Program-made: the position numbers and the translations under genes | Assembly: GCA_902563505.1 (NCBI GenBank) | Contig: CACEXK010000003.1 | Location: forward strand, 19,076 to 83,075 | Source of the DNA: an uncultured Alphaproteobacteria bacterium | GTDB lineage: Bacteria; Pseudomonadota; Alphaproteobacteria; Methylaequorales; Methylaequoraceae | Reading direction: 5' to 3' | Length of the DNA stretch: 64,000 nt | Notes under the pieces: model-generated | Seen by the model: the letters and a program-made list of their open reading frames with translations, nothing else | Told to the model about the DNA's origin: nothing | Database searches by the model: none | In this document: one piece after another, positions 1 through 64,000 of the stretch | How the letters are laid out: each line of letters starts with the position of its first letter | Position numbering within the stretch: position 1 is the first letter of the stretch

Positions 1-77
1 ACCAATTTTCGAAAGTATTTCAGTCTTAGCCGCCATTTTTCACCTACTTAATTTAAACGACTAAAACGAAGCTTCAT

Positions 78-1643
78 TTACTGGAATAATACCAGAACAT
101 TTTGCATCGTTCTTGACGCTTGAGCAACCATATTCATAGCAGATTGTTGAAGAATTTGAGATTTGGACAGATTTGCTGATTCTAAAGCAAAATCTGCATC
201 AACGATCCTTGCTCTTGATGCTCTTTGATTTTGAGACACGTTAGTTAAATTATCTATCACAACATTCATTCTACTCATAATTGCACCAAATTTTGCTCTT
301 TCCATATGAATTCTATCAAGTGCTCTATCAACCACTTTAAGTGCGTCAACCGCACCAGTTAGGGTTCTAAGGTCAATTGTCGAAACTTTGTTAAGAGTTG
401 CAGCACCTGGACTAGCATCATATAATCCTCCACCGGCATTACCAACAATGGTAAAAGTCTGAGAGGAATGAAATTTAAGTTGTCCTGCAAATCTGATTGA
501 GTCACTATTACCACTATTGTGATCTTCATCCAATACATTTTTTGCTGTGCCTTCGACATCTTGATCCATATTCATTGCTGTACATATCATTTTAGTGGTA
601 ATTGCGTTACCTACACTTGCAAAATTAAGATTTTGAATTGCGATATCTTCTCCTTCATCTTGAACCATAATTATATTTGATCTGTCAGCACTTAAAGTAC
701 ATCTAATTCCAGTTGTTCCTGTATATGCATTAAGTTGATCTCTCAAATTAGTTAGATCTGAAGTTGCTGCGGTTGTACCTAGGGTAACGGTTGCAGAAAT
801 TGCTTGTTTCGAGGCATTCTTACCAAAAATATCAAAACCAACAACATGATTTCCAGCCGCAGCCGTGCTTAGCATTTCAATCTTGACTGTTGTCATTGCA
901 GTTGCACTAACTCCTGTTTTGTCAAATTTAGCATTAACTAATTCAACTATTTCTTTAGCCGTGTTGTTATCAGCGATGTTTATCGTTGAAGTACCAACCA
1001 AACCCGTAATTGTAATATTATCATCAGCATCAATTAAACTATTAATTCCAGCCGCAGTTCCACCTGTGGTACCCTCAGCAGCCAAACTATTTGCTGAGCC
1101 TGCAGATTCTTTGACTTCTGTTTCACTTTGATAAGCTCCAAGGTTATCTGTTCTTAAGTTTGCTACTGAAATAACGGCTTTTTCTCTTTCATTGGAACCA
1201 ATCTGAAAGCGTCTATCAGCAAATGTTCCATCAAGAACCGCAATTTCATTAAAAGTAGTATCCCTGGCAACCCTATCCATTTCTTCTAACAATTGGTTTG
1301 CTTCGGTTTGTAAATAAATTCTTTGTTCAGCATTTAAGATGTCGGTAGCAGCTTGGATTGACAATTCACGAATTCTTTGGAGAGCTTGGGAGTGTTCGTC
1401 TAGTGCACCTTCGGCTACTTGAGCCATTGATAAAACATCAGCAGCATTTCTAATTGACATGTCAAGTGCTCTGATGGTTGCTGTCATTCTGTCACTGATG
1501 GCTGCTCCTGCAGCGTCGTCACCAGCACTATTAATTCTTTTACCTGAGGAGATTCGCTCCATTGCACGAAGCATATCCCTTTCAGTTTTAAGGAGACTCT
1601 TCATTGAAGCTGAAGTTCCCATGCTTGTATTTATTCCCGGCAT
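78..1643 (-). CDS. fliC: Flagellin, long form (521 aa)
   Basis: The N-terminus (...RISSGKRINSAGDDAAGAAISDRM...) and C-terminus (...RIVDADFALESANLSKSQILQQSAMNMVAQA...) are canonical flagellin D0/D1 helices. The central ~250 aa form a T/S/G/A/N-rich variable domain that contains a flagellin-IN-like segment. Confidence 0.93.
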   Translation of the reverse strand: MPGINTSMGTSASMKSLLKTERDMLRAMERISSGKRINSAGDDAAGAAISDRMTATIRALDMSIRNAADVLSMAQVAEGALDEHSQALQRIRELSIQAATDILNAEQRIYLQTEANQLLEEMDRVARDTTFNEIAVLDGTFADRRFQIGSNEREKAVISVANLRTDNLGAYQSETEVKESAGSANSLAAEGTTGGTAAGINSLIDADDNITITGLVGTSTINIADNNTAKEIVELVNAKFDKTGVSATAMTTVKIEMLSTAAAGNHVVGFDIFGKNASKQAISATVTLGTTAATSDLTNLRDQLNAYTGTTGIRCTLSADRSNIIMVQDEGEDIAIQNLNFASVGNAITTKMICTAMNMDQDVEGTAKNVLDEDHNSGNSDSIRFAGQLKFHSSQTFTIVGNAGGGLYDASPGAATLNKVSTIDLRTLTGAVDALKVVDRALDRIHMERAKFGAIMSRMNVVIDNLTNVSQNQRASRARIVDADFALESANLSKSQILQQSAMNMVAQASRTMQNVLVLFQ

Positions 1644-1689
1644 CTTATATTCTCTCTGTTAAATTCATATAATTTTCCGAAAGAAATTC

Positions 1690-1705
1690 TGCAAATTAAG
1701 TGCCA
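1690..1705 (-). promoter_or_regulatory. Sigma-54 (RpoN) -24/-12 promoter for the long flagellin gene
   Basis: The minus strand reads TGGCAC-TTAAT-TTGCA, a full match to TGGCAC-N5-TTGCW. The C of the -12 GC is at 1691, which predicts a TSS near 1679 and a ~36-nt leader before the ATG at 1643. Confidence 0.8.
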
Positions 1706-1742
1706 AAAAAAAAGGAGAGAGTAAAAAAAACTCTCTCCTTTT
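1705..1742 (-). terminator. Rho-independent terminator after the 265-aa flagellin gene
   Basis: An 8-bp stem, GGAGAGAG (1714-1721) paired with CTCTCTCC (1731-1738), has a 9-nt loop. On the minus strand it is followed by a run of 9 U (plus-strand A9 at 1705-1713). Confidence 0.8.
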
Positions 1743-1767
1743 AAAACATACTATATGTAGTGGTTCG

Positions 1768-2565
1768 TTATTGTAAAACCGCCAATATAGCTGATTGTGC
1801 ATTATTTGCTTGAGCAGCCATTGACAAAGCAGCCTGGTTTAAAATGGCGTTTTTAGTCAAATCTGCTGTTTCAAGAGCAAAGTCAGTGTCTATAATTCTA
1901 GCACTTGCAGCTGCCATGTTAGCTGAAGTAGCAGAGGCAGCACCCTGAAATGCTTTTAAGGCTGTTAAGTCAGCAGCAATGTTTCCTAATGCTTCTGCAA
2001 CCTTTCCGAGCATTGTTTTTGCCGTAGCATCTGCACCAGCAGCTGTTGAAATACCAGCCATCTGAGTAATTGCAATGTTTGGACCTACAGCAGTAGTGTT
2101 TGCAGTAAGACCGGCATAAGCAACGTTTTTCTGTAATGCAGCGTTAGAGTCTACAACTGGAACTTCGTTGAAGTCCGTATTGTCTAACAATGCATCGATT
2201 GCATCACCAATTGCAGCTGCTTCTGAGTTAAGTGCAGCAATTTGGTTACTATCTAAAAGCGCAGCATTATCCGCTGCGATTCCAAGTTCGTGCAATCTTA
2301 TACCCATGTTTGCAACTTCTAAAAGAACACTTTCACCCATCTGAGCGAATGAAATACCGTCTTCGATATTCCTAGTTGCAGTAGCGTAAGATTTACTCAT
2401 TGCATTTAGTGCTTGACCTGCTGAGTGACCAGCAGCATCACCACCATACATAGCTCTTACGCCTGTTGATAATCTAGCAATGGACTCATTCATACCGTGT
2501 CGAGCTTTACTAGCTGCGGCAGCGGCCATATTAGCGCCAATTGCAATATTAGAAACTGAAGGCAT
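1768..2565 (-). CDS. Short flagellin (265 aa, D0/D1 only), tandem paralogue 1
   Basis: The N-terminus (...MNESIARLSTGVRAMYGGDAAG...) and C-terminus (...RIIDTDFALETADLTKNAILNQAALSMAAQANN...) are flagellin-like. The size matches short alphaproteobacterial flagellins. An AAAAGGAGATAA Shine-Dalgarno region precedes the ATG. Confidence 0.88.
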   Translation of the reverse strand: MPSVSNIAIGANMAAAAASKARHGMNESIARLSTGVRAMYGGDAAGHSAGQALNAMSKSYATATRNIEDGISFAQMGESVLLEVANMGIRLHELGIAADNAALLDSNQIAALNSEAAAIGDAIDALLDNTDFNEVPVVDSNAALQKNVAYAGLTANTTAVGPNIAITQMAGISTAAGADATAKTMLGKVAEALGNIAADLTALKAFQGAASATSANMAAASARIIDTDFALETADLTKNAILNQAALSMAAQANNAQSAILAVLQ

Positions 2566-2590
2566 TTTTTATCTCCTTTTCTTTGTTATT

Positions 2591-3394
2591 CTATTGAATA
2601 ACGGTTAATATTGCCTGCTGCGCATTGTTCGCTTGCGCGACCATAGCCATTGCAGACTGATTTAATATTGCGGCTTTTGTCAAATTAGCCGTTTCAAGAG
2701 CATAGTCCGTATCCTGAATTCTAGCAGCAGCAGCTTTTAAGTTAGCCGAAGAGGAAGCAGCCACAGCTTGGAATCCCTTAAGTGCAGACATACCAGCGGC
2801 AACCTTACCAAGTGAATTGGCAACATTACCTAGTGCAGAATCCGCACTACCGTCAACACCACTTGCTCCGGTAATTTTGTCTGTGTTTTTAATATCAATT
2901 GTCGTTGCAGTACCAACTGTGAAAGTTCCACCTTGGTCATCAACACCAATTGCCACAGCACCACCAGCAGCAACCGAGCCAACTAATTGTACTCCGTTAA
3001 ATTTGACGTTATCAGCTATACCATCGATTGCTTTACCAATGGCAGTTGCTTCAGAGTTTAGAGCTGCTCTGTCAGAATCCGTCATTAATTGAGTATTCGC
3101 AAATTGAATACCTAATTCACGCAATCTGGTAGTTAAAGCAGCAATTTCAAGCAACAAAGATTCTGCTGATTGAAGAAATGAAATACCGTCTTCGCAATTC
3201 CTTGCTGCAACGGCAAAACTTGCCCCTCGTGCCCCTAATGAATTAGCAATTGCCTGACCAGCAGCATCACCGCCATACATTGACCTGATACCAGTGGATA
3301 ACCTTGCAATTGATTCATTCATCTGGTGACGTGCCTTTGAAGCGGCAGCGCCAGCCATAGCTGCACCAACGGCGATATTAGAAACTGAAGGCAT
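2591..3394 (-). CDS. Short flagellin (267 aa, D0/D1 only), tandem paralogue 2
   Basis: Same architecture as 1768-2565. The termini are nearly identical (MPSVSNIA.GA.MA.AAASKARH.MNESIARLSTG...; ...DTDYALETANLTKAAILNQSAMAMVAQANN...). Only 25 nt separate it from the downstream paralogue, so the two are probably co-transcribed. Confidence 0.88.
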   Translation of the reverse strand: MPSVSNIAVGAAMAGAAASKARHQMNESIARLSTGIRSMYGGDAAGQAIANSLGARGASFAVAARNCEDGISFLQSAESLLLEIAALTTRLRELGIQFANTQLMTDSDRAALNSEATAIGKAIDGIADNVKFNGVQLVGSVAAGGAVAIGVDDQGGTFTVGTATTIDIKNTDKITGASGVDGSADSALGNVANSLGKVAAGMSALKGFQAVAASSSANLKAAAARIQDTDYALETANLTKAAILNQSAMAMVAQANNAQQAILTVIQ

Positions 3395-3583
3395 GTTATC
3401 TCCTTTTGTAAATCATTAACATACAGTTTATATCCATCAACTTGATGTCCATTAACCTAATTACTGTAATAGATAACGACTTGCCGTAAAAATGTTTAGT
3501 CGATGTTGTAATAAAACATAATGATTATTAGAATGGATTGGGGATGTTGATTTATAAAAAAAAAATATATATAAATATTTCAA

Positions 3584-4093
3584 ATGGCAACTGAGAAATT
3601 ATACTGCCCAGAATTTGTCTACCAGATTTGTGTGGGTCTCACAGTCTATGATTTTGTAACCAAAGAATTTACTTTACCTATGGTTTCAAAACAATATGCG
3701 TCGGGTATAAGTGATCATTATAATGAGGTTTTACCTGAGGAACTCAGTTTTCCTGCTGAAGAAATTCTTCGTTTTATGTCTGAACAACAAAAGCCAAAAT
3801 ACGAAGCACACGAAAAGGCAAATTTCTTTGTATACAATCAATTAAAATTTGATGGGACAAAGGGTGAAAGAAAACTTAAGGGGATATTTGGTAACGCTTT
3901 TAGCGGTGAAAAAACAAAAAAATATAATGCTGAAAAAACTATAAAGGTTTTTAAAGCATTTACATTTTCTTTAAGATCAGGTGCAGTTGATCGTGCTCCA
4001 GCAGGTTGGTTGATAAAAAGTGAGAATAAAGAAGATTTACTTCAACTTGGGGATATTATTACTAAAGAAATGAAAATCGACGATCTACTTTAA
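3584..4093 (+). CDS. Hypothetical protein (169 aa) embedded in the flagellar locus
   Basis: A clean ORF on the opposite strand to all surrounding flagellar genes. I recognise no motif. Its stop overlaps the flgL stop within the tetranucleotide TTAA (4090-4093). Confidence 0.5.
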   Translation: MATEKLYCPEFVYQICVGLTVYDFVTKEFTLPMVSKQYASGISDHYNEVLPEELSFPAEEILRFMSEQQKPKYEAHEKANFFVYNQLKFDGTKGERKLKGIFGNAFSGEKTKKYNAEKTIKVFKAFTFSLRSGAVDRAPAGWLIKSENKEDLLQLGDIITKEMKIDDLL

Positions 4094-5373
4094 GATATCA
4101 TATCAAAAAGATTCAATTGAGAAATTCTCACAAAAGCTTTTTGAGATGCTTCTTGAGATGTCATCATTGATTGGAGTTCGGTTACTAGTTCAGATAAATC
4201 TGCGTCAGCTAATTCACTAACATCTTTTTCAACCAGGATTTTTCTCTCAAGCATAATATCACTCTGTCTTTCAACAGAATTCATTCTGGCTCCAACCTTA
4301 GCCCTCTGATTGGCAAGATGATTTTGTATGACTCGCATTTCATCTAACCTACTTGCAATAGTTTGGTCAAAATCAAAAACAGTTTGCTGTCTACCAATAC
4401 CATTTCCAGCAGCATCAATTGGTTGAACTGTAAAAAATGATGTAGGTGTTTCTTGAGATTTAGAAATGTTTGGTATTTCTAACTTACCTAATTCAATGTC
4501 ATAGGCGTAATCACTTACTAACTTAAGAGTTTTATTTGAATCCTCAAGCGTTGCAGTAATATCAAGATCAGCTGCATTAATTGCTGTTGCAACATCTGAT
4601 AAATCACTACCTGTTATATCCAGTGAAAAATCTGCAGACTTTGATCCAGATGTAACTGTAAAAGCGTATGTTCCAGGATCTTGATTGGTTAGAGTGATTT
4701 TAGCCATACCTGTTCCTGCTTTAGCTGCTTCGACACCAGCATTTGCCGTTCTTATCGAGCGACTAATATTATCGACCGCTGCAAATAGATCTGTACTAAC
4801 TCCAGAACTAGTAACAATGTCTTGAAAAACTGTGGCTCCATCTATAGTAGATTCCATTAATCTACTTTCAGAAATCTGAAGATTTAAAACTCCACGATCA
4901 CCTTTGTATTCAATTTCACCTGCTGCATTTACAATGAAAGGTTGAGTTTTAGATTTATAACCCGCGTATATGTAACTCCCTCCAGAATCTTTAGTGTTAG
5001 AAATTGACATCAATTCCTTTTTTAATTCATCAAATTCCAATGCAATTGCCTCTCTATCAACAACCGATAAAACATCATTAGCTGCTTGAATAGCTAATTC
5101 ATTACATCTCGTAAAAATATCTTTGGCTCCTTGGATTGTTGCATCCATTAACTTTAATCTATCAAGTGCAAGATTCGTATTATCAAGAAATTGATCAATC
5201 CTACTGGTAACATCTTTTAAACCAGAAAGTTCAACTGCTCCAACAGGGTCATCAGATGCAAAAACAATATTTTTTCCCGATGAAATCTTGGCTTGAATAC
5301 CTTGTATATCCTCCATATTTTTAGAGAATTGTCTTACCTGCTGGTCATTAAATAGCCGATTACTTATTTTCAT
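4090..5373 (-). CDS. flgL: Flagellar hook-associated protein 3 (hook-filament junction), 427 aa
   Basis: The N-terminus (MKISNRLF...QAKISSGKNIVFASDDPVG) and a flagellin-like C-terminal helix are present, and the gene sits directly after flgK. It is longer than enteric FlgL (~317 aa) because of a central insertion with an IN-like segment (LSDVATAINAADLDITATLED...). Confidence 0.88.
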   Translation of the reverse strand: MKISNRLFNDQQVRQFSKNMEDIQGIQAKISSGKNIVFASDDPVGAVELSGLKDVTSRIDQFLDNTNLALDRLKLMDATIQGAKDIFTRCNELAIQAANDVLSVVDREAIALEFDELKKELMSISNTKDSGGSYIYAGYKSKTQPFIVNAAGEIEYKGDRGVLNLQISESRLMESTIDGATVFQDIVTSSGVSTDLFAAVDNISRSIRTANAGVEAAKAGTGMAKITLTNQDPGTYAFTVTSGSKSADFSLDITGSDLSDVATAINAADLDITATLEDSNKTLKLVSDYAYDIELGKLEIPNISKSQETPTSFFTVQPIDAAGNGIGRQQTVFDFDQTIASRLDEMRVIQNHLANQRAKVGARMNSVERQSDIMLERKILVEKDVSELADADLSELVTELQSMMTSQEASQKAFVRISQLNLFDMIS

Positions 5374-5383
5374 AACTTAAATT

Positions 5384-5399
5384 AGCAAATTTCGTGCCT
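5384..5399 (-). promoter_or_regulatory. Sigma-54 -24/-12 promoter in front of flgL
   Basis: The minus strand reads AGGCACG-AAAT-TTGCT, with only the first T of TGGCAC mismatched and the extended G after CAC also matching. The C of the -12 GC is at 5385, exactly 12 nt before the A of the flgL ATG (5373). Confidence 0.7.
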
Positions 5400-5447
5400 A
5401 GTCCTTAATTTCTTGTAAAACCCTTGAATTAGATCATTCAATTTTTA

Positions 5448-8400
5448 TTATTTTGATACTACCATCATTAATGATTCAAATAGTTCTCTTGCAGTTTGAA
5501 TAATTCTCGCGTTAGCTGAAAATGCTTGTTGAAACTGAATCAATGCTGCAGCTTCCTCATCTAAAGAAACCCCTGCACTTTCATCTTCTTTAGCTTTAGC
5601 TTCATCCAAGGATGCTTGTGCATCCTCAACACTCAACTGGCTACTTCTTACATTTGAACCAATTTCAGCAGCAGTTGCATTGAAAATATCCTGAAAACTT
5701 CCTGAGTTAATTCCGTTAACATCAGCCTCTTGTAAATCTATCATTTGAAGAATATTTCTATTATCTCCAACACCATCATTATTATTTGTTATGGAAAATG
5801 AATCTTTAACTGATGCCTCACCTACTAATCTCAATGTTTTGCCAGAAGCCGTGATAATTCCGCTATCAGGAATGAGTCGTGTTGCAATTGAATGATTTGT
5901 ATCTGCATCTAAAATCTCGACTTTTTTATTATTATCAGAGTCTATTACTAACTTAAGTTCTGATGTTTCTTGAGGTGGTAAAATTTCACCATAGTTTGAT
6001 GCAATTTTCTTTGAACCATTCCCTGTCATTACAATTATCAAATCCTCTGGAGGCAGATTAGAAATAGATAAATTGTTTCCAATTAATGATTTTACACTAT
6101 TTGCTGGAACCCCAATATTAACTGCTTTTGAAGCTTTTGCATCTGAAGCAAATGATTGAACTCTGATTGAATCGTCAATAACATTTACATGAGTTTGATT
6201 AGTTTTAAAACCGAAGCTTTCGGACCAAGTTCCATTAGAAGCATATTTTGGGTTTTCCATTACAATCTGACCTTTGTCTGCTTGTTTTACAATTGAAATT
6301 TGCATCTTTCCATCACTCACTTGCTCTAATTCAATCGAAATACCTAAGTTAGTTACAGGTGATCCCCCAGGAAAATCATCATTATAGATAGCACCAACAA
6401 CGCTTGTAAATTTATCACTTGCATGTCCTCCACTACCGCCAATTGTCATAGTTACTGGAGTATCAGCAGTAGCGTTAGCATAAGATGATGCAAGTTTAAA
6501 TGTATTTGCACCGGTTACTACTGCGAAATAGGAAGCGTCATTGCTAAGTCCATTTAATGCCGAAGATGTATCATAATGAAGTTTATCTCCAGTTTTAAAA
6601 CCATGAGCGTTAGCTGTAATTTGGTTTGCTGAAACAGCTGAGGTTGTATTCACTGTACGAGTATTACAACTTAAACCTATGTCATAAGGTTTTTCACGAC
6701 CGTAAGTAAAATGCATATGAGTTGTTGAAACTGCAGGTGTTGCACCAGACACAGTCAGATTATTGATTTCTGTTCCAGTAATTGTTGTTGAAACTTCATC
6801 CGGTTCCATTCCAAATAATTTTGCATTTTCATCATTGGTAGTATCAACTGCAAATGAAAATTGAGACGCTGATATAGTTTTTCCAGCAGATATGTAAAGA
6901 CTTTTGCCAGGATCAAAAGTATCAGCACTGTTACCACCTATATTACCAGTACCAATTGTAAGAACTGATGGCGTATCATTTGTAGCTAAGGTATAAGAGC
7001 TTGCTAGTTTAAAATTGTGATCGTCAACCTTTACAGCATAATATGTTTCTCCATCAACCAAACCTGCTCTCGGACTTGAAAATGAATCGGACACACTTCC
7101 TCCAGAACTTCCGGTAATGGTTATGGCTGTACCTGAACCAGCATTTCCGCTAGTCGTAGCCAGCTTGAATGAATTAGCATCAACTGCTATGGCAAAATAT
7201 GTTGTCCCACTTGTTAACCCAGATATAGGAATTGAACTTCCAGCTTTGTAAACAACTGGGTCTTGTGTAGAAAAACCATGGTTTGGAGCGGTTATCGTAA
7301 CAGTTGAATTAAACTGAGTTGTATCTACTATTACCTTCTCAGCAGCATTATAAACCACAGCATCGCCTGTTTCTAGTCCATGCTCAGTCGATGGTATTGT
7401 TTGAGTTCCGTTAAGTGAAGTTGTATTTATTGTAATTGGATCAGGGTCATCAAAATATGCATTCAACAAATTTTTCTCACCCCCAGATACGACCACCTCA
7501 CCATTTTCCATTGTCAATGTATAAGTTAAACCATCATGATTAACTTTAAAACTTGAGCCATCAATTGGAATAGATGCTATAGATTTACCAGAAATTTCAA
7601 TAGAAGGACTATCTGCTCTGAGAGCCTCAGCTATTTTTTTAGAAACTTCACCTGTAGATAAATCATCAAAAGCTGAAACATCTACAGTTGTGCCAAACGC
7701 AGAACCAGTATCAGTTGCTGGAAGAGTCAAACCATAAGAAACTATAGAACTATTTGAGGACAAACCATCCGGGTGTCCAGCTGAAAAATCACCATCAAGT
7801 ACAAGTGGCTTAATTGTTTTAATCTCACCTGTGGAAGAAGTCGTAACATTTAAAAAACCATCTTTGAATGCATTTTGTGTTGCCGTGACTGTTGTACTTC
7901 CTCCATCATTAGAAGTTGTGATTGCAGAAGAAGATTCTATTTGCAATTCACCACTAAGTCTTGCAGCCTTATAACTATTTCCATCTAGATCAACTGTGAC
8001 TGGTGAGGAAAAACTTGAAAAATCACTTTTCAAAACCTCTAGAGTAATTGGGTGCGTGAATTTGTCTGTTGCGCTGCCTCCTGAACCACCAACAGTTATT
8101 GCAGTTCCAGACTTGGCATTTGCCAATGAACTGGCAAGCTTAAAATTATTATCATCTTGATAAATCGCATAATATGTTTGTCCATTTGTAAGGTTTCCGA
8201 GTGCTGTCCCTCCAGCTGTATAAATAACTTTATCCCCAGTACTAAACCCATGAGAAGTATAAGGTATTGTAACACTAGCACTGCTTCCTAAGCCAGTTGT
8301 GTTCTTTGTCAAGGTATCTGAAGTTGAAAAATTTGAAATTTGGATATCATCACCATCTTTGTTTTCTAGGATTAGATGTGATTTGTCACTTGAAAGAATT

Positions 8401-10832
8401 GCAGTTACACCTGTTTTTCCTGAAAAATTATTAATAGCATTAGATAAGTTAGTCAGATTAGTTGATAAAACTGAAGCACTGATGCTTGCATCGTTATTTA
8501 CCCCACTCTTACTTTTTAATGAAAATGAAATTGTCCCGCTTAAATTTGGAGGAAAAAATTTAACTCTTGAAATAGCGTTTGCTTCAACACCTAAAGAAGA
8601 TGCATTTTCATTAATTAATTTTGCAACATAACCAGCTGATGATTCAATTGGTACCGAAATATCTTTAGACTTTCCTGTTGATGTAGAATTTACAGTTAGT
8701 GTATATGCGGCCGCAACATGACTTGCAGGAATTTCAGTTGCAGCTCTTTGAGCGCTGGCTAAAGCTCCATTTGCTCCGTAACTTATAATATAATTACCAG
8801 ATGTTGTTGATCTTGAGATATCTATACCTCTATATTTTTCTGTTCCAGTACCATTCAAGTAGTCCGCTCGATACTCTAATGATTGAGAAAAACCATTTTC
8901 TTCTGTAAGATACTCTGCAACTTCTGCATCAGTAAGAACTGTTCCAGCCAAATGTCTTCCTTCACGAGTAAAAATTTGCATTTGACTCGCAACTGTAATT
9001 GATGGGTTTGTGACATTACCGTTAATTGTTGTTCCAGATGTAATAGCGCCTGAGGAAAATTGTTTATTATTACTTGCAATCGTTAAAGTTGATCCTCCCC
9101 CGGCAGCAAAAAGGCCCATTGATCTAAAACTATGATTGTTTCCTTGAACATCTCTACTTCGGTTTAAAACATCAGCTAATTCCTCTATTGTAGTAACTCC
9201 AGTTAAATCAACAGTTACTGATGATGAATCAGCCATTGTAACTCTAATGCTAGTTGCAGATGTAATATCGGTGGCCGACAATCCAAATTGCAATTGAGGT
9301 TGACTCTGGTATGAGCTTAAATTAACGAATGATGCTCCCGCAGGAATTACAGCAGCGCCCCCATCAGTCGAAAACTGAGAGGCTGTTACCGGACTTAAAC
9401 CATTCGAAAAAACTGAGTCGATATTTTTAAGTGTGGTTTTGTCTTTTTGATTTATCAAAGCCATTTCTTCTAACTTGGCTGAGCCTATGTTACTAGAGCT
9501 TGCGCTTATCAAAGTTGTGGCTGCAGCTGCTATGTCTTGCGGTCTTGTTAAAAGAAAATCCATCCCTTTTGCAGGACTGGTTGGAACAATTGAAAATTCA
9601 TCGCCATCTAGTGCATTCCCATAAAATGAAAGTTTAAATCCTTCTGTTTCTAGAATCTCCCTTCCAACAACTGGCTCTTCCAGAGTTGGAGCAGTTAAAG
9701 TCCAAACATTTTCCTTTTGATTATAAATCACATTATAATTTTGACTCGTAACTTTCTCGGGATCGGTAACAAAAACTGCTACCCCAACATTTGATCGATT
9801 GGTTGGATTTTCAACAGCTTCTAAACTAGAAACCGTAAACATTTGTTTTCCTTTTTTTCCGTCAAGATTCAGACCAGACATGTTAATTTCATTAAATTTT
9901 TGTGATAATAATGTGGCTAAACTATCTATTTCATTGAGTGTATCATCAGCCAATGCATAAGAGTCCACTAGACCTGCAATAATTCCACCTTGGATTTGAT
10001 TGGTTGCAGTATTACCGGCCCCAACTGTAGCTTGTAATCTTGATCCTCTTTTAAGAACATCTATGTCAGTTGTTGTATTTCCAACCTTTGATGCAGATGT
10101 ATCTGCTTCAACAATTACTGGGCCTGAGCCTGTATTTCCTAACCTAATTTCAGCAGCTCCTTTGTTTATGTAAGAAACAGAAATTTGAGCTACTGCTGAC
10201 AACTGATCTATTAAAACATCTCTTTGATCTAATAATGCATTTGAACTATTTCCTGCACCACCAGAAGCGAGTAATTTTGAATTGATTGTTGAAATTTGTT
10301 TTGTAAGTAAATTTACCGATGTAACTGCATTTTTTGATTTATCAAAAATTTTATCTTTTAAATTATCTATTCGGGTTGCATATAAGTTAAATTGTCCAGC
10401 TAAATCTTTGCCTTTTTCTATAGCAATAATTCTAGGTGCTTGATCATCGGGAGCTGCTGCTATCTGTTGCAATGAATTAAAAAAATCACCTATTGCACTA
10501 CTTAAATTTGCATCACTAGGTAATAATAAATTTTCTAAATCCTTCACCTCTTGCATATAAGAGTCAGCTTTTTCAAACAATGATGAAGTTTGTCTTACTT
10601 TATCTGTCAAAAATTGATCAAATGCTCTTTTTATATCTTCAACTCTGACACCCAGACCCGTTTGATCTGAAATCTCTGTGACTCCTCCTCCAGCTCCAGA
10701 AACCTCCTGAAGACTTGTCTCTCTTTTTTTATATCCATCAGTATTTATATTTGCAATATTCTGCCCTGTTACTGCTAATGATTGCCTGTAAGCCTGAAGT
10801 CCACTTTTACCTATGTCAAATAAACTTGGCAT
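5448..10832 (-). CDS. flgK: Giant flagellar hook-associated protein 1 (1794 aa)
   Basis: The N-terminus (MPSLFDIGKSGLQAYRQSLAVTGQNIANINTDGYKKRE) and C-terminus (...VSLDEEAAALIQFQQAFSANARIIQTARELFESLMMV) are canonical FlgK terminal helices. The gene lies between flgJ and flgL. About 1100-1200 extra residues sit in the middle. Confidence 0.9.
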   Translation of the reverse strand: MPSLFDIGKSGLQAYRQSLAVTGQNIANINTDGYKKRETSLQEVSGAGGGVTEISDQTGLGVRVEDIKRAFDQFLTDKVRQTSSLFEKADSYMQEVKDLENLLLPSDANLSSAIGDFFNSLQQIAAAPDDQAPRIIAIEKGKDLAGQFNLYATRIDNLKDKIFDKSKNAVTSVNLLTKQISTINSKLLASGGAGNSSNALLDQRDVLIDQLSAVAQISVSYINKGAAEIRLGNTGSGPVIVEADTSASKVGNTTTDIDVLKRGSRLQATVGAGNTATNQIQGGIIAGLVDSYALADDTLNEIDSLATLLSQKFNEINMSGLNLDGKKGKQMFTVSSLEAVENPTNRSNVGVAVFVTDPEKVTSQNYNVIYNQKENVWTLTAPTLEEPVVGREILETEGFKLSFYGNALDGDEFSIVPTSPAKGMDFLLTRPQDIAAAATTLISASSSNIGSAKLEEMALINQKDKTTLKNIDSVFSNGLSPVTASQFSTDGGAAVIPAGASFVNLSSYQSQPQLQFGLSATDITSATSIRVTMADSSSVTVDLTGVTTIEELADVLNRSRDVQGNNHSFRSMGLFAAGGGSTLTIASNNKQFSSGAITSGTTINGNVTNPSITVASQMQIFTREGRHLAGTVLTDAEVAEYLTEENGFSQSLEYRADYLNGTGTEKYRGIDISRSTTSGNYIISYGANGALASAQRAATEIPASHVAAAYTLTVNSTSTGKSKDISVPIESSAGYVAKLINENASSLGVEANAISRVKFFPPNLSGTISFSLKSKSGVNNDASISASVLSTNLTNLSNAINNFSGKTGVTAILSSDKSHLILENKDGDDIQISNFSTSDTLTKNTTGLGSSASVTIPYTSHGFSTGDKVIYTAGGTALGNLTNGQTYYAIYQDDNNFKLASSLANAKSGTAITVGGSGGSATDKFTHPITLEVLKSDFSSFSSPVTVDLDGNSYKAARLSGELQIESSSAITTSNDGGSTTVTATQNAFKDGFLNVTTSSTGEIKTIKPLVLDGDFSAGHPDGLSSNSSIVSYGLTLPATDTGSAFGTTVDVSAFDDLSTGEVSKKIAEALRADSPSIEISGKSIASIPIDGSSFKVNHDGLTYTLTMENGEVVVSGGEKNLLNAYFDDPDPITINTTSLNGTQTIPSTEHGLETGDAVVYNAAEKVIVDTTQFNSTVTITAPNHGFSTQDPVVYKAGSSIPISGLTSGTTYFAIAVDANSFKLATTSGNAGSGTAITITGSSGGSVSDSFSSPRAGLVDGETYYAVKVDDHNFKLASSYTLATNDTPSVLTIGTGNIGGNSADTFDPGKSLYISAGKTISASQFSFAVDTTNDENAKLFGMEPDEVSTTITGTEINNLTVSGATPAVSTTHMHFTYGREKPYDIGLSCNTRTVNTTSAVSANQITANAHGFKTGDKLHYDTSSALNGLSNDASYFAVVTGANTFKLASSYANATADTPVTMTIGGSGGHASDKFTSVVGAIYNDDFPGGSPVTNLGISIELEQVSDGKMQISIVKQADKGQIVMENPKYASNGTWSESFGFKTNQTHVNVIDDSIRVQSFASDAKASKAVNIGVPANSVKSLIGNNLSISNLPPEDLIIVMTGNGSKKIASNYGEILPPQETSELKLVIDSDNNKKVEILDADTNHSIATRLIPDSGIITASGKTLRLVGEASVKDSFSITNNNDGVGDNRNILQMIDLQEADVNGINSGSFQDIFNATAAEIGSNVRSSQLSVEDAQASLDEAKAKEDESAGVSLDEEAAALIQFQQAFSANARIIQTARELFESLMMVVSK
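6402..8252 (-). repeat. Protein-level repeat modules (~68-70 aa) inside FlgK
   Basis: The pattern is HGF.TGD.v.Y....(5-8)..GL..G..Y(Y/F)A(I/V)......FKLA(S/T)S...A..(G/D)T(A/P).(T/I)..G.GG...D.F. Full copies lie at 8049-8252 (aa 861-928), 7071-7280 (aa 1185-1254) and 6402-6605 (aa 1410-1477). Half-units lie at 7281-7382 (aa 1151-1184) and 6906-7070 (aa 1255-1309). Confidence 0.85.
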
Positions 10833-11140
10833 TATTTAACAACCTTTCCTTTACTAAATTGCCTAACTAAGGCTTCAGCAATCCCAAAGTTTTGACCTTG
10901 AGAAATTGTTTTCGAATATTCTTGATCTAAAAGAGATTGATAAGTTTCTGTACCTTTATTTGAAAAAATACCATCTGATAGTTTTGCATTTCTAGCATTC
11001 TTGAGCATTTGAAAAACAAATAAAGATTCGAATTCTTGAGCAACTTCTTCTAGAGAAGTATCTTGATTAAATTTATTTTTTTTATTTTGAATATGATCAT
11101 CAAGATGGAATTTCGTGTTATTAAGTGGATAGTTTTTCAT
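10832..11140 (-). CDS. flgJ: Rod-binding protein (FlgJ N-terminal domain only, 102 aa)
   Basis: It has the rod-binding pattern (...EFESLFVFQMLKNARN...YQSLLDQEYSKTIS...GIAEALVRQF) and sits between flgI and flgK. There is no muramidase domain. Its stop shares one nucleotide with the flgK ATG (TAATG). Confidence 0.8.
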   Translation of the reverse strand: MKNYPLNNTKFHLDDHIQNKKNKFNQDTSLEEVAQEFESLFVFQMLKNARNAKLSDGIFSNKGTETYQSLLDQEYSKTISQGQNFGIAEALVRQFSKGKVVK

Positions 11141-11152
11141 TTTGATCTATTC

Positions 11153-12283
11153 CTAAATAATTATAAGTTCAGCTCTTAGAGAACCAGCCTCCCTTAATGC
11201 CTCAAGAATAGCAACCATATCAGTTGCTGTTGTGCCTGTTTCATTTAAAGCATCAACAAGAGTCTGCAATTGAATTCCTGGATCAAAGACAAAGGCTCTA
11301 GCAGGTTGTTGATCAACTTCTATTTGTGTATCTGCAGCAGTCGTTGCAGCGGTTCCCGCAACAGTTGCTGATGTTCCAACCACAGTTCCGGTTCCTTCTG
11401 ATAGTAATTTTGTATCTTCTTGAATTTTTACACTCAAACTTCCATGGGCAACTGCAGCTGGTGAAATTCTCACATCACCACCAATTACTACTGTGCCAGT
11501 TCTTGAATTAACTACAACCTTTGCTTTTGGACTAACAGGTTCAAAATTAACATTTTCAAGTAATCCAATAAAAGAAACTTTTTGAGATGGATTAGTAGGT
11601 GTTCTTACTTTTATAGAAGTTGAATCAAGTGGAACCGCTACATCAGGACCAAAGGTTTCATTAATTGCCTCAGCAATATTATCTGCCTGAGAGAAATCTG
11701 CTTGGTGAAGGTTTAAAACTATATTGTCTTTTTCTAAAAAACTATTTTCAACCAACTTTTCAACTGTTGCACCACCAGGAATTCTTCCAACAGTTGGAGT
11801 TCCTTGAATTGTACTTGAGCCATCTGCCCCTTCAATTCCAAGTCCACCCACGACTAAGTTTCCTTGAGCAATTGCATATACTTCACCATCAGCTCCTTTC
11901 AAAGCTGTCATTAACAAAGTTCCACCCTTTAATGATTTTGCTTTTCCTATTGTAGAAACTGTAATATCTATCGTCTGACCAGGTTTTGCAAAAGGAGGAA
12001 GGTTTGCAGTGACCATAACATTCGCTGCATTTGTCGCATCAATGTCAGAGGTAGCAGCAATTACACCAAACTGCGAGACCATTGCAGCAATACTTTGCTT
12101 TGTTAAATTTACACTTCCATCACCAGTCTTAGCTAAACCAATAACTAGACCATAACCAACAAGTTGGTTTGATCTAACTCCAGCCACAGACGCCATATCT
12201 TTTATTCTATCGGCAAATGCAATATCGCTGACAAATAAAATTAGTAAAAAATATAAAACTTTTATTCTATTTTTCATAAGCAT
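11153..12283 (-). CDS. flgI: Flagellar P-ring protein
   Basis: A signal peptide is followed by [31 protein letters not shown], and the C-terminus reads ...[21 protein letters not shown]. Confidence 0.95.
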
Positions 12284-12975
12284 TAAAAAGGCGATACATA
12301 AGCAAAGTATCTACCTAACCATCCTCTTGTTACACTATCATTCATATCACCAGTGCCAGTGTAAGATATTTGAGCATCGGCAACTTTAGTTGATGAAACT
12401 GAGTTTGATGAGGAAATATCTTCAGGTCTTATTACACCAGACACTCTGATGTATTCAGTGCCGCTGTTATAAGATAATTTTCTTTCTCCTTTTACTTCTA
12501 AATTACCATTAGGAAAAACTCTAACCACAGTCACTGAAATTGTACCAGTCAAACTGTTAGCCTGAGCTGCAGTTCCTGTTCCAGTGAAAGCTTGCGTAGT
12601 TCCACCCCTTAAATTATCCTCTTTAACTCCCCCTGGAAATAAAAATTTCCCTATGAAAGAGCTTGGCCCGAAGATTGCCTCTGGTAAGTCAAATGTATAC
12701 GAGTCTGATTTAGACAAAGTTTCTGATCCAGAATTTGCTGCGCTTAAATTTTCCTCAAGCGTAACTGTAATGATATCACCAACATTATTCGCGCGTCTGT
12801 CAGACGCAAATAATCCACCATTTCCAGTATATACTGCTCCTTCAGAAGTTGCATTTTTTGGTTCAAAATTAGTAAAATCAGGTTGAATACTTTTAAATTC
12901 CTGCCCAACCTTATTTTCCATATAACTTGCGCATCCAAAAAGAGGTAGTAAAAATATAATTAAAATAAATCTCAT
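12283..12975 (-). CDS. flgH: Flagellar L-ring lipoprotein
   Basis: It has a lipobox (LFGC) and FlgH core motifs ([19 protein letters not shown]..., ...[19 protein letters not shown]). Confidence 0.93.
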
Positions 12976-12983
12976 ATATTCAC

Positions 12984-13772
12984 CTATAGATTGCTATTAA
13001 CAAATCTTAACATTTCATCAACTGAGGTGATTGCTTTAGAATTGACCTCGTAGGCTCTTTGAGTTTCAATCATATCAACTAATTCTTGAACCACATTAAC
13101 ATTTGAAGCTTCAAGCGAGCCTTGAACTAATTTTCCAAAACCAGCATTAAATGGGTTTTCAAGAACAGGAGGGCCACTTGCTGGAGTTTCAACATAAAAG
13201 TTTTCTCCTACAGGTTGAAGTCCGTTTCTATTTTGAAAATCTGCAAGCTGAAGCTGTCCAACTTCCTGAGCATCAACCTGACCAGGAACTTGAACTGAAA
13301 TAATACCATCAGAAGATACATTTATTTTTGTCGCCTCTGCAGGTATTGCAATTTCTGGTTGAATTATAAAACCACTATTTGTTGTGAGGATGCCTTCATC
13401 ATTTCTAGAAAATGCTCCATTTCTAGTATAAACAATCTGTCCATCAGGAAGTAAGACTTGGAAGAAGCCACCTCCGTCAATTGCTAAATCAAGAGAGTTA
13501 TCAGTTGAAACAATTGGTCCTTGAGAATGAAATTTGTTTGAGTTTACAATGCTTACTCCAGTTCCAACGGAAAAACCGGAAGTTAATTCTGTATCAACAG
13601 AAGTTTGAGCGCCACTACTTCTAATTATTTGATAAAGTAATGATTCAAAATTTGCTCTATCTCTTTTAAATCCATTTGTATTAACGTTGGCTAAATTGTT
13701 TGAAATTATCTGCATTCTTACTTGTTGGGCATTTAACCCAGTTTTCGCAACATGCATCGCATTTATACTCAT
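12984..13772 (-). CDS. flgG: Flagellar distal rod protein
   Basis: The N-terminus is MSINAMHVAKTGLNAQQVRMQIISNNLANVNTNGFKRDR and the C-terminus is ...LEASNVNVVQELVDMIETQRAYEVNSKAITSVDEML. At 262 aa the size is typical of FlgG. Confidence 0.93.
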   Translation of the reverse strand: MSINAMHVAKTGLNAQQVRMQIISNNLANVNTNGFKRDRANFESLLYQIIRSSGAQTSVDTELTSGFSVGTGVSIVNSNKFHSQGPIVSTDNSLDLAIDGGGFFQVLLPDGQIVYTRNGAFSRNDEGILTTNSGFIIQPEIAIPAEATKINVSSDGIISVQVPGQVDAQEVGQLQLADFQNRNGLQPVGENFYVETPASGPPVLENPFNAGFGKLVQGSLEASNVNVVQELVDMIETQRAYEVNSKAITSVDEMLRFVNSNL

Positions 13773-13808
13773 TTTATCCTCTTTCTTAGCTAGATTTTCC
13801 AGATAAAC

Positions 13809-13824
13809 TGCAAACCTTGTGCCA
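13809..13824 (-). promoter_or_regulatory. Sigma-54 -24/-12 promoter for flgG (flgGHIJK[L] operon)
   Basis: The minus strand reads TGGCAC-AAGGT-TTGCA, a full consensus match. The predicted TSS is near 13798. The ~26-nt leader contains an AAGAGGA Shine-Dalgarno before the ATG at 13772. Confidence 0.8.
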
Positions 13825-13870
13825 TAAAAATTAAATTATAAAAGACTATTTTTTTTGTTTTTCAAATATT

Positions 13871-14344
13871 ATGATTAAGAATGAATTGATAACTATACTG
13901 GGGGGTATTATGCAAAAACTTGATTCAAAAAAAACAATCAATATTTTAAATGAAATTTTAAAATATGAACTTGCGGGTGTAGTGAAGTATACTCATTTTG
14001 CACTAATGGTGACTGGTCCTAATAGAATTACCCTTGATAAGTTTTTTAAAGAACAAGCAGAAGAATCTTTGGAGCATGCTCAGGCAGCCGGTGAATTATT
14101 GACTGGGCTTGGGGGTCATCCTGAACAAACCATTCCTAATATAGAAGAAACTAATCAGCATTCTGTTAAAAATCTTCTTATGGAAAGCTTACACCATGAG
14201 GAAAAAGCTGTTTCACTTTACAAAGATTTACTTGATTGCTCTGAAAACAAAAGTTTATATGTTGAAGAATATTCAAGAGAAATGATTAAACAAGAGGAAA
14301 TGCATAGTGTTGAGCTAAAAAAAATGCTAAGAGACTATAATTAG
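13871..14344 (+). CDS. Bacterioferritin-like (ferritin-like di-iron) protein
   Basis: A four-helix pattern carries di-iron ligand motifs (..YEL.., ..EESLEHAQ.., ..HHEEKAV.., ..EEMHSVEL..). The real start may be the internal Met at 13910 (MQKLDSKK...). Confidence 0.7.
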   Translation: MIKNELITILGGIMQKLDSKKTINILNEILKYELAGVVKYTHFALMVTGPNRITLDKFFKEQAEESLEHAQAAGELLTGLGGHPEQTIPNIEETNQHSVKNLLMESLHHEEKAVSLYKDLLDCSENKSLYVEEYSREMIKQEEMHSVELKKMLRDYN

Positions 14345-14356
14345 TTTCTCAGATGA

Positions 14357-15250
14357 ATGTTTTATAAATTTAGCTTTGTTCTTTTTATATTATTTTTCTT
14401 ATTATTAAGTTTTTATAATCCAGACTTATTAAGTTCCATAAAATCGCTAATACCAATCCTTTTAGGTATTGTGATGTTGGGAATGGGTTTGACAATCAAG
14501 TGGCTCGATATCAAAGAAGTTATATCAAAGCCAATCTGGATAACTGTTTCAGTTACACTTCAATTCGTTGTAATGCCAATCACCGCTTTTTTATTAACTA
14601 AGATTTTTGGGCTAAATAGTGAAATTGCGCTTGGTATTATAATTTTAGGATGTTGTCCTGGAGGGACTGCATCTAATGTAATAACATATTTATGTAATGG
14701 AAATGTCGCTTTATCTGTTATGAGCACACTTACTTCAACTTTACTATCAATAATATTCACTCCATTATTAATTTCTTTCATAGCCAATGAAAATATTCAA
14801 ATCAATACCTTAGAATTAATAAAGTCAGTCTTTCTTATTGTTTTTTTTCCCGTAACAGCAGGTTTATTAATAAATTTCTTTTTTAAAAATCTAGAAAATT
14901 TTATTAGATTTTTACCAAAGTTTTCTGAATTAATAATAGCACTTATAATTGGAATCATTATTTCCTTGAACTCAGAAAATATTATGAATATTCAAAACAA
15001 TCTAATCTTTTGTATTATACTGCATAATATAATTGGTCTTGTTGTTGGATATTTTTGTGCATCTTTGTTAAGTTTACCAAAAAATGTAAAAAAAACTATT
15101 TCAATTGAAGTAGGTATGCAAAACTCTGGTTTAGGTATGGCATTGGCTTTAATTCATTTTACAAAAGTCGTTGCTTTACCATCAGCTATTTTTAGTTTAT
15201 GGCACAATATTTCTGCTGTAGGGCTTGTTTATTTTTGGAAAAAAAAATAA
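14357..15250 (+). CDS. Bile acid:Na+ symporter (BASS) family transporter
   Basis: A polytopic membrane protein with the GCCPGGTASNV motif characteristic of the BASS/ACR3 superfamily. Confidence 0.8.
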   Translation: MFYKFSFVLFILFFLLLSFYNPDLLSSIKSLIPILLGIVMLGMGLTIKWLDIKEVISKPIWITVSVTLQFVVMPITAFLLTKIFGLNSEIALGIIILGCCPGGTASNVITYLCNGNVALSVMSTLTSTLLSIIFTPLLISFIANENIQINTLELIKSVFLIVFFPVTAGLLINFFFKNLENFIRFLPKFSELIIALIIGIIISLNSENIMNIQNNLIFCIILHNIIGLVVGYFCASLLSLPKNVKKTISIEVGMQNSGLGMALALIHFTKVVALPSAIFSLWHNISAVGLVYFWKKK

Positions 15251-15285
15251 ATTATAGTTTTAATTTTTCAAGAAAGGTCAATTAA

Positions 15286-15513
15286 ATGGAAATAAGTGCA
15301 AAAAATCAAATGAGAGGCATTGTAGCTTCTGTAATTCATGGATCTAGTTATTCACAAGTTGCTGTTGAACAATCAGATGCTGACGGAGTCACATCAGGGA
15401 GTTTTATTCACGCTGCTATTCCCGTAGATATTTGTAAAAAAATGGAATTATCTAAAGGTGATCATGTAACCTGTATTTTTCCAGCAGCAACAGTAATTCT
15501 TGCAAAGCATTAA
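15286..15513 (+). CDS. Mop/TOBE-domain molybdate- or tungstate-binding protein (75 aa)
   Basis: A single TOBE-like domain: EISAKNQMRGIVASVIHGSSYSQVAVE...AAIPVDICKKMELSKGDHVTCIFPAATVILAK. Confidence 0.7.
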   Translation: MEISAKNQMRGIVASVIHGSSYSQVAVEQSDADGVTSGSFIHAAIPVDICKKMELSKGDHVTCIFPAATVILAKH

Positions 15514-15531
15514 TTTTTTCCATAAAAAAAA

Positions 15532-16227
15532 GTGGAAATTATTTTAAAATCATTTGATCTGATTTTTTCATTTGATGATAGTTTATATGAAATAATTTTT
15601 TTATCTCTCAAAGTATCAATTCTAGCATTATTAATTTCAATTTTTCTTGGAATGCCAATATCAGCATTGCTAGCAATAAAAGAATTCTTTTTCAAGAAAA
15701 CATTGAAAATTTTTTTTAATTCAATGATGGCACTGCCACCAGTTTTTGTTGGTCTTTTTTTATATATTCTATTCTCTAAAAGTGGGCCCTTAGGTTTCTT
15801 TGAAATTTTATATACACCAATTATTATGGTTATCGCTCAAGTAATTATTATTCTTCCTATCATTGTATCAATTACAACTGATAAATTAGAAAGTATTTTT
15901 AATGAATATAAAGAATTATTTCATATTCTTGAAGCCAATGATTTTGATAAAATTCTGAGTGTTTTGTGGGATGCAAGATTTTCAATGCTCACATGTATTG
16001 TTGCTGGTTTAGGTAGAGCACTGTCAGAGGTCGGAGCCATAATAATTGTTGGAGGAAATATTATTCATTATACAAGAGTGATGACCACAACAATTGCTTT
16101 AGAAACATCAAGAGGAAATTTGACATTAGCAATGTCTTTAGGAATCATATTAATATTTATTGCATTAATTCTAAACTCATCTGCTTTAATTCTTAAATTT
16201 ATAGCAGTGAAGGCTAGTTATGAATAA
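15532..16227 (+). CDS. ABC transporter permease, tungstate (TupB)-like
   Basis: GTG start. About 5-6 TM segments. The EAA-type loop (GLGRALSEVGAIIIVGGNIIHYTRVMTTTIALETSRG) resembles anion (tungstate/molybdate) permeases. The Mop gene lies directly upstream. Confidence 0.6.
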   Translation: MEIILKSFDLIFSFDDSLYEIIFLSLKVSILALLISIFLGMPISALLAIKEFFFKKTLKIFFNSMMALPPVFVGLFLYILFSKSGPLGFFEILYTPIIMVIAQVIIILPIIVSITTDKLESIFNEYKELFHILEANDFDKILSVLWDARFSMLTCIVAGLGRALSEVGAIIIVGGNIIHYTRVMTTTIALETSRGNLTLAMSLGIILIFIALILNSSALILKFIAVKASYE

Positions 16228-16912
16228 AAAATTTATAATAAACCTAGAAAATATTAATCTAAGTATTTCAAATAAATTATTTTTTAAAAATCTTTCAATA
16301 AAGTTTTCTAATAAAGGTCTTTCAGTAATATTAGGTCCGAATGGTTCTGGAAAAACCCTTCTAACAAAAGTAATAAATGGAATGTTAAAAGTAGATAGCG
16401 GGAAGATTTCGTTTAAAAATAAAAGAATAAAAATTGGTTACTCACCTCAAAAAATTGTTTTTTTAAGAAGAACTGTTTTCGAAAATCTTTTATATCCAAT
16501 GAAAATCAAAAGATATAAAAATAAAAAAGCTATTGAAAGGGTAAATTTTCTTTTAAATGAATTTAAGATCTATGACAAAAAATATGTTTCAGCAAGGAGT
16601 CTGTCTGGAGGGCTTGCACAATATGTTTCTTTTATTAGATCAATTATAATAGATCCAAATATTTTGATCTTAGATGAGCCTTGTTCAAACTTAGACAATG
16701 ATTTTAAAAAAAAAATTGAAAAGTATTTAATGAAAGAAAAAAAATCAAAAAAAATTATTCTAGTGACTCATGATATTTTCCAAGCAAAGAGACTGGCTGA
16801 TGAAATTATTATGTTAAATGAAGGAAAATTGATAGAAAGTAGCCAAAAAGAATCTTTCATTAACTCAAGTAATCATTTAGTTAAAAGATTTTTATGCAAT
16901 AATATTTTGTAA
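16220..16912 (+). CDS. ABC transporter ATP-binding protein
   Basis: Walker A (GPNGSGKT), signature (LSGGLAQ) and Walker B (ILILDEP) are present. It overlaps the permease gene by 8 nt. Confidence 0.85.
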   Translation: MNKKFIINLENINLSISNKLFFKNLSIKFSNKGLSVILGPNGSGKTLLTKVINGMLKVDSGKISFKNKRIKIGYSPQKIVFLRRTVFENLLYPMKIKRYKNKKAIERVNFLLNEFKIYDKKYVSARSLSGGLAQYVSFIRSIIIDPNILILDEPCSNLDNDFKKKIEKYLMKEKKSKKIILVTHDIFQAKRLADEIIMLNEGKLIESSQKESFINSSNHLVKRFLCNNIL

Positions 16913-16951
16913 TATTATAAAGTATTATACAAAAAAACACTCACTCAATAA

Positions 16952-17512
16952 TTACTTCCATTTTATACTGCAACCTGAACTTGGGTATTGTTTTTTGGGT
17001 CCTTCGCCAGTTTTGGAAATTTGAATCATGGCATTTAATAAATCATTTTTTTGATCAACAAATTCTAATTCTTTCATCATTGAAATTCTTCCTCTGTATT
17101 GTAGATTTTTTTTTTTATTGTAACCAAAAAAATCTGGCGTACAAACTGCATCAAATAATTTTGCGATTTTTTGAGATTCATCAATTAAGTAAGGAAAATC
17201 AAAAAAGTTTTTTTTTGAAAAATCAAGCATTTTTTCAAAACTATCCTCGGGGTATTTTTTTGTATCATTAGGCATAATGGCAACTGAATTGATATTATAT
17301 TTTTTCAATTCTTTTGATGTGGCAACTAATCTATCAATAATTGCCTTCACATATGGGCAATGATTACAAATAAAGAATATCAAAGTACCATTTTCCCCAC
17401 ACAAATCTTTATCGGAGTAGAATTTACCGTCTACATTTTTTAAAAAAAAGTTTGGCATTTTTTTGCCATATTCACAAATTGATGAATTTAGTAAAACCAT
17501 ATTACTCTCCAA
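16952..17512 (-). CDS. Thioredoxin-fold (AhpC/TSA-like) protein
   Basis: It has a CxxC-type motif (FFICNHCPYVKA) and a redoxin-like length and layout. Confidence 0.7.
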   Translation of the reverse strand: MESNMVLLNSSICEYGKKMPNFFLKNVDGKFYSDKDLCGENGTLIFFICNHCPYVKAIIDRLVATSKELKKYNINSVAIMPNDTKKYPEDSFEKMLDFSKKNFFDFPYLIDESQKIAKLFDAVCTPDFFGYNKKKNLQYRGRISMMKELEFVDQKNDLLNAMIQISKTGEGPKKQYPSSGCSIKWK

Positions 17513-17915
17513 TTAAATGAAAAAAAACTTCTCTTTGTTTACTAGCATTTCTATGCTCAAGCAAGAAAATTCCTTGCCATGTGCCTAGGACAAGAATATT
17601 TTTCTTCACACTGATTGTGAGATTTGTCTGGGTTAAGAGGCTTTTAAGATGTGCAGGCATATCATCCGGGCCTTCTGAATTATGATAATACTCTTTTTCT
17701 GGTGCAATTTTATCAAGAAAGTCTTTGATATCCAGCATTACTGAATTATCAGCATTTTCCTGTATCATTAATGAACAGCTGGTATGAAGCACACTCAAAT
17801 TAACTAGTCCTTGGCTGACATTACTTTTGCTTAGAATTTCATTAATATTTTCAGTAATATTTATAATTTCAAAAGGTTTAGTTTTTAAAATAATTTTTTT
17901 AATAATTTGTTTCAT
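17502..17915 (-). CDS. yjbQ: YjbQ/UPF0047 family protein (secondary thiamine-phosphate synthase-like)
   Basis: Family-typical blocks are present: ...HTSCSLMIQENADNSV..., ...DDMPAHLKSLLTQTNLTISV...LGTWQGIFLLEHR... Confidence 0.8.
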   Translation of the reverse strand: MKQIIKKIILKTKPFEIINITENINEILSKSNVSQGLVNLSVLHTSCSLMIQENADNSVMLDIKDFLDKIAPEKEYYHNSEGPDDMPAHLKSLLTQTNLTISVKKNILVLGTWQGIFLLEHRNASKQREVFFHLIGE

Positions 17916-17977
17916 TTTTCAGGTTAGTTGCTAAGATAACTATGTTTATATATTATATTTACAAGAGGGAATAAAAA

Positions 17978-18079
17978 ATGGCAAAAAAAAAAAAGGTAAC
18001 TATCGATCCTAAAAAAGTCAAAAAGGAAGATCTACAAAATGTTTTTTCCAAAGTACTAGATAAACTCAAGTCTAGTTAG
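17978..18079 (+). CDS. Possible 33-aa lysine-rich small protein
   Basis: My own translation gives MAKKKKVTIDPKKVKKEDLQNVFSKVLDKLKSS. It is preceded by AGAGGGA about 8 nt upstream. It falls below the 60-aa cut-off of the supplied ORF track. Confidence 0.35.
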   Translation: MAKKKKVTIDPKKVKKEDLQNVFSKVLDKLKSS

Positions 18080-18084
18080 TAGTT

Positions 18085-18222
18085 ATGGAGAAAATATGGA
18101 TTGAGTGTCAGAAATGTGGCTCGATCTTTTGGGTTTTTTCAAGTGAGATTGGATCAGTTTATCCAAAATCAAGCGTTGACTACCAGATTTGTTCTGCCTG
18201 CGAGCGTGAGCAAAAAAAATAA
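18085..18222 (+). CDS. Possible 45-aa zinc-ribbon small protein
   Basis: My own translation gives MEKIWIECQKCGSIFWVFSSEIGSVYPKSSVDYQICSACEREQKK, with two CxxC pairs 24 residues apart. It starts 5 nt after the preceding small ORF. It competes with the track ORF 18101-18286 in another frame. Confidence 0.45.
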   Translation: MEKIWIECQKCGSIFWVFSSEIGSVYPKSSVDYQICSACEREQKK

Positions 18223-18240
18223 AATGGCCATAAACTTAAT

Positions 18241-18504
18241 ATGTATGAGTACCTCTTATCAATTAAAGATCAAGCAGGCTTCCTAATAACATTAATAAAG
18301 TTTTTCATTTACTTTTGCATAGGGGCATTATTAATTTTCTTAATAAGAAAAATAGTAAAGATCCTCCAATTTTTTTTTTACAAATTTAATAAAGATTTTT
18401 TTTTGGAAAAACTAAGTTTTCTTTTCAATCTGATAATTTTTGTAATAATCTCTACGATAATTGGTTGGGTTTTAATTTTATTAATTACGGAAAAGATTTT
18501 TTAG
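18241..18504 (+). CDS. Small membrane protein (87 aa, 2-3 TM segments)
   Basis: The ORF has long hydrophobic stretches and lies directly upstream of, and on the same strand as, the O-antigen-ligase-like gene. Confidence 0.4.
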   Translation: MYEYLLSIKDQAGFLITLIKFFIYFCIGALLIFLIRKIVKILQFFFYKFNKDFFLEKLSFLFNLIIFVIISTIIGWVLILLITEKIF

Positions 18505-18508
18505 AATT

Positions 18509-19729
18509 ATGAGTATATTACCAAATATTTCTTCTTTTTTGATTGGCTTTAGCTATTCATTTCTTCTCTATAATAAAATTGCATTTGGAATCAGTTTAGT
18601 CGGAGGAACAATTATATTAATGATTTATAAAAAATGTTTAACACTAAATATTTTTAATCAAAAAAAAGAGATTAATTTTATACTTATTTCTCTGATTATA
18701 TCATTTTTAATATCCTGTGGTGTTTCAATCGAACATGATAGATCAGTTCTTGTAGTTATATATTTTTTTTTGTTTTTATTATTGAGTTCCAATCTCAATC
18801 TATGTTTTAATTTAGATAAAGAGATTTTTGAGAAAACCTTATTTTTTTTTACTATAAGTATAATACTTAATATTACATACATTTGTTTCTTCAACCTATA
18901 CCAATCTGGAATTTTAACAGGAACTTTCTTTGAAATTAACTTCAGTGATACTGAAGGAAAGTTTTTTTTATATGAAATTATAAAATTTAAAGGAGTAATG
19001 AATATTATTTCCATCTTAGTCTTGCTTTTACCTTTTTTTAGGAATTCTTCAAATTATTTTTATTTAATCTTATTATTAATACCTTCACTAATTTTAAGTA
19101 ACTCTAATTCATCAATATTTGGAATTTTGTTAGGAATAATTTTGTGTCTTTTTCTATTTATTTTAAAAAAAACAAAAAAACAAAAACAAATAATCATAAG
19201 TTTCTTTACTTTGGGAATAATCACACTTTCAATTTTAATAAAAAACCTACCAACACAATTAGAATCTGAATCAATAAAGAATTATGATTTCAAAATACCA
19301 ATTTCTTTAATTGATGCGCATCGACAATTTATATGGGCTTTTTCAATCTCAAGAATAAAAGAGAAAGCTGTGTTTGGTTATGGTCCTGATACATCAAATT
19401 TTATTGAAGGAAGCCAAGAAATTATTGGAAATTACTATACAGGAACTATGAAATATATTCCCAGTCATCCTCACAATTTCTTATTAGAATTAATTTTGGA
19501 GGTTGGAATTATAGGAACAACTGCATTTATAATATTTATTATATTGTTGAATTTTAACATTTTTAGAATCTCTAATATTAGGCAACAGTATTTCTTGATA
19601 TTTTTTAATGGATATTTCTGGGGATCATCACTGGTTAATTTTTCATTTTGGCTGGGATGGTGGCAGGGAAGTTATTTTTTTATTCTAGCTTTGATATATT
19701 CAAAAATTTATTTAGATGAAAAACTATAA
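18509..19729 (+). CDS. Polytopic membrane protein, O-antigen ligase/polymerase (Wzy_C)-like
   Basis: It has at least 10 hydrophobic segments. A periplasmic-loop region (...GYGPDTSNF...IPSHPHNFLLELILEVGIIG) resembles the conserved H-N-x-(F/Y)-L-E block of the O-antigen ligase family. Confidence 0.6.
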   Translation: MSILPNISSFLIGFSYSFLLYNKIAFGISLVGGTIILMIYKKCLTLNIFNQKKEINFILISLIISFLISCGVSIEHDRSVLVVIYFFLFLLLSSNLNLCFNLDKEIFEKTLFFFTISIILNITYICFFNLYQSGILTGTFFEINFSDTEGKFFLYEIIKFKGVMNIISILVLLLPFFRNSSNYFYLILLLIPSLILSNSNSSIFGILLGIILCLFLFILKKTKKQKQIIISFFTLGIITLSILIKNLPTQLESESIKNYDFKIPISLIDAHRQFIWAFSISRIKEKAVFGYGPDTSNFIEGSQEIIGNYYTGTMKYIPSHPHNFLLELILEVGIIGTTAFIIFIILLNFNIFRISNIRQQYFLIFFNGYFWGSSLVNFSFWLGWWQGSYFFILALIYSKIYLDEKL

Positions 19730-20514
19730 TGAAATATTTTAAATTTGGTGAAAATTGGAGAAGCTTTTCCAGTCTAATTGACAATGATAGGCTAAATTAT
19801 TCAATTAAATCTATAAAAAAACTTACTAATAAAAAAAATCTTAAAAATTTATCATTTCTAGACATAGGTTGTGGTTCAGGACTATCTTCACTTGCTGCAA
19901 TTAAATTGCATTGTCGTGAATTATATGCCATTGATCGCGATGAAAATTCAGTCGAAACTACAAAAAAAGTGCTTTGGAATTTTCAAAAAAAGAAAGTGAA
20001 AATTGAAAAATTAAGCGTATTTGATTTGGATGAAAATAATAAATTTGATATTGTTTTTTCATGGGGCGTTTTACATCACACAGGAAATATGAAAAAAGCT
20101 ATTGAGAAATCTACAAAAATGGTATCAAAAGGAGGATTATTAATTATTTCATTGTACAAGAAAACTTTTCTTTGTAGTTTCTGGAAAATTGAAAAAATTA
20201 TTTATAAAAGTTCTCCTGTTTTTATACAAAAAATAATCAAGTTAGTTTTTATGGGTTTTTTTAGTTTAGGCTTACTATTAACTAAAAGAAATTTATCCAG
20301 TTATAAATTAGATTATAAAAATCAAAGAGGTATGAGTTTTTCACACGATGTTCATGATTGGCTTGGAGGATATCCATATGAATCTATTTCAGTAGAGGAT
20401 ACGATAAAGATATTAAAATCACATAATTTTAAATTAGTGAAATGCTTTCAAGTAAAAAAAAGAATTGGATTTTTCGGAACTGGGTGTGATGAATATGTTT
20501 TCATCAAATCATAA
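19729..20514 (+). CDS. Class I SAM-dependent methyltransferase
   Basis: Motif I (LDIGCGSGLSSLAA) and the post-I/II blocks (DIVFSWGVLHHT) are present. Its start overlaps the stop of the upstream gene (ATGA-type overlap at 19729). Confidence 0.8.
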   Translation: MKYFKFGENWRSFSSLIDNDRLNYSIKSIKKLTNKKNLKNLSFLDIGCGSGLSSLAAIKLHCRELYAIDRDENSVETTKKVLWNFQKKKVKIEKLSVFDLDENNKFDIVFSWGVLHHTGNMKKAIEKSTKMVSKGGLLIISLYKKTFLCSFWKIEKIIYKSSPVFIQKIIKLVFMGFFSLGLLLTKRNLSSYKLDYKNQRGMSFSHDVHDWLGGYPYESISVEDTIKILKSHNFKLVKCFQVKKRIGFFGTGCDEYVFIKS

Positions 20515-20523
20515 CAACATCAT

Positions 20524-21141
20524 TTAGTTTGGTTTAATTTTTCCATTTTCAAAATATTGAATTCTCTTTTTCTCATCTTGCTTACCTTTTTTGTAGTATC
20601 TTCTTTCCATTATTTGTCCATTTTTTTTATAAAACTTTAAATAATCACCACTCCTTTCATCAAACCTATAATTTATAATTTCCTTCAATCTCCCGTTATC
20701 GTAGAAATTTCTTTCTTCTCCATTTTTTAATCCATTTTTATATGCCCTTAGAATATATAAATTGCCATTATCCAAAAAAGATCTATGATCACCATGCATC
20801 AAATTTTTCCTGTAATTAGTTATTGATTTTAAAATTCCATTTTCATAATAAGTTTTACTTAAACCACTTTTAAAACCATTATTAAAATATTCTATACTAA
20901 GTATCTGACCTGAATCAAAATAATGAATTGATTCTCTATTCCTTTTTCCCTCTAAAAAATTTTCAACCAAGTGAACTTTACCATTATCATAAAAATTTAT
21001 ACATTTTCCAGAGAAAGGAATGTCGGAAGAAGTTTTGTATTTTAAACCATCTAACAACAAGAGATTTTTACAACTTACAGTTTCTGATTTTATTTGATTT
21101 GAAAAAAGGATAAGACAAATTATTAAATAAAATCTGTTCAT
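20524..21141 (-). CDS. Secreted MORN-repeat (YwqK-like) protein
   Basis: An N-terminal signal-like segment is followed by a repeated Y(Y/F).NG.l......y..g...G pattern (e.g. YYENGILKSITNYRKNLMHGDHRSF, FYDNGRLKEIINYRFDERSGDY). Confidence 0.7.
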   Translation of the reverse strand: MNRFYLIICLILFSNQIKSETVSCKNLLLLDGLKYKTSSDIPFSGKCINFYDNGKVHLVENFLEGKRNRESIHYFDSGQILSIEYFNNGFKSGLSKTYYENGILKSITNYRKNLMHGDHRSFLDNGNLYILRAYKNGLKNGEERNFYDNGRLKEIINYRFDERSGDYLKFYKKNGQIMERRYYKKGKQDEKKRIQYFENGKIKPN

Positions 21142-21167
21142 ATAATTGATTTTATTATATTAGTATC

Positions 21168-21202
21168 GTTAATTATAATTAACAAATAATTAATTATAAT
21201 TA
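21168..21202. repeat. AT-only palindrome plus 13-bp direct repeat in the MORN-gene upstream region
   Basis: GTTAATTATAATTAAC (21168-21183) is a perfect 16-bp palindrome. TTAATTATAATTA occurs at 21169-21181 and again at 21190-21202, offset by 21 bp. Confidence 0.5.
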
Positions 21203-21240
21203 TTATAAGACTGTAAAAGTTCAAACTTTATTGTATAAAT

Positions 21241-22791
21241 TTACTCATACTCGATAGTTCCGGGCGGCTTTGATGTCAGATCATAACACACACGATTAAT
21301 CCCTTTAACCCGATTAACTATTTCAGTGGCACATAATTTCAAAAAATTATCATTAAATTTGAAGGATTCTGCGGTCATACCATCGACCGATGTCACCGCT
21401 CTTAAAATACATATTCTCTCGTAAGTTCTATCATCGCCCATTACTCCAACGGTCTTAATTGGAAGAAGCACACAAAAAGCCTGCCAAATTTTTTTATATA
21501 AACCATGTTCTTTTATTAAGTTTATAAAAATATCATCTGCTTTTTTTAGAATTTCTACATTCCTTTTTGTAACTTCTCCAAGAACTCTTATTCCCAATCC
21601 AGGTCCAGGAAAAGGATGGCGCCCAGTGAATTGCTCTGAGATATTTAACTCTTTTCCTAATTTTCTGACTTCATCTTTAAATAGTTCTCTGAGTGGCTCT
21701 AATAATTTAAATTTCAACTTTTTCGGCAATCCTCCAACATTGTGGTGAGACTTTATTGTAACTGACGAATTACCAATTTTTGAAGCAGATTCAATTACAT
21801 CGGGATAAAGTGTTCCCTGAGCTAAGAATTTAATTTCTTTATTACTCTTTGTATATTTTTCAAAATTTTTTATGAAAAGTTTGCCAATAATTTTTCTTTT
21901 TTGTTCAGGATCCTTTACTCCTCTAAGTTTCAAAAAAAACTCTTCACTACTATCAATTACATCAAGCCTAATATTATAGTTTTTGACAAATAAATTTTTT
22001 ATAATTTGCGATTCATTTTTTCTCATAAGGCCAGTATCTACAAAAACACACTTTAATTTATTTTTTATTGCTTTGTGTATAAGAATAGCAGTTACTGTCG
22101 AATCAACACCACCAGATAAACCACATATAACATGATCTTCACCAACCTTATTTCTTATATCTGCAATCATCTGATTTTTAAAACTTTTCATGTTCCAATT
22201 TTTTTTACACTTACAAATATTAATTACAAAGTTTTTTAATAATGCTGTACCTTTCAATGTATGAACTACTTCAGGGTGAAATTGCACACCAAAAACTTTG
22301 GTATTTAAATTCTGTATAATAGCATTTTTACAATCTCCACTAGAAGCAATAACATCAAAACCAACAGGTAATTGTTCAACAGAATCACTATGACTCATCC
22401 AAACTTGATATTTTTTATTTAATTTATGAGTATTTTTTGTCAAAGGAGAGAGTTTTTTGATTGTTATCTCTTGCTTGCCAAATTCTCGGTCTCCTGAAAA
22501 CTTTAATTTTCCGCCAAATTGTTTACAAATAAGTTGCAAACCATAGCAAATACCAAGAATGGGTATGTTTTTTTTATAAACGAATAAAGGTAATTTTGGT
22601 GAATTTTTATCATCAACTGATCTTGGTCCACCAGAAAAAATAAGTCCTTTAATTTCATTATCTATAAAAATTTTAGAATTCACACTATCATAAGGTATTA
22701 CTAAACTAAAAACCCCAAAATCTCTAACTCTTCTGGCTATTAATTTTGTTAGTTGAGAACCAAAGTCAATAATCAGAATTGCTTGTTTCAT
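21241..22791 (-). CDS. guaA: GMP synthase (glutamine-hydrolysing)
   Basis: It has a GATase domain (GICYGLQL...HPEV), an ATP-PPase domain (SGGVDSTV) and the conserved C-terminus ...KPPGTIEYE. Confidence 0.97.
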   Translation of the reverse strand: MKQAILIIDFGSQLTKLIARRVRDFGVFSLVIPYDSVNSKIFIDNEIKGLIFSGGPRSVDDKNSPKLPLFVYKKNIPILGICYGLQLICKQFGGKLKFSGDREFGKQEITIKKLSPLTKNTHKLNKKYQVWMSHSDSVEQLPVGFDVIASSGDCKNAIIQNLNTKVFGVQFHPEVVHTLKGTALLKNFVINICKCKKNWNMKSFKNQMIADIRNKVGEDHVICGLSGGVDSTVTAILIHKAIKNKLKCVFVDTGLMRKNESQIIKNLFVKNYNIRLDVIDSSEEFFLKLRGVKDPEQKRKIIGKLFIKNFEKYTKSNKEIKFLAQGTLYPDVIESASKIGNSSVTIKSHHNVGGLPKKLKFKLLEPLRELFKDEVRKLGKELNISEQFTGRHPFPGPGLGIRVLGEVTKRNVEILKKADDIFINLIKEHGLYKKIWQAFCVLLPIKTVGVMGDDRTYERICILRAVTSVDGMTAESFKFNDNFLKLCATEIVNRVKGINRVCYDLTSKPPGTIEYE

Positions 22792-24257
22792 TTATTTATT
22801 TGATAATTTGGTGATTCACGAGTAATTGAAATACCGTGAACATGACTTTCATTTAATCCAGCTGAAGTTATTTTAATTAATTTTGTATTTTTCTTGAAAT
22901 CTATAATAGATTTGTTCCCAGTATAACCCATTGATGCTTTTAATCCTCCAGTTAATTGTTCTATTACTTTTTCTAAAGGCCCTCTGTAAGGAACTCTACC
23001 CTCAACACCCTCTGGAACAAATTTATCAATTGAAAGAATTTCTTCTTGAAAATACCTATCTGCTGATCCTCTTCCCATCGCAGCTATTGATCCCATACCT
23101 CTATATGATTTGTATGTACGGCCGTTTGATAAAAAAACTTCGCCAGGTGCCTCATCAGTTCCAGCAAACAAAGATCCGATCATTATCACATCAGCCCCAA
23201 ATGCAATTGCTTTGGCAATATCACCAGAAAATTTAATACCACCATCTGAGATAATTGGTATTTTATTTTTCAAAGCTATCTTATGTGTTTCATAAATAGC
23301 ATGAAGTTGAGGAACTCCAACTCCTGCAACGATTCTAGTAGTACAGATAGACCCCGGTCCAATACCAACTTTCAATGAATCAGCACCAGCTTTAATCAAA
23401 TCAATTGCTGCATCTGCTGTAGCAATATTACCAACAACTACTGGCAAATTTGGATAATTTTTTTTCACTTTCCTTAAAGTATTAATTACATTTTTTGAAT
23501 GACCGTGTGCAGTATCTATTACAACCAAATCTACACCAACTTTTTCTAAACATTTAAGTCTATTTATTCCTTGCTCTTCACCAACACCTATGGCAGCACC
23601 AACCAAAAGCCTGCCCATACTATCTTTAGATGCAAAAGGGAATTTTTGTGCTTTTTCAATATCTTTTACTGTTATTAATCCAACACACTTATATTTATTA
23701 TCAACCACTAATAGTTTTTCAATTCGATGCTTGTGTAATAATTTTTTCGCAGCATCCATAGTTATGTTTTTTTTTACAGTAACTAAGTTTTCAATTGTCA
23801 TTAATGATTTAACTGTTTGATTTTTATTTTTTGCAAAACGAATGTCTCTATTTGTTAAAATACCAACTAATTTTTTACTTCCTTTTTCAACAACAGGAAT
23901 ACCAGAGATATTATTTTTTTCTTTAATCTTTAAAGCCTCACTTAGAGAATTTTCAGGAAAGATAGTAACTGGATCAACAACCATTCCAGACTCAAATCTT
24001 TTCACTTTTTTAACTTCATCAGCTTGTAATTCTTTTTTTAGATTTTTATGTATTATACCAAGTCCACCCATTTGAGACATTTTAATAGCTAAAGCTGATT
24101 CCGTAACTGTATCCATTGCAGCAGAAATAAGAGGAATTTTTAGTTTTATATTTTTTGTAAGATTAGTTGAACAATCAACATCATTGGGGTTCAACTCAGA
24201 TTTTGATGGAACTATTAGGACATCATCAAAGGTTAAAGCTTCTGTTAAATTCTTCAT
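22788..24257 (-). CDS. guaB: IMP dehydrogenase
   Basis: [10 protein letters not shown], a CBS pair, the catalytic loop [11 protein letters not shown] and ...[12 protein letters not shown]... are all present. Confidence 0.97.
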
Positions 24258-24295
24258 AAAATAATTTAATCTAATATTTAAAAATATGAAACAAA

Positions 24296-24943
24296 TTATT
24301 TTTTTTTTGCAACCAAGTATATTTCAGCAGACACAACTCTTGATGCTTTTGGTTTAAAATACTTTATTGTATTAAGATTTTTTTTCATTTTTTCAATCAA
24401 TTCTCCTTGTGCACCACCTTGAAATATTTTTGAAACTAAAATACCATCTTTATCTAAAATTTCATTTGCGATTTCTAAAACTCTTTCTACCAAACTTACT
24501 ATTCTTATATGATCTAGATTTTTGTTTCCAGATGAGTTTGGGGACATATCACTCATTAAAAGATCAATTTTTTTGTTATCAAAAAAATCCTTAATTTTGT
24601 TTATTATCTCAGCATCAAAAATATCTTTTTTTAAAAATGTTATATTAGGTAACTTCTTCAGATCAATTATATCAATTCCTAGAATCTTGCAGTTATTTGG
24701 ACTGAATTTATCAGCAATTTGCAACCAACCACCTGGTGAACAACCTAAATCTAAAATACTTTTTCTAGATCCTAAGAAATTAAATTTTTCATTTATTTGA
24801 ATTAATTTATATGAAGATCTTGATCTAAATCCATCTATTTTAGCCCTAATATAATATTCATCGTTTAACTGTCTTCTAAGCCAGCGGTTACTCGATTCTT
24901 TTTTTTGTTTTTTTTTAAGAATTCTTTCTTTCATATTTTTCAT
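24296..24943 (-). CDS. rlmE: 23S rRNA (uridine-2'-O)-methyltransferase RlmE/FtsJ
   Basis: Recognised from ...WLRRQLNDEYY...RSRSSYKLIQINEKF...LDLGCSPGGWLQ... Confidence 0.9.
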   Translation of the reverse strand: MKNMKERILKKKQKKESSNRWLRRQLNDEYYIRAKIDGFRSRSSYKLIQINEKFNFLGSRKSILDLGCSPGGWLQIADKFSPNNCKILGIDIIDLKKLPNITFLKKDIFDAEIINKIKDFFDNKKIDLLMSDMSPNSSGNKNLDHIRIVSLVERVLEIANEILDKDGILVSKIFQGGAQGELIEKMKKNLNTIKYFKPKASRVVSAEIYLVAKKK

Positions 24944-25847
24944 GAATTTCAGTGATAATAGCGTCTCTTAAACTATTTTGGGTTACAATTAATTTTTTTA
25001 CCGGAACTATCTTAATTATCTGCTTTAAAATAAAAATTCCGTTACTTAAAAGTTCATGATTACTTCCAATGCACGGATGATTTATCATATCCGATACAGA
25101 CATTTTTTCTATATACTTGATTGTATTTTCAAGGTCTTCAATTTTCATTTCAAAGCCTTCAATCTTTTGAGGATCATAAAAACTTAAATTTAAAAAAACT
25201 GAACAAATTGAAGTGACAGTACTGCAAGAGCCAATAGTTACAAACTTTTGGTTATTATTTTTAAAAATTTGATTAAATTGACTAAAATGTTTTTGCAGAA
25301 GATTTTCGACATATATCTTACTAAAAATTTCTTTTTTTTCTGTTAGATTAATCACTCCATAAGAAATTGATCTAGTTTTATAGTCTGAAGAATGATTTTT
25401 AAAATAAGTGAGTTCAGTGCTACCTCCGCCAATATCAAAAATGAAACCATCTCCATTTATTTTTTTTACATACATTTCACTACTCTGGAGTGAAAGTCTT
25501 GCTTCTTCATTAGATGAAATAATTTCAACACTTAAACCAGTTTTTTCTTTTACTTTTTTCAAAAAATAATCTGGATTGGTAACACTCCTACAAGCCTCAG
25601 TAGCAATACATCTATAATCGATTACATTGTATTTTTTTAATTTTTTTGAAAAATTTTCGAGGCATTTAATAGTTTTTGATATATTATCTTCATTAAATTC
25701 ATTATTATAGGAAAGGTTTTTTATTAAGTTTGTGGGCAAAGAAAAGTTACTCAGAACTTTAGGAATTTTCCCAGATTTTTCTGCAATTAGGAGTCTGCAA
25801 TTGTAGCTTCCAATATCAATAGCTCCAAATTTATTCTTTTTTTTCAA
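24915..25847 (-). CDS. ppx: Ppx/GppA-family phosphatase
   Basis: It has an N-terminal actin-like ATPase fold (GAIDIGSYNCRLLIAE, ...FDIGGGSTELT...). The ppx-rlmE adjacency is common in Alphaproteobacteria. Confidence 0.85.
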   Translation of the reverse strand: MKKKNKFGAIDIGSYNCRLLIAEKSGKIPKVLSNFSLPTNLIKNLSYNNEFNEDNISKTIKCLENFSKKLKKYNVIDYRCIATEACRSVTNPDYFLKKVKEKTGLSVEIISSNEEARLSLQSSEMYVKKINGDGFIFDIGGGSTELTYFKNHSSDYKTRSISYGVINLTEKKEIFSKIYVENLLQKHFSQFNQIFKNNNQKFVTIGSCSTVTSICSVFLNLSFYDPQKIEGFEMKIEDLENTIKYIEKMSVSDMINHPCIGSNHELLSNGIFILKQIIKIVPVKKLIVTQNSLRDAIITEIHEKYERKNS

Positions 25848-25933
25848 TGCATCAAGACTTTATAAAATTAAACTTTATATTATTAACTATTAAATATTAT
25901 ATCAAAAAACTTACTTTTTAAATATTTAGAAAA

Positions 25934-26980
25934 ATGAGAATATATTTATTAATTATTACCTTGATTGTTATCACTGGTTTTTTATTTTTTAAAAAAGAAG
26001 ATGTAGTTGAAGATATCTCAGAAATAGAAAAACAGAAAATAGTGAAAATTAAAAAAATTCTTGAGCAAGAATTTAGTAACAAATTAAGATTAAGTGGTTT
26101 CACAGAGGCATCAAGGGTGGTAACACTAAAAGCTCAAGTTGAAGGTAAAGTTAGTAGTAAATATTTTGACAAAGGATCATCTTACAAAGCAGGTAAACAA
26201 ATTTTGTTAATCGACCCAGAAGATAAGGTGGCCAAATTAAAAGAAATGGAAGCCCTCCTCAATCAAAGAAAAAAAGAATATGAAGTAGCAGAGAATCTTT
26301 TTGAAAAAGGTTTTAGGTCTGAAGTTAAATTAAGTAAATCTAGAACAAACTTTGAGAATGCTCTCGCTTCATACGAACGCAGTCAAGTTGACCTTAATAA
26401 TACAAAGATTCTAATGCCATTCGATAGTATTGTTGAAGAAAGTTTTGTTGAATTAGGAGACTATCTAAAAAAAGGTGATCCACTTGCAAAAATTGTAGAT
26501 CTCGACCCAATATTTGTTAATATCAATGTTTCTGAGAGAGAAATAAAAAAAATTTTTTTGAATCAGAATGCCAGAGCAATTATAGCTGACAAAGTATATC
26601 AAGGATCAGTAAATTATATTTCCAAAACCTCAGATTCTCAAACTAGAAATTTTAAAATTCAAGTTAAAATAAATAATAAAAGAAATGAAATTTTAAGTGG
26701 GTTATCCAGCGAAGTTGAAATACAATTAAATCCTGAAAAAGCCTTTTTCATAGCTTCATCTTTAATTAGTTTAGATGCACAGGGTAGAGTTGGCATCAAA
26801 GTAGTTGAAGAAAAAAAAGTAAGGTTTTTAACAGCAAAAATAATAAGTGATGTGGGAAATGGTTATTGGATAAACTTTGATCAACCTATTAAAAATAAAG
26901 AAATTTTTATTATTACTCAGGGACGAGAATATTCACTAGATGGTGAACTAGTCCAGACTCAAATAGAAACTAATGATTGA
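25934..26980 (+). CDS. RND efflux periplasmic adaptor (MFP/HlyD family)
   Basis: An N-terminal TM segment is followed by lipoyl/coiled-coil/beta-barrel-like segments. It lies directly upstream of, and overlaps, the RND pump gene. Confidence 0.85.
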   Translation: MRIYLLIITLIVITGFLFFKKEDVVEDISEIEKQKIVKIKKILEQEFSNKLRLSGFTEASRVVTLKAQVEGKVSSKYFDKGSSYKAGKQILLIDPEDKVAKLKEMEALLNQRKKEYEVAENLFEKGFRSEVKLSKSRTNFENALASYERSQVDLNNTKILMPFDSIVEESFVELGDYLKKGDPLAKIVDLDPIFVNINVSEREIKKIFLNQNARAIIADKVYQGSVNYISKTSDSQTRNFKIQVKINNKRNEILSGLSSEVEIQLNPEKAFFIASSLISLDAQGRVGIKVVEEKKVRFLTAKIISDVGNGYWINFDQPIKNKEIFIITQGREYSLDGELVQTQIETND

Positions 26981-29900
26981 TAAATTATTAAACTCATCAA
27001 AATTACTACTAACTCTTTTATTTTTTTTGATATCTTTTGGTTTTTATCAATATAACTCTCTTCCTAAAGAATCTGATCCTGATATAAGCTTACCAGTAAT
27101 TTATATTTCACTATCTCTTAAGGGAATTTCCCCAGAAGATTCAGAAAGACTTTTGGTAAAGCCGCTTGAAAAAGAATTAAAAAACATTGAGGGTCTGAAA
27201 AAATTATCTTCAACCTCTTTTCAAGGTGGAGGAAATATTGTACTTGAATTTGATGCTGGGTTTAATTCAGTAAAAGCTCTTTCAGACACAAGAGAAAAAG
27301 TAGATTTAACAAAAAATAAATTACCGGAAGATGCTGATGAGCCAAGAATATTTGAAGTTAACTTATCAAGGTTTCCAGTTTTAGCAGTAGCAATATCAGG
27401 TGAAGTTGATGAAAGAATTCTCAATAATTACGCAAAGATTTTAAGGGAAAATATTGAAATGATTTCTGAAGTTCTAGAAGTCAAAACATTAGGAGAAAAT
27501 GAAAGAGTAGTAGAAATAATTGTAAACCCTCGTGATGTAGAAAATTATGGATTAACTAATAAAGAAGTAATATCTTCAATATCAAAAAGTAATTTTATGA
27601 TTGCAGCTGGAACTTTGAGTAATGACAAGGGAAGCTTCAATGTTCAAGTGCCAAGTTTAATTGAAAGTCGACAAGATTTATTAAATATTCCAATAAAATC
27701 AAATAACTTTTCAGTTATCAAACTTGGTGATGTAGCCGAAATAAGAGATTCATTCAGAGAAAAAAAGGGATACGCACGAAATAACGGTGAAAAAGCAATT
27801 ATTCTAGAAGTTTCCAAACGCTCCGGCGAAAATATTATTGATACAATTGATAAAATTAAGAATGAAGTTTTCAAATTAAAAAATAATCTTCCAGAGTTCA
27901 TTAATATTAATTTTTTTCAAGATGAATCTGAAAAGATCAGAACTCAGGTAAGTGACCTTGAGAACAATGTAATTTTAGCAACAATAATTGTATTTATAAT
28001 AATTTTCTTATTCATGGGTTGGAAATCCTCAATTCTCGTTAGTATTTCAATTCCATTTTCTTTTCTACTCTCTATGATTATTTTGTCCTTTTTTAATGTC
28101 ACTATAAATGTTGTTGTACTTTTTTCTTTAATTTTATCAGTGGGTATACTAATCGATGGAGCAATAATTGTAGTTGAGTATGCTAATAGAAGAGCAAATG
28201 AAGGAATTGGGAAGACAAAGGTATTTATTTTATCTGCAAAAAAAATGTTCATTCCTGTGTTAGCATCAACATCAACAACTTTAGCAGCATTCTTCCCTTT
28301 AATATTTTGGCCGGGAATAGCTGGCGAGTTCATGTTTTTTCTTCCAGTAACCTTACTGGCAGTCTTGTCTTCTTCTTTAGTAATGGCACTTATATTTATA
28401 CCCGTAATAGGAAAAATCGCGGGCAATGACATACCATATTCCAAGAAAGAAATCGAAAATTTAAATCTTTTAGAAAAGGGAGAATTAAAAAATATTAAGG
28501 GTATACAGGGCAAATATATTGAATTCATGAGATATAGTCTTGATAATCCTAAAAAACTCATTTTTCTGAGCATTGTTGTTCTTGTTATGATACAGGTTAT
28601 CTACGCAAGATTTGGGAAAGGATTTGAATTTTTTCCACCCATAGAACCTGACTATGCTGAAATAGTAATTCATGCAAAAGGTAATTTTTCTGCAAGAGAA
28701 AAAGATGAAATCGTTAGTAATATCGAAAAAGAAATCCTAAAAAATAAATTCATAAAAAATATATACTCTAGGAGCGGATCTGTTAAAGGAGAAAAAAGAA
28801 GCGAAGCTGAAGATGTAATTGGATCTATAAAAATTGAATTAATAAATTGGAAAAAAAGACCAAAAGCTAATTTTATAATAAATGAACTTAAAAAAAAAAC
28901 TCAAAAGTTTTCTGGTTTGTATCTAGAATTTATTGAAAAACAGGATGGCCCACCAAAGGATAAGGATGTTGAAATTATAGTCACGAATAATAATGTGGAA
29001 GATTTAATTAATGATACCTCTAAAATGGTGAATTTCCTTAAAAATTCATCGTGGGTTAAAAATCTTGACTCAAACCTATCAGTTCCTGGGGTCGAATGGG
29101 AATTAAAAATAGACAGAGTCAAGGCAGATCAACACGGGATAGGAATAGAATTGATAGGTAATTCAATTCAAATGTTAACTCATGGTCTGAAAGTAACTGA
29201 TTTTATGCCGGAAGATAGTGATGAAGAGGTAGATATAATCGTTAAATACGAAAAACAATTTAGAACACTTGATGAACTTGATAATATAATAATTGATGGT
29301 AAAAATGGTCCAGTTTCCTTGAGCCTTTTTGTTGAAAGAAGACCTAAGAAAAAAACTGGAAATATTACAAGATATAATTCTACTAGGTCTAAAAATATTA
29401 AATTTGATGTTATTGATGGTGAACTAGCAAACAATAAAGTTATAGAAATTAAAAAATGGTTAATAGAAAGGGGAGATAATTTTTCCTCTAGAATAATTTT
29501 CACCGGTCAAGAAGAGGATCAAAATGAAGCCAAATCATTTCTAATCAAAGCTTTTTTTATTGCAATTTTTCTAATTACTATAATTTTAATTACGACTTTT
29601 AACAGTTTTTATTTCTGTTTTATCATATTGTCGGCAATAATCTTTTCTACAATTGGGGTTATGGTAGGTCTAATTATTTCTGCAAAACCTTTTGGTATAA
29701 TAATGACAGGAATAGGTGTGATTGCACTTGCGGGTATTGTTGTCAACAACAATATTGTTCTTCTTGATACTTATAAAGAGCTTAAAACGAGAGGTGAGAA
29801 TACCAAAAACACCATATTACGAACAGGTGCTCAAAGACTTAGACCAGTTATGTTAACAACTCTAACGACATTTTTTGGTCTTATACCAATGGCAATTGGT

Positions 29901-30077
29901 TTAAATATAAATTTCTTAGAGCTTCAAATTAACTTTGATAGTCCTAGTTCGCAATGGTGGTTACAGCTTTCAAATGCAATTGTTTTTGGGGTAATGTTTT
30001 CTTTTTTACTTACGCTTGTGATAACCCCTTGTTTAATAATAATTGGAGAAAAAAATAAATTTCTCAGGTCTTTCTAA
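26973..30077 (+). CDS. RND (AcrB-like) efflux transporter, 1034 aa
   Basis: It has 12-TM topology with two large periplasmic loops and an AcrB-family N-terminus and conserved TM4 region. No outer-membrane factor gene is adjacent. Confidence 0.9.
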   Translation: MIDKLLNSSKLLLTLLFFLISFGFYQYNSLPKESDPDISLPVIYISLSLKGISPEDSERLLVKPLEKELKNIEGLKKLSSTSFQGGGNIVLEFDAGFNSVKALSDTREKVDLTKNKLPEDADEPRIFEVNLSRFPVLAVAISGEVDERILNNYAKILRENIEMISEVLEVKTLGENERVVEIIVNPRDVENYGLTNKEVISSISKSNFMIAAGTLSNDKGSFNVQVPSLIESRQDLLNIPIKSNNFSVIKLGDVAEIRDSFREKKGYARNNGEKAIILEVSKRSGENIIDTIDKIKNEVFKLKNNLPEFININFFQDESEKIRTQVSDLENNVILATIIVFIIIFLFMGWKSSILVSISIPFSFLLSMIILSFFNVTINVVVLFSLILSVGILIDGAIIVVEYANRRANEGIGKTKVFILSAKKMFIPVLASTSTTLAAFFPLIFWPGIAGEFMFFLPVTLLAVLSSSLVMALIFIPVIGKIAGNDIPYSKKEIENLNLLEKGELKNIKGIQGKYIEFMRYSLDNPKKLIFLSIVVLVMIQVIYARFGKGFEFFPPIEPDYAEIVIHAKGNFSAREKDEIVSNIEKEILKNKFIKNIYSRSGSVKGEKRSEAEDVIGSIKIELINWKKRPKANFIINELKKKTQKFSGLYLEFIEKQDGPPKDKDVEIIVTNNNVEDLINDTSKMVNFLKNSSWVKNLDSNLSVPGVEWELKIDRVKADQHGIGIELIGNSIQMLTHGLKVTDFMPEDSDEEVDIIVKYEKQFRTLDELDNIIIDGKNGPVSLSLFVERRPKKKTGNITRYNSTRSKNIKFDVIDGELANNKVIEIKKWLIERGDNFSSRIIFTGQEEDQNEAKSFLIKAFFIAIFLITIILITTFNSFYFCFIILSAIIFSTIGVMVGLIISAKPFGIIMTGIGVIALAGIVVNNNIVLLDTYKELKTRGENTKNTILRTGAQRLRPVMLTTLTTFFGLIPMAIGLNINFLELQINFDSPSSQWWLQLSNAIVFGVMFSFLLTLVITPCLIIIGEKNKFLRSF

Positions 30078-30780
30078 AATCATAAATTGCAAACGGAATA
30101 CTAACATAATAAACAGAAATTAAAATAATCATTGCTAACCAGAAGTCAGTTAAAAGTAAAGACAAATAACTGGCTAGCAAAACAATTAAAAAAGGCAAAT
30201 ATTTTTTTTCAAATTTTATGCCCTTTAACGAATATGTTGGGATGTTTGAAATCATTAAGATAGCTGGAAATATAAGATAAAACTTTATAAAAAAATCATT
30301 AACAAAAAAGTTTGAGTTAAATCTAAAATTTATCATCATTGGTAATAAAGTTAAACCTGCTGCAGCTGGCGTAGAAACACCTGAAAAAAACTTAATTTTT
30401 TTTAAACTAGACTCACTTTCTAAGCTTGTAATATTAAATTTTGCAAGTCTTGATGATGAACAGATTGCATAAAAAATTACCATTGCCCACACCCCATCAA
30501 TCGATAAAGATTGAGACCATAAATAAATGATTATTGCAGGGGTTACACCAAAACTAATCAGATCTGATAAAGAATCCAATTCAATTCCAAAATTAGAGTT
30601 TGTTTTGAGTAATCTTGCTAACTTACCATCTAAATTATCAAGAAAAGAAGCAAATACAATTAAAGAAACGGAAATTTGCCATTTTTGATCAATTGCAAAT
30701 TTTAAAGCAGTAAGACCAAGTGTTAATGAGAAAAAGGTGAATAAGTTAGGAATCAAACTCCGAAGTGATAACTTTTTCAT
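30064..30780 (-). CDS. pssA: CDP-diacylglycerol--serine O-phosphatidyltransferase
   Basis: It carries the CDP-alcohol phosphatidyltransferase motif (DNLDGKLARL...GIELDSLSDLISFG) and is adjacent to psd. Confidence 0.88.
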   Translation of the reverse strand: MKKLSLRSLIPNLFTFFSLTLGLTALKFAIDQKWQISVSLIVFASFLDNLDGKLARLLKTNSNFGIELDSLSDLISFGVTPAIIIYLWSQSLSIDGVWAMVIFYAICSSSRLAKFNITSLESESSLKKIKFFSGVSTPAAAGLTLLPMMINFRFNSNFFVNDFFIKFYLIFPAILMISNIPTYSLKGIKFEKKYLPFLIVLLASYLSLLLTDFWLAMIILISVYYVSIPFAIYDFRKT

Positions 30781-30783
30781 TTG

Positions 30784-31512
30784 TCATTTAGATTTAATAT
30801 TTTTAAAATCAGCAAGAATCGTTTCTCCAGAAATTGAAATTTGACCTTTAAAAATGTTAGTTTTAAATTCTTTTGGCACATAAACATCTACTCTGCTTCC
30901 AAATCGAATAATTCCAAATCTTTCTCCAACTTTAACTGATTGATTTTCAGTTAAATCGCATTTTATCCTTCTTGCAATTAAACCTGCAATTTGAACGACA
31001 TAAATAAATAAATCTTTTGAAATTTCTATTTTAGTTACCATTCTTTCATTGTCTTCACTTGACTTATCAAGTGAAGCATTAAAAAAAGCTCCTGGTATGT
31101 ATTTGAGCCAAACTATTTTTCCAGAAACGGGAATTCTATTTACATGGACATTAAATACATCCATGAAAATTGAAATTTTTTTCATTTCGAGTTGTTTTTT
31201 ATCGACTAGATTCTCAGGGCTTTTTGCTGTGTCAATAGATAATATTTTCCCATCAGCAGGTGAAACAATTATTTTTTGATCATCTGGAATCACTCTCTCA
31301 GGATCTCTAAAAAAATAAACACACCAAATAGTAATTAAAAAACCTAACCAACCTAAAAATTCTGAAAGTGTTGATAATAATAATGAAACTAAAAAAAATA
31401 TTATTATAAAAGGATATCCAGCAGAGTTGATAGGAGGAAGATATTTTTTCAATGATTCAACTTCATTAAAAAAAGAATCCAACTTTCCAGGCTGTCGATT
31501 GTCTTTATTCAT
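30784..31512 (-). CDS. psd: Phosphatidylserine decarboxylase proenzyme (short form)
   Basis: It shows family blocks and a C-terminal self-cleavage region (...GERFGIIRFGSRVDVYVP). Confidence 0.9.
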   Translation of the reverse strand: MNKDNRQPGKLDSFFNEVESLKKYLPPINSAGYPFIIIFFLVSLLLSTLSEFLGWLGFLITIWCVYFFRDPERVIPDDQKIIVSPADGKILSIDTAKSPENLVDKKQLEMKKISIFMDVFNVHVNRIPVSGKIVWLKYIPGAFFNASLDKSSEDNERMVTKIEISKDLFIYVVQIAGLIARRIKCDLTENQSVKVGERFGIIRFGSRVDVYVPKEFKTNIFKGQISISGETILADFKNIKSK

Positions 31513-32479
31513 ATAACTTTACTTTTTTTTTATTAGGTATATTAAAAACTTGTCCAGGAAAAATTAAATCAGGGTCTTTAATTTTTTCTAAATTATTTTT
31601 GTAAATTTCGGAATAAAAAATACCTCCACCCAATATTCTTCTAGCTATTCTCCACAAACTATTCCCATCTTCTACTACAACTTTTTTTGTTATAAGCATG
31701 TTTTTCTTTATTTTACTATTAAAGATTGGTGTTTTAATTATTATTTCTTGGTTTCTTATCATCCCAACCAACTTTAAATTATATTCGAGAAATTTTATAT
31801 CATCAGAAAAAAAATTCCAGTACCCTTCCTCATCTGATGTTATATTTCCAACAAACTCTCCTGATAGAAAAACTTTTACATTTGAACCTGGACTTGCTCT
31901 TCCCTTCAAAATAAACTTTTTATTGGATGAATATTCAACCAAATCGAGTGAAAGACCTTCAATAATATTTCCATCGCTTAATAATTCTAAACCTTCATTA
32001 TCAGTGTTTGAAAATCTAATTATTTTAGGGACATTTTTTGATCCATCTTCGAGGAAAACAATAACATTTTCATCTGAAATATGTTCATTTCCATTATCAT
32101 CAACATGTTTTAGAGAAAATTTTTTTATTCCTTCATCTAAAGGAGAGTCGCTCATCCAGATCCAGTCACCATATTCATCAGAAAAAGTAGAACCAATTTT
32201 TTCATTGCCATCATAAATTTGAACTTCAATTTTGGGTTGAGTTTTACCGGCAATTATAGTATCTCCCGATGGACTCATTCTTACAATATCAAAGGTCAAA
32301 TCAATAGAGTGATCAAAATCTTTATTTATTTTTTTGTCATAATTTTCTGTATATTCTCTAATTTCAGCATTTTCATTATCATCTTTTGTTACATTCAAAT
32401 CATCATTAAATGGTAAAAAAATGTAAATAAATAATGCAACACTAATAAGAGTTGAAAGTATTAAAATTTCTCTTTTCAT
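31505..32479 (-). CDS. LysM-domain periplasmic protein
   Basis: An N-terminal TM/signal segment is present, and the C-terminal LysM domain reads (DGNSLWRIARRILGGGIFYSEIYKNNLEKIKDPDLIFPGQVFNIP). Confidence 0.8.
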   Translation of the reverse strand: MKREILILSTLISVALFIYIFLPFNDDLNVTKDDNENAEIREYTENYDKKINKDFDHSIDLTFDIVRMSPSGDTIIAGKTQPKIEVQIYDGNEKIGSTFSDEYGDWIWMSDSPLDEGIKKFSLKHVDDNGNEHISDENVIVFLEDGSKNVPKIIRFSNTDNEGLELLSDGNIIEGLSLDLVEYSSNKKFILKGRASPGSNVKVFLSGEFVGNITSDEEGYWNFFSDDIKFLEYNLKLVGMIRNQEIIIKTPIFNSKIKKNMLITKKVVVEDGNSLWRIARRILGGGIFYSEIYKNNLEKIKDPDLIFPGQVFNIPNKKKVKLYE

Positions 32480-32553
32480 ATAAAAAAACTATTTTTCATA
32501 ATAATATATCTAAATTTTCTTGTTTAAAAGAGAATAAAATATTAAAAAGACAA

Positions 32554-33762
32554 ATGCCTATAATACAAGTTAGCAATCCTATAGTCGATATTAATGGAGA
32601 TGAAATGGCCCGAGTTATTTGGGAAAAAATCTCTGATGAACTAATAGATCCTTTTATTAATGTGAAAAAAATAAAGTATGACCTAGGAATAAAAAGTAGA
32701 GACAACACTGGTGATAAAATAACAATTGATGCTGCAAATTCAATTAAAAGAAATAAAGTTGGGATCAAGTGCGCGACTATTACACCCGATGATAAAAGAA
32801 TTAAAGAATTTAATTTAAAAGCAAAATATCCATCACCTAATGGTACTATACGCAATATTATTAATGGAACAATTTTTAGAGAACCAATAATAATTAAAAA
32901 TATTCCTAAAATAGTTTCACATTGGGATAATCCAGTTGTAATAGCAAGACATGCCTACGGTGATATATATCGGTCTAAAGAAATACAAATTAAAGAAAAG
33001 GGTGAATTAAAATTATCATTTAAAAGTAAAGATAAAAAAAAAACTATTGTTGAGAAAGTATTTGATTTTAATTCTCCTGGAGTTGGGATTAGTTATTATA
33101 ATTCAAACAGATCAATCAAAGATTTTGCATTATGTTGTTTTAACTTTGCATTAAAAAGAAAGATGCCACTATTTTTATCAACTAAAAATACAATTTTACA
33201 AAAATATGATGAAAAATTTAAAGAAATTTTTGAAAACCTCTATCAAAAAGAGTTTAAAAAAAAATTTCAAAGGAATAAAATATCATATCAACACAGATTG
33301 ATTGATGATATGGTTGCATGCCTTATGAAATGGAGTGGAGGATTTATCTGGGCTTGTAAAAATTATGATGGAGATGTTATGTCTGATCTTGTTGCACAAG
33401 GTTACGGATCACTGGGTTTAATGACATCGGTCTTGCAGAGTCCTGATGGGAAAATAATTGAAACTGAAGCTGCTCATGGAACAATTACAAGTCACTACAA
33501 ACAATTTAAAAATGGGATTCAAACTTCTACTAACCCAATTGCTTCAATATTTGCTTGGACAAGAGGCTTGGCTCACAGAGCGTACTTAGACAAAAATACA
33601 AAATTAAAAAAATTTTGCATTAATTTAGAAAAAATCTGTATTAACATAATCGAAAAAGGTCAAATGACTAAGGATTTAGCTCTCATGGTAGGCCCAGATC
33701 AAAAATGGTTAACAACAAATGATTTTTTTAAATTAATAAGAAATAGAATTGAAAATTCATAG
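32554..33762 (+). CDS. icd: NADP-dependent isocitrate dehydrogenase (eukaryote-like type II homodimeric class)
   Basis: Recognised from MPIIQVSNPIVDINGDEMARVIWEKI..., ...ATITPDDKR..., ...DGDVMSDLVAQGYGSLGLMTS... The start was moved to the ATG at 32554, because the track start 32452 would overlap the divergent LysM gene. Confidence 0.93.
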   Translation: MPIIQVSNPIVDINGDEMARVIWEKISDELIDPFINVKKIKYDLGIKSRDNTGDKITIDAANSIKRNKVGIKCATITPDDKRIKEFNLKAKYPSPNGTIRNIINGTIFREPIIIKNIPKIVSHWDNPVVIARHAYGDIYRSKEIQIKEKGELKLSFKSKDKKKTIVEKVFDFNSPGVGISYYNSNRSIKDFALCCFNFALKRKMPLFLSTKNTILQKYDEKFKEIFENLYQKEFKKKFQRNKISYQHRLIDDMVACLMKWSGGFIWACKNYDGDVMSDLVAQGYGSLGLMTSVLQSPDGKIIETEAAHGTITSHYKQFKNGIQTSTNPIASIFAWTRGLAHRAYLDKNTKLKKFCINLEKICINIIEKGQMTKDLALMVGPDQKWLTTNDFFKLIRNRIENS

Positions 33763-33828
33763 TCACTTGTTTAAACCATTTTGTGTCTAAATCTATTAAT
33801 TTTCTCATAATTAATTATAAAGATTCCT

Positions 33829-36459
33829 CTACAATGATTCTTTAAGAAACTTTTTTAAATGCTCAATTTTATCAGAAAATGGGGCACCTCCCTGGGCTAG
33901 ATCTTTCCGACCACCTCCACCTTTACCATCAAGGAATTTAACAATTTTTTTTAGTTTTTCTACTGCATCAACTTTTTGAAATAAATCATTAGTTACAGAA
34001 ACTACAATCGATATTTTTTTTTCATGATTAGTTGCCAAAACAATTAAGCCTGATTTAAATTTATTTTTGACAATATCTGAGAGATTTTTTAAATCCTTGG
34101 GATTCACATCTAACTTTTGAAAATAAACTTTATATGATGAATTGATGATTATCTTTTCTTCTGAATAGTTTATTTGTGATTTACTAGATTCTTTTTTTAA
34201 TTCTGTTACATCATTTTTAAGATTAATAATTTTTTCTTTGATATTCTCATCTGAGGCTCTAAGTAAATCTTTAATTTCATTTAATAAAACTATTTTTTTG
34301 GAAAAATAGTTATTAACTTGCTCACCTGTAATTGCCTCAATTCTTCTTACACCAGATGAAACCGATGCTTCGCTAATTATTTTAAATGATCCAATCTGTC
34401 CTGTTGATTCCGCATGAGTACCACCACATAATTCAATGGAAGAAAAATTACTTTTTGCAGTTTTATTAACAAAAAAGATTACCCGAGCTTTTTCAGGGTA
34501 TTTCTCACCAAATAAAGCAATAGCTCCTTTTTTAATAGCATCTTTAGCTGGCATGAAGTCAACACTGAGTTGAATATTTGATCTGATTGATAAATTGACC
34601 ATTTTTTCAATTTTTAAAAGCTGATCATCTTTTAATTGGTCATTAAAAGTAAAATCAAATCTTAACTTTTGTTCATTTACTAATGATCCCTTTTGACTAA
34701 CATGATCACCAAGTGTTTGTCTCAAAGCCTCATGAAGAAGATGAGTAGCAGAATGATTATTTTTAATTTTTTCTCTCCTTTCGTCATCAATAACCAAATT
34801 ATATTTTTCATTCACAGAAACAGGTAATTCGTTTTTCTCTAAAATGTGAAGAAAAATATCTCCATCAATTTTCTTTGTATCAATTATTCTGCCAACAAGC
34901 TCTCCATCTAAGTTAAATAAATTTCCGGTATCTCCAACCTGTCCACCTGATTCCCCGTAAAATGGAGTTTTGTCAAAAATCAAAATAATATTATTTTGAT
35001 TTTTACTTAAAGATTTTTCAAATTTGTTATTTTTTATTATTTTTGAAAGTTTTGATAAACAAGATTTTTTTTCGTAACCTAAAAATTTTGTTGCTTTTTC
35101 ATTTCCTTTCAATTCAAGAAAAATTCTTTCATTACTTTCTTGACCAGTTCCAGTCCATGTTTCTTTTTGTTTTAACTTATTAGCTTTTACTATGGATTCA
35201 TAATCATTTTTATTTAATTTAAATTTCTTTTCAGCTAAAATATTTTGAGTCAGATCTATCGGAAAACCATATGTATCATATAATTTAAAGGCTAACTCAG
35301 CGGGGAATTCTTTATTCTTCATATTTTTAATCTTTTTATCTAACAAACTTAAACCAATCTCTAAAGTTTCAGAAAACTTTTCTTCCTCATTTCTTAAATT
35401 TTTTTCAATAAATGGTGTTCGTTTGTCTAATTCATAATAAAACTTGGAATATTTCCTAACCACAGATTGTACTAGCTTATTCAAGATTATTGCTCCAGGT
35501 TCAAGTTTATAAACTTGCAATAATGTTCTTCTTATTATTCTTCTTAAAACATAACCTCTTCCCTCATTAGATGGGAGAATACCTTCAGACATTAACATGC
35601 AAATAGATTTGATATGATCTGAGATAATTCTGAATGCTGATAAATTATTATTATCAATTTTTTGATTTAAATAAATTTCAATTTCAGAAAAAATATATTC
35701 AAATAAATCAGTTTCATAATTATTTGTTTTGTTACTCAAAAGAGCCGTAATTCTCTCAAGTCCCATTCCAGTATCAACGCATTTTACAGGAAGATCTTTT
35801 AGATCTTTTTTATTTTTTTCATATTGCATAAAAACAAGATTCCATATTTCAACATATCTATCACCATCTTGATTTTTACTACCTGGCTTTCCTCCGCTAA
35901 TGTTATCACCATTATCAAAGAAAATCTCACTACAGGGTCCACAAGGACCTGTTTCTCCCATTGTCCAAAAATTATCAACGGAACTTATCTCGATTATTTG
36001 ACTGTTCGACAAATTAGAAATTTTTTTCCACAGCTTAGCTGATTCATTGTCATCTTTATAAACAGTAATTATTAGTTTTTTAGAATTTATAGAAAATTCC
36101 TTTATTAATAAATGCCATGCAAGTTCTATTGCCCTCTCTTTAAAATAACCACCAAAAGAAAAATTACCCAACATTTCAAAAAATGTATGGTGTCTTGGTG
36201 TAAAACCAACATTTTCTAAATCATTATGTTTCCCACCTGCTCTTAAACATTTTTGAATAGTTACAACATTCTCATATTTTGCTATTTCGTTTCCAGTAAA
36301 CCAGTTTTTAAACTGTACCATCCCAGAGTTAGTAAATAAAAGTGATGGATCATTAATAGGTATTAACGGAGAAGAAGCAATTTCGTTGTGAGAGTTTTGC
36401 TTAAAAAAATTTATAAAACTTTTTCTTATTTTATGCGATATGTCAGAAAAATCCTGCAT
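33829..36459 (-). CDS. alaS: Alanine--tRNA ligase
   Basis: Class II motifs, the editing domain (HSATHLLH...CGGTH) and a C-terminal DHHA1-like GGGGRKDLAQGG are present. The protein is 876 aa. Confidence 0.97.
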   Translation of the reverse strand: MQDFSDISHKIRKSFINFFKQNSHNEIASSPLIPINDPSLLFTNSGMVQFKNWFTGNEIAKYENVVTIQKCLRAGGKHNDLENVGFTPRHHTFFEMLGNFSFGGYFKERAIELAWHLLIKEFSINSKKLIITVYKDDNESAKLWKKISNLSNSQIIEISSVDNFWTMGETGPCGPCSEIFFDNGDNISGGKPGSKNQDGDRYVEIWNLVFMQYEKNKKDLKDLPVKCVDTGMGLERITALLSNKTNNYETDLFEYIFSEIEIYLNQKIDNNNLSAFRIISDHIKSICMLMSEGILPSNEGRGYVLRRIIRRTLLQVYKLEPGAIILNKLVQSVVRKYSKFYYELDKRTPFIEKNLRNEEEKFSETLEIGLSLLDKKIKNMKNKEFPAELAFKLYDTYGFPIDLTQNILAEKKFKLNKNDYESIVKANKLKQKETWTGTGQESNERIFLELKGNEKATKFLGYEKKSCLSKLSKIIKNNKFEKSLSKNQNNIILIFDKTPFYGESGGQVGDTGNLFNLDGELVGRIIDTKKIDGDIFLHILEKNELPVSVNEKYNLVIDDERREKIKNNHSATHLLHEALRQTLGDHVSQKGSLVNEQKLRFDFTFNDQLKDDQLLKIEKMVNLSIRSNIQLSVDFMPAKDAIKKGAIALFGEKYPEKARVIFFVNKTAKSNFSSIELCGGTHAESTGQIGSFKIISEASVSSGVRRIEAITGEQVNNYFSKKIVLLNEIKDLLRASDENIKEKIINLKNDVTELKKESSKSQINYSEEKIIINSSYKVYFQKLDVNPKDLKNLSDIVKNKFKSGLIVLATNHEKKISIVVSVTNDLFQKVDAVEKLKKIVKFLDGKGGGGRKDLAQGGAPFSDKIEHLKKFLKESL

Positions 36460-36494
36460 TAATTTATAATTGATTATAAAAAGACTTTTAGGAA

Positions 36495-37532
36495 TTAATC
36501 AACACTGATTTCTTGATCAGCAACATCTTGACTTGAATCTTCAGAATTTGATTCTTTTTTTCCTGAAGATCTTATTGAATCTTCTATTTTTTTTGAAATT
36601 TCAGAATTTTCTTTTAGAAATATTTTTGCATTTTCTCTACCCTGACCTATTCTATCGCCATCATATGAATACCATGCACCAGATTTTTCAACCAAACCAG
36701 TCTTACTTGCTAAATCTAATATCTCACCAGTTTTTGATATTCCTTCACCATACATAATATCAAACTCAACCGTTTTGAAAGGAGGAGCTAGTTTGTTTTT
36801 TACAATTTTTACTCTAGTTTGATTCCCAATAACCTCATCTCTGTCTTTAATAGCTCCAATTCTTCTTATGTCCATTCTTATAGATGCATAAAATTTTAAT
36901 GCATTTCCTCCAGTTGTTGTTTCAGGGTTACCAAACATCACACCAATTTTTTGCCTGATCTGATTAATAAAAATTACTAATGACTTAGATCTTGAAATTG
37001 AACCTGTTAACTTCCTGAGTGCCTGGCTCATCAATCTTGCATGTAATCCCATATGAGAATCTCCCATATCACCCTCGATCTCAGCTCTTGGCACAAGTGC
37101 TGCTACGGAATCAATTACTAAAACATCAACTGCATTTGAATTCACAAGTGTATCAGCAATTTCTAATGCTTGCTCACCATTATCAGGTTGAGAAATTAAC
37201 ATTTCATCAGTATCAACTCCTAACTTCTTAGCATAAACCGGATCAAGAGCATGCTCGGCATCGATAAACGCGCATGTACCTTTATCTTTTTGAGCCTCGG
37301 CAATTACATGTAAAGCTAATGTAGTTTTACCTGAACTTTCAGGCCCATAAATTTCCACTATTCTTCCTTTTGGCAGTCCCCCTATACCCAATGCGACATC
37401 AAGACTTAACGAACCAGAGGAAATAGTATCAATTTCTATTACCTCTCGTTCTCCCAATTTCATAACTGAGCCTTTACCAAAATTTCTTTCTATTTGGCTT
37501 ATTGTAGACTCAAGTGATTTTAATTTATCCAT
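36495..37532 (-). CDS. recA: Recombinase A
   Basis: [12 protein letters not shown], ...[11 protein letters not shown]..., ...[31 protein letters not shown]... are all present. Confidence 0.98.
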
Positions 37533-37536
37533 AAAT

Positions 37537-37551
37537 GTTCTATTAATGTTC
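37537..37551. promoter_or_regulatory. Putative alphaproteobacterial-type LexA (SOS) box
   Basis: GTTC-TATTAAT-GTTC is an exact GTTC-N7-GTTC direct repeat. It sits 4 nt upstream of the recA start codon and downstream of a TATAAT (minus strand, 37574-37579). Confidence 0.6.
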
Positions 37552-37593
37552 TATCAGATATTAACATTCAAAAATTATAAAGCAATAGATTTT

Positions 37594-38031
37594 TTAATAT
37601 TCTTTTTCCTTATAAACTTTTTCAAACTTCTCGTGCATTTCCTGAGCCTCAATTGATAGCGTTGCAATAGGTCTTGCCTTCAGCCTCGCGATTGAAATAG
37701 GTTGATTTGTTTCTTCACAATAGCCGTAAGTACCATCATCAATTTTCTTTAATGCTTTATTAATCTTACTCAATAATTTTCTTTCCCTGTCACGAGTTCT
37801 TAGCTCAAGACTTCTTTCCGACTCAATAGATGCTCTATCTGCGTTATCTGGTTTATTAGAAGATTCTTCTTTGAGATGATCTAATGTATTTGATGATTCT
37901 TTTAGTAAATCGTCTTTCCATGTCAATAACAATTGCTTAAAGTACTCAACCTGACGCGGATTCATAAATTTTTCTTTATCACTTGGTTCGTATGATCTTT
38001 TTCGGCTTTTTATATTATTTTTCTTTATCAT
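37594..38031 (-). CDS. dksA: RNA polymerase-binding transcription factor DksA (cysteine-poor variant)
   Basis: A coiled-coil with acidic tip region is followed by the C-terminal globular segment YGYCEETNQPISIARLKARPIATLSIEAQ. Only one of the four canonical Zn-finger cysteines is present. Confidence 0.88.
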   Translation of the reverse strand: MIKKNNIKSRKRSYEPSDKEKFMNPRQVEYFKQLLLTWKDDLLKESSNTLDHLKEESSNKPDNADRASIESERSLELRTRDRERKLLSKINKALKKIDDGTYGYCEETNQPISIARLKARPIATLSIEAQEMHEKFEKVYKEKEY

Positions 38032-38081
38032 TGAGTTTCACAAAAGAATTTTTATGCACTATATTTATAATCGACAAAAAA

Positions 38082-38597
38082 ATGAATCAAGTAAAATTTA
38101 AAAAATATCAAAAAGCCGTTTTCTTGGATCGAGATGGAGTTATAAACAAAGATATTGGTTACCTTAATAAAATCAATGATTTCGAATGGATTGAAGGTGC
38201 AAAAGAATCAATTAAGTTTCTTAAAGATAGTGGTTTTCTGGTTATTGTAATAACCAATCAATCGGGTGTTGGAAGAGGTTTTTATTCAGAAAAAGATGTA
38301 GAATATCTTCATAAATGGATAAATGACCAGTTAAAAAAGGAAAAAACAAAAATTGATGATTTTTTCTTTTCAACAGATCTTCCTAACTCTGGAGAAAATT
38401 CTGACAGAAAGCCTTCTCCAAAAATGATTTTTCATGCTGCAGAAAAACACAAACTTGACCTGAAGCAATGTTTTTTAATTGGTGACAAACCAAGTGATAT
38501 CAAAGCAGCAGAAAATGCAGGAATATTGGGATTTTTATTTAAAAAAGGAAATTTATTGGACAAAGTGAAAAAAATTTTACAAGATCATTTCAATTAG
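38082..38597 (+). CDS. gmhB: HAD-IIIA phosphatase, D,D-heptose 1,7-bisphosphate phosphatase (GmhB)/histidinol-phosphatase-like
   Basis: HAD motifs are present: FLDRDGVIN, TNQSGVGRG, RKPSPKM, IGDKPSDI. The start was moved to the ATG at 38082, because the track start 37983 overlaps dksA and encodes a low-complexity hydrophobic extension. Confidence 0.75.
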   Translation: MNQVKFKKYQKAVFLDRDGVINKDIGYLNKINDFEWIEGAKESIKFLKDSGFLVIVITNQSGVGRGFYSEKDVEYLHKWINDQLKKEKTKIDDFFFSTDLPNSGENSDRKPSPKMIFHAAEKHKLDLKQCFLIGDKPSDIKAAENAGILGFLFKKGNLLDKVKKILQDHFN

Positions 38598-38640
38598 AAA
38601 AAAAAGTCCAATATTATATAAAAAAATATATAAATATTAA

Positions 38641-40308
38641 ATGCTAAACATTAATAAAAATAAAAAGTTTTATCCTAAGGGAAGAAATGTAAATGAACCC
38701 GATGTTAAAGAGATAAAAAAACTAATCAGTTCTCTTCCTCTCAGAAGAGATTTGTTAATTGAATACCTGCACTTAATTCAAGACAAATACAATGAGATTA
38801 GAAAAAAACATCTTGCAGCCTTGTCTGAAATTCTCAAAATTCCTTTTGCAGAATCCTTTGAAGTTGCTACCTTCTACGCACACTTTGATGTTATTGATGA
38901 TGATGCGCCAGGCATTCAAGATTTAACAATAAGAGTTTGTGATAGTTTAACATGTGAGTTATTTGGTTCAGAAAAGTTGATTAAAGAACTCAGAACAAAC
39001 CTTGATAAAAAAAAAGTTAGGGTGCTAAGAGCACCTTGCATGGGACTGTGCGATAAAGCCCCTGCCTGTGAAGTTGGGCATAAACACCTAACTTTTACTG
39101 ACTTGAATAAAGTAAAAAAAGTAATCTCAAAAAATGATTATCACCCTGAAATAATAGCAGGAAAAGAGCTAGATGAATATGTAAAAAATGGTGGGTATAA
39201 GATTTTAGAAAAATGTTATTCAAAAAAATTAAGTGTGGGAGAGGTAATAGAAGAACTTGAAAAATCAGGACTAAAAGGAATGGGAGGAGCTGGTTTTCCA
39301 TCGGGCCAAAAATGGAAATTTGTTAGAATGGAACCAGGCCCAAGACTCATGACAATTAACGGAGATGAAGGAGAGCCTGGTACATTTAAGGATAAACTTT
39401 ATCTTGAGGAAAATATGCATAAGTTTTTTGAGGGAATGTTAATTGCTGCTTGGGCTGTTGAAGCAAAAGATGTCTACATTTACATGAGGGATGAGTATCC
39501 TGGTATTAGAATAAAAATGATTGATGAGTTAAAAAAGTTAAAAAATAAACAAATCATAGATAAAGACACTAATATTCATATAAGAAGAGGTGCTGGAGCC
39601 TATATTTGTGGAGAAGAATCTGCTATGATCGAATCTATAGAAGGTAAAAGAGGCTTGCCTCGTCATAAACCTCCATTTGTCTCTAAAGTTGGTTTGTATG
39701 GAAAACCAACGCTCAATCATAATATTGAAACAGTCTTCTGGGTTCCTGATATTTTGAAAAACGGACATGACTGGTACAGTAAACAAGGAAAAAATGGGCA
39801 CAAAGGGCCTCATAGCTATTCTGTATCAGGTAGAGTTAAAAATCCAGGAGTTAAATTGGCTCCTGCAGGGATTACAATGAATGAGCTTTTAAATGATTAT
39901 TGTGGCGGAATGGATCATGGCCATAATTTCCTGGGTTATCTTCCCGGAGGAGCATCTGGTGGAATCTTGCCAGCTACTATGGCTGATATCCCCTTGGATT
40001 TTGGAACTTTAGAAAAACATGGTTGTTTCATTGGTTCTGGAGCAGTAATTGTTTTTTCAGATAAAGATGATGTAAAAAAGGTCGCTCTTAACTTACTTAA
40101 ATTCTTTAATGATGAAAGTTGCGGACAATGCACACCATGTAGGGTTGGAACAGAGAAGGCTGTAAAACTTATGGAAAAAAATAATTGGAATGAAAAACTC
40201 CTTAGGGAATTGGTACAAACAATGGGAGATGCCTCTATTTGTGGTTTAGGACAAGCAGCGGGAAATCCAATCACTTGCACTTTTAATTACTTTAAAGATC
40301 GTATATAA
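38641..40308 (+). CDS. fdsB: NAD-dependent formate dehydrogenase diaphorase subunit (fused NuoE-like + NuoF-like; FdsG/FdsB-type)
   Basis: The N-terminal part carries NuoE-type Cys residues (RVCDSLTCE...APCMGLCDKAPAC). It is followed by a NuoF-type FMN/NADH site (GMGGAGFPSGQKWKF, NGDEGEPGTFKD) and an N3 cluster motif (CGQCTPCRVG...CGLGQ). Confidence 0.88.
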   Translation: MLNINKNKKFYPKGRNVNEPDVKEIKKLISSLPLRRDLLIEYLHLIQDKYNEIRKKHLAALSEILKIPFAESFEVATFYAHFDVIDDDAPGIQDLTIRVCDSLTCELFGSEKLIKELRTNLDKKKVRVLRAPCMGLCDKAPACEVGHKHLTFTDLNKVKKVISKNDYHPEIIAGKELDEYVKNGGYKILEKCYSKKLSVGEVIEELEKSGLKGMGGAGFPSGQKWKFVRMEPGPRLMTINGDEGEPGTFKDKLYLEENMHKFFEGMLIAAWAVEAKDVYIYMRDEYPGIRIKMIDELKKLKNKQIIDKDTNIHIRRGAGAYICGEESAMIESIEGKRGLPRHKPPFVSKVGLYGKPTLNHNIETVFWVPDILKNGHDWYSKQGKNGHKGPHSYSVSGRVKNPGVKLAPAGITMNELLNDYCGGMDHGHNFLGYLPGGASGGILPATMADIPLDFGTLEKHGCFIGSGAVIVFSDKDDVKKVALNLLKFFNDESCGQCTPCRVGTEKAVKLMEKNNWNEKLLRELVQTMGDASICGLGQAAGNPITCTFNYFKDRI

Positions 40309-40330
40309 TCCTGTTTAATTAAGTTTATTT

Positions 40331-43087
40331 ATGGTTGAATTTTTTTTAAATAATAAAAAAGTAAAAGCTAATGAAAACGAAACCATATGGCAAGTTGCCA
40401 AAAAAAATGGGATAGTACTTCCTCACCTATGTTTTTCCGACAAACCTGGTTATAGAGCAGATGGAAATTGTAGGGCATGTATGGTTTCTGTTGAAGGAGA
40501 GAGAGTTCTCGCTGCCTCTTGTATAAGAAAACCATCAGAGGGTATGAAAGTTTTCACTGACGATGAAAGGTCAGAAAAATCAAGAAAAATGATTTTTGAA
40601 CTACTCGTAACTGACCAACCAGAAAAATCAAGCTGTCATGATCCTGACTCGCACTTTTGGAAGATAGCAGATGATCTAAAAGTTTCAAATAGTCGATTCG
40701 ATAAAAGGGATAAAAGAGATGTTCCTGAGTCCGATAATTCTCATGTAGCAATGGCTGTGAATCTCGATGCATGTATAAATTGTAATCTTTGCGTTCGAGC
40801 GTGTAGAGAAGTACAAGTTAATGATGTTATTGGTATGGGTAATCGAGGACATACTTCTCAAGTAATTTTTGATTTTGATGATCCAATGGGTGATTCTTCG
40901 TGTGTAAGCTGTGGAGAATGTGTCCAAGCATGCCCCACTGGTGCATTAATGGAATCAAACCTTTTAGATAAAAAAGGTAAAAAAATAGTAAAACCTGACA
41001 GAAAGGTTGATTCTCTTTGCCCTTATTGCGGTGTTGGGTGTCAGCTAACATATAATATAAAAGAAGAAAAAATAGTTTCCGTTGATGGAAGAGAGGGACC
41101 AGCCAATCACAACAGACTTTGTGTTAAAGGAAGATTTGGTTTTGACTATGTTCATAACCCAGAAAGAATAACCAAACCTCTGATCAGAAAGGAAGGAGTA
41201 AAAAAGGATCCAAAAGAAAGAGTTGACCCTTTAAACCCACTATCCCATTTCAGAGAGGCTACTTGGGATGAAGCACTTGACCTTGCAGCAAAAAAACTAA
41301 AAAATATCAGGGATTCCAAAGATGGTGATAAAGCGCTTGCTGGTTTTGGATGCGCAAAAGGTTCTAATGAAGAGGCATATCTTTTTCAAAAATTAGTAAG
41401 AATTGGATTTAAAAATAATAATGTTGATCATTGTACAAGAATGTGTCACGCCTCATCAGTTGCCGCTCTAATGGAAGCTATCGGAACGGGTGCAGTCACG
41501 GCTCCTGTCTCAGAAGTTAAAAATGCAGATGTTGCAATTGTTATTGGTGCAAGACCAACTCAAAACCATCCAGTTGCTGCTACTTTTATAAAAAATGCAG
41601 TCAAAAATGGATTAAAACTCATAATAATGGATCCTAGGAAACAAGATTTATCAAGAATTGCTGAGAAAAGTCTTCAATTCAAACCTGGTGCAGATGTCGC
41701 TCTGCTGAATGCCATGATAAACACAATTATAGAGGAAGGTCTTGTTGATAGACAATATATTGAAAAAAATACAGATGGTTACAGGGAACTTAAAGAACAT
41801 GTAAAAGATTTTACACCTGAAGAAATGACAAATATTTGTGGTATTTCTCCAAATGAAATAAGAGAAACGGCCAGACTATTTGCGAATGCTAAGTCCGCAA
41901 TGATTTTTTGGGGAATGGGTATATCTCAACATATTCACGGAACAGATAATTCAAGATGCCTGATCTCTTTGGCACTTCTTACTGGTAATGTAGGAAGAGA
42001 GGGTACAGGGTTACACCCTCTTAGGGGACAAAATAATGTTCAAGGAGCATCTGACATGGGGCTTATCCCAATGGTACTTCCAGATTATCTCCCAATTGCA
42101 AATCAGGAAAATGTGAAATTTTTTGAGAAATATTGGAATTGTGAGATCAATCCCAATCCTGGCCTAACTGTAGTTGAAATTATGGAGTCGATATACGAAA
42201 AAAAAATTAAAGGTCTTTATGTAATGGGTGAGAATCCCGCCATGTCAGACCCCAATGCCAATCACGCAAGAGAGGCACTTGCTAAACTAGATGCACTTGT
42301 TGTTCAGGATATTTTCTTGACAGAAACAGCATATCTTGCAGATATTGTTTTACCAGCCTCAGCATTTCCAGAAAAAACAGGAACATTTACAAACACTGAT
42401 AGGAGAGTCCAGCTTGCTAGAAAAGCAATAAATCCTCCAGGAGATGCAAAACAGGATCTCTGGATAATTCAAGAACTTGCTAAAAGAATGGGGCTAGATT
42501 GGAACTACTCTGGACCAGATGAAGTTTATGATGAATTAAGCGGTTGCATGGAATCAATGCAAAACATCAGTTGGGAGAGGCTGGTAAATGAGGGAGCTGT
42601 GACCTATCCATGCGATGATTCTGATAAACCTGGAAATGAGGTTATATTTGGTGAAGGTTTTCCAACAGAAAACAAAAAAGGTAGATTGGTTCCTGCAAAA
42701 ATTGTATCTCCAGATGAAACTCCGGATTCTAGCTTTCCACTAATCCTAACAACAGGAAGACTTCTAGAACATTGGCATACCGGTTCTATGACTTTAAGAT
42801 CTAAAGTTTTGAGCACAATTGAACCTCAACCATATGTGAATATGTCCAAAAATGAGATGAAAAAAAATAATTTTTCTCAAGATGAAACTGTTGAATTATC
42901 AACCAGAAGAGGAAAAGTTAGTGTAAAAGTGAGACTGGATAAAATGATTCCTGATGGAATGGTATTCATGCCTTTTTGCTTTGAAAATGCACCTGCCAAT
43001 TTGCTTACCAACCAAGCTTTGGATCCAGATGGAAAAATACCTGAGTTAAAATACTGTGCCGCAAAAATTGAAAAAATTAGCGCTTAA
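40331..43087 (+). CDS. fdsA: Formate dehydrogenase catalytic (molybdopterin) subunit, NAD-dependent type, Cys-containing
   Basis: N-terminal 2Fe-2S and 4Fe-4S ferredoxin motifs are followed by a bis-MGD domain. The active-site region is HCTRMCHASSVAAL, with a TGT Cys codon at 41444-41446 and no TGA. Confidence 0.92.
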   Translation: MVEFFLNNKKVKANENETIWQVAKKNGIVLPHLCFSDKPGYRADGNCRACMVSVEGERVLAASCIRKPSEGMKVFTDDERSEKSRKMIFELLVTDQPEKSSCHDPDSHFWKIADDLKVSNSRFDKRDKRDVPESDNSHVAMAVNLDACINCNLCVRACREVQVNDVIGMGNRGHTSQVIFDFDDPMGDSSCVSCGECVQACPTGALMESNLLDKKGKKIVKPDRKVDSLCPYCGVGCQLTYNIKEEKIVSVDGREGPANHNRLCVKGRFGFDYVHNPERITKPLIRKEGVKKDPKERVDPLNPLSHFREATWDEALDLAAKKLKNIRDSKDGDKALAGFGCAKGSNEEAYLFQKLVRIGFKNNNVDHCTRMCHASSVAALMEAIGTGAVTAPVSEVKNADVAIVIGARPTQNHPVAATFIKNAVKNGLKLIIMDPRKQDLSRIAEKSLQFKPGADVALLNAMINTIIEEGLVDRQYIEKNTDGYRELKEHVKDFTPEEMTNICGISPNEIRETARLFANAKSAMIFWGMGISQHIHGTDNSRCLISLALLTGNVGREGTGLHPLRGQNNVQGASDMGLIPMVLPDYLPIANQENVKFFEKYWNCEINPNPGLTVVEIMESIYEKKIKGLYVMGENPAMSDPNANHAREALAKLDALVVQDIFLTETAYLADIVLPASAFPEKTGTFTNTDRRVQLARKAINPPGDAKQDLWIIQELAKRMGLDWNYSGPDEVYDELSGCMESMQNISWERLVNEGAVTYPCDDSDKPGNEVIFGEGFPTENKKGRLVPAKIVSPDETPDSSFPLILTTGRLLEHWHTGSMTLRSKVLSTIEPQPYVNMSKNEMKKNNFSQDETVELSTRRGKVSVKVRLDKMIPDGMVFMPFCFENAPANLLTNQALDPDGKIPELKYCAAKIEKISA

Positions 43088-43093
43088 ATATAA

Positions 43094-44852
43094 CTATTCC
43101 TTCATGTGATGTTTTTTGTCTACTGGCCCAATAAGTAGATTCGAAACAAATGCAATTGCCAAAAGTCCAGCCATTGCAAACATCGTAGAGTTATAAAGTG
43201 TTGTTGATGGATTGATTGTACCTTCAGGCATGTAAGGCATTAAATTTGAAATTGTTACTGTTTTTTGTTGAACCAGTAATGATAAATTTTCCAATGGTGC
43301 ACCATAAATCTCTTGAAATTTTTCGGGTGTAATCTTTGAAACTAAATCGGCTATAGCATCATCAACAGATTTTTGACGAAGTTGAGTTATAGCTACTGGC
43401 CCTAGGACACCAGCAGTTGACCATGCAGTTAATAGCCTACCATGTATTCCACCAACATATTTAGTACCAAAAATGTCAGCAAGATATGCAGGAATTGTGG
43501 CAAAGCCTCCACCATACATTGTAAAAATTATCATTGATGCAGCGTAAAACATAATTAAATATGTTACAGTTGGATCAACACTCATTGCTTTAGCAGTGAA
43601 AGGAATAGATAAATAGAGTAATATTCCTAAAGAGAAAAATATGAAGTAAGTTGTTTTTCTTCCAATAAAGTCAGACATAGATGCCCAAAATATTCTTCCA
43701 ACCATATTAAAAACACTTATCATTAAAACATAAGTTCCGGCAAAACCAGCCGTAACAATTGCCGGCAAACTCGGTTGAAAGATTTCAATCATCATAGTTT
43801 TTGCAACACCAATGACTCCAATCCCAGCCGAAACATTAAAACACAAAACAATCCATAGAAAATAAAATTGGGGTGTTTTTAATGCTTGATCAATGTGAAC
43901 ATTATTTTTTGTAATCAATCTTGTTTTTTTGGAATCCTTAGGTGGTGTCCAACCCTCGGGCTTCCAGCCTTCGGCAGGAACTCTGTAAGAAAAAGCTGCA
44001 ATCGTCATTATTAAAAAATATACAATCCCTAAAAAAAGAAAGGTTTGTGCCGCACCACTTGAACCAGTTCCAACAATATATACTCCTGTATCTCCAGGCA
44101 CAATCATCTTGGCTATATCATTAGCTGTAACAACTACAACTTCAGTCAAGTTTCCAGCAATATCAACAAATCTTCTTCCTCCTTCAGTTACCAATTTAAC
44201 AGAGTCTAAAGAGCCCAAATATTCAGGTGCTTTATAAAATTTCGCTAATAATCTATCTATTGACACTTTTGCGATCATTGCACCACCTCCAAATCCCATT
44301 ATGGCCATACCAGTTGCCATCCCCCTTCTATCTGGAAACCATCTAATCAGAGTGGATACTGGAGAAACATATCCAAGGCCAAGGCCAATTCCACCTATTA
44401 TTCCATAGCCTAGATAAAGAAGATATAACCCAAGCCTTAAAACAATCGGCTCTGAACTAAGCATTGGCAATGACAGCGATATTTGAACTCCAATTTCCTG
44501 TAAATATATTCCTAGGGAACCAATCAAAAAACCCCCCCCCCCAACAACAAGCCGCAACAAATCCAACCATACGCGGACCAACTTCTTCCAGCCACTTTCC
44601 TGCATATGCAGCAGCCAAACCCAACGAAACAATTGCTACGGAAAAAATCCATACCACTTGACCAAGATTCCAATCATCTCCTGATGATGTAACAACACCT
44701 AAAACCTTAACTAAGGCTGGGTTAAACATACTCCAAGCATAGACAGAACCAATACACAAATGAATGGCAATCGATGCTGGTGGAACAAGCCATCTATTAA
44801 AGCCTGGTTTTGCGACAATATTGCTTTTGTGGAGTGAATCGTAAAAACTCAT
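43094..44852 (-). pseudogene. OFA-family (oxalate/formate antiporter-like) MFS transporter, interrupted by a frameshift
   Basis: Two overlapping ORFs (44457-44852 and 43094-44632) encode the N-terminal and remaining parts of one MFS protein. They join as ...VAACCWGGG/FLIGSLGIY... A 1-nt deletion or a 2-nt insertion in the G11 tract (coding strand) would restore a ~585-aa reading frame. Confidence 0.8.
44532..44542 (-). repeat. Homopolymer tract C11 (G11 on the coding strand) at the MFS frameshift site
   Basis: The plus strand reads aaaaaa-ccccccccccc-aacaac. This is the longest G/C run I noticed in an otherwise AT-rich window. Confidence 0.95.
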
Positions 44853-45481
44853 TTTAAATTTCCTTCTTCTAAATTTAACAACTCAAAAATATCATTTGCT
44901 CTTTTCAAGTCATCTGGGCTATTGACATTAAAGAATGGATCATAACTAATAAACGAAAAGTTTACTACCCTGGTTTGAATTTTTTTTGTAAAATCTTCAA
45001 TCTTTCTTATACCTTTACCCAATGATTTTTTTAAATTATCTGATAATTCTATTCGCCACATTGAAAAAACAGGATGTAATCTATTATTACTCTTAGCCAT
45101 GACAATTTTTTCATCAATCAGATTATCCATGAATTTATTCACTAAATCATTCGGAAAAAAAGGAGAATCAACAGGAAAAAATATTACCCACTTGCAATTA
45201 CCATTATTTTTTTTTGCCCACTCTAGGCCTGTTAAAATTCCTGCCAAAGGCCCAAGATTTCCCTTTATACAATCAGGAATTATTTCTAAATCATATTTTT
45301 TGCTCAAAGCATTTCTTTTACTGTTAGAATTAATTGCTAAAGAATTAACTTGTTTTAATGCTCTCTCAATAACAAGATCTAGCATATTTATTTTTTTAAT
45401 CTTTTTAAAAGATTTATCCGATCCCATTCTCCTGGATTTACCTCCAGAAAGAATAATTCCCACAACATCATTATGAATCAT
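44849..45481 (-). CDS. mobA: Molybdenum cofactor guanylyltransferase
   Basis: GIILSGGKSRRMGSDKSF and ...GPLAGILTGLEWA... are present. The start was placed at Met-20 of the track ORF (MIHNDVV...), which still overlaps the fdhD stop by 11 nt. Confidence 0.85.
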   Translation of the reverse strand: MIHNDVVGIILSGGKSRRMGSDKSFKKIKKINMLDLVIERALKQVNSLAINSNSKRNALSKKYDLEIIPDCIKGNLGPLAGILTGLEWAKKNNGNCKWVIFFPVDSPFFPNDLVNKFMDNLIDEKIVMAKSNNRLHPVFSMWRIELSDNLKKSLGKGIRKIEDFTKKIQTRVVNFSFISYDPFFNVNSPDDLKRANDIFELLNLEEGNLK

Positions 45482-46289
45482 CTTCAATTCTACTATCTCC
45501 TGAAAGAACAAAAAATTTTTTTCCTTTTGCTCTTCCAATAAGCGTTAAATCTGCTTGTCTTGCCAACTCCACACCCCAAGCTGTGAAACCTGATCTTGAA
45601 ATAACAATTGGTATCCTCATCTTTACAGCTTTGATAACCATTTCACTAGTTAGTCTTCCAGTAGTGTAAAAGATTTTATTTTCAGGTAAAATTTTATTCA
45701 TCATCATATAACCAGCTATCTTATCAATAGCATTGTGTCTTCCAACATCTTCCATATAAATTATTGGTTTGTTTCTTTCACACAAAACACATCCATGAAT
45801 AGCGCCTGCTTTTAAATAAAGACTTGGGGTAAGGTTTATTTTTTTGGATAATTCATAAATCCACGATTTTTTTAACTTTAATTTATGATTAAATTTTATT
45901 TTATTAAAGCTTTCCATTATGTCACCAAAAAGTGTTCCTTGGGCACAACCAGATGTTAAAATTTTTTTTTTTAGTTTTTTCTGATAATCAGTTTTATTAA
46001 CTGTTCGAACAACAATTAAACTTAATTCATCGTCATAATCTATGGATACAATTTTAGTTTTTAGTGTAATCATATTTTGATTTAATAAATAACCTATAGC
46101 CAAATACTCAGGATAATCATTTATAGTCATCATCGTAACAATCTCTTGATCATTTAAAAATAAAGTAAGAGGTTTTTCCTCAATCACATCTATTCTCTTT
46201 TTTTTCAACTCTTCATTTAAGCCAACCAACTTTTTAGTTAATTTTTTATCTTCAATATTTGGTTTGATTTTCATCTTATAAACTTTCAA
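45471..46289 (-). CDS. fdhD: Formate dehydrogenase accessory sulfurtransferase FdhD/FdsC
   Basis: ...EDVGRHNAIDKIAGYMM... and ...ISRSGFTAWGVELA... are present. The Cys loop reads TSGCAQG, with a single Cys rather than the enteric CGVCG. Confidence 0.85.
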   Translation of the reverse strand: MKVYKMKIKPNIEDKKLTKKLVGLNEELKKKRIDVIEEKPLTLFLNDQEIVTMMTINDYPEYLAIGYLLNQNMITLKTKIVSIDYDDELSLIVVRTVNKTDYQKKLKKKILTSGCAQGTLFGDIMESFNKIKFNHKLKLKKSWIYELSKKINLTPSLYLKAGAIHGCVLCERNKPIIYMEDVGRHNAIDKIAGYMMMNKILPENKIFYTTGRLTSEMVIKAVKMRIPIVISRSGFTAWGVELARQADLTLIGRAKGKKFFVLSGDSRIEDDS

Positions 46290-46348
46290 TTAAAACTAAT
46301 TTATTAATTAAAACTTTAATATTAAAATAAAACTAGTAAAAGTTAATT

Positions 46349-47332
46349 ATGAAAGATAATTTTGGAAGAAATATCAACTACCTCAGATTGTCTGTTACAG
46401 ATAGATGTGACTTAAGATGTAAATATTGTATGCCAATAAAAAATCAATTCTTTTTAAAAAAAAAAGAATTCTTATCACAAAATGAACTTAGAACTATATC
46501 AAATATTTTATTTAAACTTGGAATTAATAAAATCAGAATAACAGGGGGCGAGCCTCTGATTAGAAAAGATATAATTGAATACTTATCTTTTCTGAGCATC
46601 CAAAAAAAAAAAGGGCTTTTAAAGGATGTTTTGCTTAGCACTAATGGCACACAATTAAAAAGATTTGCAAAAAAACTATTTGATTTAGGCATTAGAAGAA
46701 TCAATGTATCTCTGGATTCGTTAGTATCTGAAAAATATAATTTCATTACAAATGGAGGTAGTCTTGAAAAAGTTCTTGATGGTATATATGAAGCAAAAAA
46801 ATGTGGTTTAGAAATAAAAATCAACACAGTATTACTTAAAGATTTTAATGAAGAAGAAATTTTGAATATGATCAAATGGTGTGCAATAAACAATTTCAGG
46901 CAATCATTTATTGAGGTGATGCCTGTTGGAGAACTGAGTACAAGCCGAACAAGTCAATATCTTCCTGTTTCATTCGCAAAAAAATTGATAAGAAAAGAAT
47001 TCGGTTTGTTTGAAACTAAATTAAAAACTAACGGCCCCTCAAGGTATTTTAAAACTAATAAATTTAAAAATATTATTGGATTCATTTCTCCAATATCAGA
47101 TCATTTTTGTGCAACTTGTAATAGAATTAGAATCACCAGCAATGGTATTCTTTACCCATGCCTCGGGGATAATGGTGCAGTTGACCTAAAACCATATATT
47201 TATAAAAAAAATGATTTAGAGTTATTTAAAGTTATAAAAAATAGTATTCATACTAAACCAGAAAGACATTTTTTTAAGATTAACGAAAAAGGGTATATCA
47301 AAGAAAGATTTATGAATACAACGGGTGGATAA
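46349..47332 (+). CDS. moaA: GTP 3',8-cyclase (Moco biosynthesis, radical SAM)
   Basis: YLRLSVTDRCDLRCKYCMP (CxxxCxxC), a C-terminal CATCNRIRITSNG cluster motif and a terminal GG are present. Confidence 0.93.
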   Translation: MKDNFGRNINYLRLSVTDRCDLRCKYCMPIKNQFFLKKKEFLSQNELRTISNILFKLGINKIRITGGEPLIRKDIIEYLSFLSIQKKKGLLKDVLLSTNGTQLKRFAKKLFDLGIRRINVSLDSLVSEKYNFITNGGSLEKVLDGIYEAKKCGLEIKINTVLLKDFNEEEILNMIKWCAINNFRQSFIEVMPVGELSTSRTSQYLPVSFAKKLIRKEFGLFETKLKTNGPSRYFKTNKFKNIIGFISPISDHFCATCNRIRITSNGILYPCLGDNGAVDLKPYIYKKNDLELFKVIKNSIHTKPERHFFKINEKGYIKERFMNTTGG

Positions 47333-47333
47333 A

Positions 47334-48098
47334 ATGAAAAAAAAGATTGGATTTATTTCCTCCAATAAACCTGAAGCAAAAGAATCTCTTAAGATTTTAC
47401 AAAAATTATACGATAGTGTGGCACCAGACAAAGCTGATGTAATTGTAGCTTTGGGAGGAGATGGAACTGTTCTTAAATGTTTACATAATTTCTTGAATAA
47501 ACAAATTCCAATTTATGGAATGAATAGAGGTTTTGTTGGTTTTTTAATGAATCAATATTCAGAAAAAAATCTTGAAAAAAGACTAGCAAAAGCAATTCCA
47601 TATAAACTTTATCCATTAAAAATCAAAAGCTATGATCTTAAAGGTAAAATTAAAGAGGGACTTGCTTTTAATGATGTTTCGATGATCAGAAATAGTTCTA
47701 AAATAGCAAAAATAAAAATACAAATTAATAATAAAACAAGAATTGAGGAATTTCTTGGAGATGGTTGTTTGATTTCTACTCCAGCAGGAAGTTCAGCCTA
47801 CAATTTATCATTAAGAGGGCCTGTCATACCAGTTGAAGCACAAGTCCTTGCACTAACACCCATAAGCCCCTACCGGCCAAGAAGGTGGAGGGGAGCATTG
47901 TTAGATAATAATGTACATATTACCCTTCTATCTTTAGACTCTAAAAGAAGACCTGTAAGAGCCGAGGCAGATTTCCTGGAGTTCAATAATATTGAAAAAT
48001 TAGAAATAAGCTTAGACAAAAAATGTTTTATGAATTTACTTTTTGATCCAGGTCATGATCTTGAGGAAAGAATAATTAACGAACAATTTAATAATTAA
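47334..48098 (+). CDS. nadK: NAD kinase
   Basis: The GGDGT motif (VALGGDGTVLK), NRGFVGFL and ...STPAGSSAYNLS... are present. The ATG at 47334 is preferred over the GTG at 47325. Confidence 0.9.
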   Translation: MKKKIGFISSNKPEAKESLKILQKLYDSVAPDKADVIVALGGDGTVLKCLHNFLNKQIPIYGMNRGFVGFLMNQYSEKNLEKRLAKAIPYKLYPLKIKSYDLKGKIKEGLAFNDVSMIRNSSKIAKIKIQINNKTRIEEFLGDGCLISTPAGSSAYNLSLRGPVIPVEAQVLALTPISPYRPRRWRGALLDNNVHITLLSLDSKRRPVRAEADFLEFNNIEKLEISLDKKCFMNLLFDPGHDLEERIINEQFNN

Positions 48099-48103
48099 GT
48101 TTT

Positions 48104-49240
48104 ATGAATTTTGAGAAGATACTCTCTAAATTAGTTTCATATCCAACAATTAGCGAAACTAGCAATAGAAAAATGATGGATTTCATAAATAATTATTTAA
48201 TGAAATATGGTTTTAAATCAGAATTGCTAGAAGGATCAAAAGGACAATTTAATCTTCATTGCAGAATTGGACCTGATCGAAACGGGGGAATTATCTTGTC
48301 TGGGCATACCGATGTTGTCCCAACCATTGGACAAAAATGGTTAACAGATCCATTTAAACTAACTAAAAAGAAAAATAAACTTTATGGAAGAGGAAGTTGT
48401 GATATGAAAGGTTTCATTTCAGTTGTAATGTCAGTTATTCCTAAAATAAAGATTCAGAAAATAAAAAAACCATTACATTTAGTTCTCTCTTATGATGAAG
48501 AGATTGGTTGTATTGGAATTCAAAAATTAGTCCCTTTCCTTAAAAAATTAAAGCCAAAACCCAAATTTTGTATTGTTGGCGAACCCACAGAAATGAAACT
48601 AATAAATCAACATAAAGGTAAAAAAAATTTTTCAGTCTCTTTTACTGGAGTTGAATCTCATTCATCTCTAGTGGATAATGGGGTTAATGCTATAGATTTT
48701 TGTTCAGAATTCATTAACTATCTGGTTAAACTTCAAGATGATTTGAAGAAAAATAATATTGATAAAAGATTTAATCCGCCATATCCAACAATTAACATAG
48801 GACTAATTTCAGGAGGGATTGCAGTAAATATTATTCCAAAAGATTGCAGACTGGATTTTGAAGTCAGAGATACACCAAGTTTAGACTATGATAAATTATT
48901 AGAAAAAATTACTACCTTTATAAAGATTCTTGAAACAAAAATGAAAAACAAAAATCCAAAATGCTCTGTTAGAATGGTCAAAAACAATGATTTTCCTCCA
49001 CTTTCAACAAAACAAAATGAAGAAATTATAGAATTAGTTCTGAAAAATTTAAAAACAAACTCCCTTGGAACTGTAAGCTTTGGTACCGAGGCAGGTGTAT
49101 TCAATCAAGCCAACTTCCAAACAGTTGTATGTGGTCCAGGAAGTATAAATGAAGCTCACAGACCTAATGAATTTGTGACTGAGGAGCAATTAATTGAATG
49201 TGAAAAATTCATTGAAAAAACAATTAATCATCTCTATTAA
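48104..49240 (+). CDS. argE: Acetylornithine deacetylase (M20 family)
   Basis: Recognised from LSGHTDVVP..GQKWLTDPF...LYGRGSCDMKGF... Confidence 0.8.
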   Translation: MNFEKILSKLVSYPTISETSNRKMMDFINNYLMKYGFKSELLEGSKGQFNLHCRIGPDRNGGIILSGHTDVVPTIGQKWLTDPFKLTKKKNKLYGRGSCDMKGFISVVMSVIPKIKIQKIKKPLHLVLSYDEEIGCIGIQKLVPFLKKLKPKPKFCIVGEPTEMKLINQHKGKKNFSVSFTGVESHSSLVDNGVNAIDFCSEFINYLVKLQDDLKKNNIDKRFNPPYPTINIGLISGGIAVNIIPKDCRLDFEVRDTPSLDYDKLLEKITTFIKILETKMKNKNPKCSVRMVKNNDFPPLSTKQNEEIIELVLKNLKTNSLGTVSFGTEAGVFNQANFQTVVCGPGSINEAHRPNEFVTEEQLIECEKFIEKTINHLY

Positions 49241-49242
49241 AA

Positions 49243-50298
49243 ATGCTTCTAAAAGAACTAGACTTTAAGTTACCTCAAGATCTGATAGCTTTGTATCCAA
49301 AAAAACCTAGAGACGAGTCAAAACTAGTACTAGTTGAAGACGAATTCAAAATAATAGAGTTTAAAGAAATTATTGATTTTCTAAAACCAAATGATGCCCT
49401 AGTCTTTAATAATACTAAAGTTATAAATGCTAATCTTCTAGGCAATGTGAAAAAAAGAAAAGTTGTAGTCAATTTAAATAAAATAATTGACCAAGACAAA
49501 GTTATTTGGAGTGTTTTTATTAAATCCAACAAAAGACCTGAAATATCTGATCAAATGTCTTTTCCTGGCAACCTTAATGCCGTAGTAATTGATATTTTAA
49601 AATCAAATAATATTGATTGTTTTATAATTAAATTTTTATGTACTTTTAGTATATTTAAAAAAAAATTAAAATCTGTTGGTTTGATACCTTTACCCCCTTA
49701 CATCACAAAAAAAAGACAAGTCCAAAAGTCTGATTTAAGAGATTATCAAACAGTATTTGCTAAAAGAGATGGTGCAGTAGCTTCACCAACAGCAAGTCTG
49801 CATTTTTCAAATAAATTATTGAAAAAAATTAAACATAAGAAAATAAAGCTCATTTGTGTAACGCTTCATATAAATGGTGCAACATTTTTACCAGTAAGAG
49901 CAAACAATGTTTATAAACATCAGATGCATCACGAATATGGCTATATTTCAAAAAAGTCGTCCGATCAAATTAATAAAATCAAGGAAAAAGGTGGCAGAAT
50001 TATAGCTGTTGGCACAACAGTTTTAAGAGTTTTAGAATCAGCAAAAAAAGATGATGGGAAAATTAAACCTTTTAATGGAGAAACAAACATTTTTATTAAA
50101 CCAGGATGGAAAATTAATTCTATAGATGGAATAATAACTAATTTTCATTTACCAAAATCAACTCTATTACTCCTTATTTATGCTCTAATTGGCAAAAAAA
50201 AAACGATGGAATTATATAACTTTGCCATACAAAATAAAATGAGGTTCTTTTCTTATGGTGATGCGAGTTTGATTTGGAGAAAAAATGGAAAATTTTGA
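49243..50298 (+). CDS. queA: S-adenosylmethionine:tRNA ribosyltransferase-isomerase
   Basis: The N-terminus is LDFKLPQDLIALYP...RDESKL, followed by ...YQTVFAK..GAVASPTASLHF... and ...VGTTVLRVLES... Confidence 0.92.
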   Translation: MLLKELDFKLPQDLIALYPKKPRDESKLVLVEDEFKIIEFKEIIDFLKPNDALVFNNTKVINANLLGNVKKRKVVVNLNKIIDQDKVIWSVFIKSNKRPEISDQMSFPGNLNAVVIDILKSNNIDCFIIKFLCTFSIFKKKLKSVGLIPLPPYITKKRQVQKSDLRDYQTVFAKRDGAVASPTASLHFSNKLLKKIKHKKIKLICVTLHINGATFLPVRANNVYKHQMHHEYGYISKKSSDQINKIKEKGGRIIAVGTTVLRVLESAKKDDGKIKPFNGETNIFIKPGWKINSIDGIITNFHLPKSTLLLLIYALIGKKKTMELYNFAIQNKMRFFSYGDASLIWRKNGKF

Positions 50299-51406
50299 AT
50301 TTCTGATAAAAGATTATGACGGATATGCTAGGGCTGGATTGATTAAGACTGCTCATGGTAGAATAAATACACCTGTCTTTATGCCTGTGGGGACTTTAGG
50401 ATCGGTTAAATCAGTATTTCCATCTGATTTAATCAAACTCAAAATTGAAATTATTCTAGCTAATACATACCACCTTATGCTTAGGCCCGGAGAGGATCTT
50501 ATAAAAAAAATGGGAGGATTAAATAAATTTATGAATTGGGAAAAACCAATTTTAACTGACTCAGGTGGTTTTCAAATTTGGTCATTATCAAAGTTAAGAG
50601 AAATTACAGAGCAAGGAATAAACTTTATGTCTCATATAGATGGAAAAAAATATCAATTAAGTCCTGAAAAAGCTATCACAATTCAACAAAAATTAAACTC
50701 TACTATTTCAATGGTTTTAGACGAGTGCACCGAACATCCAGCTACTTATAAAAGAACTAAAGAATCTATGGAATTAACTATTAGATGGGCTGAAAGAAGT
50801 AAAAAAAAGTTTTCAAAAAGGAAAGGGTTTGGTTTATTTGGAATTGTTCAAGGAGGAATGTACAAAGATCTAAGAAAATTTTGTTCTAAAGAACTTACAA
50901 ACTTTAACTTTGATGGCTATGCAATTGGAGGACTTTCAGTTGGTGAGAATCACTTGGAAATGATAGAAGTATTGGATGATACTTTAGAAAATCTGAAAAT
51001 TGAAAAACCTAGATACCTTATGGGAGTTGGTCGTCCAATTGACATAATCAAATCAGTTGAAAAAGGTGTAGATATGTTTGACTGTGTTCTTCCAACAAGA
51101 TTCGGAAGAAACGGAAGAGCATTTACAACATATGGTGAAATAAATTTAAGAAATTCAAAATTTAGATATGACTCAAGTCCCTTAGATAAAAATATTGATT
51201 GTTATGTTTCCAAAAGTTTTTCAAAATCCTATATTCATCATTTGACAAAAAGTAATGAAATTCTATCATCAATGATATTAAGCCTTCATAATATAGCTTT
51301 TTATAAAAAAATGATGTCTGAAATTAGAGAATCTATATTAAAAAAAAAATTCAGAAAAATAAAAAATAGATATTTAAAATACCATGAAAACCACCAAAAA
51401 ACCTGA
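50285..51406 (+). CDS. tgt: tRNA-guanine transglycosylase
   Basis: ARAG.I.T.HG.I.TPVFMPVGT, TDSGGFQ, GLSVGE and the Zn site region CYV...H are present. Confidence 0.95.
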   Translation: MENFEFLIKDYDGYARAGLIKTAHGRINTPVFMPVGTLGSVKSVFPSDLIKLKIEIILANTYHLMLRPGEDLIKKMGGLNKFMNWEKPILTDSGGFQIWSLSKLREITEQGINFMSHIDGKKYQLSPEKAITIQQKLNSTISMVLDECTEHPATYKRTKESMELTIRWAERSKKKFSKRKGFGLFGIVQGGMYKDLRKFCSKELTNFNFDGYAIGGLSVGENHLEMIEVLDDTLENLKIEKPRYLMGVGRPIDIIKSVEKGVDMFDCVLPTRFGRNGRAFTTYGEINLRNSKFRYDSSPLDKNIDCYVSKSFSKSYIHHLTKSNEILSSMILSLHNIAFYKKMMSEIRESILKKKFRKIKNRYLKYHENHQKT

Positions 51407-51842
51407 ATATCTTGGATCAAAGTCTAAAATACCTGAATCACCCCAAGATTTTATAATTGATGGTATTAAGAATCCTCATCCTAACAAAGATTATGTTATT
51501 AGATTTTCATCACCAGAACTAACAAGCATATGCCCAATTACATCACAACCAGATTTTGGTTGTGTTATTTTAGATTATGTTCCTAAAAATTTAATTTTGG
51601 AGAGTAAATCATTCAAATTATTTCTCTTCTCTTTCAGAAACTTTGGTGGATTTCATGAGGATTGTACAATTCTAATTGGAAAAAAAATTGAAAAATTTAT
51701 AAAGCCAAAATGGTTAAGGGTGGCAAGTTTTTGGAATCCCAGAGGGGGTATTCCAATAGATGTCTTTTATCAGAATGGTAAAAAACCCGATAATGTTTAT
51801 GTAGAAAAACTTAATGTTAGTCCCTATACAGGAAGATTTTGA
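51384..51842 (+). CDS. queF: NADPH-dependent 7-cyano-7-deazaguanine (preQ0) reductase, type I
   Basis: It has the catalytic Cys context (ELTSICPITSQPDF) and the QueF motif (ESKSFKLFLFSFRN). It overlaps tgt by 23 nt. Confidence 0.9.
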   Translation: MKTTKKPEYLGSKSKIPESPQDFIIDGIKNPHPNKDYVIRFSSPELTSICPITSQPDFGCVILDYVPKNLILESKSFKLFLFSFRNFGGFHEDCTILIGKKIEKFIKPKWLRVASFWNPRGGIPIDVFYQNGKKPDNVYVEKLNVSPYTGRF

Positions 51843-52199
51843 TTAATCTCCTTTGAACACACATCCACCAATCCTAGGTCTATTAATTTCTATACTTTCA
51901 AGATTCTTAATTTTCTTTTTTAATTTAAACCAGAACCACCTGGCTAAATTTTCACTAGTAGGATTTTTTAAACCATTTATATCATTAAGAATCTTATGAT
52001 CTAAAATTTTTAAAAGAGGAGTTACGAACTGATCTAATTCATCATAGTTTATAACCCAATTATTTTCATTATCAATATTTCCGTTAACTCTAACAGTTAC
52101 TTCAAATGTATGCCCATGAACTCTACCATATTTATGATCTTTTGGGAAATTAGGCATAAAATGCGCTGCATCAAAAAAATATTTCTTGAAAATCATCAT
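51843..52199 (-). CDS. queD: 6-carboxy-5,6,7,8-tetrahydropterin synthase
   Basis: It shows the PTPS fold signature (FDAAHFMPNFP...HGHTFEV). Its stop codon abuts the queF stop with no spacer. Confidence 0.9.
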   Translation of the reverse strand: MMIFKKYFFDAAHFMPNFPKDHKYGRVHGHTFEVTVRVNGNIDNENNWVINYDELDQFVTPLLKILDHKILNDINGLKNPTSENLARWFWFKLKKKIKNLESIEINRPRIGGCVFKGD

Positions 52200-52200
52200 T

Positions 52201-52833
52201 TTAGCTAATCCCCAATGCTTTATGAATTTGAAAGCTTGGAAACCATGGTTTATGTGAGCTACAATAATTAATTGTTTTTTGTATATTAATTTGTTTATTC
52301 ATATTTTCTTTTGGTTGTAAAAAAAAATATTTAAATTTTAATTTTAAAACTCTGTTTAAATCAAACCTGTATTGAGGATAAACAATTTTTAATTCATCAC
52401 CAGTTTTAAGATTCCATTCAGCATTTTCTTTCGGACTTACGCATGTCCAATCAAATTTTAAGTTAGTATTAATTGTACCGTTAGTCTCTAATGCTATAAA
52501 AAAATTCTTTTTTTTTAGTGCTTGTAATAATTTTTTATCAACTTGAAGCAATGGCTCACCACCAGTCAAGATTATAAACTTTGTTCCCACAGTAAATTTT
52601 AAATTCCAGATTTTTTCGACAGTAAAAATCAAATCCTTAAGCGAGTAACTTCCTCCGAAAGGACCATCCACCCCCCTGAAATCTGTATCACAAAAATTAC
52701 ATATTGAATTTTTCCTATCTTTAATAATTCCATTCCATAAATTACATCCAGAAAATCTCACAAATAATGCATCCTTTCCTGTAAAAAAACCTTCACCTTG
52801 AATTGATTTAAAAATTTCTTTGATTTTATACAT
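52201..52833 (-). CDS. queE: 7-carboxy-7-deazaguanine synthase (radical SAM)
   Basis: IFKSIQGEGFFTG..ALFVRFSGCNL... and ...CNFCDT are present. Confidence 0.9.
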   Translation of the reverse strand: MYKIKEIFKSIQGEGFFTGKDALFVRFSGCNLWNGIIKDRKNSICNFCDTDFRGVDGPFGGSYSLKDLIFTVEKIWNLKFTVGTKFIILTGGEPLLQVDKKLLQALKKKNFFIALETNGTINTNLKFDWTCVSPKENAEWNLKTGDELKIVYPQYRFDLNRVLKLKFKYFFLQPKENMNKQINIQKTINYCSSHKPWFPSFQIHKALGIS

Positions 52834-52842
52834 AATATAATT

Positions 52843-53511
52843 TTATTCCTCTAGCCCAGCATTCTCAAAACCTTTTTTTCTTAATAGACACGAATCACAA
52901 ATCCCACACATCTTTTTTTTTGATGGATTATAACAACTGCATGTTTTAGAAAAATCTACATTATTTTTTTTTCCTATCAAAATTATTTCCTCTTTGTTTA
53001 AATTAATTAATGGAGCTTTTATTTTAAATTTTTTTCCCTCCAAACCTTTTTTTGTTGAAATATTTATTAAGCTTTCAAATTTATCTATGAACCCTTGCCT
53101 ACAATCTGGATATCCCGAGTAATCTATTGAATTTACTCCAATATAAATTTCTTCAATATTTTGAGATTCTGCATATCCCGCAGCAAAGGATAAAAAAATT
53201 AAATTTCTTCCTGGAACATATGTAATTGGAATTTCTTTTGGAATATCCTCAATATTTTTATTCACTGGGACATCTATATCATCTGTCAAAGCTGAACCAC
53301 CAAATGAAGCAATCTTAAAAATCTTATGAGAAACGCACTTGAATTTCTTAGCCTGCCATTTTGCAAACTCCAATTCTATCTTATGTCTTTGACCATAATC
53401 AAATGAAATTGCATATACTGAAATATTAAGATTCCTGCAGATAGATAAAACCACAGTTGAATCCAGTCCTCCGCTTAAAAGTACAATTGCTTTTTTTATT
53501 TTACTATTCAT
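52843..53511 (-). CDS. queC: 7-cyano-7-deazaguanine synthase
   Basis: It has a PP-loop (VLLSGGLDSTV) and a C-terminal Zn Cys cluster (CSCYNPSKKKMCGICDSCLLR). Confidence 0.93.
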   Translation of the reverse strand: MNSKIKKAIVLLSGGLDSTVVLSICRNLNISVYAISFDYGQRHKIELEFAKWQAKKFKCVSHKIFKIASFGGSALTDDIDVPVNKNIEDIPKEIPITYVPGRNLIFLSFAAGYAESQNIEEIYIGVNSIDYSGYPDCRQGFIDKFESLINISTKKGLEGKKFKIKAPLINLNKEEIILIGKKNNVDFSKTCSCYNPSKKKMCGICDSCLLRKKGFENAGLEE

Positions 53512-53541
53512 TTTAATATATATTATTAAACATAAAAAAAA

Positions 53542-54657
53542 ATGCAGATATTAAAAGAAAAAATAAAACAAAAAGCAAAGACATTAGGTTTTGATGTTGT
53601 AGGCTTCACAAAACCTCATGTCGATGAGGATACCAAAAAAAAATTTAAAGAATTTCTAGAAAATAATTGCCACGGAGAAATGAATTGGTTAGAAAGACAT
53701 TTTGAAAAAAAGATTGATCCCAAGATCATATGGGATGAGGTTCAGACAGTAATGGTTTTGGGCTTAAATTATGGACCAAAAGCAAACCCATTATTAAAAA
53801 ATAATTTTAAAGAAATTGCTAACGCAAGTGTTTATGCAAATAATAAAGATTATCATGATGTTATATTTAAAAAACTTAACCTTATGCAGAAATGGCTTAT
53901 TAATGAATTAAAAATTAAATCAAAGTTGTTTGTCGATACATCCCCTATATTAGAAAAATACTTTGCAAAAAAGGCAGATATTGGTTGGCAAGGCAAACAT
54001 ACAAATCTTGTTTCAAAGGAATTTGGGTCCTGGCTTTTTTTGGCGGAGATATTTTTACCAATAAAACTTAATTTGAACAATAACTCGATTGATAATTGTG
54101 GAAATTGTCGAAAATGTTTAGATATATGTCCAACGGGAGCATTAATTGATGAATATAAAATTGATGCGAGGAGGTGTATTTCGTACTTAACTATTGAATA
54201 TAAAGGGCCTTTTCCTCAAAAAATCAGAAAAAAAATAGGTAATAAAATCTATGGTTGTGATGATTGTTTATCCGTTTGTCCATGGAATAAATTTTCAACC
54301 CCAACAAATAATAAAGATTTTCTCTCATCAAAAAACGAAAAGGAATTAAGTTTTTTTTTAGGGTTTAGTGAAAAGAAATTTAAAAAATTTTTTAAGGATT
54401 CTCCTATAAAAAGAATAGGGTGGGTCAGCTTTATGAGAAACATAATCATTGCATCAGGTAATAGTGAAGAAAAAAGTTTAATTAAATATCTAAAAAAATT
54501 ATCTAAAAATGATAACCCAATTATCAGAGGATCTTGTATATGGTCTTTAAATCAATTAATGAAAGAAAAAGAAAAAAAAATATTCGAGTATATGAAAAGA
54601 AAAGAAAAAAATAAATATGTTTTGTATGAGCTAGATATGACTAACAAGTTTTTTTAA
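53542..54657 (+). CDS. queG: Epoxyqueuosine reductase
   Basis: Two 4Fe-4S motifs (CGNCRKCLDICPTGAL; CDDCLSVCPWNKF) and HEAT-like C-terminal repeats are present. Confidence 0.9.
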   Translation: MQILKEKIKQKAKTLGFDVVGFTKPHVDEDTKKKFKEFLENNCHGEMNWLERHFEKKIDPKIIWDEVQTVMVLGLNYGPKANPLLKNNFKEIANASVYANNKDYHDVIFKKLNLMQKWLINELKIKSKLFVDTSPILEKYFAKKADIGWQGKHTNLVSKEFGSWLFLAEIFLPIKLNLNNNSIDNCGNCRKCLDICPTGALIDEYKIDARRCISYLTIEYKGPFPQKIRKKIGNKIYGCDDCLSVCPWNKFSTPTNNKDFLSSKNEKELSFFLGFSEKKFKKFFKDSPIKRIGWVSFMRNIIIASGNSEEKSLIKYLKKLSKNDNPIIRGSCIWSLNQLMKEKEKKIFEYMKRKEKNKYVLYELDMTNKFF

Positions 54658-55575
54658 TCCTTCAAGCATATTGTCTATCACTCCCTCGTCTGATGAAGAA
54701 TGGCCAGCGGTATTAAGAATATTTAAATTCGAATTTTTCCAATTCTTGTGAAGCCTATATGCATTTGAAGGAGGACAAATTAAGTCATACCTACCTTGAA
54801 CAATATAACCTGGAATGTTTGATATTTTTGATGTTTCATTGATAATTTGATTGTCTTCCATAAAAAAACGATTTTTTATATAATGAAGTTCCATGAAAGG
54901 AGAGTTGGGCAACCCCTCACGTTTAAGAATTTGACTTTTCTGTTGGAATTCATAAATTTCAGGGTTTATTTGTGATAAAGTTCTTTCGTAATCATGCCAA
55001 ATCCAGGAGTGAAGTTTGGAATTTTTCTTACAAATCTTTTCATAATATGTATCAATCAAATCTTTCTTAGGATCAACCTGGGTCAAAAAAAAATTGTACA
55101 AATTTGGTGCAAAAATCCTTGGGCCATCTATGAAAGCCCACTGAATTTCTCTCATTGTTCCTAAAAAAACAGATCTCAATAAAATACCAAGTACATTTTT
55201 TGGATATGTTAGGGAGTATTTCAGAGCTAATGTTGCTCCCCAAGAGCCGCCAACAATTAGAATTTTTTTTAAATTTAAAAAATTTCTAATCTTTTCAATA
55301 TCTCTGACTAAATTATCTGTATCATTACCTTCAAGAGATCTATATGGTGTACTTTTCCCGCATCCTCTTTGATCAAAAATTATAGATTGAAAGATCTCGG
55401 GATCAAAGAGAGAATGATGTTCACTTCTGCAATGTCCTCCTGGTCCCCCATGAACAAAAATGGCTGGTATACCCTCTTTTTTTCCGCTGACCTCTAAATA
55501 AAGCTCATTTCCATCACCAACATCTAACTTGTACATTTCAGGAAGCATTATGTGTTTAAATAATTTACTTTTCAT
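54631..55575 (-). CDS. pip: Prolyl aminopeptidase (proline iminopeptidase), alpha/beta hydrolase
   Basis: HGGPGG, FDQRGCGKS and the nucleophile elbow GGSWGATLAL are present. Its 3' end overlaps the queG 3' end by 27 nt. Confidence 0.88.
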   Translation of the reverse strand: MKSKLFKHIMLPEMYKLDVGDGNELYLEVSGKKEGIPAIFVHGGPGGHCRSEHHSLFDPEIFQSIIFDQRGCGKSTPYRSLEGNDTDNLVRDIEKIRNFLNLKKILIVGGSWGATLALKYSLTYPKNVLGILLRSVFLGTMREIQWAFIDGPRIFAPNLYNFFLTQVDPKKDLIDTYYEKICKKNSKLHSWIWHDYERTLSQINPEIYEFQQKSQILKREGLPNSPFMELHYIKNRFFMEDNQIINETSKISNIPGYIVQGRYDLICPPSNAYRLHKNWKNSNLNILNTAGHSSSDEGVIDNMLEGLKKLVSHI

Positions 55576-55597
55576 TTCAATTCATTAAATTAATATT

Positions 55598-56044
55598 ATG
55601 GAAAAATTTGAAAATATAAGTGAGTTAATACTAGCATTACTGTTATGGATAACAAGTAATACGGATTATAAAAATCCAAGTCAAATGCCAAATATAGAAT
55701 TTTTAGAACAAGAAAAACTTTCAGAAATTGCATGTGGACGAGATTGTGAAATTTTAGCCTATACACCAATCAAACCAAAATATACAATTTACCTCTCAAC
55801 GCATCTAGATCCTATGACTGATGTTTGTCACAGAGGAATTTTGCTACACGAACTTATTCATATTGTCCAGGATGATCAAAACATTTTTTCAGAGTATGAA
55901 CAAAAAACAAAGAAACATTTGAGAGAAATGGATGCACTGGTCAAACATAATATTTATCTAAGTCAGTATGGGAAAAAAATCCTTTATAGCAACGGTTTTG
56001 CTGCAAAATTTAAAACAGAGCAAAAAAACACTCTTTATTGCTAA
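55598..56044 (+). CDS. Small hypothetical protein with an HExxH motif (148 aa)
   Basis: The N-terminus is hydrophobic. A single HELIH sits within GILLHELIHIVQDD. Cys residues lie at CGRDCE and near the motif. I recognise no family. Confidence 0.5.
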   Translation: MEKFENISELILALLLWITSNTDYKNPSQMPNIEFLEQEKLSEIACGRDCEILAYTPIKPKYTIYLSTHLDPMTDVCHRGILLHELIHIVQDDQNIFSEYEQKTKKHLREMDALVKHNIYLSQYGKKILYSNGFAAKFKTEQKNTLYC

Positions 56045-56757
56045 AAGTTTAGTTTAGAGGATAATTCGTCATATCCTACATAACCAAAAATTACCTCATC
56101 ATTTATTACAAAAACCGGCGTTCCTTTAAGACCAAGCACTTTTGCTAATTCAACATCTTTTTTTATCTCATTATCTAAATATTCTTTCTTCAGATCATTA
56201 AAAATTTCTTGGGTGTTTAATTCCAAATCTAACAAAATTTTTTTAATCTTTTCATCATCAACAATACCTCTATGCTCAATTACTAAATTATGAAAATCAT
56301 TGAAAAGTTTAGTATTTTTGTCTGCTAACAATACAGAAATTTTTGCGAGTTTTAAAGATTGTTCGGACAAAATGGGGAAGTTCTTATATATAATCTTAAC
56401 TTCAGGGTCATTTGCTATTAGTTTCTTTATGTCTATATGTGCTTTTTTGCAGTATGTGCAATTGTAATCAAAAAATTCAATTAATACTTTCCTGCCAGAT
56501 TTATTTCCGCTAAAAAGTCCATTAGATGAGTCTAATAGAGTTTTCTGATTAAACTCAATATTTTTCTTTGTTTTTAATTTCTCATTTCTTTCAACTTTTT
56601 TTTCGTAATTCTCTAGAGATTTTAAAATCACCTCTGGATTATTTAGTAAGAATTCCTCTATTTTTTTTTCAATTGTTTCAGACAATGAATAATTATTAAA
56701 TGTCATAAAGAATGAGAAAAATAATAATTTTAAAAATAATGTAGGATTAGTATGCAT
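56041..56757 (-). CDS. DsbA-family thiol:disulfide oxidoreductase (periplasmic)
   Basis: It has a signal peptide, the active site FFDYNCTYCKKAH (CxxC) and the C-terminal block ...GLKGTPVFVIND... Confidence 0.85.
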   Translation of the reverse strand: MHTNPTLFLKLLFFSFFMTFNNYSLSETIEKKIEEFLLNNPEVILKSLENYEKKVERNEKLKTKKNIEFNQKTLLDSSNGLFSGNKSGRKVLIEFFDYNCTYCKKAHIDIKKLIANDPEVKIIYKNFPILSEQSLKLAKISVLLADKNTKLFNDFHNLVIEHRGIVDDEKIKKILLDLELNTQEIFNDLKKEYLDNEIKKDVELAKVLGLKGTPVFVINDEVIFGYVGYDELSSKLNF

Positions 56758-56845
56758 ATTAAAAATTTAAAATTATTTAAAGTTTGTTGATATAATTAAT
56801 TAAATTAATATTTTAAAAGTTATAACTTTATGATTAAAAAATACA

Positions 56846-57640
56846 ATGAAAATCGACCATAAAGAATCATTTAAAGAATTTGGCGACCAATTTCTTTTTT
56901 ACAAAAATATTGATGAAGAAGATTATTGGGGGGGATTAGATATCTTCATTGATCAGCTCAAACCATTTGATCCAAATAAAGTTAAAAATAAAATTATTAT
57001 GGAAGTGGGAGTTGGTAATGGAAGAGTTCTCAGGCACATGCTTAAGTTTAAACCAAAACAAATTATTGCAGTTGATCCTGCTAAAAGCATAAAAGTAGCG
57101 AAAGAAAACAACCCTTCAAATAAAATTGACTTTTTGAATTTAAAAGCTGAGGAAATAAATTTTGAAAAAAAGTTTGATTATGTATTTTCTTTGGGTGTGA
57201 TTCATCATATACCTGACCATCAGATTGCTTGCCAAAAGATTTATAATTCTTTGAAAAAAAAAGGAAAGTTTATAGGTTGGGTTTATGGAAGTGAAGGTAA
57301 TGAATTATATTTATTAATTTTCAACAACCTAAGAAGAATTACTATAGCCTTGCCAGACAATGTTTTAAGAATAATTTGTCATTTTTTAAATCTCTCTTGT
57401 TATCTTTACATTTTTTTATGTAAAATTATGCCACTTCCAATGAGAAACTATATGTTAAGAATTTTTAATAAATGCTCATATAAAAAAAGAAATTTGATGA
57501 TATTTGATCAGCTCAACCCATCTTATGCTAAATATTTTAAGAAAGAAGAGTTAGAAAATATACTCAAGCAATCAGGCTTCAAAAAATTTGAGTTAATTCA
57601 TAGACATAAATATTCTTGGACCATAATTGCTGAAAAATAG
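56846..57640 (+). CDS. Class I SAM-dependent methyltransferase
   Basis: Motif I (MEVGVGNGRVL) and VFSLGVIHHIPD are present. The architecture resembles 19729-20514: a hydrophobic insert followed by a C-terminal alpha/beta tail. Confidence 0.75.
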   Translation: MKIDHKESFKEFGDQFLFYKNIDEEDYWGGLDIFIDQLKPFDPNKVKNKIIMEVGVGNGRVLRHMLKFKPKQIIAVDPAKSIKVAKENNPSNKIDFLNLKAEEINFEKKFDYVFSLGVIHHIPDHQIACQKIYNSLKKKGKFIGWVYGSEGNELYLLIFNNLRRITIALPDNVLRIICHFLNLSCYLYIFLCKIMPLPMRNYMLRIFNKCSYKKRNLMIFDQLNPSYAKYFKKEELENILKQSGFKKFELIHRHKYSWTIIAEK

Positions 57641-57650
57641 TTTTGTTTGA

Positions 57651-57739
57651 TGGTGCGAGCGGTGGGACTTGAACCCACAAGGGCGTTACCGCCCGCAGGA
57701 TTTTAAGTCCTGTCTGTTTACCAATTTCAGCACGCTCGC
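57651..57739 (-). tRNA. tRNA-Leu (anticodon UAA), CCA encoded
   Basis: I folded the minus strand by hand. The acceptor stem is GCGAGCG/CGCTCGC. The anticodon stem is CAGGA/TCCTG with loop CTTAAAA. There is a long variable arm (CGGGCGGTAACGCCCTT). The T arm is GTGGG-TTCAAGT-CCCAC, followed by discriminator A and CCA. Confidence 0.9.
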
Positions 57740-57815
57740 ACAAATAAAAATAAATTCGGAATTTAACATAAAACTATTTTTATATGAACTAGAAATTTCT
57801 ATTTAACAATGAAAT

Positions 57816-58025
57816 TTATTTTAAAATTTTTTTGAGGTTATCATTAATAATTTCCTTGGCAATTCTTTCTGCATTTTCATCAATCCACTCCTTAATTTCT
57901 TTATGGAAAATCTGATCATTAAAAGAATCCTCAGATGTTGTCTTTACTTTTTTTTTTTTTATTAGTTTTTTTTCAGATACTAAATTTTTTACTCTTTCTA
58001 GAATTTCTTTATTATCATCCGTCAT
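57816..58025 (-). CDS. Small PopZ/DUF2497-like protein (69 aa)
   Basis: The N-terminus (KEILERVKNLVSE) and C-terminus (IKEWIDENAERIAKEIINDNLKKI) resemble the conserved ends of alphaproteobacterial PopZ (MEEILASIRRIISE ... LKEWLDQNLPRIVE...). It overlaps the upstream ORF by 11 nt. Confidence 0.45.
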   Translation of the reverse strand: MTDDNKEILERVKNLVSEKKLIKKKKVKTTSEDSFNDQIFHKEIKEWIDENAERIAKEIINDNLKKILK

Positions 58026-58452
58026 AATTCAACCCAGATTCAATTCTTTTATCAACTGCGCTAATCAAACTATCAATATTTTTTTCACTTTTTTTATCTG
58101 AAATATTATTAGCTTTGATTTTGATATCATTCCTTAACTGATTGTATATTTGTTTATTTTTATCATAAGCTAGTTCATTTATATCTTTTCCAATTGTTTT
58201 AATTATTCTATTAGCAATATTTTTTGTTTTATTTGAATAAACATCTAAATTTATTAATTCTTGCCTATATAATTCTCTTAGTGCAAGTAATTTTTTTTCA
58301 GAATCCTCTAAAAAATCTTCAAAATCTTCAAGATTATACTCTTTATCAATTTTTATTTGTTTTTTTGAAACATTCCTTTTTATAGCTGTCAAAAATATCA
58401 ATAAAATAAATAAAAAAGCAAAAGGTATAACTTGAAAAGAAATATTTGACAT
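58015..58452 (-). CDS. Membrane-anchored coiled-coil protein (145 aa)
   Basis: One N-terminal TM segment (VIPFAFLFILLIFLTAI) is followed by a charged helical region. I recognise no family. Confidence 0.5.
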   Translation of the reverse strand: MSNISFQVIPFAFLFILLIFLTAIKRNVSKKQIKIDKEYNLEDFEDFLEDSEKKLLALRELYRQELINLDVYSNKTKNIANRIIKTIGKDINELAYDKNKQIYNQLRNDIKIKANNISDKKSEKNIDSLISAVDKRIESGLNYDG

Positions 58453-58503
58453 AATCCAAAATTAATTCAATTATATTCTAACATAACTTTTAGTTAAGTA
58501 TTA

Positions 58504-58881
58504 ATGAACAAAGAAAAAAAAATTGAAGATCTATTAAAATCCATCAGTGAACTCATTACTGAAGCTCAGGACGCAAGACTTAAAATAAATGAAGTAAGAA
58601 ATATCAGCTCAACTCCATCTGAAAAAGCAATCATTCCAAAAATTAATAAGAATGGAGAGAAAGAAAAAACTTTGACAAATTCTAACTGGAAAGATATTGA
58701 ATTTAAAAATTTTCAAAATTACCTTGAATCAAAAAATATAAAAAATAAAGAAATTATAGAAAAAAAAAAGAATATTTTTAAAGAAAAAATGGAGGAATGG
58801 ACAAAAAAAAATCTTAAACAAATCTTTGAAAATCAAATTAACTTGAAATCTAAAGAGTTAATTGCAGAAAAATTAAAATAA
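58504..58881 (+). CDS. PopZ/DUF2497-like protein (125 aa)
   Basis: The N-terminus is IEDLLKSISELITE, the middle is low-complexity and K/E/N-rich, and the C-terminus is MEEWTKKNLKQIFENQINLKSKELI. The layout matches PopZ family proteins. Confidence 0.45.
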   Translation: MNKEKKIEDLLKSISELITEAQDARLKINEVRNISSTPSEKAIIPKINKNGEKEKTLTNSNWKDIEFKNFQNYLESKNIKNKEIIEKKKNIFKEKMEEWTKKNLKQIFENQINLKSKELIAEKLK

Positions 58882-59619
58882 CCTGGGTTGTCCATTTTTC
58901 GATTCAAGGAATTCTATTATTAATTTACCTGCCAAATCTACTTTTTTTTTGTCTTCACCTTTAACCAGTAATGACACACCAAATGAATTTTTTTTAAAAT
59001 AAGGGTAGCTTCCAATTTCAAGATCTTTAAATGTTTGCTGAACAGAGGTTAAATATTCACCAATTATTCCTTCAGATAAGATGGTTGTAATATTTATTTT
59101 AAAAATTTTTGATTGTTTTTCAAATGTTCTTAAAAATTCTGATAACATTACTTCTAAAATTTTAGGTACACCTGGGAAAACAAAAACATTTTCAATAAAA
59201 AAACCAGGTGCTATGCTTACAGGATTATCAATTAGTTTAGCTTTAGATGGCATATAAGCCATTTTCAGTCTTGATTTTGTAAATAAATCGTCAGAATAGT
59301 GGTTTTCTAGACGACTTTTAGCCTCTTTATTAATAACTAATTTATCATCAAATGCTGCAGTGACTGATTCTGATGTGATGTCATCATGCGTGGGACCAAT
59401 ACCCCCAGTGGTAAAAACATAGTCAAAATTTAATCTATAATTATTTACCTTCTCAATTATTTTTTTTTTTTCATCGGGTATTATTGAAATTTCTTTACAT
59501 ATTATACCAATTTCAGTGAGTTGATTACATATATAATTAGAATTTTTTTCAAGTGTTCTACCTGAAAGAATCTCATTGCCAATTATAATAATTGCAGCCT
59601 TTTTTCTTTTTGTTTTCAT
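58873..59619 (-). CDS. CinA-like molybdopterin-binding (MoCF_biosynth) domain protein
   Basis: AAIIIIGNEILSGRTLEKNSNYI and ...TTGGIGPTHDDIT... are present. Confidence 0.85.
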   Translation of the reverse strand: MKTKRKKAAIIIIGNEILSGRTLEKNSNYICNQLTEIGIICKEISIIPDEKKKIIEKVNNYRLNFDYVFTTGGIGPTHDDITSESVTAAFDDKLVINKEAKSRLENHYSDDLFTKSRLKMAYMPSKAKLIDNPVSIAPGFFIENVFVFPGVPKILEVMLSEFLRTFEKQSKIFKINITTILSEGIIGEYLTSVQQTFKDLEIGSYPYFKKNSFGVSLLVKGEDKKKVDLAGKLIIEFLESKNGQPRLF

Positions 59620-59668
59620 TTTCTTTACTATGAGTCTAATATTTTTTACTATACATTATTCTTTTTTT

Positions 59669-60457
59669 ATGACCAACGATATCAAATTACATAATAGTGA
59701 TGACTTCAAAGGAATGAGGAAAGCTGGGAGGCTAGCTTCTGATTGTCTGGACTATATTACTGAATATATAAAACCTGGAATTTCTACCTCTGAAATAAAT
59801 GAACTATGTCATGACTTTCAGGTTAAAAGGGGTGCTATTCCAGCTCCACTAGATTATAAAGGTTTCCCAAAATCAATATGTACTTCTGTAAATCATGTAG
59901 TGTGTCATGGAATTCCTGGGGAAAAAATACTAAATGAAGGAGATATCTTAAATATTGATGTGACACCCAAACTAAATGATTGGCATGGTGATACAAGTAG
60001 AATGTTTTATGTTGGAGAAGTAAAGCTTAAAGCAAGAAAACTTGTAGAAACCACTTATGAAGCAATGCTCAGAGGAATAGAACAGGTCAAGCCGGGAAAT
60101 ACTACAGGAGATATTGGGCATGCTATTCAAACTTTTGTTGAAAAAAAAAACTACTCAGTTGTTAGAGATTTTTGTGGGCATGGATTAGGTAAAGATTTTC
60201 ACTCTCAACCAAGCATTCTACATTTTGGTGAGGCTGGTGATGGAATTGAACTTGCAGAGGGTATGTTTTTTACAATTGAACCAATGATTAATGCCGGAAA
60301 CTTTAAAATAAAAATTTTGTCAGATGGCTGGACTGCAGTAACATGTGACAAATCACTTTCAGCCCAATTTGAACACACGATCGGAGTAACAAAAAATGGC
60401 TATGAAATTTTCACATTGTCAGAAAAAAAATTTTTTTTTCCACCATATTTAAGCTAA
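59669..60457 (+). CDS. map: Methionine aminopeptidase type I
   Basis: ...VCHGIPG..., ...DVT...GDTSRMF..., ...GHGLG..FH..., ...FTIEPM... and ...SAQFEHT... are present. The start was moved to the ATG at 59669, because the track start 59576 adds a spurious hydrophobic extension that overlaps cinA. Confidence 0.93.
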   Translation: MTNDIKLHNSDDFKGMRKAGRLASDCLDYITEYIKPGISTSEINELCHDFQVKRGAIPAPLDYKGFPKSICTSVNHVVCHGIPGEKILNEGDILNIDVTPKLNDWHGDTSRMFYVGEVKLKARKLVETTYEAMLRGIEQVKPGNTTGDIGHAIQTFVEKKNYSVVRDFCGHGLGKDFHSQPSILHFGEAGDGIELAEGMFFTIEPMINAGNFKIKILSDGWTAVTCDKSLSAQFEHTIGVTKNGYEIFTLSEKKFFFPPYLS

Positions 60458-61755
60458 TGATACCAAGATATTCAAGAAAAGAAATCTCAAAAATTTGGGA
60501 ACAAAAAAATAAATTTCAAATATGGCTAGATATAGAAATTCTTATTTGTGAAGCTCTAGCCAAAGAGGGCGAAATACCAGCATCAGCTTTAAAAAACATT
60601 AAACAAAAAGCAAAATTTGAAATCGATAGGATTGATGAAATTGAAAAAGAAGTGAAACACGATGTTATAGCTTTCCTAACAAATTTATCTGAATATATTG
60701 GAAATGATTCTAGGTTTATTCATCAAGGAGTTACCTCTTCTGATATACTTGATACAACTCTTTCAGTTCAACTAAAACAATCATGTAAAATAATTAAGAA
60801 TGAACTTCGAGGACTTATCGATGAAATTAAGAGCCTTGCACTTAATCATAAAAAAACTGTTTGTATTGGAAGAAGTCACGGCATTTTTGCTGAACCCACT
60901 ACTTTTGGTTTAAAAATGTTAAGTAAATTTTGCGAATTTGAAAGAAACTATAAAAGGTTCGTTCAGGCTGAAAAGGACATTTCTGTATGCGCAATCTCTG
61001 GTGCTGTAGGGACTTTCGCAAATATTAACCCAAAAGTTCAAGATTATGTAGCAAAAAAGCTAGGACTGAAATCAGAAGATGTTTCAACTCAAATAATACC
61101 TAGAGATAGATATGCATCCCTTTTTTCAACAATAGCAATAATAGCATCTTCAATTGAAAATCTTTCAATAGAAATTAGACATCTACAAAGAAGTGAGATT
61201 AGAGAAGTTGAAGAGTTTTTTTCTAAAAAACAAAAAGGGTCATCAGCAATGCCACATAAAAGAAATCCTGTCTTATCAGAAAATCTAACAGGCATTTCAA
61301 GAGTTTTAAGATCTAATTCTATTCCAGCACTTGAAAATATTGCTCTTTGGCACGAAAGAGATATATCACATTCATCTGTAGAAAGAATTATTTGCCCTGA
61401 AAGTTTAATCTTACTTGATTTTGCTTTAAATAGAATGAAAGAGGTAATAAAGAATTTGGTTGTAAATAAAAAGAGTATGCTAGAAAATTTAAAAAAAACA
61501 AAGGGACTTTATAATTCTCAAAGAGTCTTACTTCTTTTAATAAAAAAAGGTATGTCTCGAGAAAAGGCTTATGAGATAGTTCAAAGTGTTGCAATGGTTT
61601 CATGGGAAAAAAATATTGACTTTAAAACTCTTTTAAAAAGAAACGGTAAAATCAAAAAATATATTAACTACAAAGAAATAGAAGAAATTTTCGACTTAAA
61701 TTATCATCTAAAAAATATAGAAAAGATTTTCAAAAAAGTGTTGGGTAAAAAATGA
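60457..61755 (+). CDS. purB: Adenylosuccinate lyase
   Basis: MIPRYSR.EIS.IW and the signature [11 protein letters not shown] are present. The protein is 432 aa. Confidence 0.96.
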
Positions 61756-62504
61756 AAAAAAAAATATATGAAGGAAAAGCTAAAGTTATATATAAAGGGA
61801 AAGACCCTAATACTTTAATACAATATTTCAAGGATGACGCAACTGCTTTTAATAATAAAAAAAAGGGGGTAATACCGGGAAAAGGGGTAATCAATAATTT
61901 CATATCTGAATTATTAATGACAAGACTTACAGATATTAATATCCCAAATCACTTCATTAAAAGATTAAATATGAGAGAACAACTGATCAGAAAGTTAGAA
62001 ATCATTGCAATTGAAGTAGTTGTAAGAAATATTGCTACAGGTTCATTAGTAAAAAGACTAGGAATAGAGGAAGGAAAAATATTATCAAGGCCAATTATAG
62101 AGTTTTATTTAAAGGATGATAAATTAAATGATCCAATTATTTCTGAGGAACATATAATTGCTTTCGAATGGGCAACGCATAATGAACTTGAAGAAATAAT
62201 TTCACTCTCAGCAAGAATTAATGATTTTTTAACGGGTTATTTTTACTCTCAAAAAATAAGGCTGGTAGATTTTAAATTAGAATTTGGAAGATTATGGGAA
62301 AATCATGATTGTACAATTATGCTCGCAGATGAAATCAGTCCTGATAACTGTAGATTATGGGATATGCAAACTAATGAGAAACTCGATAAAGATAGATTTA
62401 GACAAGATCTTGGAAAAGTTGATAAAGCTTATAAAGAGGTTGCCTACAGACTTGGTGTTTTATCTGAAAAGGAATTTAAAAAGGTTTTGAAAAATGATTT
62501 TTAG
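61752..62504 (+). CDS. purC: SAICAR synthetase
   Basis: YEGKAK.IY, ...LIPLEVVVRN-like [14 protein letters not shown] and ...DKDRFR.DLG... are present. Confidence 0.95.
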
Positions 62505-62727
62505 AGTTTATGTAAATTTCAAGAAAGGTATATTAGATCCCGAGGCAGAGGCAATTAAACAAACAATAACTAGTATGGGTTACAAACCAATCACAAATAT
62601 TGTTAAAGGCAAATTTTTTGATATAGAGGTTGATACTAATCAAGATTATTTCTCTCAGATAGAAAAAATAAGCAAAGATCTATTATCAAATCCTGTGATA
62701 GAAAATTTTAAAATTATTAAAAAGTAA
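62494..62727 (+). CDS. purS: FGAM synthase subunit PurS
   Basis: A 77-aa protein (...[14 protein letters not shown]...) that lies between purC and purQ. Confidence 0.9.
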
Positions 62728-62734
62728 GTTACTA

Positions 62735-63430
62735 GTGGCAGGAAAAAAAGATATTTCAATTATAATCTTTCCGGGTTCAAATTGTGATAGAGATCTTATG
62801 GTGGCAATTAACAAATGCATGGGGGTGATGCCCAAATTAGTTTGGCATAAAACATATCATATAAAAAAAACTGATATGATCTTTCTTCCTGGAGGCTTTT
62901 CTTTTGGAGACTATCTCAGAGCTGGAACAATAGCAACCAAATCACCAGCTACTAAAGAGATAATCAGATTATCAAAAAAAGGTGTTCCAATCATTGGTAT
63001 CTGCAATGGTTTTCAAATCCTCACAGAGTGTAAATTACTTGATGGAGCATTAATTAAAAATTTTGGACAACTTTTTAAGTGCAAAGAAACTTTTCTTAAA
63101 GTTGTAAATAATAAAAATAAGTTCTTAAAAAACCTTAATCTAAATTCTATTTTAAATTTTCCTATAGCCCATTCTCAGGGTAATTTCCATATTGACGAAA
63201 GTGGTCTCAAAAAACTTGAGGATAATAATCAGATAGTTTTTAAATATTCATCGAAACTCGGAAAAGTTGATGAATTTAATAATCCAAACGGATCTGTTAA
63301 AAATATTGCAGGAATTATTAATAAAGAAAAAAATGTTTTAGGTTTAATGCCTCATCCTGAAAGAGCTGTAGAAAAAAATACTAGCAAAGATGGAATTGAT
63401 TTTTTTAAAAGTATCCGAGAAATAATATGA
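62735..63430 (+). CDS. purQ: FGAM synthase glutaminase subunit PurQ
   Basis: GTG start. FPGSNCDRD, the catalytic GICNGFQIL and the C-terminal MPHPER are present. Confidence 0.95.
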
Positions 63431-64000
63431 AAAAAGAGGTTATAACTTCGCAATTAATTAAGAATCATGGATTATCTGATGAGGAATTCAGTTTAATAAT
63501 AAAAATCTTAAATAGAAAACCAAATTTGCTTGAGCTTGGGATTTTTTCAGTAATGTGGAGTGAACATTGCTCATACAAGTCTACAAAAAAATGGTTAAAA
63601 ACTCTCCCCACAAAAGGAGAAAGAGTTATATGTGGTCCTGGTGAAAATGCTGGAATAATTGATATCGGAAATAACGATGCAATAGTATTTAAGATGGAAA
63701 GTCATAATCACCCTTCCTTTATCGAACCTTATCAAGGTGCGGCTACTGGTGTTGGAGGAATCATGCGAGATGTTTTTACTATGGGAGCCAGACCCATCGC
63801 AAACCTTAACTCCCTGCGATTTGGAGATCCATCTAATCCAAAAACAAAAAACCTTTTGAGAGGAGTTGTTAAAGGTATAGGTGACTATGGCAATTGTGTT
63901 GGTATCCCAACAGTTGGTGGAGAGTGTTTTTTTAACAAAAGTTATAATAAAAATATTTTGGTTAATGCAATGTGTGTTGGATTGGTTAATAAGAAAAAAA
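63427..64000 (+). CDS. purL: FGAM synthase subunit PurL (5' part, runs off the window)
   Basis: ...[17 protein letters not shown]... and ...[25 protein letters not shown]... are present. Its start overlaps the purQ stop (ATGA). Confidence 0.95.

Follow-up and report, generated by a model that had tools for sequence, protein, structure and literature searches.

In Vibrio cholerae, the flagellin gene flaA belongs to the sigma-54/FlrC class III, whereas flaBCDE are sigma-28 genes of class IV, and in Campylobacter jejuni and Helicobacter pylori flaB is transcribed with sigma-54 and flaA with sigma-28. Among Alphaproteobacteria, the fljK and fljL genes of Caulobacter vibrioides depend on sigma-54 and FlbD and their translation is controlled by FlbT/FlaF, Caulobacter not being known to have a FliA tier, and the single Fla1 flagellin of Cereibacter (Rhodobacter) sphaeroides is sigma-28-dependent. 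A classic sigma-28 promoter reads TAAA-N15-GCCGATAA, with GCCGAT as the -10 element. For C. jejuni, the sigma-54 and sigma-28 motifs are given in PMC3847290. In Shewanella putrefaciens, the adjacent genes flaA and flaB have individual promoters and a two-tier control that was shown experimentally: FlaA is made independently of FliA but requires RpoN and FlrA, FlaB depends on FliA and is gated by FlgM, the order of expression places FlaA next to the hook, and FliS, too, can be produced in the absence of FliA (Kuhn et al. 2018, PMC6299084). The Fla1 system of C. sphaeroides uses RpoN2 with FleQ and with FleT, which is devoid of a DNA-binding domain, and fleT itself depends on FleQ/RpoN2 (PMC11999139).

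The locus described here comes from an uncultured marine alphaproteobacterium (genome of 1.27 Mb, 29.7% G+C, 87% complete); the window, i.e., the whole stretch of DNA that was analysed, is 64 kb long and carries short and long flagellin genes side by side on the minus strand. We consider it likely that the 124-nt spacer between short flagellin 2 and the long flagellin holds two ordinary, separate signals, a terminator and an RpoN promoter, which would divide the flagellins into two tiers. The features are as follows:

Positions 78 to 1643, minus strand: long flagellin of 521 aa with an outer domain (Pfam Flagellin_N, Flagellin_IN, Flagellin_C).
Positions 1768 to 2565, minus strand: short flagellin 2 of 265 aa, D0/D1-only, last gene of the short-flagellin operon (Pfam Flagellin_N/Flagellin_C; synteny kept in relatives).
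Positions 2591 to 3394, minus strand: short flagellin 1 of 267 aa, 25 nt upstream of flagellin 2 (Pfam).
Positions 1710 to 1742, minus strand: predicted intrinsic-terminator hairpin of 13 bp with the core GGAGAGAG/CUCUCUCC (-21.4 kcal/mol, z = -4.9).
Positions 1705 to 1713, minus strand: U9 tract of the terminator, its last U being the first base of the promoter (from the sequence; T8-T9 or TTTATTTTT in relatives).
Positions 1690 to 1705, minus strand: predicted RpoN (-24/-12) promoter TGGCAC-TTAAT-TTGCA (exact consensus, matrix rank 1 of 2,607, conserved in 10 relatives).
Positions 3475 to 3498, minus strand: sigma-28-like promoter TAAAC-N13-GTCGTT of the short-flagellin operon (conserved in relatives).
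Positions 56 to 80, minus strand: sigma-28-like TAAA-N15-GTCGTT in the 40-nt spacer before fliD (motif scan).

The TAA stop codon of the 265-aa flagellin lies at 1770-1768 and the ATG of the 521-aa flagellin at 1643-1641. The relatives show throughout the same order, flgL, an opposite-strand ORF, short flagellin 1, short flagellin 2, long flagellin and fliD, and their long flagellins, 68-86% identical to this one, all belong to uncultured marine Alphaproteobacteria (single-cell genomes and MAGs); among public contigs, none encoding the exact 521-aa protein was found.

The original prediction had placed a clean hairpin followed by U9 behind the 265-aa flagellin gene, and its coordinates and sequence are correct. 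The hairpin sets in 25 nt past the TAA and its core stem joins GGAGAGAG (1738-1731) to CTCTCTCC (1721-1714); the stem has five G-C pairs, is extended by A-U pairs to 13 bp (1742-1710) and is followed at once by the U9. None of 200 shuffles folded into an RNA as stable, and the hairpin was also detected by a terminator scan, while a search of positions 1-5600 against the known RNA families of Rfam gave nothing near the gathering score and, at the terminator, just generic hairpin likeness. A hairpin and U-tract follow the short flagellin in 10 of 10 orthologous loci with differing stem sequences, which vary by paired changes, e.g., GGAGAAGG/CCTTCTCC, GGGGAAAG/CTTTCCCC and AGGGAAAG/CTTTCCCT (-12.6 to -22.6 kcal/mol); the orthologs were folded one by one, their stems being out of register in the MAFFT alignment, and the paired changes are hence given as examples and not as a formal covariation count. 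Hairpin and U9 look like a genuine Rho-independent terminator, the efficiency of which is a prediction from these elements.

That the last U of the tract opens a full-match promoter, TGGCAC-TTAAT-TTGCA, was likewise confirmed in the sequence: the final T of the T9 run is the T of TGGCAC (1705-1700), which is followed by TTAAT (1699-1695) and TTGCA (1694-1690), and 16 of 16 specified positions match the RpoN consensus TGGCAC-N5-TTGCW with GG and GC exactly 10 nt apart. The distance from the end of the motif to the ATG of the long flagellin is 46 nt, or 47-48 nt counting from the -12 GC, and the figure of about 48 nt given before was a fair one. A full match had been judged unlikely by chance, and the counts agree, with two exact consensus sites in the window against 0.04 expected and six in the genome against about 0.45 expected from local shuffles. 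When one mismatch was allowed and GG/GC were kept fixed, the whole genome yielded 27 matches, 15 of them intergenic (binomial P = 3e-13), where intergenic stands for the 5% of the genome that has no cover in a crude ORF map; in a leave-one-out test, with a weight matrix derived from the remaining 15 intergenic sites, the long-flagellin site came first of all 2,607 GG-N10-GC positions in the genome. Among relatives, TGGCAY-N5-TTGCA is kept 35-46 nt before the ATG in all ten loci with an intact upstream region (L013, which ends at a contig edge, and L014, which has a different upstream sequence, stand outside this count), and across these ten genomes GG, GC and the final A are invariant while the spacer bases vary. 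The claim that the long flagellin is under its own RpoN promoter is supported by this rank and conservation and by the presence of rpoN and enhancer-binding proteins, and the motif looks like a genuine sigma-54 promoter. As sigma-54 promoters have their start site about 12 nt after the GC (C at -12), transcription would begin at 1679-1677, in agreement with the TSS near 1679 of the original prediction.

A single rpoN was found, full-length with 484 aa (TIGR02395, 428 bits against a cut-off of 277) and with region I, the core-binding domain and the RpoN box ARRTVAKYR. It is accompanied by two enhancer-binding proteins (EBPs), both with the GAFTGA loop (PF00158 at 235 and 226 bits): EBP1 (384 aa) combines a non-canonical N-terminal domain with an AAA+ domain and has no HTH, and EBP2 (357 aa) combines an AAA+ domain with a Fis-type HTH. 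Both rpoN and an enhancer-binding protein, which the original prediction had proposed to look for in the rest of the genome, are therefore present; against the NCBIfam equivalog models, FlbD included, neither EBP reached a cut-off. The two EBP genes are divergently transcribed (L003, G000 C5:30544-32950), and 32 nt upstream of the one without the HTH lies a weak sigma-54-like site, TGGTAAGCTTCTTGCT.

The promoter element had also been said to recur before flgG and flgL, which holds exactly for flgG and with one mismatch for flgL:

Positions 13,809 to 13,824, minus strand: second exact RpoN consensus of the window, 36 nt before flgG (motif scan).
Positions 5384 to 5399, minus strand: RpoN-type site AGGCAC-N5-TTGCT (AGGCACGAAATTTGCT, one mismatch), 10 nt before the flgL ATG (motif scan).

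At flgL, a spacing of 10-12 nt and the T at -11 are kept in 8 genomes. The genome-wide matrix and motif scan, another proposal of that prediction, revealed strong intergenic enrichment upstream of flagellar genes. The genes behind sigma-54 sites are mostly flagellar and comprise the long flagellin, flgG, flgL, flgF, flgB, flhA, genes for a FliS paralogue, an SLT-domain protein, a Cys-rich protein and two methyltransferases, and glnB, a classic RpoN target; the regulon could be defined from these sites, a clean set of about 16. At flhA (G000 C9:22520-22623), an ATG 11 nt after the sigma-54 site opens a 31-codon upstream ORF (MKKFFLKSRVSS...), the stop of which overlaps the flhA start, and promoter and ATG recur in at least six relatives.

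Some of the sigma-54-type sites form a family-wide class of their own, with the last base 10-11 nt before a genuine ATG and without a Shine-Dalgarno sequence; the genes concerned are flgL, flgF, glnB and those for the SLT-domain protein, the two methyltransferases, the Cys-rich protein and a TolC-like protein:

Positions 5384 to 5399 of the window (flgL), and G000 C9:16556, C13:7665, C13:17279, C3:104449, C5:8475, C16:5240 and C6:67839: short-spacing sites.

The pattern GGCAY-N5-TTGCT-N10-11-ATG occurs 45 times in 13 genomes, against 0 occurrences of the reversed-pattern control and 3 with a spacing of 14-15 nt. An ATG 10-11 nt downstream was thus seen at 45 TTGCT sites (of a total of 69 counted as TGGCAY-N5-TTGCT, or roughly 69-80 once the AGGCAY sites of the flgL type are included) versus 17 of 81 TTGCA sites. 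Short spacing goes preferentially with TTGCT (a T at -11), whereas leadered sites have TTGCA (Fisher P = 0.0014 in this genome), and the long-flagellin promoter falls into the leadered TTGCA class in 10 of 10 genomes. Because with a spacing of 10-11 nt transcription would begin at the A of the ATG or right beside it, the short-spacing sites suggest leaderless mRNAs; in a limited check of the start-site mapping literature, we found no description of leaderless mRNAs driven by sigma-54.

The short flagellins carry a promoter of another type. CTAAAC-N13-GTCGTTWA is present upstream of short flagellin 1 in all nine relatives that have the region, and the same motif recurs before fliD, a fourth flagellin and two FliS paralogues (the latter three beyond the left edge of the window). 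These sites, TAAA-N14/15-GTCGTT, deviate in the -10 element, which reads GTCGTT and not GCCGAT, and their number in the genome is not above that in shuffles (13 vs 9), the intergenic ones clustering in the flagellar region. A fliA gene (TIGR02479, 200.5 bits against a cut-off of 189.6) stands in a row flhA-flhF-flhG-fliA, and flgM is also present. From its conservation and the clustering in the flagellar region, the short-flagellin promoter is probably a sigma-28 promoter, and since the short flagellins have a conserved sigma-28-like promoter of their own, the two flagellin classes would belong to different regulatory tiers. Behind the long flagellin no terminator was found, and the sigma-54 transcript therefore probably continues into fliD.

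Between the sigma-28-like promoter and the Shine-Dalgarno sequence of the short flagellins (3395-3470, minus strand), there are the repeats GTTAATGGA / GTTGATGGA / GTTAATGA, of which two or three are conserved in relatives; they look like sites for a GGA-binding regulator, and csrA and fliW were not found in the genome. To the left of the window (L023, G000 C3:9000-21000), we observed three FliS paralogues (122, 144 and 129 aa), each scoring over the Pfam cut-off, together with the fourth flagellin (256-260 aa). Sigma-28-like sites precede the 122- and 144-aa FliS and the fourth flagellin, and the 129-aa FliS lies behind a sigma-54-type site, TGGCATACCAATTGCA, that at least six relatives share without change. 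Each flagellin class may thus have a FliS chaperone of its own, regulated in the same tier as the flagellin.

The predicted leader of the long-flagellin mRNA and a block upstream of the terminator are conserved as well:

Positions 1644 to 1679, minus strand: predicted 36-nt 5'UTR, with its start near 1679-1677 (sigma-54 geometry; conservation in the alignment of relatives).
Positions 1748 to 1777, minus strand: conserved box TTTTACAATAACGAACCACTACATATAGTATG, overlapping the short-flagellin stop codon (TATAGT invariant in 8 close relatives).

The leader is nearly invariant among relatives, with the blocks GGAAAATTATATGAA ... ACGGAGAGAATATAAG (Shine-Dalgarno). It includes a 7-codon upstream ORF (1644-1666, minus strand; ATG AAT TTA ACA GAG AGA ATA TAA) that stops 1 nt before the long-flagellin ATG; of 10 relatives, 8 have this ORF, in which codons 2 and 4 vary at the third position, while L015 has lost it and L010 has ATG-TGA. 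CsrA, FliW and FlbT, possible leader regulators, were not found in the 87%-complete genome. The box can be read in two ways, as an imperfect palindrome, ACTA-CATA-TAGT (ATACTA-N4-TAGTAT, perfect in L015), or as a sigma-70-like TTTACA-16-TATAGT. Its TATAGT stands at -50 to -52 from the GG in all 8 close relatives, and in L010 and L011 a homologous block lies at -70 to -80, downstream of their terminator; the box, found with the long-flagellin promoter in all relatives, thus travels with the promoter and not with the terminator. A general enhancer role for the ATATAGTAT box was rejected because the box occurs just three times in the genome and none of the other 15 sigma-54 sites has it upstream. 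An enhancer site for the long-flagellin promoter was not found, the sole conserved upstream box being one that does not recur at other sigma-54 promoters. A pairing of box and leader (CAUAUAGU with AUUAUAUG, seen by eye) was dropped, since the changes of the box in L008 and L009 are not compensated in the leader.

The relatives also show how closely terminator and promoter need to be joined. In the two most distant ones (L010 and L011), the terminator comes right after the stop codon and the promoter about 170 nt farther on, which argues that the two are independent modules. In L012 and L016, a strong terminator follows the gene, and about 200 nt downstream a weakened hairpin stands directly before the promoter. 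This second hairpin belongs to what appears to be a decayed duplicate of the short-flagellin 3' end (L012:6159-6465 and L016:6159-6473; CTATATTG ... ATATAGTATG), and the remnant looks like what is left of a third short-flagellin copy after loss or rearrangement. Judged from this comparison, the sharing of one base is a reflection of the compact spacer, and we read it as neither a functional unit nor a composite device.

Other explanations of the spacer differ in how much they make of the box and the hairpin. We regard it as doubtful that the palindromic box (about -80 from the start site) acts as an enhancer for the HTH-bearing activator, the A/T-rich hairpin DNA of the terminator as a bend and the leader with its upstream ORF as a translational control; if true, 3' end, enhancer, terminator, promoter and leader would form one overlapped module, typical of a streamlined genome. 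An unlikely alternative takes TTTACA-16-TATAGT (1777-1750) as a working sigma-70-type promoter in tandem with the sigma-54 promoter downstream. Its RNA would, in the compact clade, start right at the base of the hairpin and be halted by that hairpin, which would amount to attenuation or futile initiation; in L010/L011, which have no hairpin in between, it would yield a second, longer flagellin mRNA. Ten of the 12 sigma-70 positions match, and TATAGT is invariant in the 8 relatives amid varying bases, but sigma-70-like hexamer pairs are no commoner than in shuffled sequence (12 vs 11.9; 47 vs 52.7) and the -35 element falls in the conserved VLQ-stop codons of the flagellin. L010/L011 have homologous -35-like and -10-like blocks, spaced by 16-17 nt, between terminator and promoter, and L012/L016 retain the box within the decayed gene remnant; nevertheless, it is hard to see a use for a transcript that meets a terminator at once, and a promoter does not need the palindrome that the box also forms.

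We think it quite unlikely that hairpin and T-tract are mainly promoter architecture, with termination secondary, either as a bent or UP-like A/T element that aids the closed complex or as a means to bring a box-bound activator (about -80) to the polymerase. L012/L016, whose true terminator is located about 200 nt farther upstream but which keep hairpin, T-tract and box by the promoter, would agree with it, except that their promoter-proximal hairpins are much weaker (-12.6/-13.5 vs about -20 kcal/mol) and sit in an apparently decaying duplicate of the flagellin 3' end, as fits a terminator that has lost its gene. The shift of the box by about 20 nt between clades, roughly two helical turns, and the Fis-type HTH of EBP2 are also in its favour; L010/L011, however, have no promoter-adjacent hairpin, and the other sigma-54 promoters of the genome have neither such a hairpin nor a long T-tract. 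Finally, it is very improbable that TGGCAC-N5-TTGCA has no function and that transcripts reading through from the short-flagellin promoter account for expression of the long flagellin. Intrinsic terminators seldom reach an efficiency of 100%, but here a strong, conserved one is in the way, and the motif is a perfect consensus that ranks first in the genome, keeps GG/GC invariant in 10 genomes at 68-86% protein identity while spacer bases change, and recurs before other flagellar genes in a genome with rpoN and EBPs.

On the preferred reading, a terminator and a separate RpoN promoter, the short-flagellin operon would start at the sigma-28-type promoter near 3475-3498, and the polymerases of this late, probably strong promoter would terminate in the U-tract. 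Immediately downstream, RpoN-RNA polymerase would wait as a closed complex on 1705-1690, and initiation near 1679-1677 would occur only once one of the two AAA+ EBPs hydrolyses ATP and remodels the complex, giving an mRNA with the 36-nt leader, the long flagellin and probably fliD. The terminator would stop read-through from occluding the sigma-54 complex or from tying the long flagellin to the late tier. The long flagellin may then share an earlier sigma-54 tier with rod, hook-junction and export genes, the short flagellins belonging to the late FliA/FlgM tier; by analogy with S. putrefaciens, the long flagellin would come before completion of the hook and the short ones would follow once FlgM is exported. 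We infer insulation, start site, EBP dependence, termination efficiency and expression order from the arrangement of these signals. Such tiers would predict a filament that is built in sequence, as shown in Shewanella. The junction itself is ordinary biology, with a terminator that would shield a downstream activator-dependent promoter in a compact genome, and the analysis provides a regulatory map of the flagellar locus in an uncultured, streamlined marine alphaproteobacterial family, in which sigma-54 and probable sigma-28 promoters alternate.

As in S. putrefaciens, one FliS paralogue here has a sigma-54-type site. Unlike in that species, the gene order is reversed, and with the sigma-28 genes upstream a terminator would be needed directly before the sigma-54 promoter; moreover, the flagellin classes differ greatly in size (265 vs 521 aa). 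The proposed division, with one flagellin under RpoN and the rest under FliA, would resemble that in Vibrio, Campylobacter and Helicobacter, and the order flhA-flhF-flhG-fliA is that of polar flagellates, whereas the host is an alphaproteobacterium and the sigma-28-like -10 element is GTCGTT and not CGAT. Compared with Caulobacter, which likewise is an alphaproteobacterium with a -24/-12 promoter at a flagellin gene, FlbT was not found here and the FlbD equivalog cut-off was not reached. With C. sphaeroides Fla1, the locus shares an alphaproteobacterial host with a gamma-type flagellar system and, by domain content, an EBP pair like FleQ/FleT, one with and one without a DNA-binding domain, the HTH-less EBP lying, like fleT, behind a (weak) sigma-54-like site; in contrast to the four rpoN genes of C. 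sphaeroides, one was found here. Different sigma factors for different flagellins are a known scheme, and this locus is probably a compact example of it.

Follow-up and report, generated by a model that had tools for sequence, protein, structure and literature searches.

A giant FlgK from an uncultured marine alphaproteobacterium combines a canonical junction core with a variable distal cassette

The window analyzed here, a 64,000-nucleotide stretch of DNA from an uncultured low-GC marine alphaproteobacterium, carries a run of flagellar genes on the minus strand, in the order flgG-flgH-flgI-flgJ-flgK-flgL, followed by three flagellin genes. The flgI, flgH and flgG genes (11153..13772(−)) lie upstream of flgJ in the same operon-like run. 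The flgJ gene (10832..11140(−)) encodes a 102-aa protein with the rod-binding domain only and no muramidase domain, an organization shared by FlgJ of the R. sphaeroides Fla1 flagellum. Downstream, flgL (4090..5373(−)) encodes a 427-aa protein recognized by TIGR02550 (228 bits, for a cut-off of 127.2), and the flagellin genes (78..3394(−)) encode products of 521, 265 and 267 aa.

Between flgJ and flgL, the flgK coding sequence (5448..10832(−)) specifies a protein of 1,794 aa, with a mass of 187.5 kDa and a pI of 4.7. This is about three times the size of enteric FlgK (553 aa in Salmonella), as stated in the original prediction, which had been made from the letters of the window. The reading frame extends from an ATG to a stop codon with zero internal stops. 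Its start is credible because residue 1 pairs with residue 1 of Salmonella FlgK in the alignment and because the ATG and the stop codon of flgJ have 1 nt in common. Profile searches revealed a score of 262.1 bits for TIGR02492 (flgK_ends), exceeding the equivalog cut-off of 170.75, and a series of domains in the order expected for FlgK: the rod-type D0 motif PF00460 (aa 6-35), then FlgK_D1 (PF22638, aa 97-332, 160 bits), and finally Flg_bbr_C (PF06429, aa 1751-1788). The profile matches and the gene order thus confirm the assignment to FlgK at the canonical flgJ-flgK-flgL site. The window protein is a genuine FlgK (HAP1), the hook-filament junction protein.

The long-read check suggested for such an unusual reading frame showed it to be intact. 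An independent nanopore/pilon contig, obtained from another sample, covered all 5,385 nt of the coding sequence and agreed with it end to end, with 98.3% nucleotide identity and 8 gap columns. Collinear orthologues of 1,689-1,791 aa were found in six sister species, whose species-level genomes include single-cell assemblies (SAGs), metagenome bins and one long-read bin. Within flgK, no DNA repeat longer than 58 nt was detected, and the 58-nt one is only 72% identical. An assembly chimera, or a FlgK fused with an unrelated gene, was suggested solely by the unusual length, with nothing else found in its favor, and is virtually ruled out by the long-read match, the collinear orthologues, the repeat-poor DNA of the gene and the presence of both FlgK termini in the correct order.

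Alignment with Salmonella FlgK (553 aa, PDB 9go6) paired window residues 1-440 with residues 1-440 and window residues 1686-1790 with residues 448-551. The insert therefore corresponds to aa 441-1685, that is, 1,245 residues where Salmonella FlgK has 7 (441-447). Both proteins have the D0, D1 and D2 core in common, with a predicted-structure match of E ~1e-18 to 1e-19. In the window protein, the N-terminal part of the core (aa 1-340, 9813..10832(−), pLDDT 75-93) comprises the D0 segment and the D1 helical domain, carrying the PF00460 and PF22638 matches. It is followed by a D2-like beta domain (aa 341-440, 9513..9812(−), pLDDT 81-91), for which PF21158 gave a sub-threshold match and the Salmonella alignment runs to residue 440. 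Foldseek searches with D1 and D2 retrieved 2d4y, 9go6, 9u4r, 4ut1 and 5xbj, with E values from 8.6e-21 to 1.4e-9. The C-terminal part of the core (aa 1691-1794 and stop codon, 5448..5762(−)), which carries the PF06429 match and corresponds to Salmonella FlgK 448-551, provides the C-terminal D1 and D0 helices. The insert begins directly after the D2-like domain (aa 440), at the point where the Salmonella chain goes back to the C-terminal D1 helix.

Serine, threonine, glycine, asparagine and alanine together make up 50% of the insert versus 40% of the core, and the insert is acidic and hydrophilic (pI 4.7, one Cys). In the AlphaFold models, of moderate quality only (mean pLDDT 64 and 68), it is mostly beta strand; these models are poor at aa 612-706 and 1529-1735, the regions that contain the most conserved insert motifs. 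Composition, models and repeat search are in agreement with the earlier description of an insert that is S/T/G/N/A-rich, beta-rich and internally repeated; its surface exposure, also part of that description, would follow from the position of D2.

Two modules of the insert are widely conserved. Proximal module I (aa 441-842, 8307..9512(−)) is found in all giant FlgKs, including FlgK1 of R. sphaeroides, and contains the motifs FTREGRH (aa 621-627) and YRADYLN (aa 654-660) as well as a candidate Flagellin_IN-like unit (PF07196, aa 769-826) that scores 19.6 bits full-length and 24.6 bits as a fragment, for a cut-off of 22.7. Proximal module II (aa 1585-1690, 5763..6080(−)), with the motif LPPEDLI..TG.G, is conserved throughout the giant FlgKs, that of R. 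sphaeroides included, and extends to the Porticoccaceae FlgKs of ~1,000-1,100 aa.

The distal cassette (aa 843-1584) differs between lineages, whereas its flanks are conserved. It carries four copies of a beta domain of ~85 aa, one of them nested in another. Searching segments of the protein against the whole protein revealed three full copies of ~85 aa, with mutual E values of 1e-16 to 2e-23, and two half copies. Copy 1 (aa 844-928, 8049..8303(−), pLDDT 78-89) is followed by a middle segment (aa 929-1135, 7428..8048(−)) that is common to some giant FlgKs (PS1, Nereida and others) and poorly modeled at aa 930-1061. Copy 2 is a split domain: its N-terminal half (aa 1136-1169, 7326..7427(−)) covers HMM positions 1-29, its C-terminal half (aa 1255-1312, 6897..7070(−)) covers HMM positions 35-81, and the rejoined halves align over the full span of the complete copies. 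Copy 3 (aa 1170-1254, 7071..7325(−)) is a complete domain nested in a loop of copy 2. Copy 4 (aa 1395-1478, 6399..6650(−)) is predicted with pLDDT values mostly of 69-92. The unusual part of the window FlgK is only its outermost portion, namely this variable cassette.

No Pfam model matches the ~85-aa repeat. E1_FCCH (PF16190) was considered, with no match for the four window copies and scores of 24.7-25.6 bits for relatives against a cut-off of 29.5; because these scores lie below the threshold, they denote resemblance rather than membership and the label is not used as a classification. Likewise, a Foldseek search of the PDB with the C-terminal half returned nothing significant, the best match being Uba1 (E=0.03). 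Profile comparison matched the repeat region to phrog_38233 (E=4.5e-29, 4 stretches) and phrog_2885 (E=7.8e-27, 3 stretches), and tblastn with the repeat domain retrieved tail-fibre genes of the Prochlorococcus phages P-HM2 and MED4-213. In BFVD, Foldseek detected cyanophage baseplate-wedge and fibre models with E values down to 3.5e-14; the TM-scores are low (~0.1) because the match runs domain by domain, with no global fold match. A small beta domain is thus common, in sequence and in predicted structure, to the window FlgK and to cyanophage proteins such as the tail fibre of P-HM2 and the baseplate wedge initiator of Synechococcus phage Bellamy. The likeness is at the domain level only, since the phage proteins have no FlgK core and belong to a wholly different assembly context.

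The ~85-aa domain also occurs in some giant flagellins. Those described in marine Gammaproteobacteria (Thomson et al. 2018, PMC6248924) resemble the window FlgK in being axial proteins whose helical ends are conserved and whose very large center is exposed at the surface. They nevertheless form a different family, with Flagellin_N and Flagellin_C termini, and the filament contains thousands of them, versus 11 copies at the junction. The window protein was rejected as a giant flagellin: its termini are of the FlgK type, without Flagellin_N or Flagellin_C, and only the ~85-aa domain is in common.

The window protein belongs to a lineage of giant FlgKs whose studied representative is FlgK1 of the R. 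sphaeroides Fla1 flagellum. The insert alone matched Cereibacter sphaeroides FlgK (P0210) with E=2.5e-39. Full-length alignment with R. sphaeroides FlgK1 (1,363 aa) was collinear, window residues 3-832 pairing with 2-808 (30% identity, E=6e-85) and a second block pairing window residues 1585-1789 with 1157-1360. The two proteins have the same FlgK core, with the insert at the same point after D2, and homologous modules (window 441-832 and R. sphaeroides 431-808; window 1585-1690 and R. sphaeroides 1157-1262). At least three Flagellin_IN motifs are reported for FlgK1 (PMC7277832), where the window protein has one candidate unit. In contrast, the window protein exceeds FlgK1 by 431 aa, overall identity is only ~30%, and the conserved modules are separated by ~750 aa against ~350 aa in FlgK1. 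No similarity to FlgK1 was detectable for window aa 833-1584, and FlgK1 does not have the phage-type beta-domain repeats.

The original prediction was not aware of any description of an equivalent FlgK, but FlgK1 had already been described and its 860-aa central region probed by deletion analysis (ref. 54 in PMC7277832). According to that review, swimming becomes slower when stretches of 100 aa are deleted from the central region, and with two of these deletions it is lost even though the flagella look normal; electron microscopy of R. sphaeroides revealed a "bulky HAP region" (PMC7277832). Since a FlgK with homologous modules is associated with such a bulky region, the enlarged junction that had been predicted for the window would be an expected consequence, by analogy with this relative. 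The published deletions do not address the distal cassette, because the cassette has no counterpart in FlgK1.

Giant FlgKs proved to be common, so that size itself is not novel. Among the best 150 matches, at least 67 clusters (50% identity) corresponded to complete FlgKs of 1,060-2,125 aa, and dozens of GTDB species have a giant FlgK, of up to 2,474 aa. The proteins measure 1,620-2,474 aa in SAR116, ~1,335-1,460 aa in PS1 and Rhodobacteraceae (cultured strains included) and ~1,000-1,100 aa in Porticoccaceae; carriers among cultured strains include Nereida ignava (CECT 5292, 1,417 aa), Roseovarius mucosus (DSM 17069, 1,335 aa) and IMCC1909. Across the family, the insert is graded in size from ~370 to ~1,900 residues, with modules in common, and NCBI routinely annotates such proteins as FlgK. 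The FlgKs of SAR116/Puniceispirillales, PS1/Parvibaculales and Roseobacter-group Rhodobacteraceae (1,335-2,474 aa), known from database entries, display the same scaffold as window aa 1-842 and ~1500-1794, with 31-48% identity, while their distal cassettes differ from that of the window. Among the papers searched, none joined FlgK with SAR116, Puniceispirillum or the PS1 clade. The supposition that FlgKs of this kind are neither common nor characterized in the lineage therefore stands only in its second half: they are common, and the characterization concerns R. sphaeroides and not this lineage.

Comparison of coding sequences gave dN/dS values of ~0.04-0.3 for the insert, similar to the core and reaching 0.18-0.31 in the least conserved segment; these values are rough because pS, at 0.6-0.75, is saturated. 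They suggest that the insert evolves under purifying selection.

In the solved Salmonella hook-filament junction, D2 faces the medium, and a stoichiometry of 11 FlgK subunits is known for Salmonella and Campylobacter (PMC12221982). If the core of the window protein assembles as usual, with 11 subunits between the hook and FlgL, an insert that departs after the outward D2 would therefore be displayed on the outside, where the 11 copies could form a junction collar of ~2.06 MDa. Conservation of the proximal scaffold (aa 441-842 and 1585-1690) extends from Porticoccaceae and R. sphaeroides to SAR116. To judge from the deletion mutants of R. sphaeroides, this scaffold probably braces the junction, enabling it to transmit motor load to the filament. 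The distal cassette, a string of small beta domains, would most likely serve as a spacer or surface decoration. On these comparisons, the most likely role is that of an enlarged junction collar that gives mechanical bracing and bears lineage-specific surface decoration, a reading that we favor with reasonable rather than strong confidence. Its mechanical part is transferred from one distant relative at 30% identity.

The domain common to phage tail-fibre and baseplate proteins and to surface-exposed regions of giant flagellins also raises the possibility that the distal cassette binds ligands and acts in adhesion. In this reading, its domains of the phage tail-fibre type would bind glycans or the surfaces of particles or algae, and the base of the filament would be the attachment point. 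The nested pair formed by copies 2 and 3 is conserved to the level of the FlgK core (86% identity to L003, dN/dS ~0.04), which is compatible with such a function. However, only 11 copies per flagellum, located near the cell, make for a poor geometry, and in cyanophage proteins the domains occur in long strings, more spacer-like than tip receptors. Furthermore, profile searches matched the insert to no recognized carbohydrate-binding or adhesin family, and most giant FlgKs, including the largest (2,474 aa), do not have the ~85-aa domain. Adhesion is thus unlikely. A broader form of this idea, which we regard as equally doubtful, considers the cassette as a module exchanged among marine phage tail fibres, giant flagellins and FlgK, giving the junction a ligand-binding or phage-interaction function, with the conserved nested pair as the functional tip. 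If true, domain gain and loss among sister species would reflect ongoing cell-surface selection in streamlined bacterioplankton.

Slightly less probable still is an arms-race surface, in which the variable cassette would evade or decoy flagellotropic phages or grazers, like the hypervariable region of flagellin. The middle region does differ among lineages between conserved flanks, and marine phages carry the domain too. In addition, the segment containing copy 1 (aa 841-928) is present in 4/7 members of the window clade and absent in 3/7, in a patchy pattern on a neighbour-joining tree without support values. Among giant FlgKs, the ~85-aa repeat was found only in the window clade and, independently and at different positions, in one other lineage (L012 and L029). 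Against this reading, dN/dS is far below 1 throughout, even in the least conserved segment, and next to the filament the junction offers a very small target.

Anchoring or sealing of a flagellar membrane sheath by the enlarged junction, an idea from the original prediction with nothing in the sequence in its favor, is very improbable given the acidic, hydrophilic insert, the lack of any membrane-related family match in profile searches of the insert, and the fact that the review reporting the bulky HAP region of R. sphaeroides Fla1, built with a homologous giant FlgK, mentions no sheath (PMC7277832).

Giant FlgK is not unprecedented, the R. sphaeroides case being the visible tip of a large family that spans abundant marine bacterioplankton: SAR116, PS1, the Roseobacter group, Porticoccaceae and the low-GC clade of the window. 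That phage tail fibres and the surface regions of flagella have a domain in common is of interest in its own right, though to a lesser degree. A 5.4-kb junction gene that appears to be kept under purifying selection in streamlined genomes argues that the enlarged junction does real work, and the natural variants within this family could be used to explore the mechanical contribution of the hook-filament junction.

The flgK gene lies at 5448-10832 on the reverse strand as one open reading frame (1,794 codons, ATG to stop), which is not open by chance given the stop-codon frequency of AT-rich DNA (window G+C ~35%). Its product matched the NCBIfam model TIGR02492 with 262 bits (cut-off 170.75), and Pfam models covered aa 6-35 (rod-type N-terminal motif), aa 97-332 (FlgK D1 helical domain, 160 bits) and aa 1751-1788 (C-terminal Flg_bbr_C helix); we regard its identity as FlgK as nearly certain. 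Together with a 1,245-residue insert and the same-strand order flgG, flgH, flgI, flgJ, flgK, flgL (TIGR02550, 228 bits) followed by three flagellin genes, the TIGR02492 match bore out the original prediction of a giant FlgK. Residue 1 pairs with residue 1 of Salmonella FlgK in alignment and the flgK ATG shares 1 base with the flgJ stop codon, so the annotated start is sound. The flgJ gene (10832-11140, reverse strand) encodes 102 aa with the rod-binding domain only, without a muramidase domain; FlgJ of the Rhodobacter (Cereibacter) sphaeroides Fla1 system is also rod-binding only, and a separate enzyme cuts the cell wall. The flagellins encoded downstream of flgL (78-3394, reverse strand) are very unequal in size, one of 521 aa with a Flagellin_IN motif and two minimal ones of 265 and 267 aa. 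Between these genes and flgL, on the opposite strand, an ORF of 169 aa (3584-4093, forward strand) had no match in Pfam or NCBIfam, and an ORF of similar size was called at this position in two relatives (loci L001 and L082). About 5 kb past flgG, the genes at 18509-21141 encode Wzy_C O-antigen-ligase-like, methyltransferase and MORN-repeat proteins.

Alignment to Salmonella FlgK as found in the solved junction complex (PDB 9go6, 553 aa) paired residues 1-440 with 1-440 and residues 1686-1790 with 448-551, showing an intact FlgK core. The extra material is a single block (aa 441-1685, 1,245 residues) directly after D2, at a point where Salmonella FlgK has only seven residues. The insert is thereby shown to emerge at the exposed D2 end, where D2 is turned towards the medium in the solved Salmonella junction of 11 FlgK subunits (PMC12221982), and, because of this position, should be displayed on the outside of the junction. 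It had been described beforehand as beta-rich, rich in S, T, G, N and A, and internally repetitive; all of these traits were recovered, with these five residues making up 50% of the insert versus 40% of the core, small beta domains in the AlphaFold models and four copies of an ~85-residue domain. The whole protein is acidic (pI 4.7) and has a mass of 187.5 kDa. Modelled in two halves (mean pLDDT 68 and 64), it was predicted confidently in the D1 and D2 core, in a beta domain at aa 510-610 and in small beta domains at aa 845-925 and about 1075-1525, and poorly at aa 440-509, 612-706, 930-1061 and 1529-1735. For the N-terminal model, the best match among solved FlgK structures had E=8.6e-21.

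The four repeats, with the signature HGFxTGDxVxY...GLxxGxxYYA...FKLAxS...G..I, all lie in a lineage-variable distal cassette (aa 843-1584). Copies 1 (aa 844-928) and 4 (aa 1395-1478) are contiguous, as is copy 3 (aa 1170-1254), which is nested in a loop of copy 2 and splits it into aa 1136-1169 and 1255-1312. Rejoined, the two halves of copy 2 aligned with the other copies over their whole length and gave the same predicted secondary structure (strand-strand-strand-helix-strand), and HMM positions run 1-29, then 1-84, then 35-81 across the nested pair. This pair is kept in all seven clade members (the window's own genome and six sister species-level genomes) and is more conserved than any other part of the insert, with 86% identity to the relative at locus L003 and a dN/dS of about 0.04. 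Four members have copy 1 and three lack it, a pattern that requires two or more events on the neighbour-joining tree, which carries no support values. The insert shows little non-synonymous divergence, and its dN/dS of about 0.04-0.3 resembles that of the core, though synonymous sites are saturated. On these sequence grounds it is shown to be under purifying selection.

The ~85-aa domain has no Pfam model. E1_FCCH, considered as its class, is a resemblance only: relatives score about 25 bits (below the cut-off of 29.5), and the best PDB fold match is to ubiquitin E1 at E=0.03. Its firm matches lie among phage proteins: two PHROG families of tail-fibre and baseplate-wedge proteins (E=4.5e-29 and 7.8e-27), genes for tail fibres in the Prochlorococcus phages P-HM2 and MED4-213, and predicted structures of cyanophage baseplate-wedge/fibre proteins (E down to 3.5e-14), the latter with low TM-scores because those proteins are strings of domains. 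It also occurs in giant flagellins and very large hypothetical proteins. Within FlgKs, it was found only in the window's clade and, at other positions, in one lineage labelled Rhodobacterales or SAR116 (loci L012 and L029; ORFs of 2,037 and 2,027 aa); unlike the window protein, R. sphaeroides FlgK1 and the largest SAR116 FlgKs lack it. The L012/L029 lineage carries five copies of this phage-type domain at different positions, which suggests that it was gained or expanded there independently. Given this distribution and the differing positions, the middle of giant FlgK behaves like a flagellin hypervariable region, with surface domains added and swapped.

Family comparison delimited a proximal scaffold (aa 441-842 plus roughly 1500/1585-1690) common to all giant FlgKs. 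The insert's most conserved motifs are ASxIQIFTREGRHIAG (aa 615-630), YRADYLN (aa 654-660) and LPPEDLI..TG.G (near aa 1592-1606), and the motif region and C-proximal module are already present in Porticoccaceae FlgKs of about 1,000-1,100 aa. The FTREGRH...YRADYLN stretch (aa 611-660; window 8853-9002, reverse strand), the top-conserved part of the insert across giant FlgKs, has an AlphaFold pLDDT below 50, which makes it a candidate inter-subunit contact that may fold only in the assembled ring. Residues 3-832 are collinear with residues 2-808 of R. sphaeroides FlgK1, the Fla1 FlgK (30% identity, E=6e-85), and residues 1585-1789 with 1157-1360; alignment shows the proximal modules of the two proteins to be homologous. 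A review (PMC7277832) ascribes a bulky HAP region, seen by EM, to the 1,363-residue FlgK1 and its 860-residue central region, which has Flagellin_IN motifs and internal repeats; 100-residue deletions in this region slowed swimming, and two of them abolished it, with normal-looking flagella. This homologue supports the predicted enlarged junction and contradicts the claim that no equivalent FlgK had been described.

Used by itself as query, the insert (aa 441-1640) drew 1,738 matches at E<=1e-3 from 1.84 billion representative proteins. Among the best 150 of these, at least 67 clusters at 50% identity were complete FlgKs with both termini, of 1,060-2,125 aa (median near 1,390), the Cereibacter sphaeroides protein (1,363 aa) included. 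A scan of GTDB species genomes gave FlgK ORFs of 1,620-2,474 aa in SAR116/Puniceispirillaceae, 1,412-1,429 aa in PS1, Parvibaculales and Rhodobiaceae, 1,335-1,459 aa in Rhodobacteraceae, 997-1,105 aa in Porticoccaceae and Cellvibrionales, and about 630 aa in other Gammaproteobacteria. Cultured Rhodobacteraceae are represented by Nereida ignava CECT 5292 (1,417 aa), Roseovarius mucosus DSM 17069 (1,335 aa), R. aquimarinus (1,338 aa) and IMCC1909 (1,445 aa). These lengths refute the idea that the size is unprecedented: 1,794 aa is normal for the clade, larger FlgKs are known, and giant ones are already annotated as FlgK at NCBI. In the literature searched, no paper was found pairing FlgK with these planktonic lineages. 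The largest FlgK seen (2,474 aa; L044:4674-12098, SAR116 single-cell genome AG-892-O07) has no ~85-aa repeat, and other domain types must therefore make up its additional ~700 residues. Among FlgK entries in databases, many from the clade are mere fragments (280-1,100 aa), and frameshift errors in nanopore/pilon assemblies (L001, L002, L082) split flgK; length statistics from such entries are therefore too low.

Eleven FlgK copies, ~2.06 MDa as computed, would form an enlarged junction collar, whose conserved proximal modules would brace the junction under motor load, by analogy with the R. sphaeroides deletion phenotypes, and whose distal cassette would be a lineage-specific decoration or spacer. 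We consider this whole picture reasonably probable. The cassette with its phage-type repeats is unlikely to serve in binding or adhesion, its use as an arms-race surface is somewhat less plausible still, and sheath anchoring by the enlarged junction is highly improbable. That the long ORF is an artefact can be dismissed, since the full 5,385-nt CDS is spanned, with 8 gap columns, by a separately sampled nanopore/pilon contig (ENA ERZ28548090; 98% identity to window 1-19589), and collinear orthologues of 1,689-1,791 aa occur in six clade genomes (LRMED-289, AH-716-M15, AG-915-O07, AG-343-F10, AG-900-F16 and MED657, a mix of SAGs, metagenome bins and one long-read bin). The contig supplies the long-read verification that the original prediction had proposed. 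The sole large difference among the orthologues is one 88-residue block, present or absent, and the longest DNA repeat within flgK is 58 nt (72% identical). This flgK is a genuine gene, kept by selection.

A relative's long-read contig (ENA ERZ28548060; FlgK 44% identical) holds two adjoining FlgE-like gene calls at L002:2401-6230, of 767 aa (Flg_bb_rod, LlgE_F_G_D1 and FlgE_D2) and 394 aa (Flg_bbr_C), which look like one ~1,276-aa hook protein split by a frameshift. If this is one gene, an enlarged hook protein would be possible too in some of these lineages. The giant FlgK itself holds no major surprise; it is of modest note for the breadth of its family in marine plankton, its nested domain and a module shared with phages.
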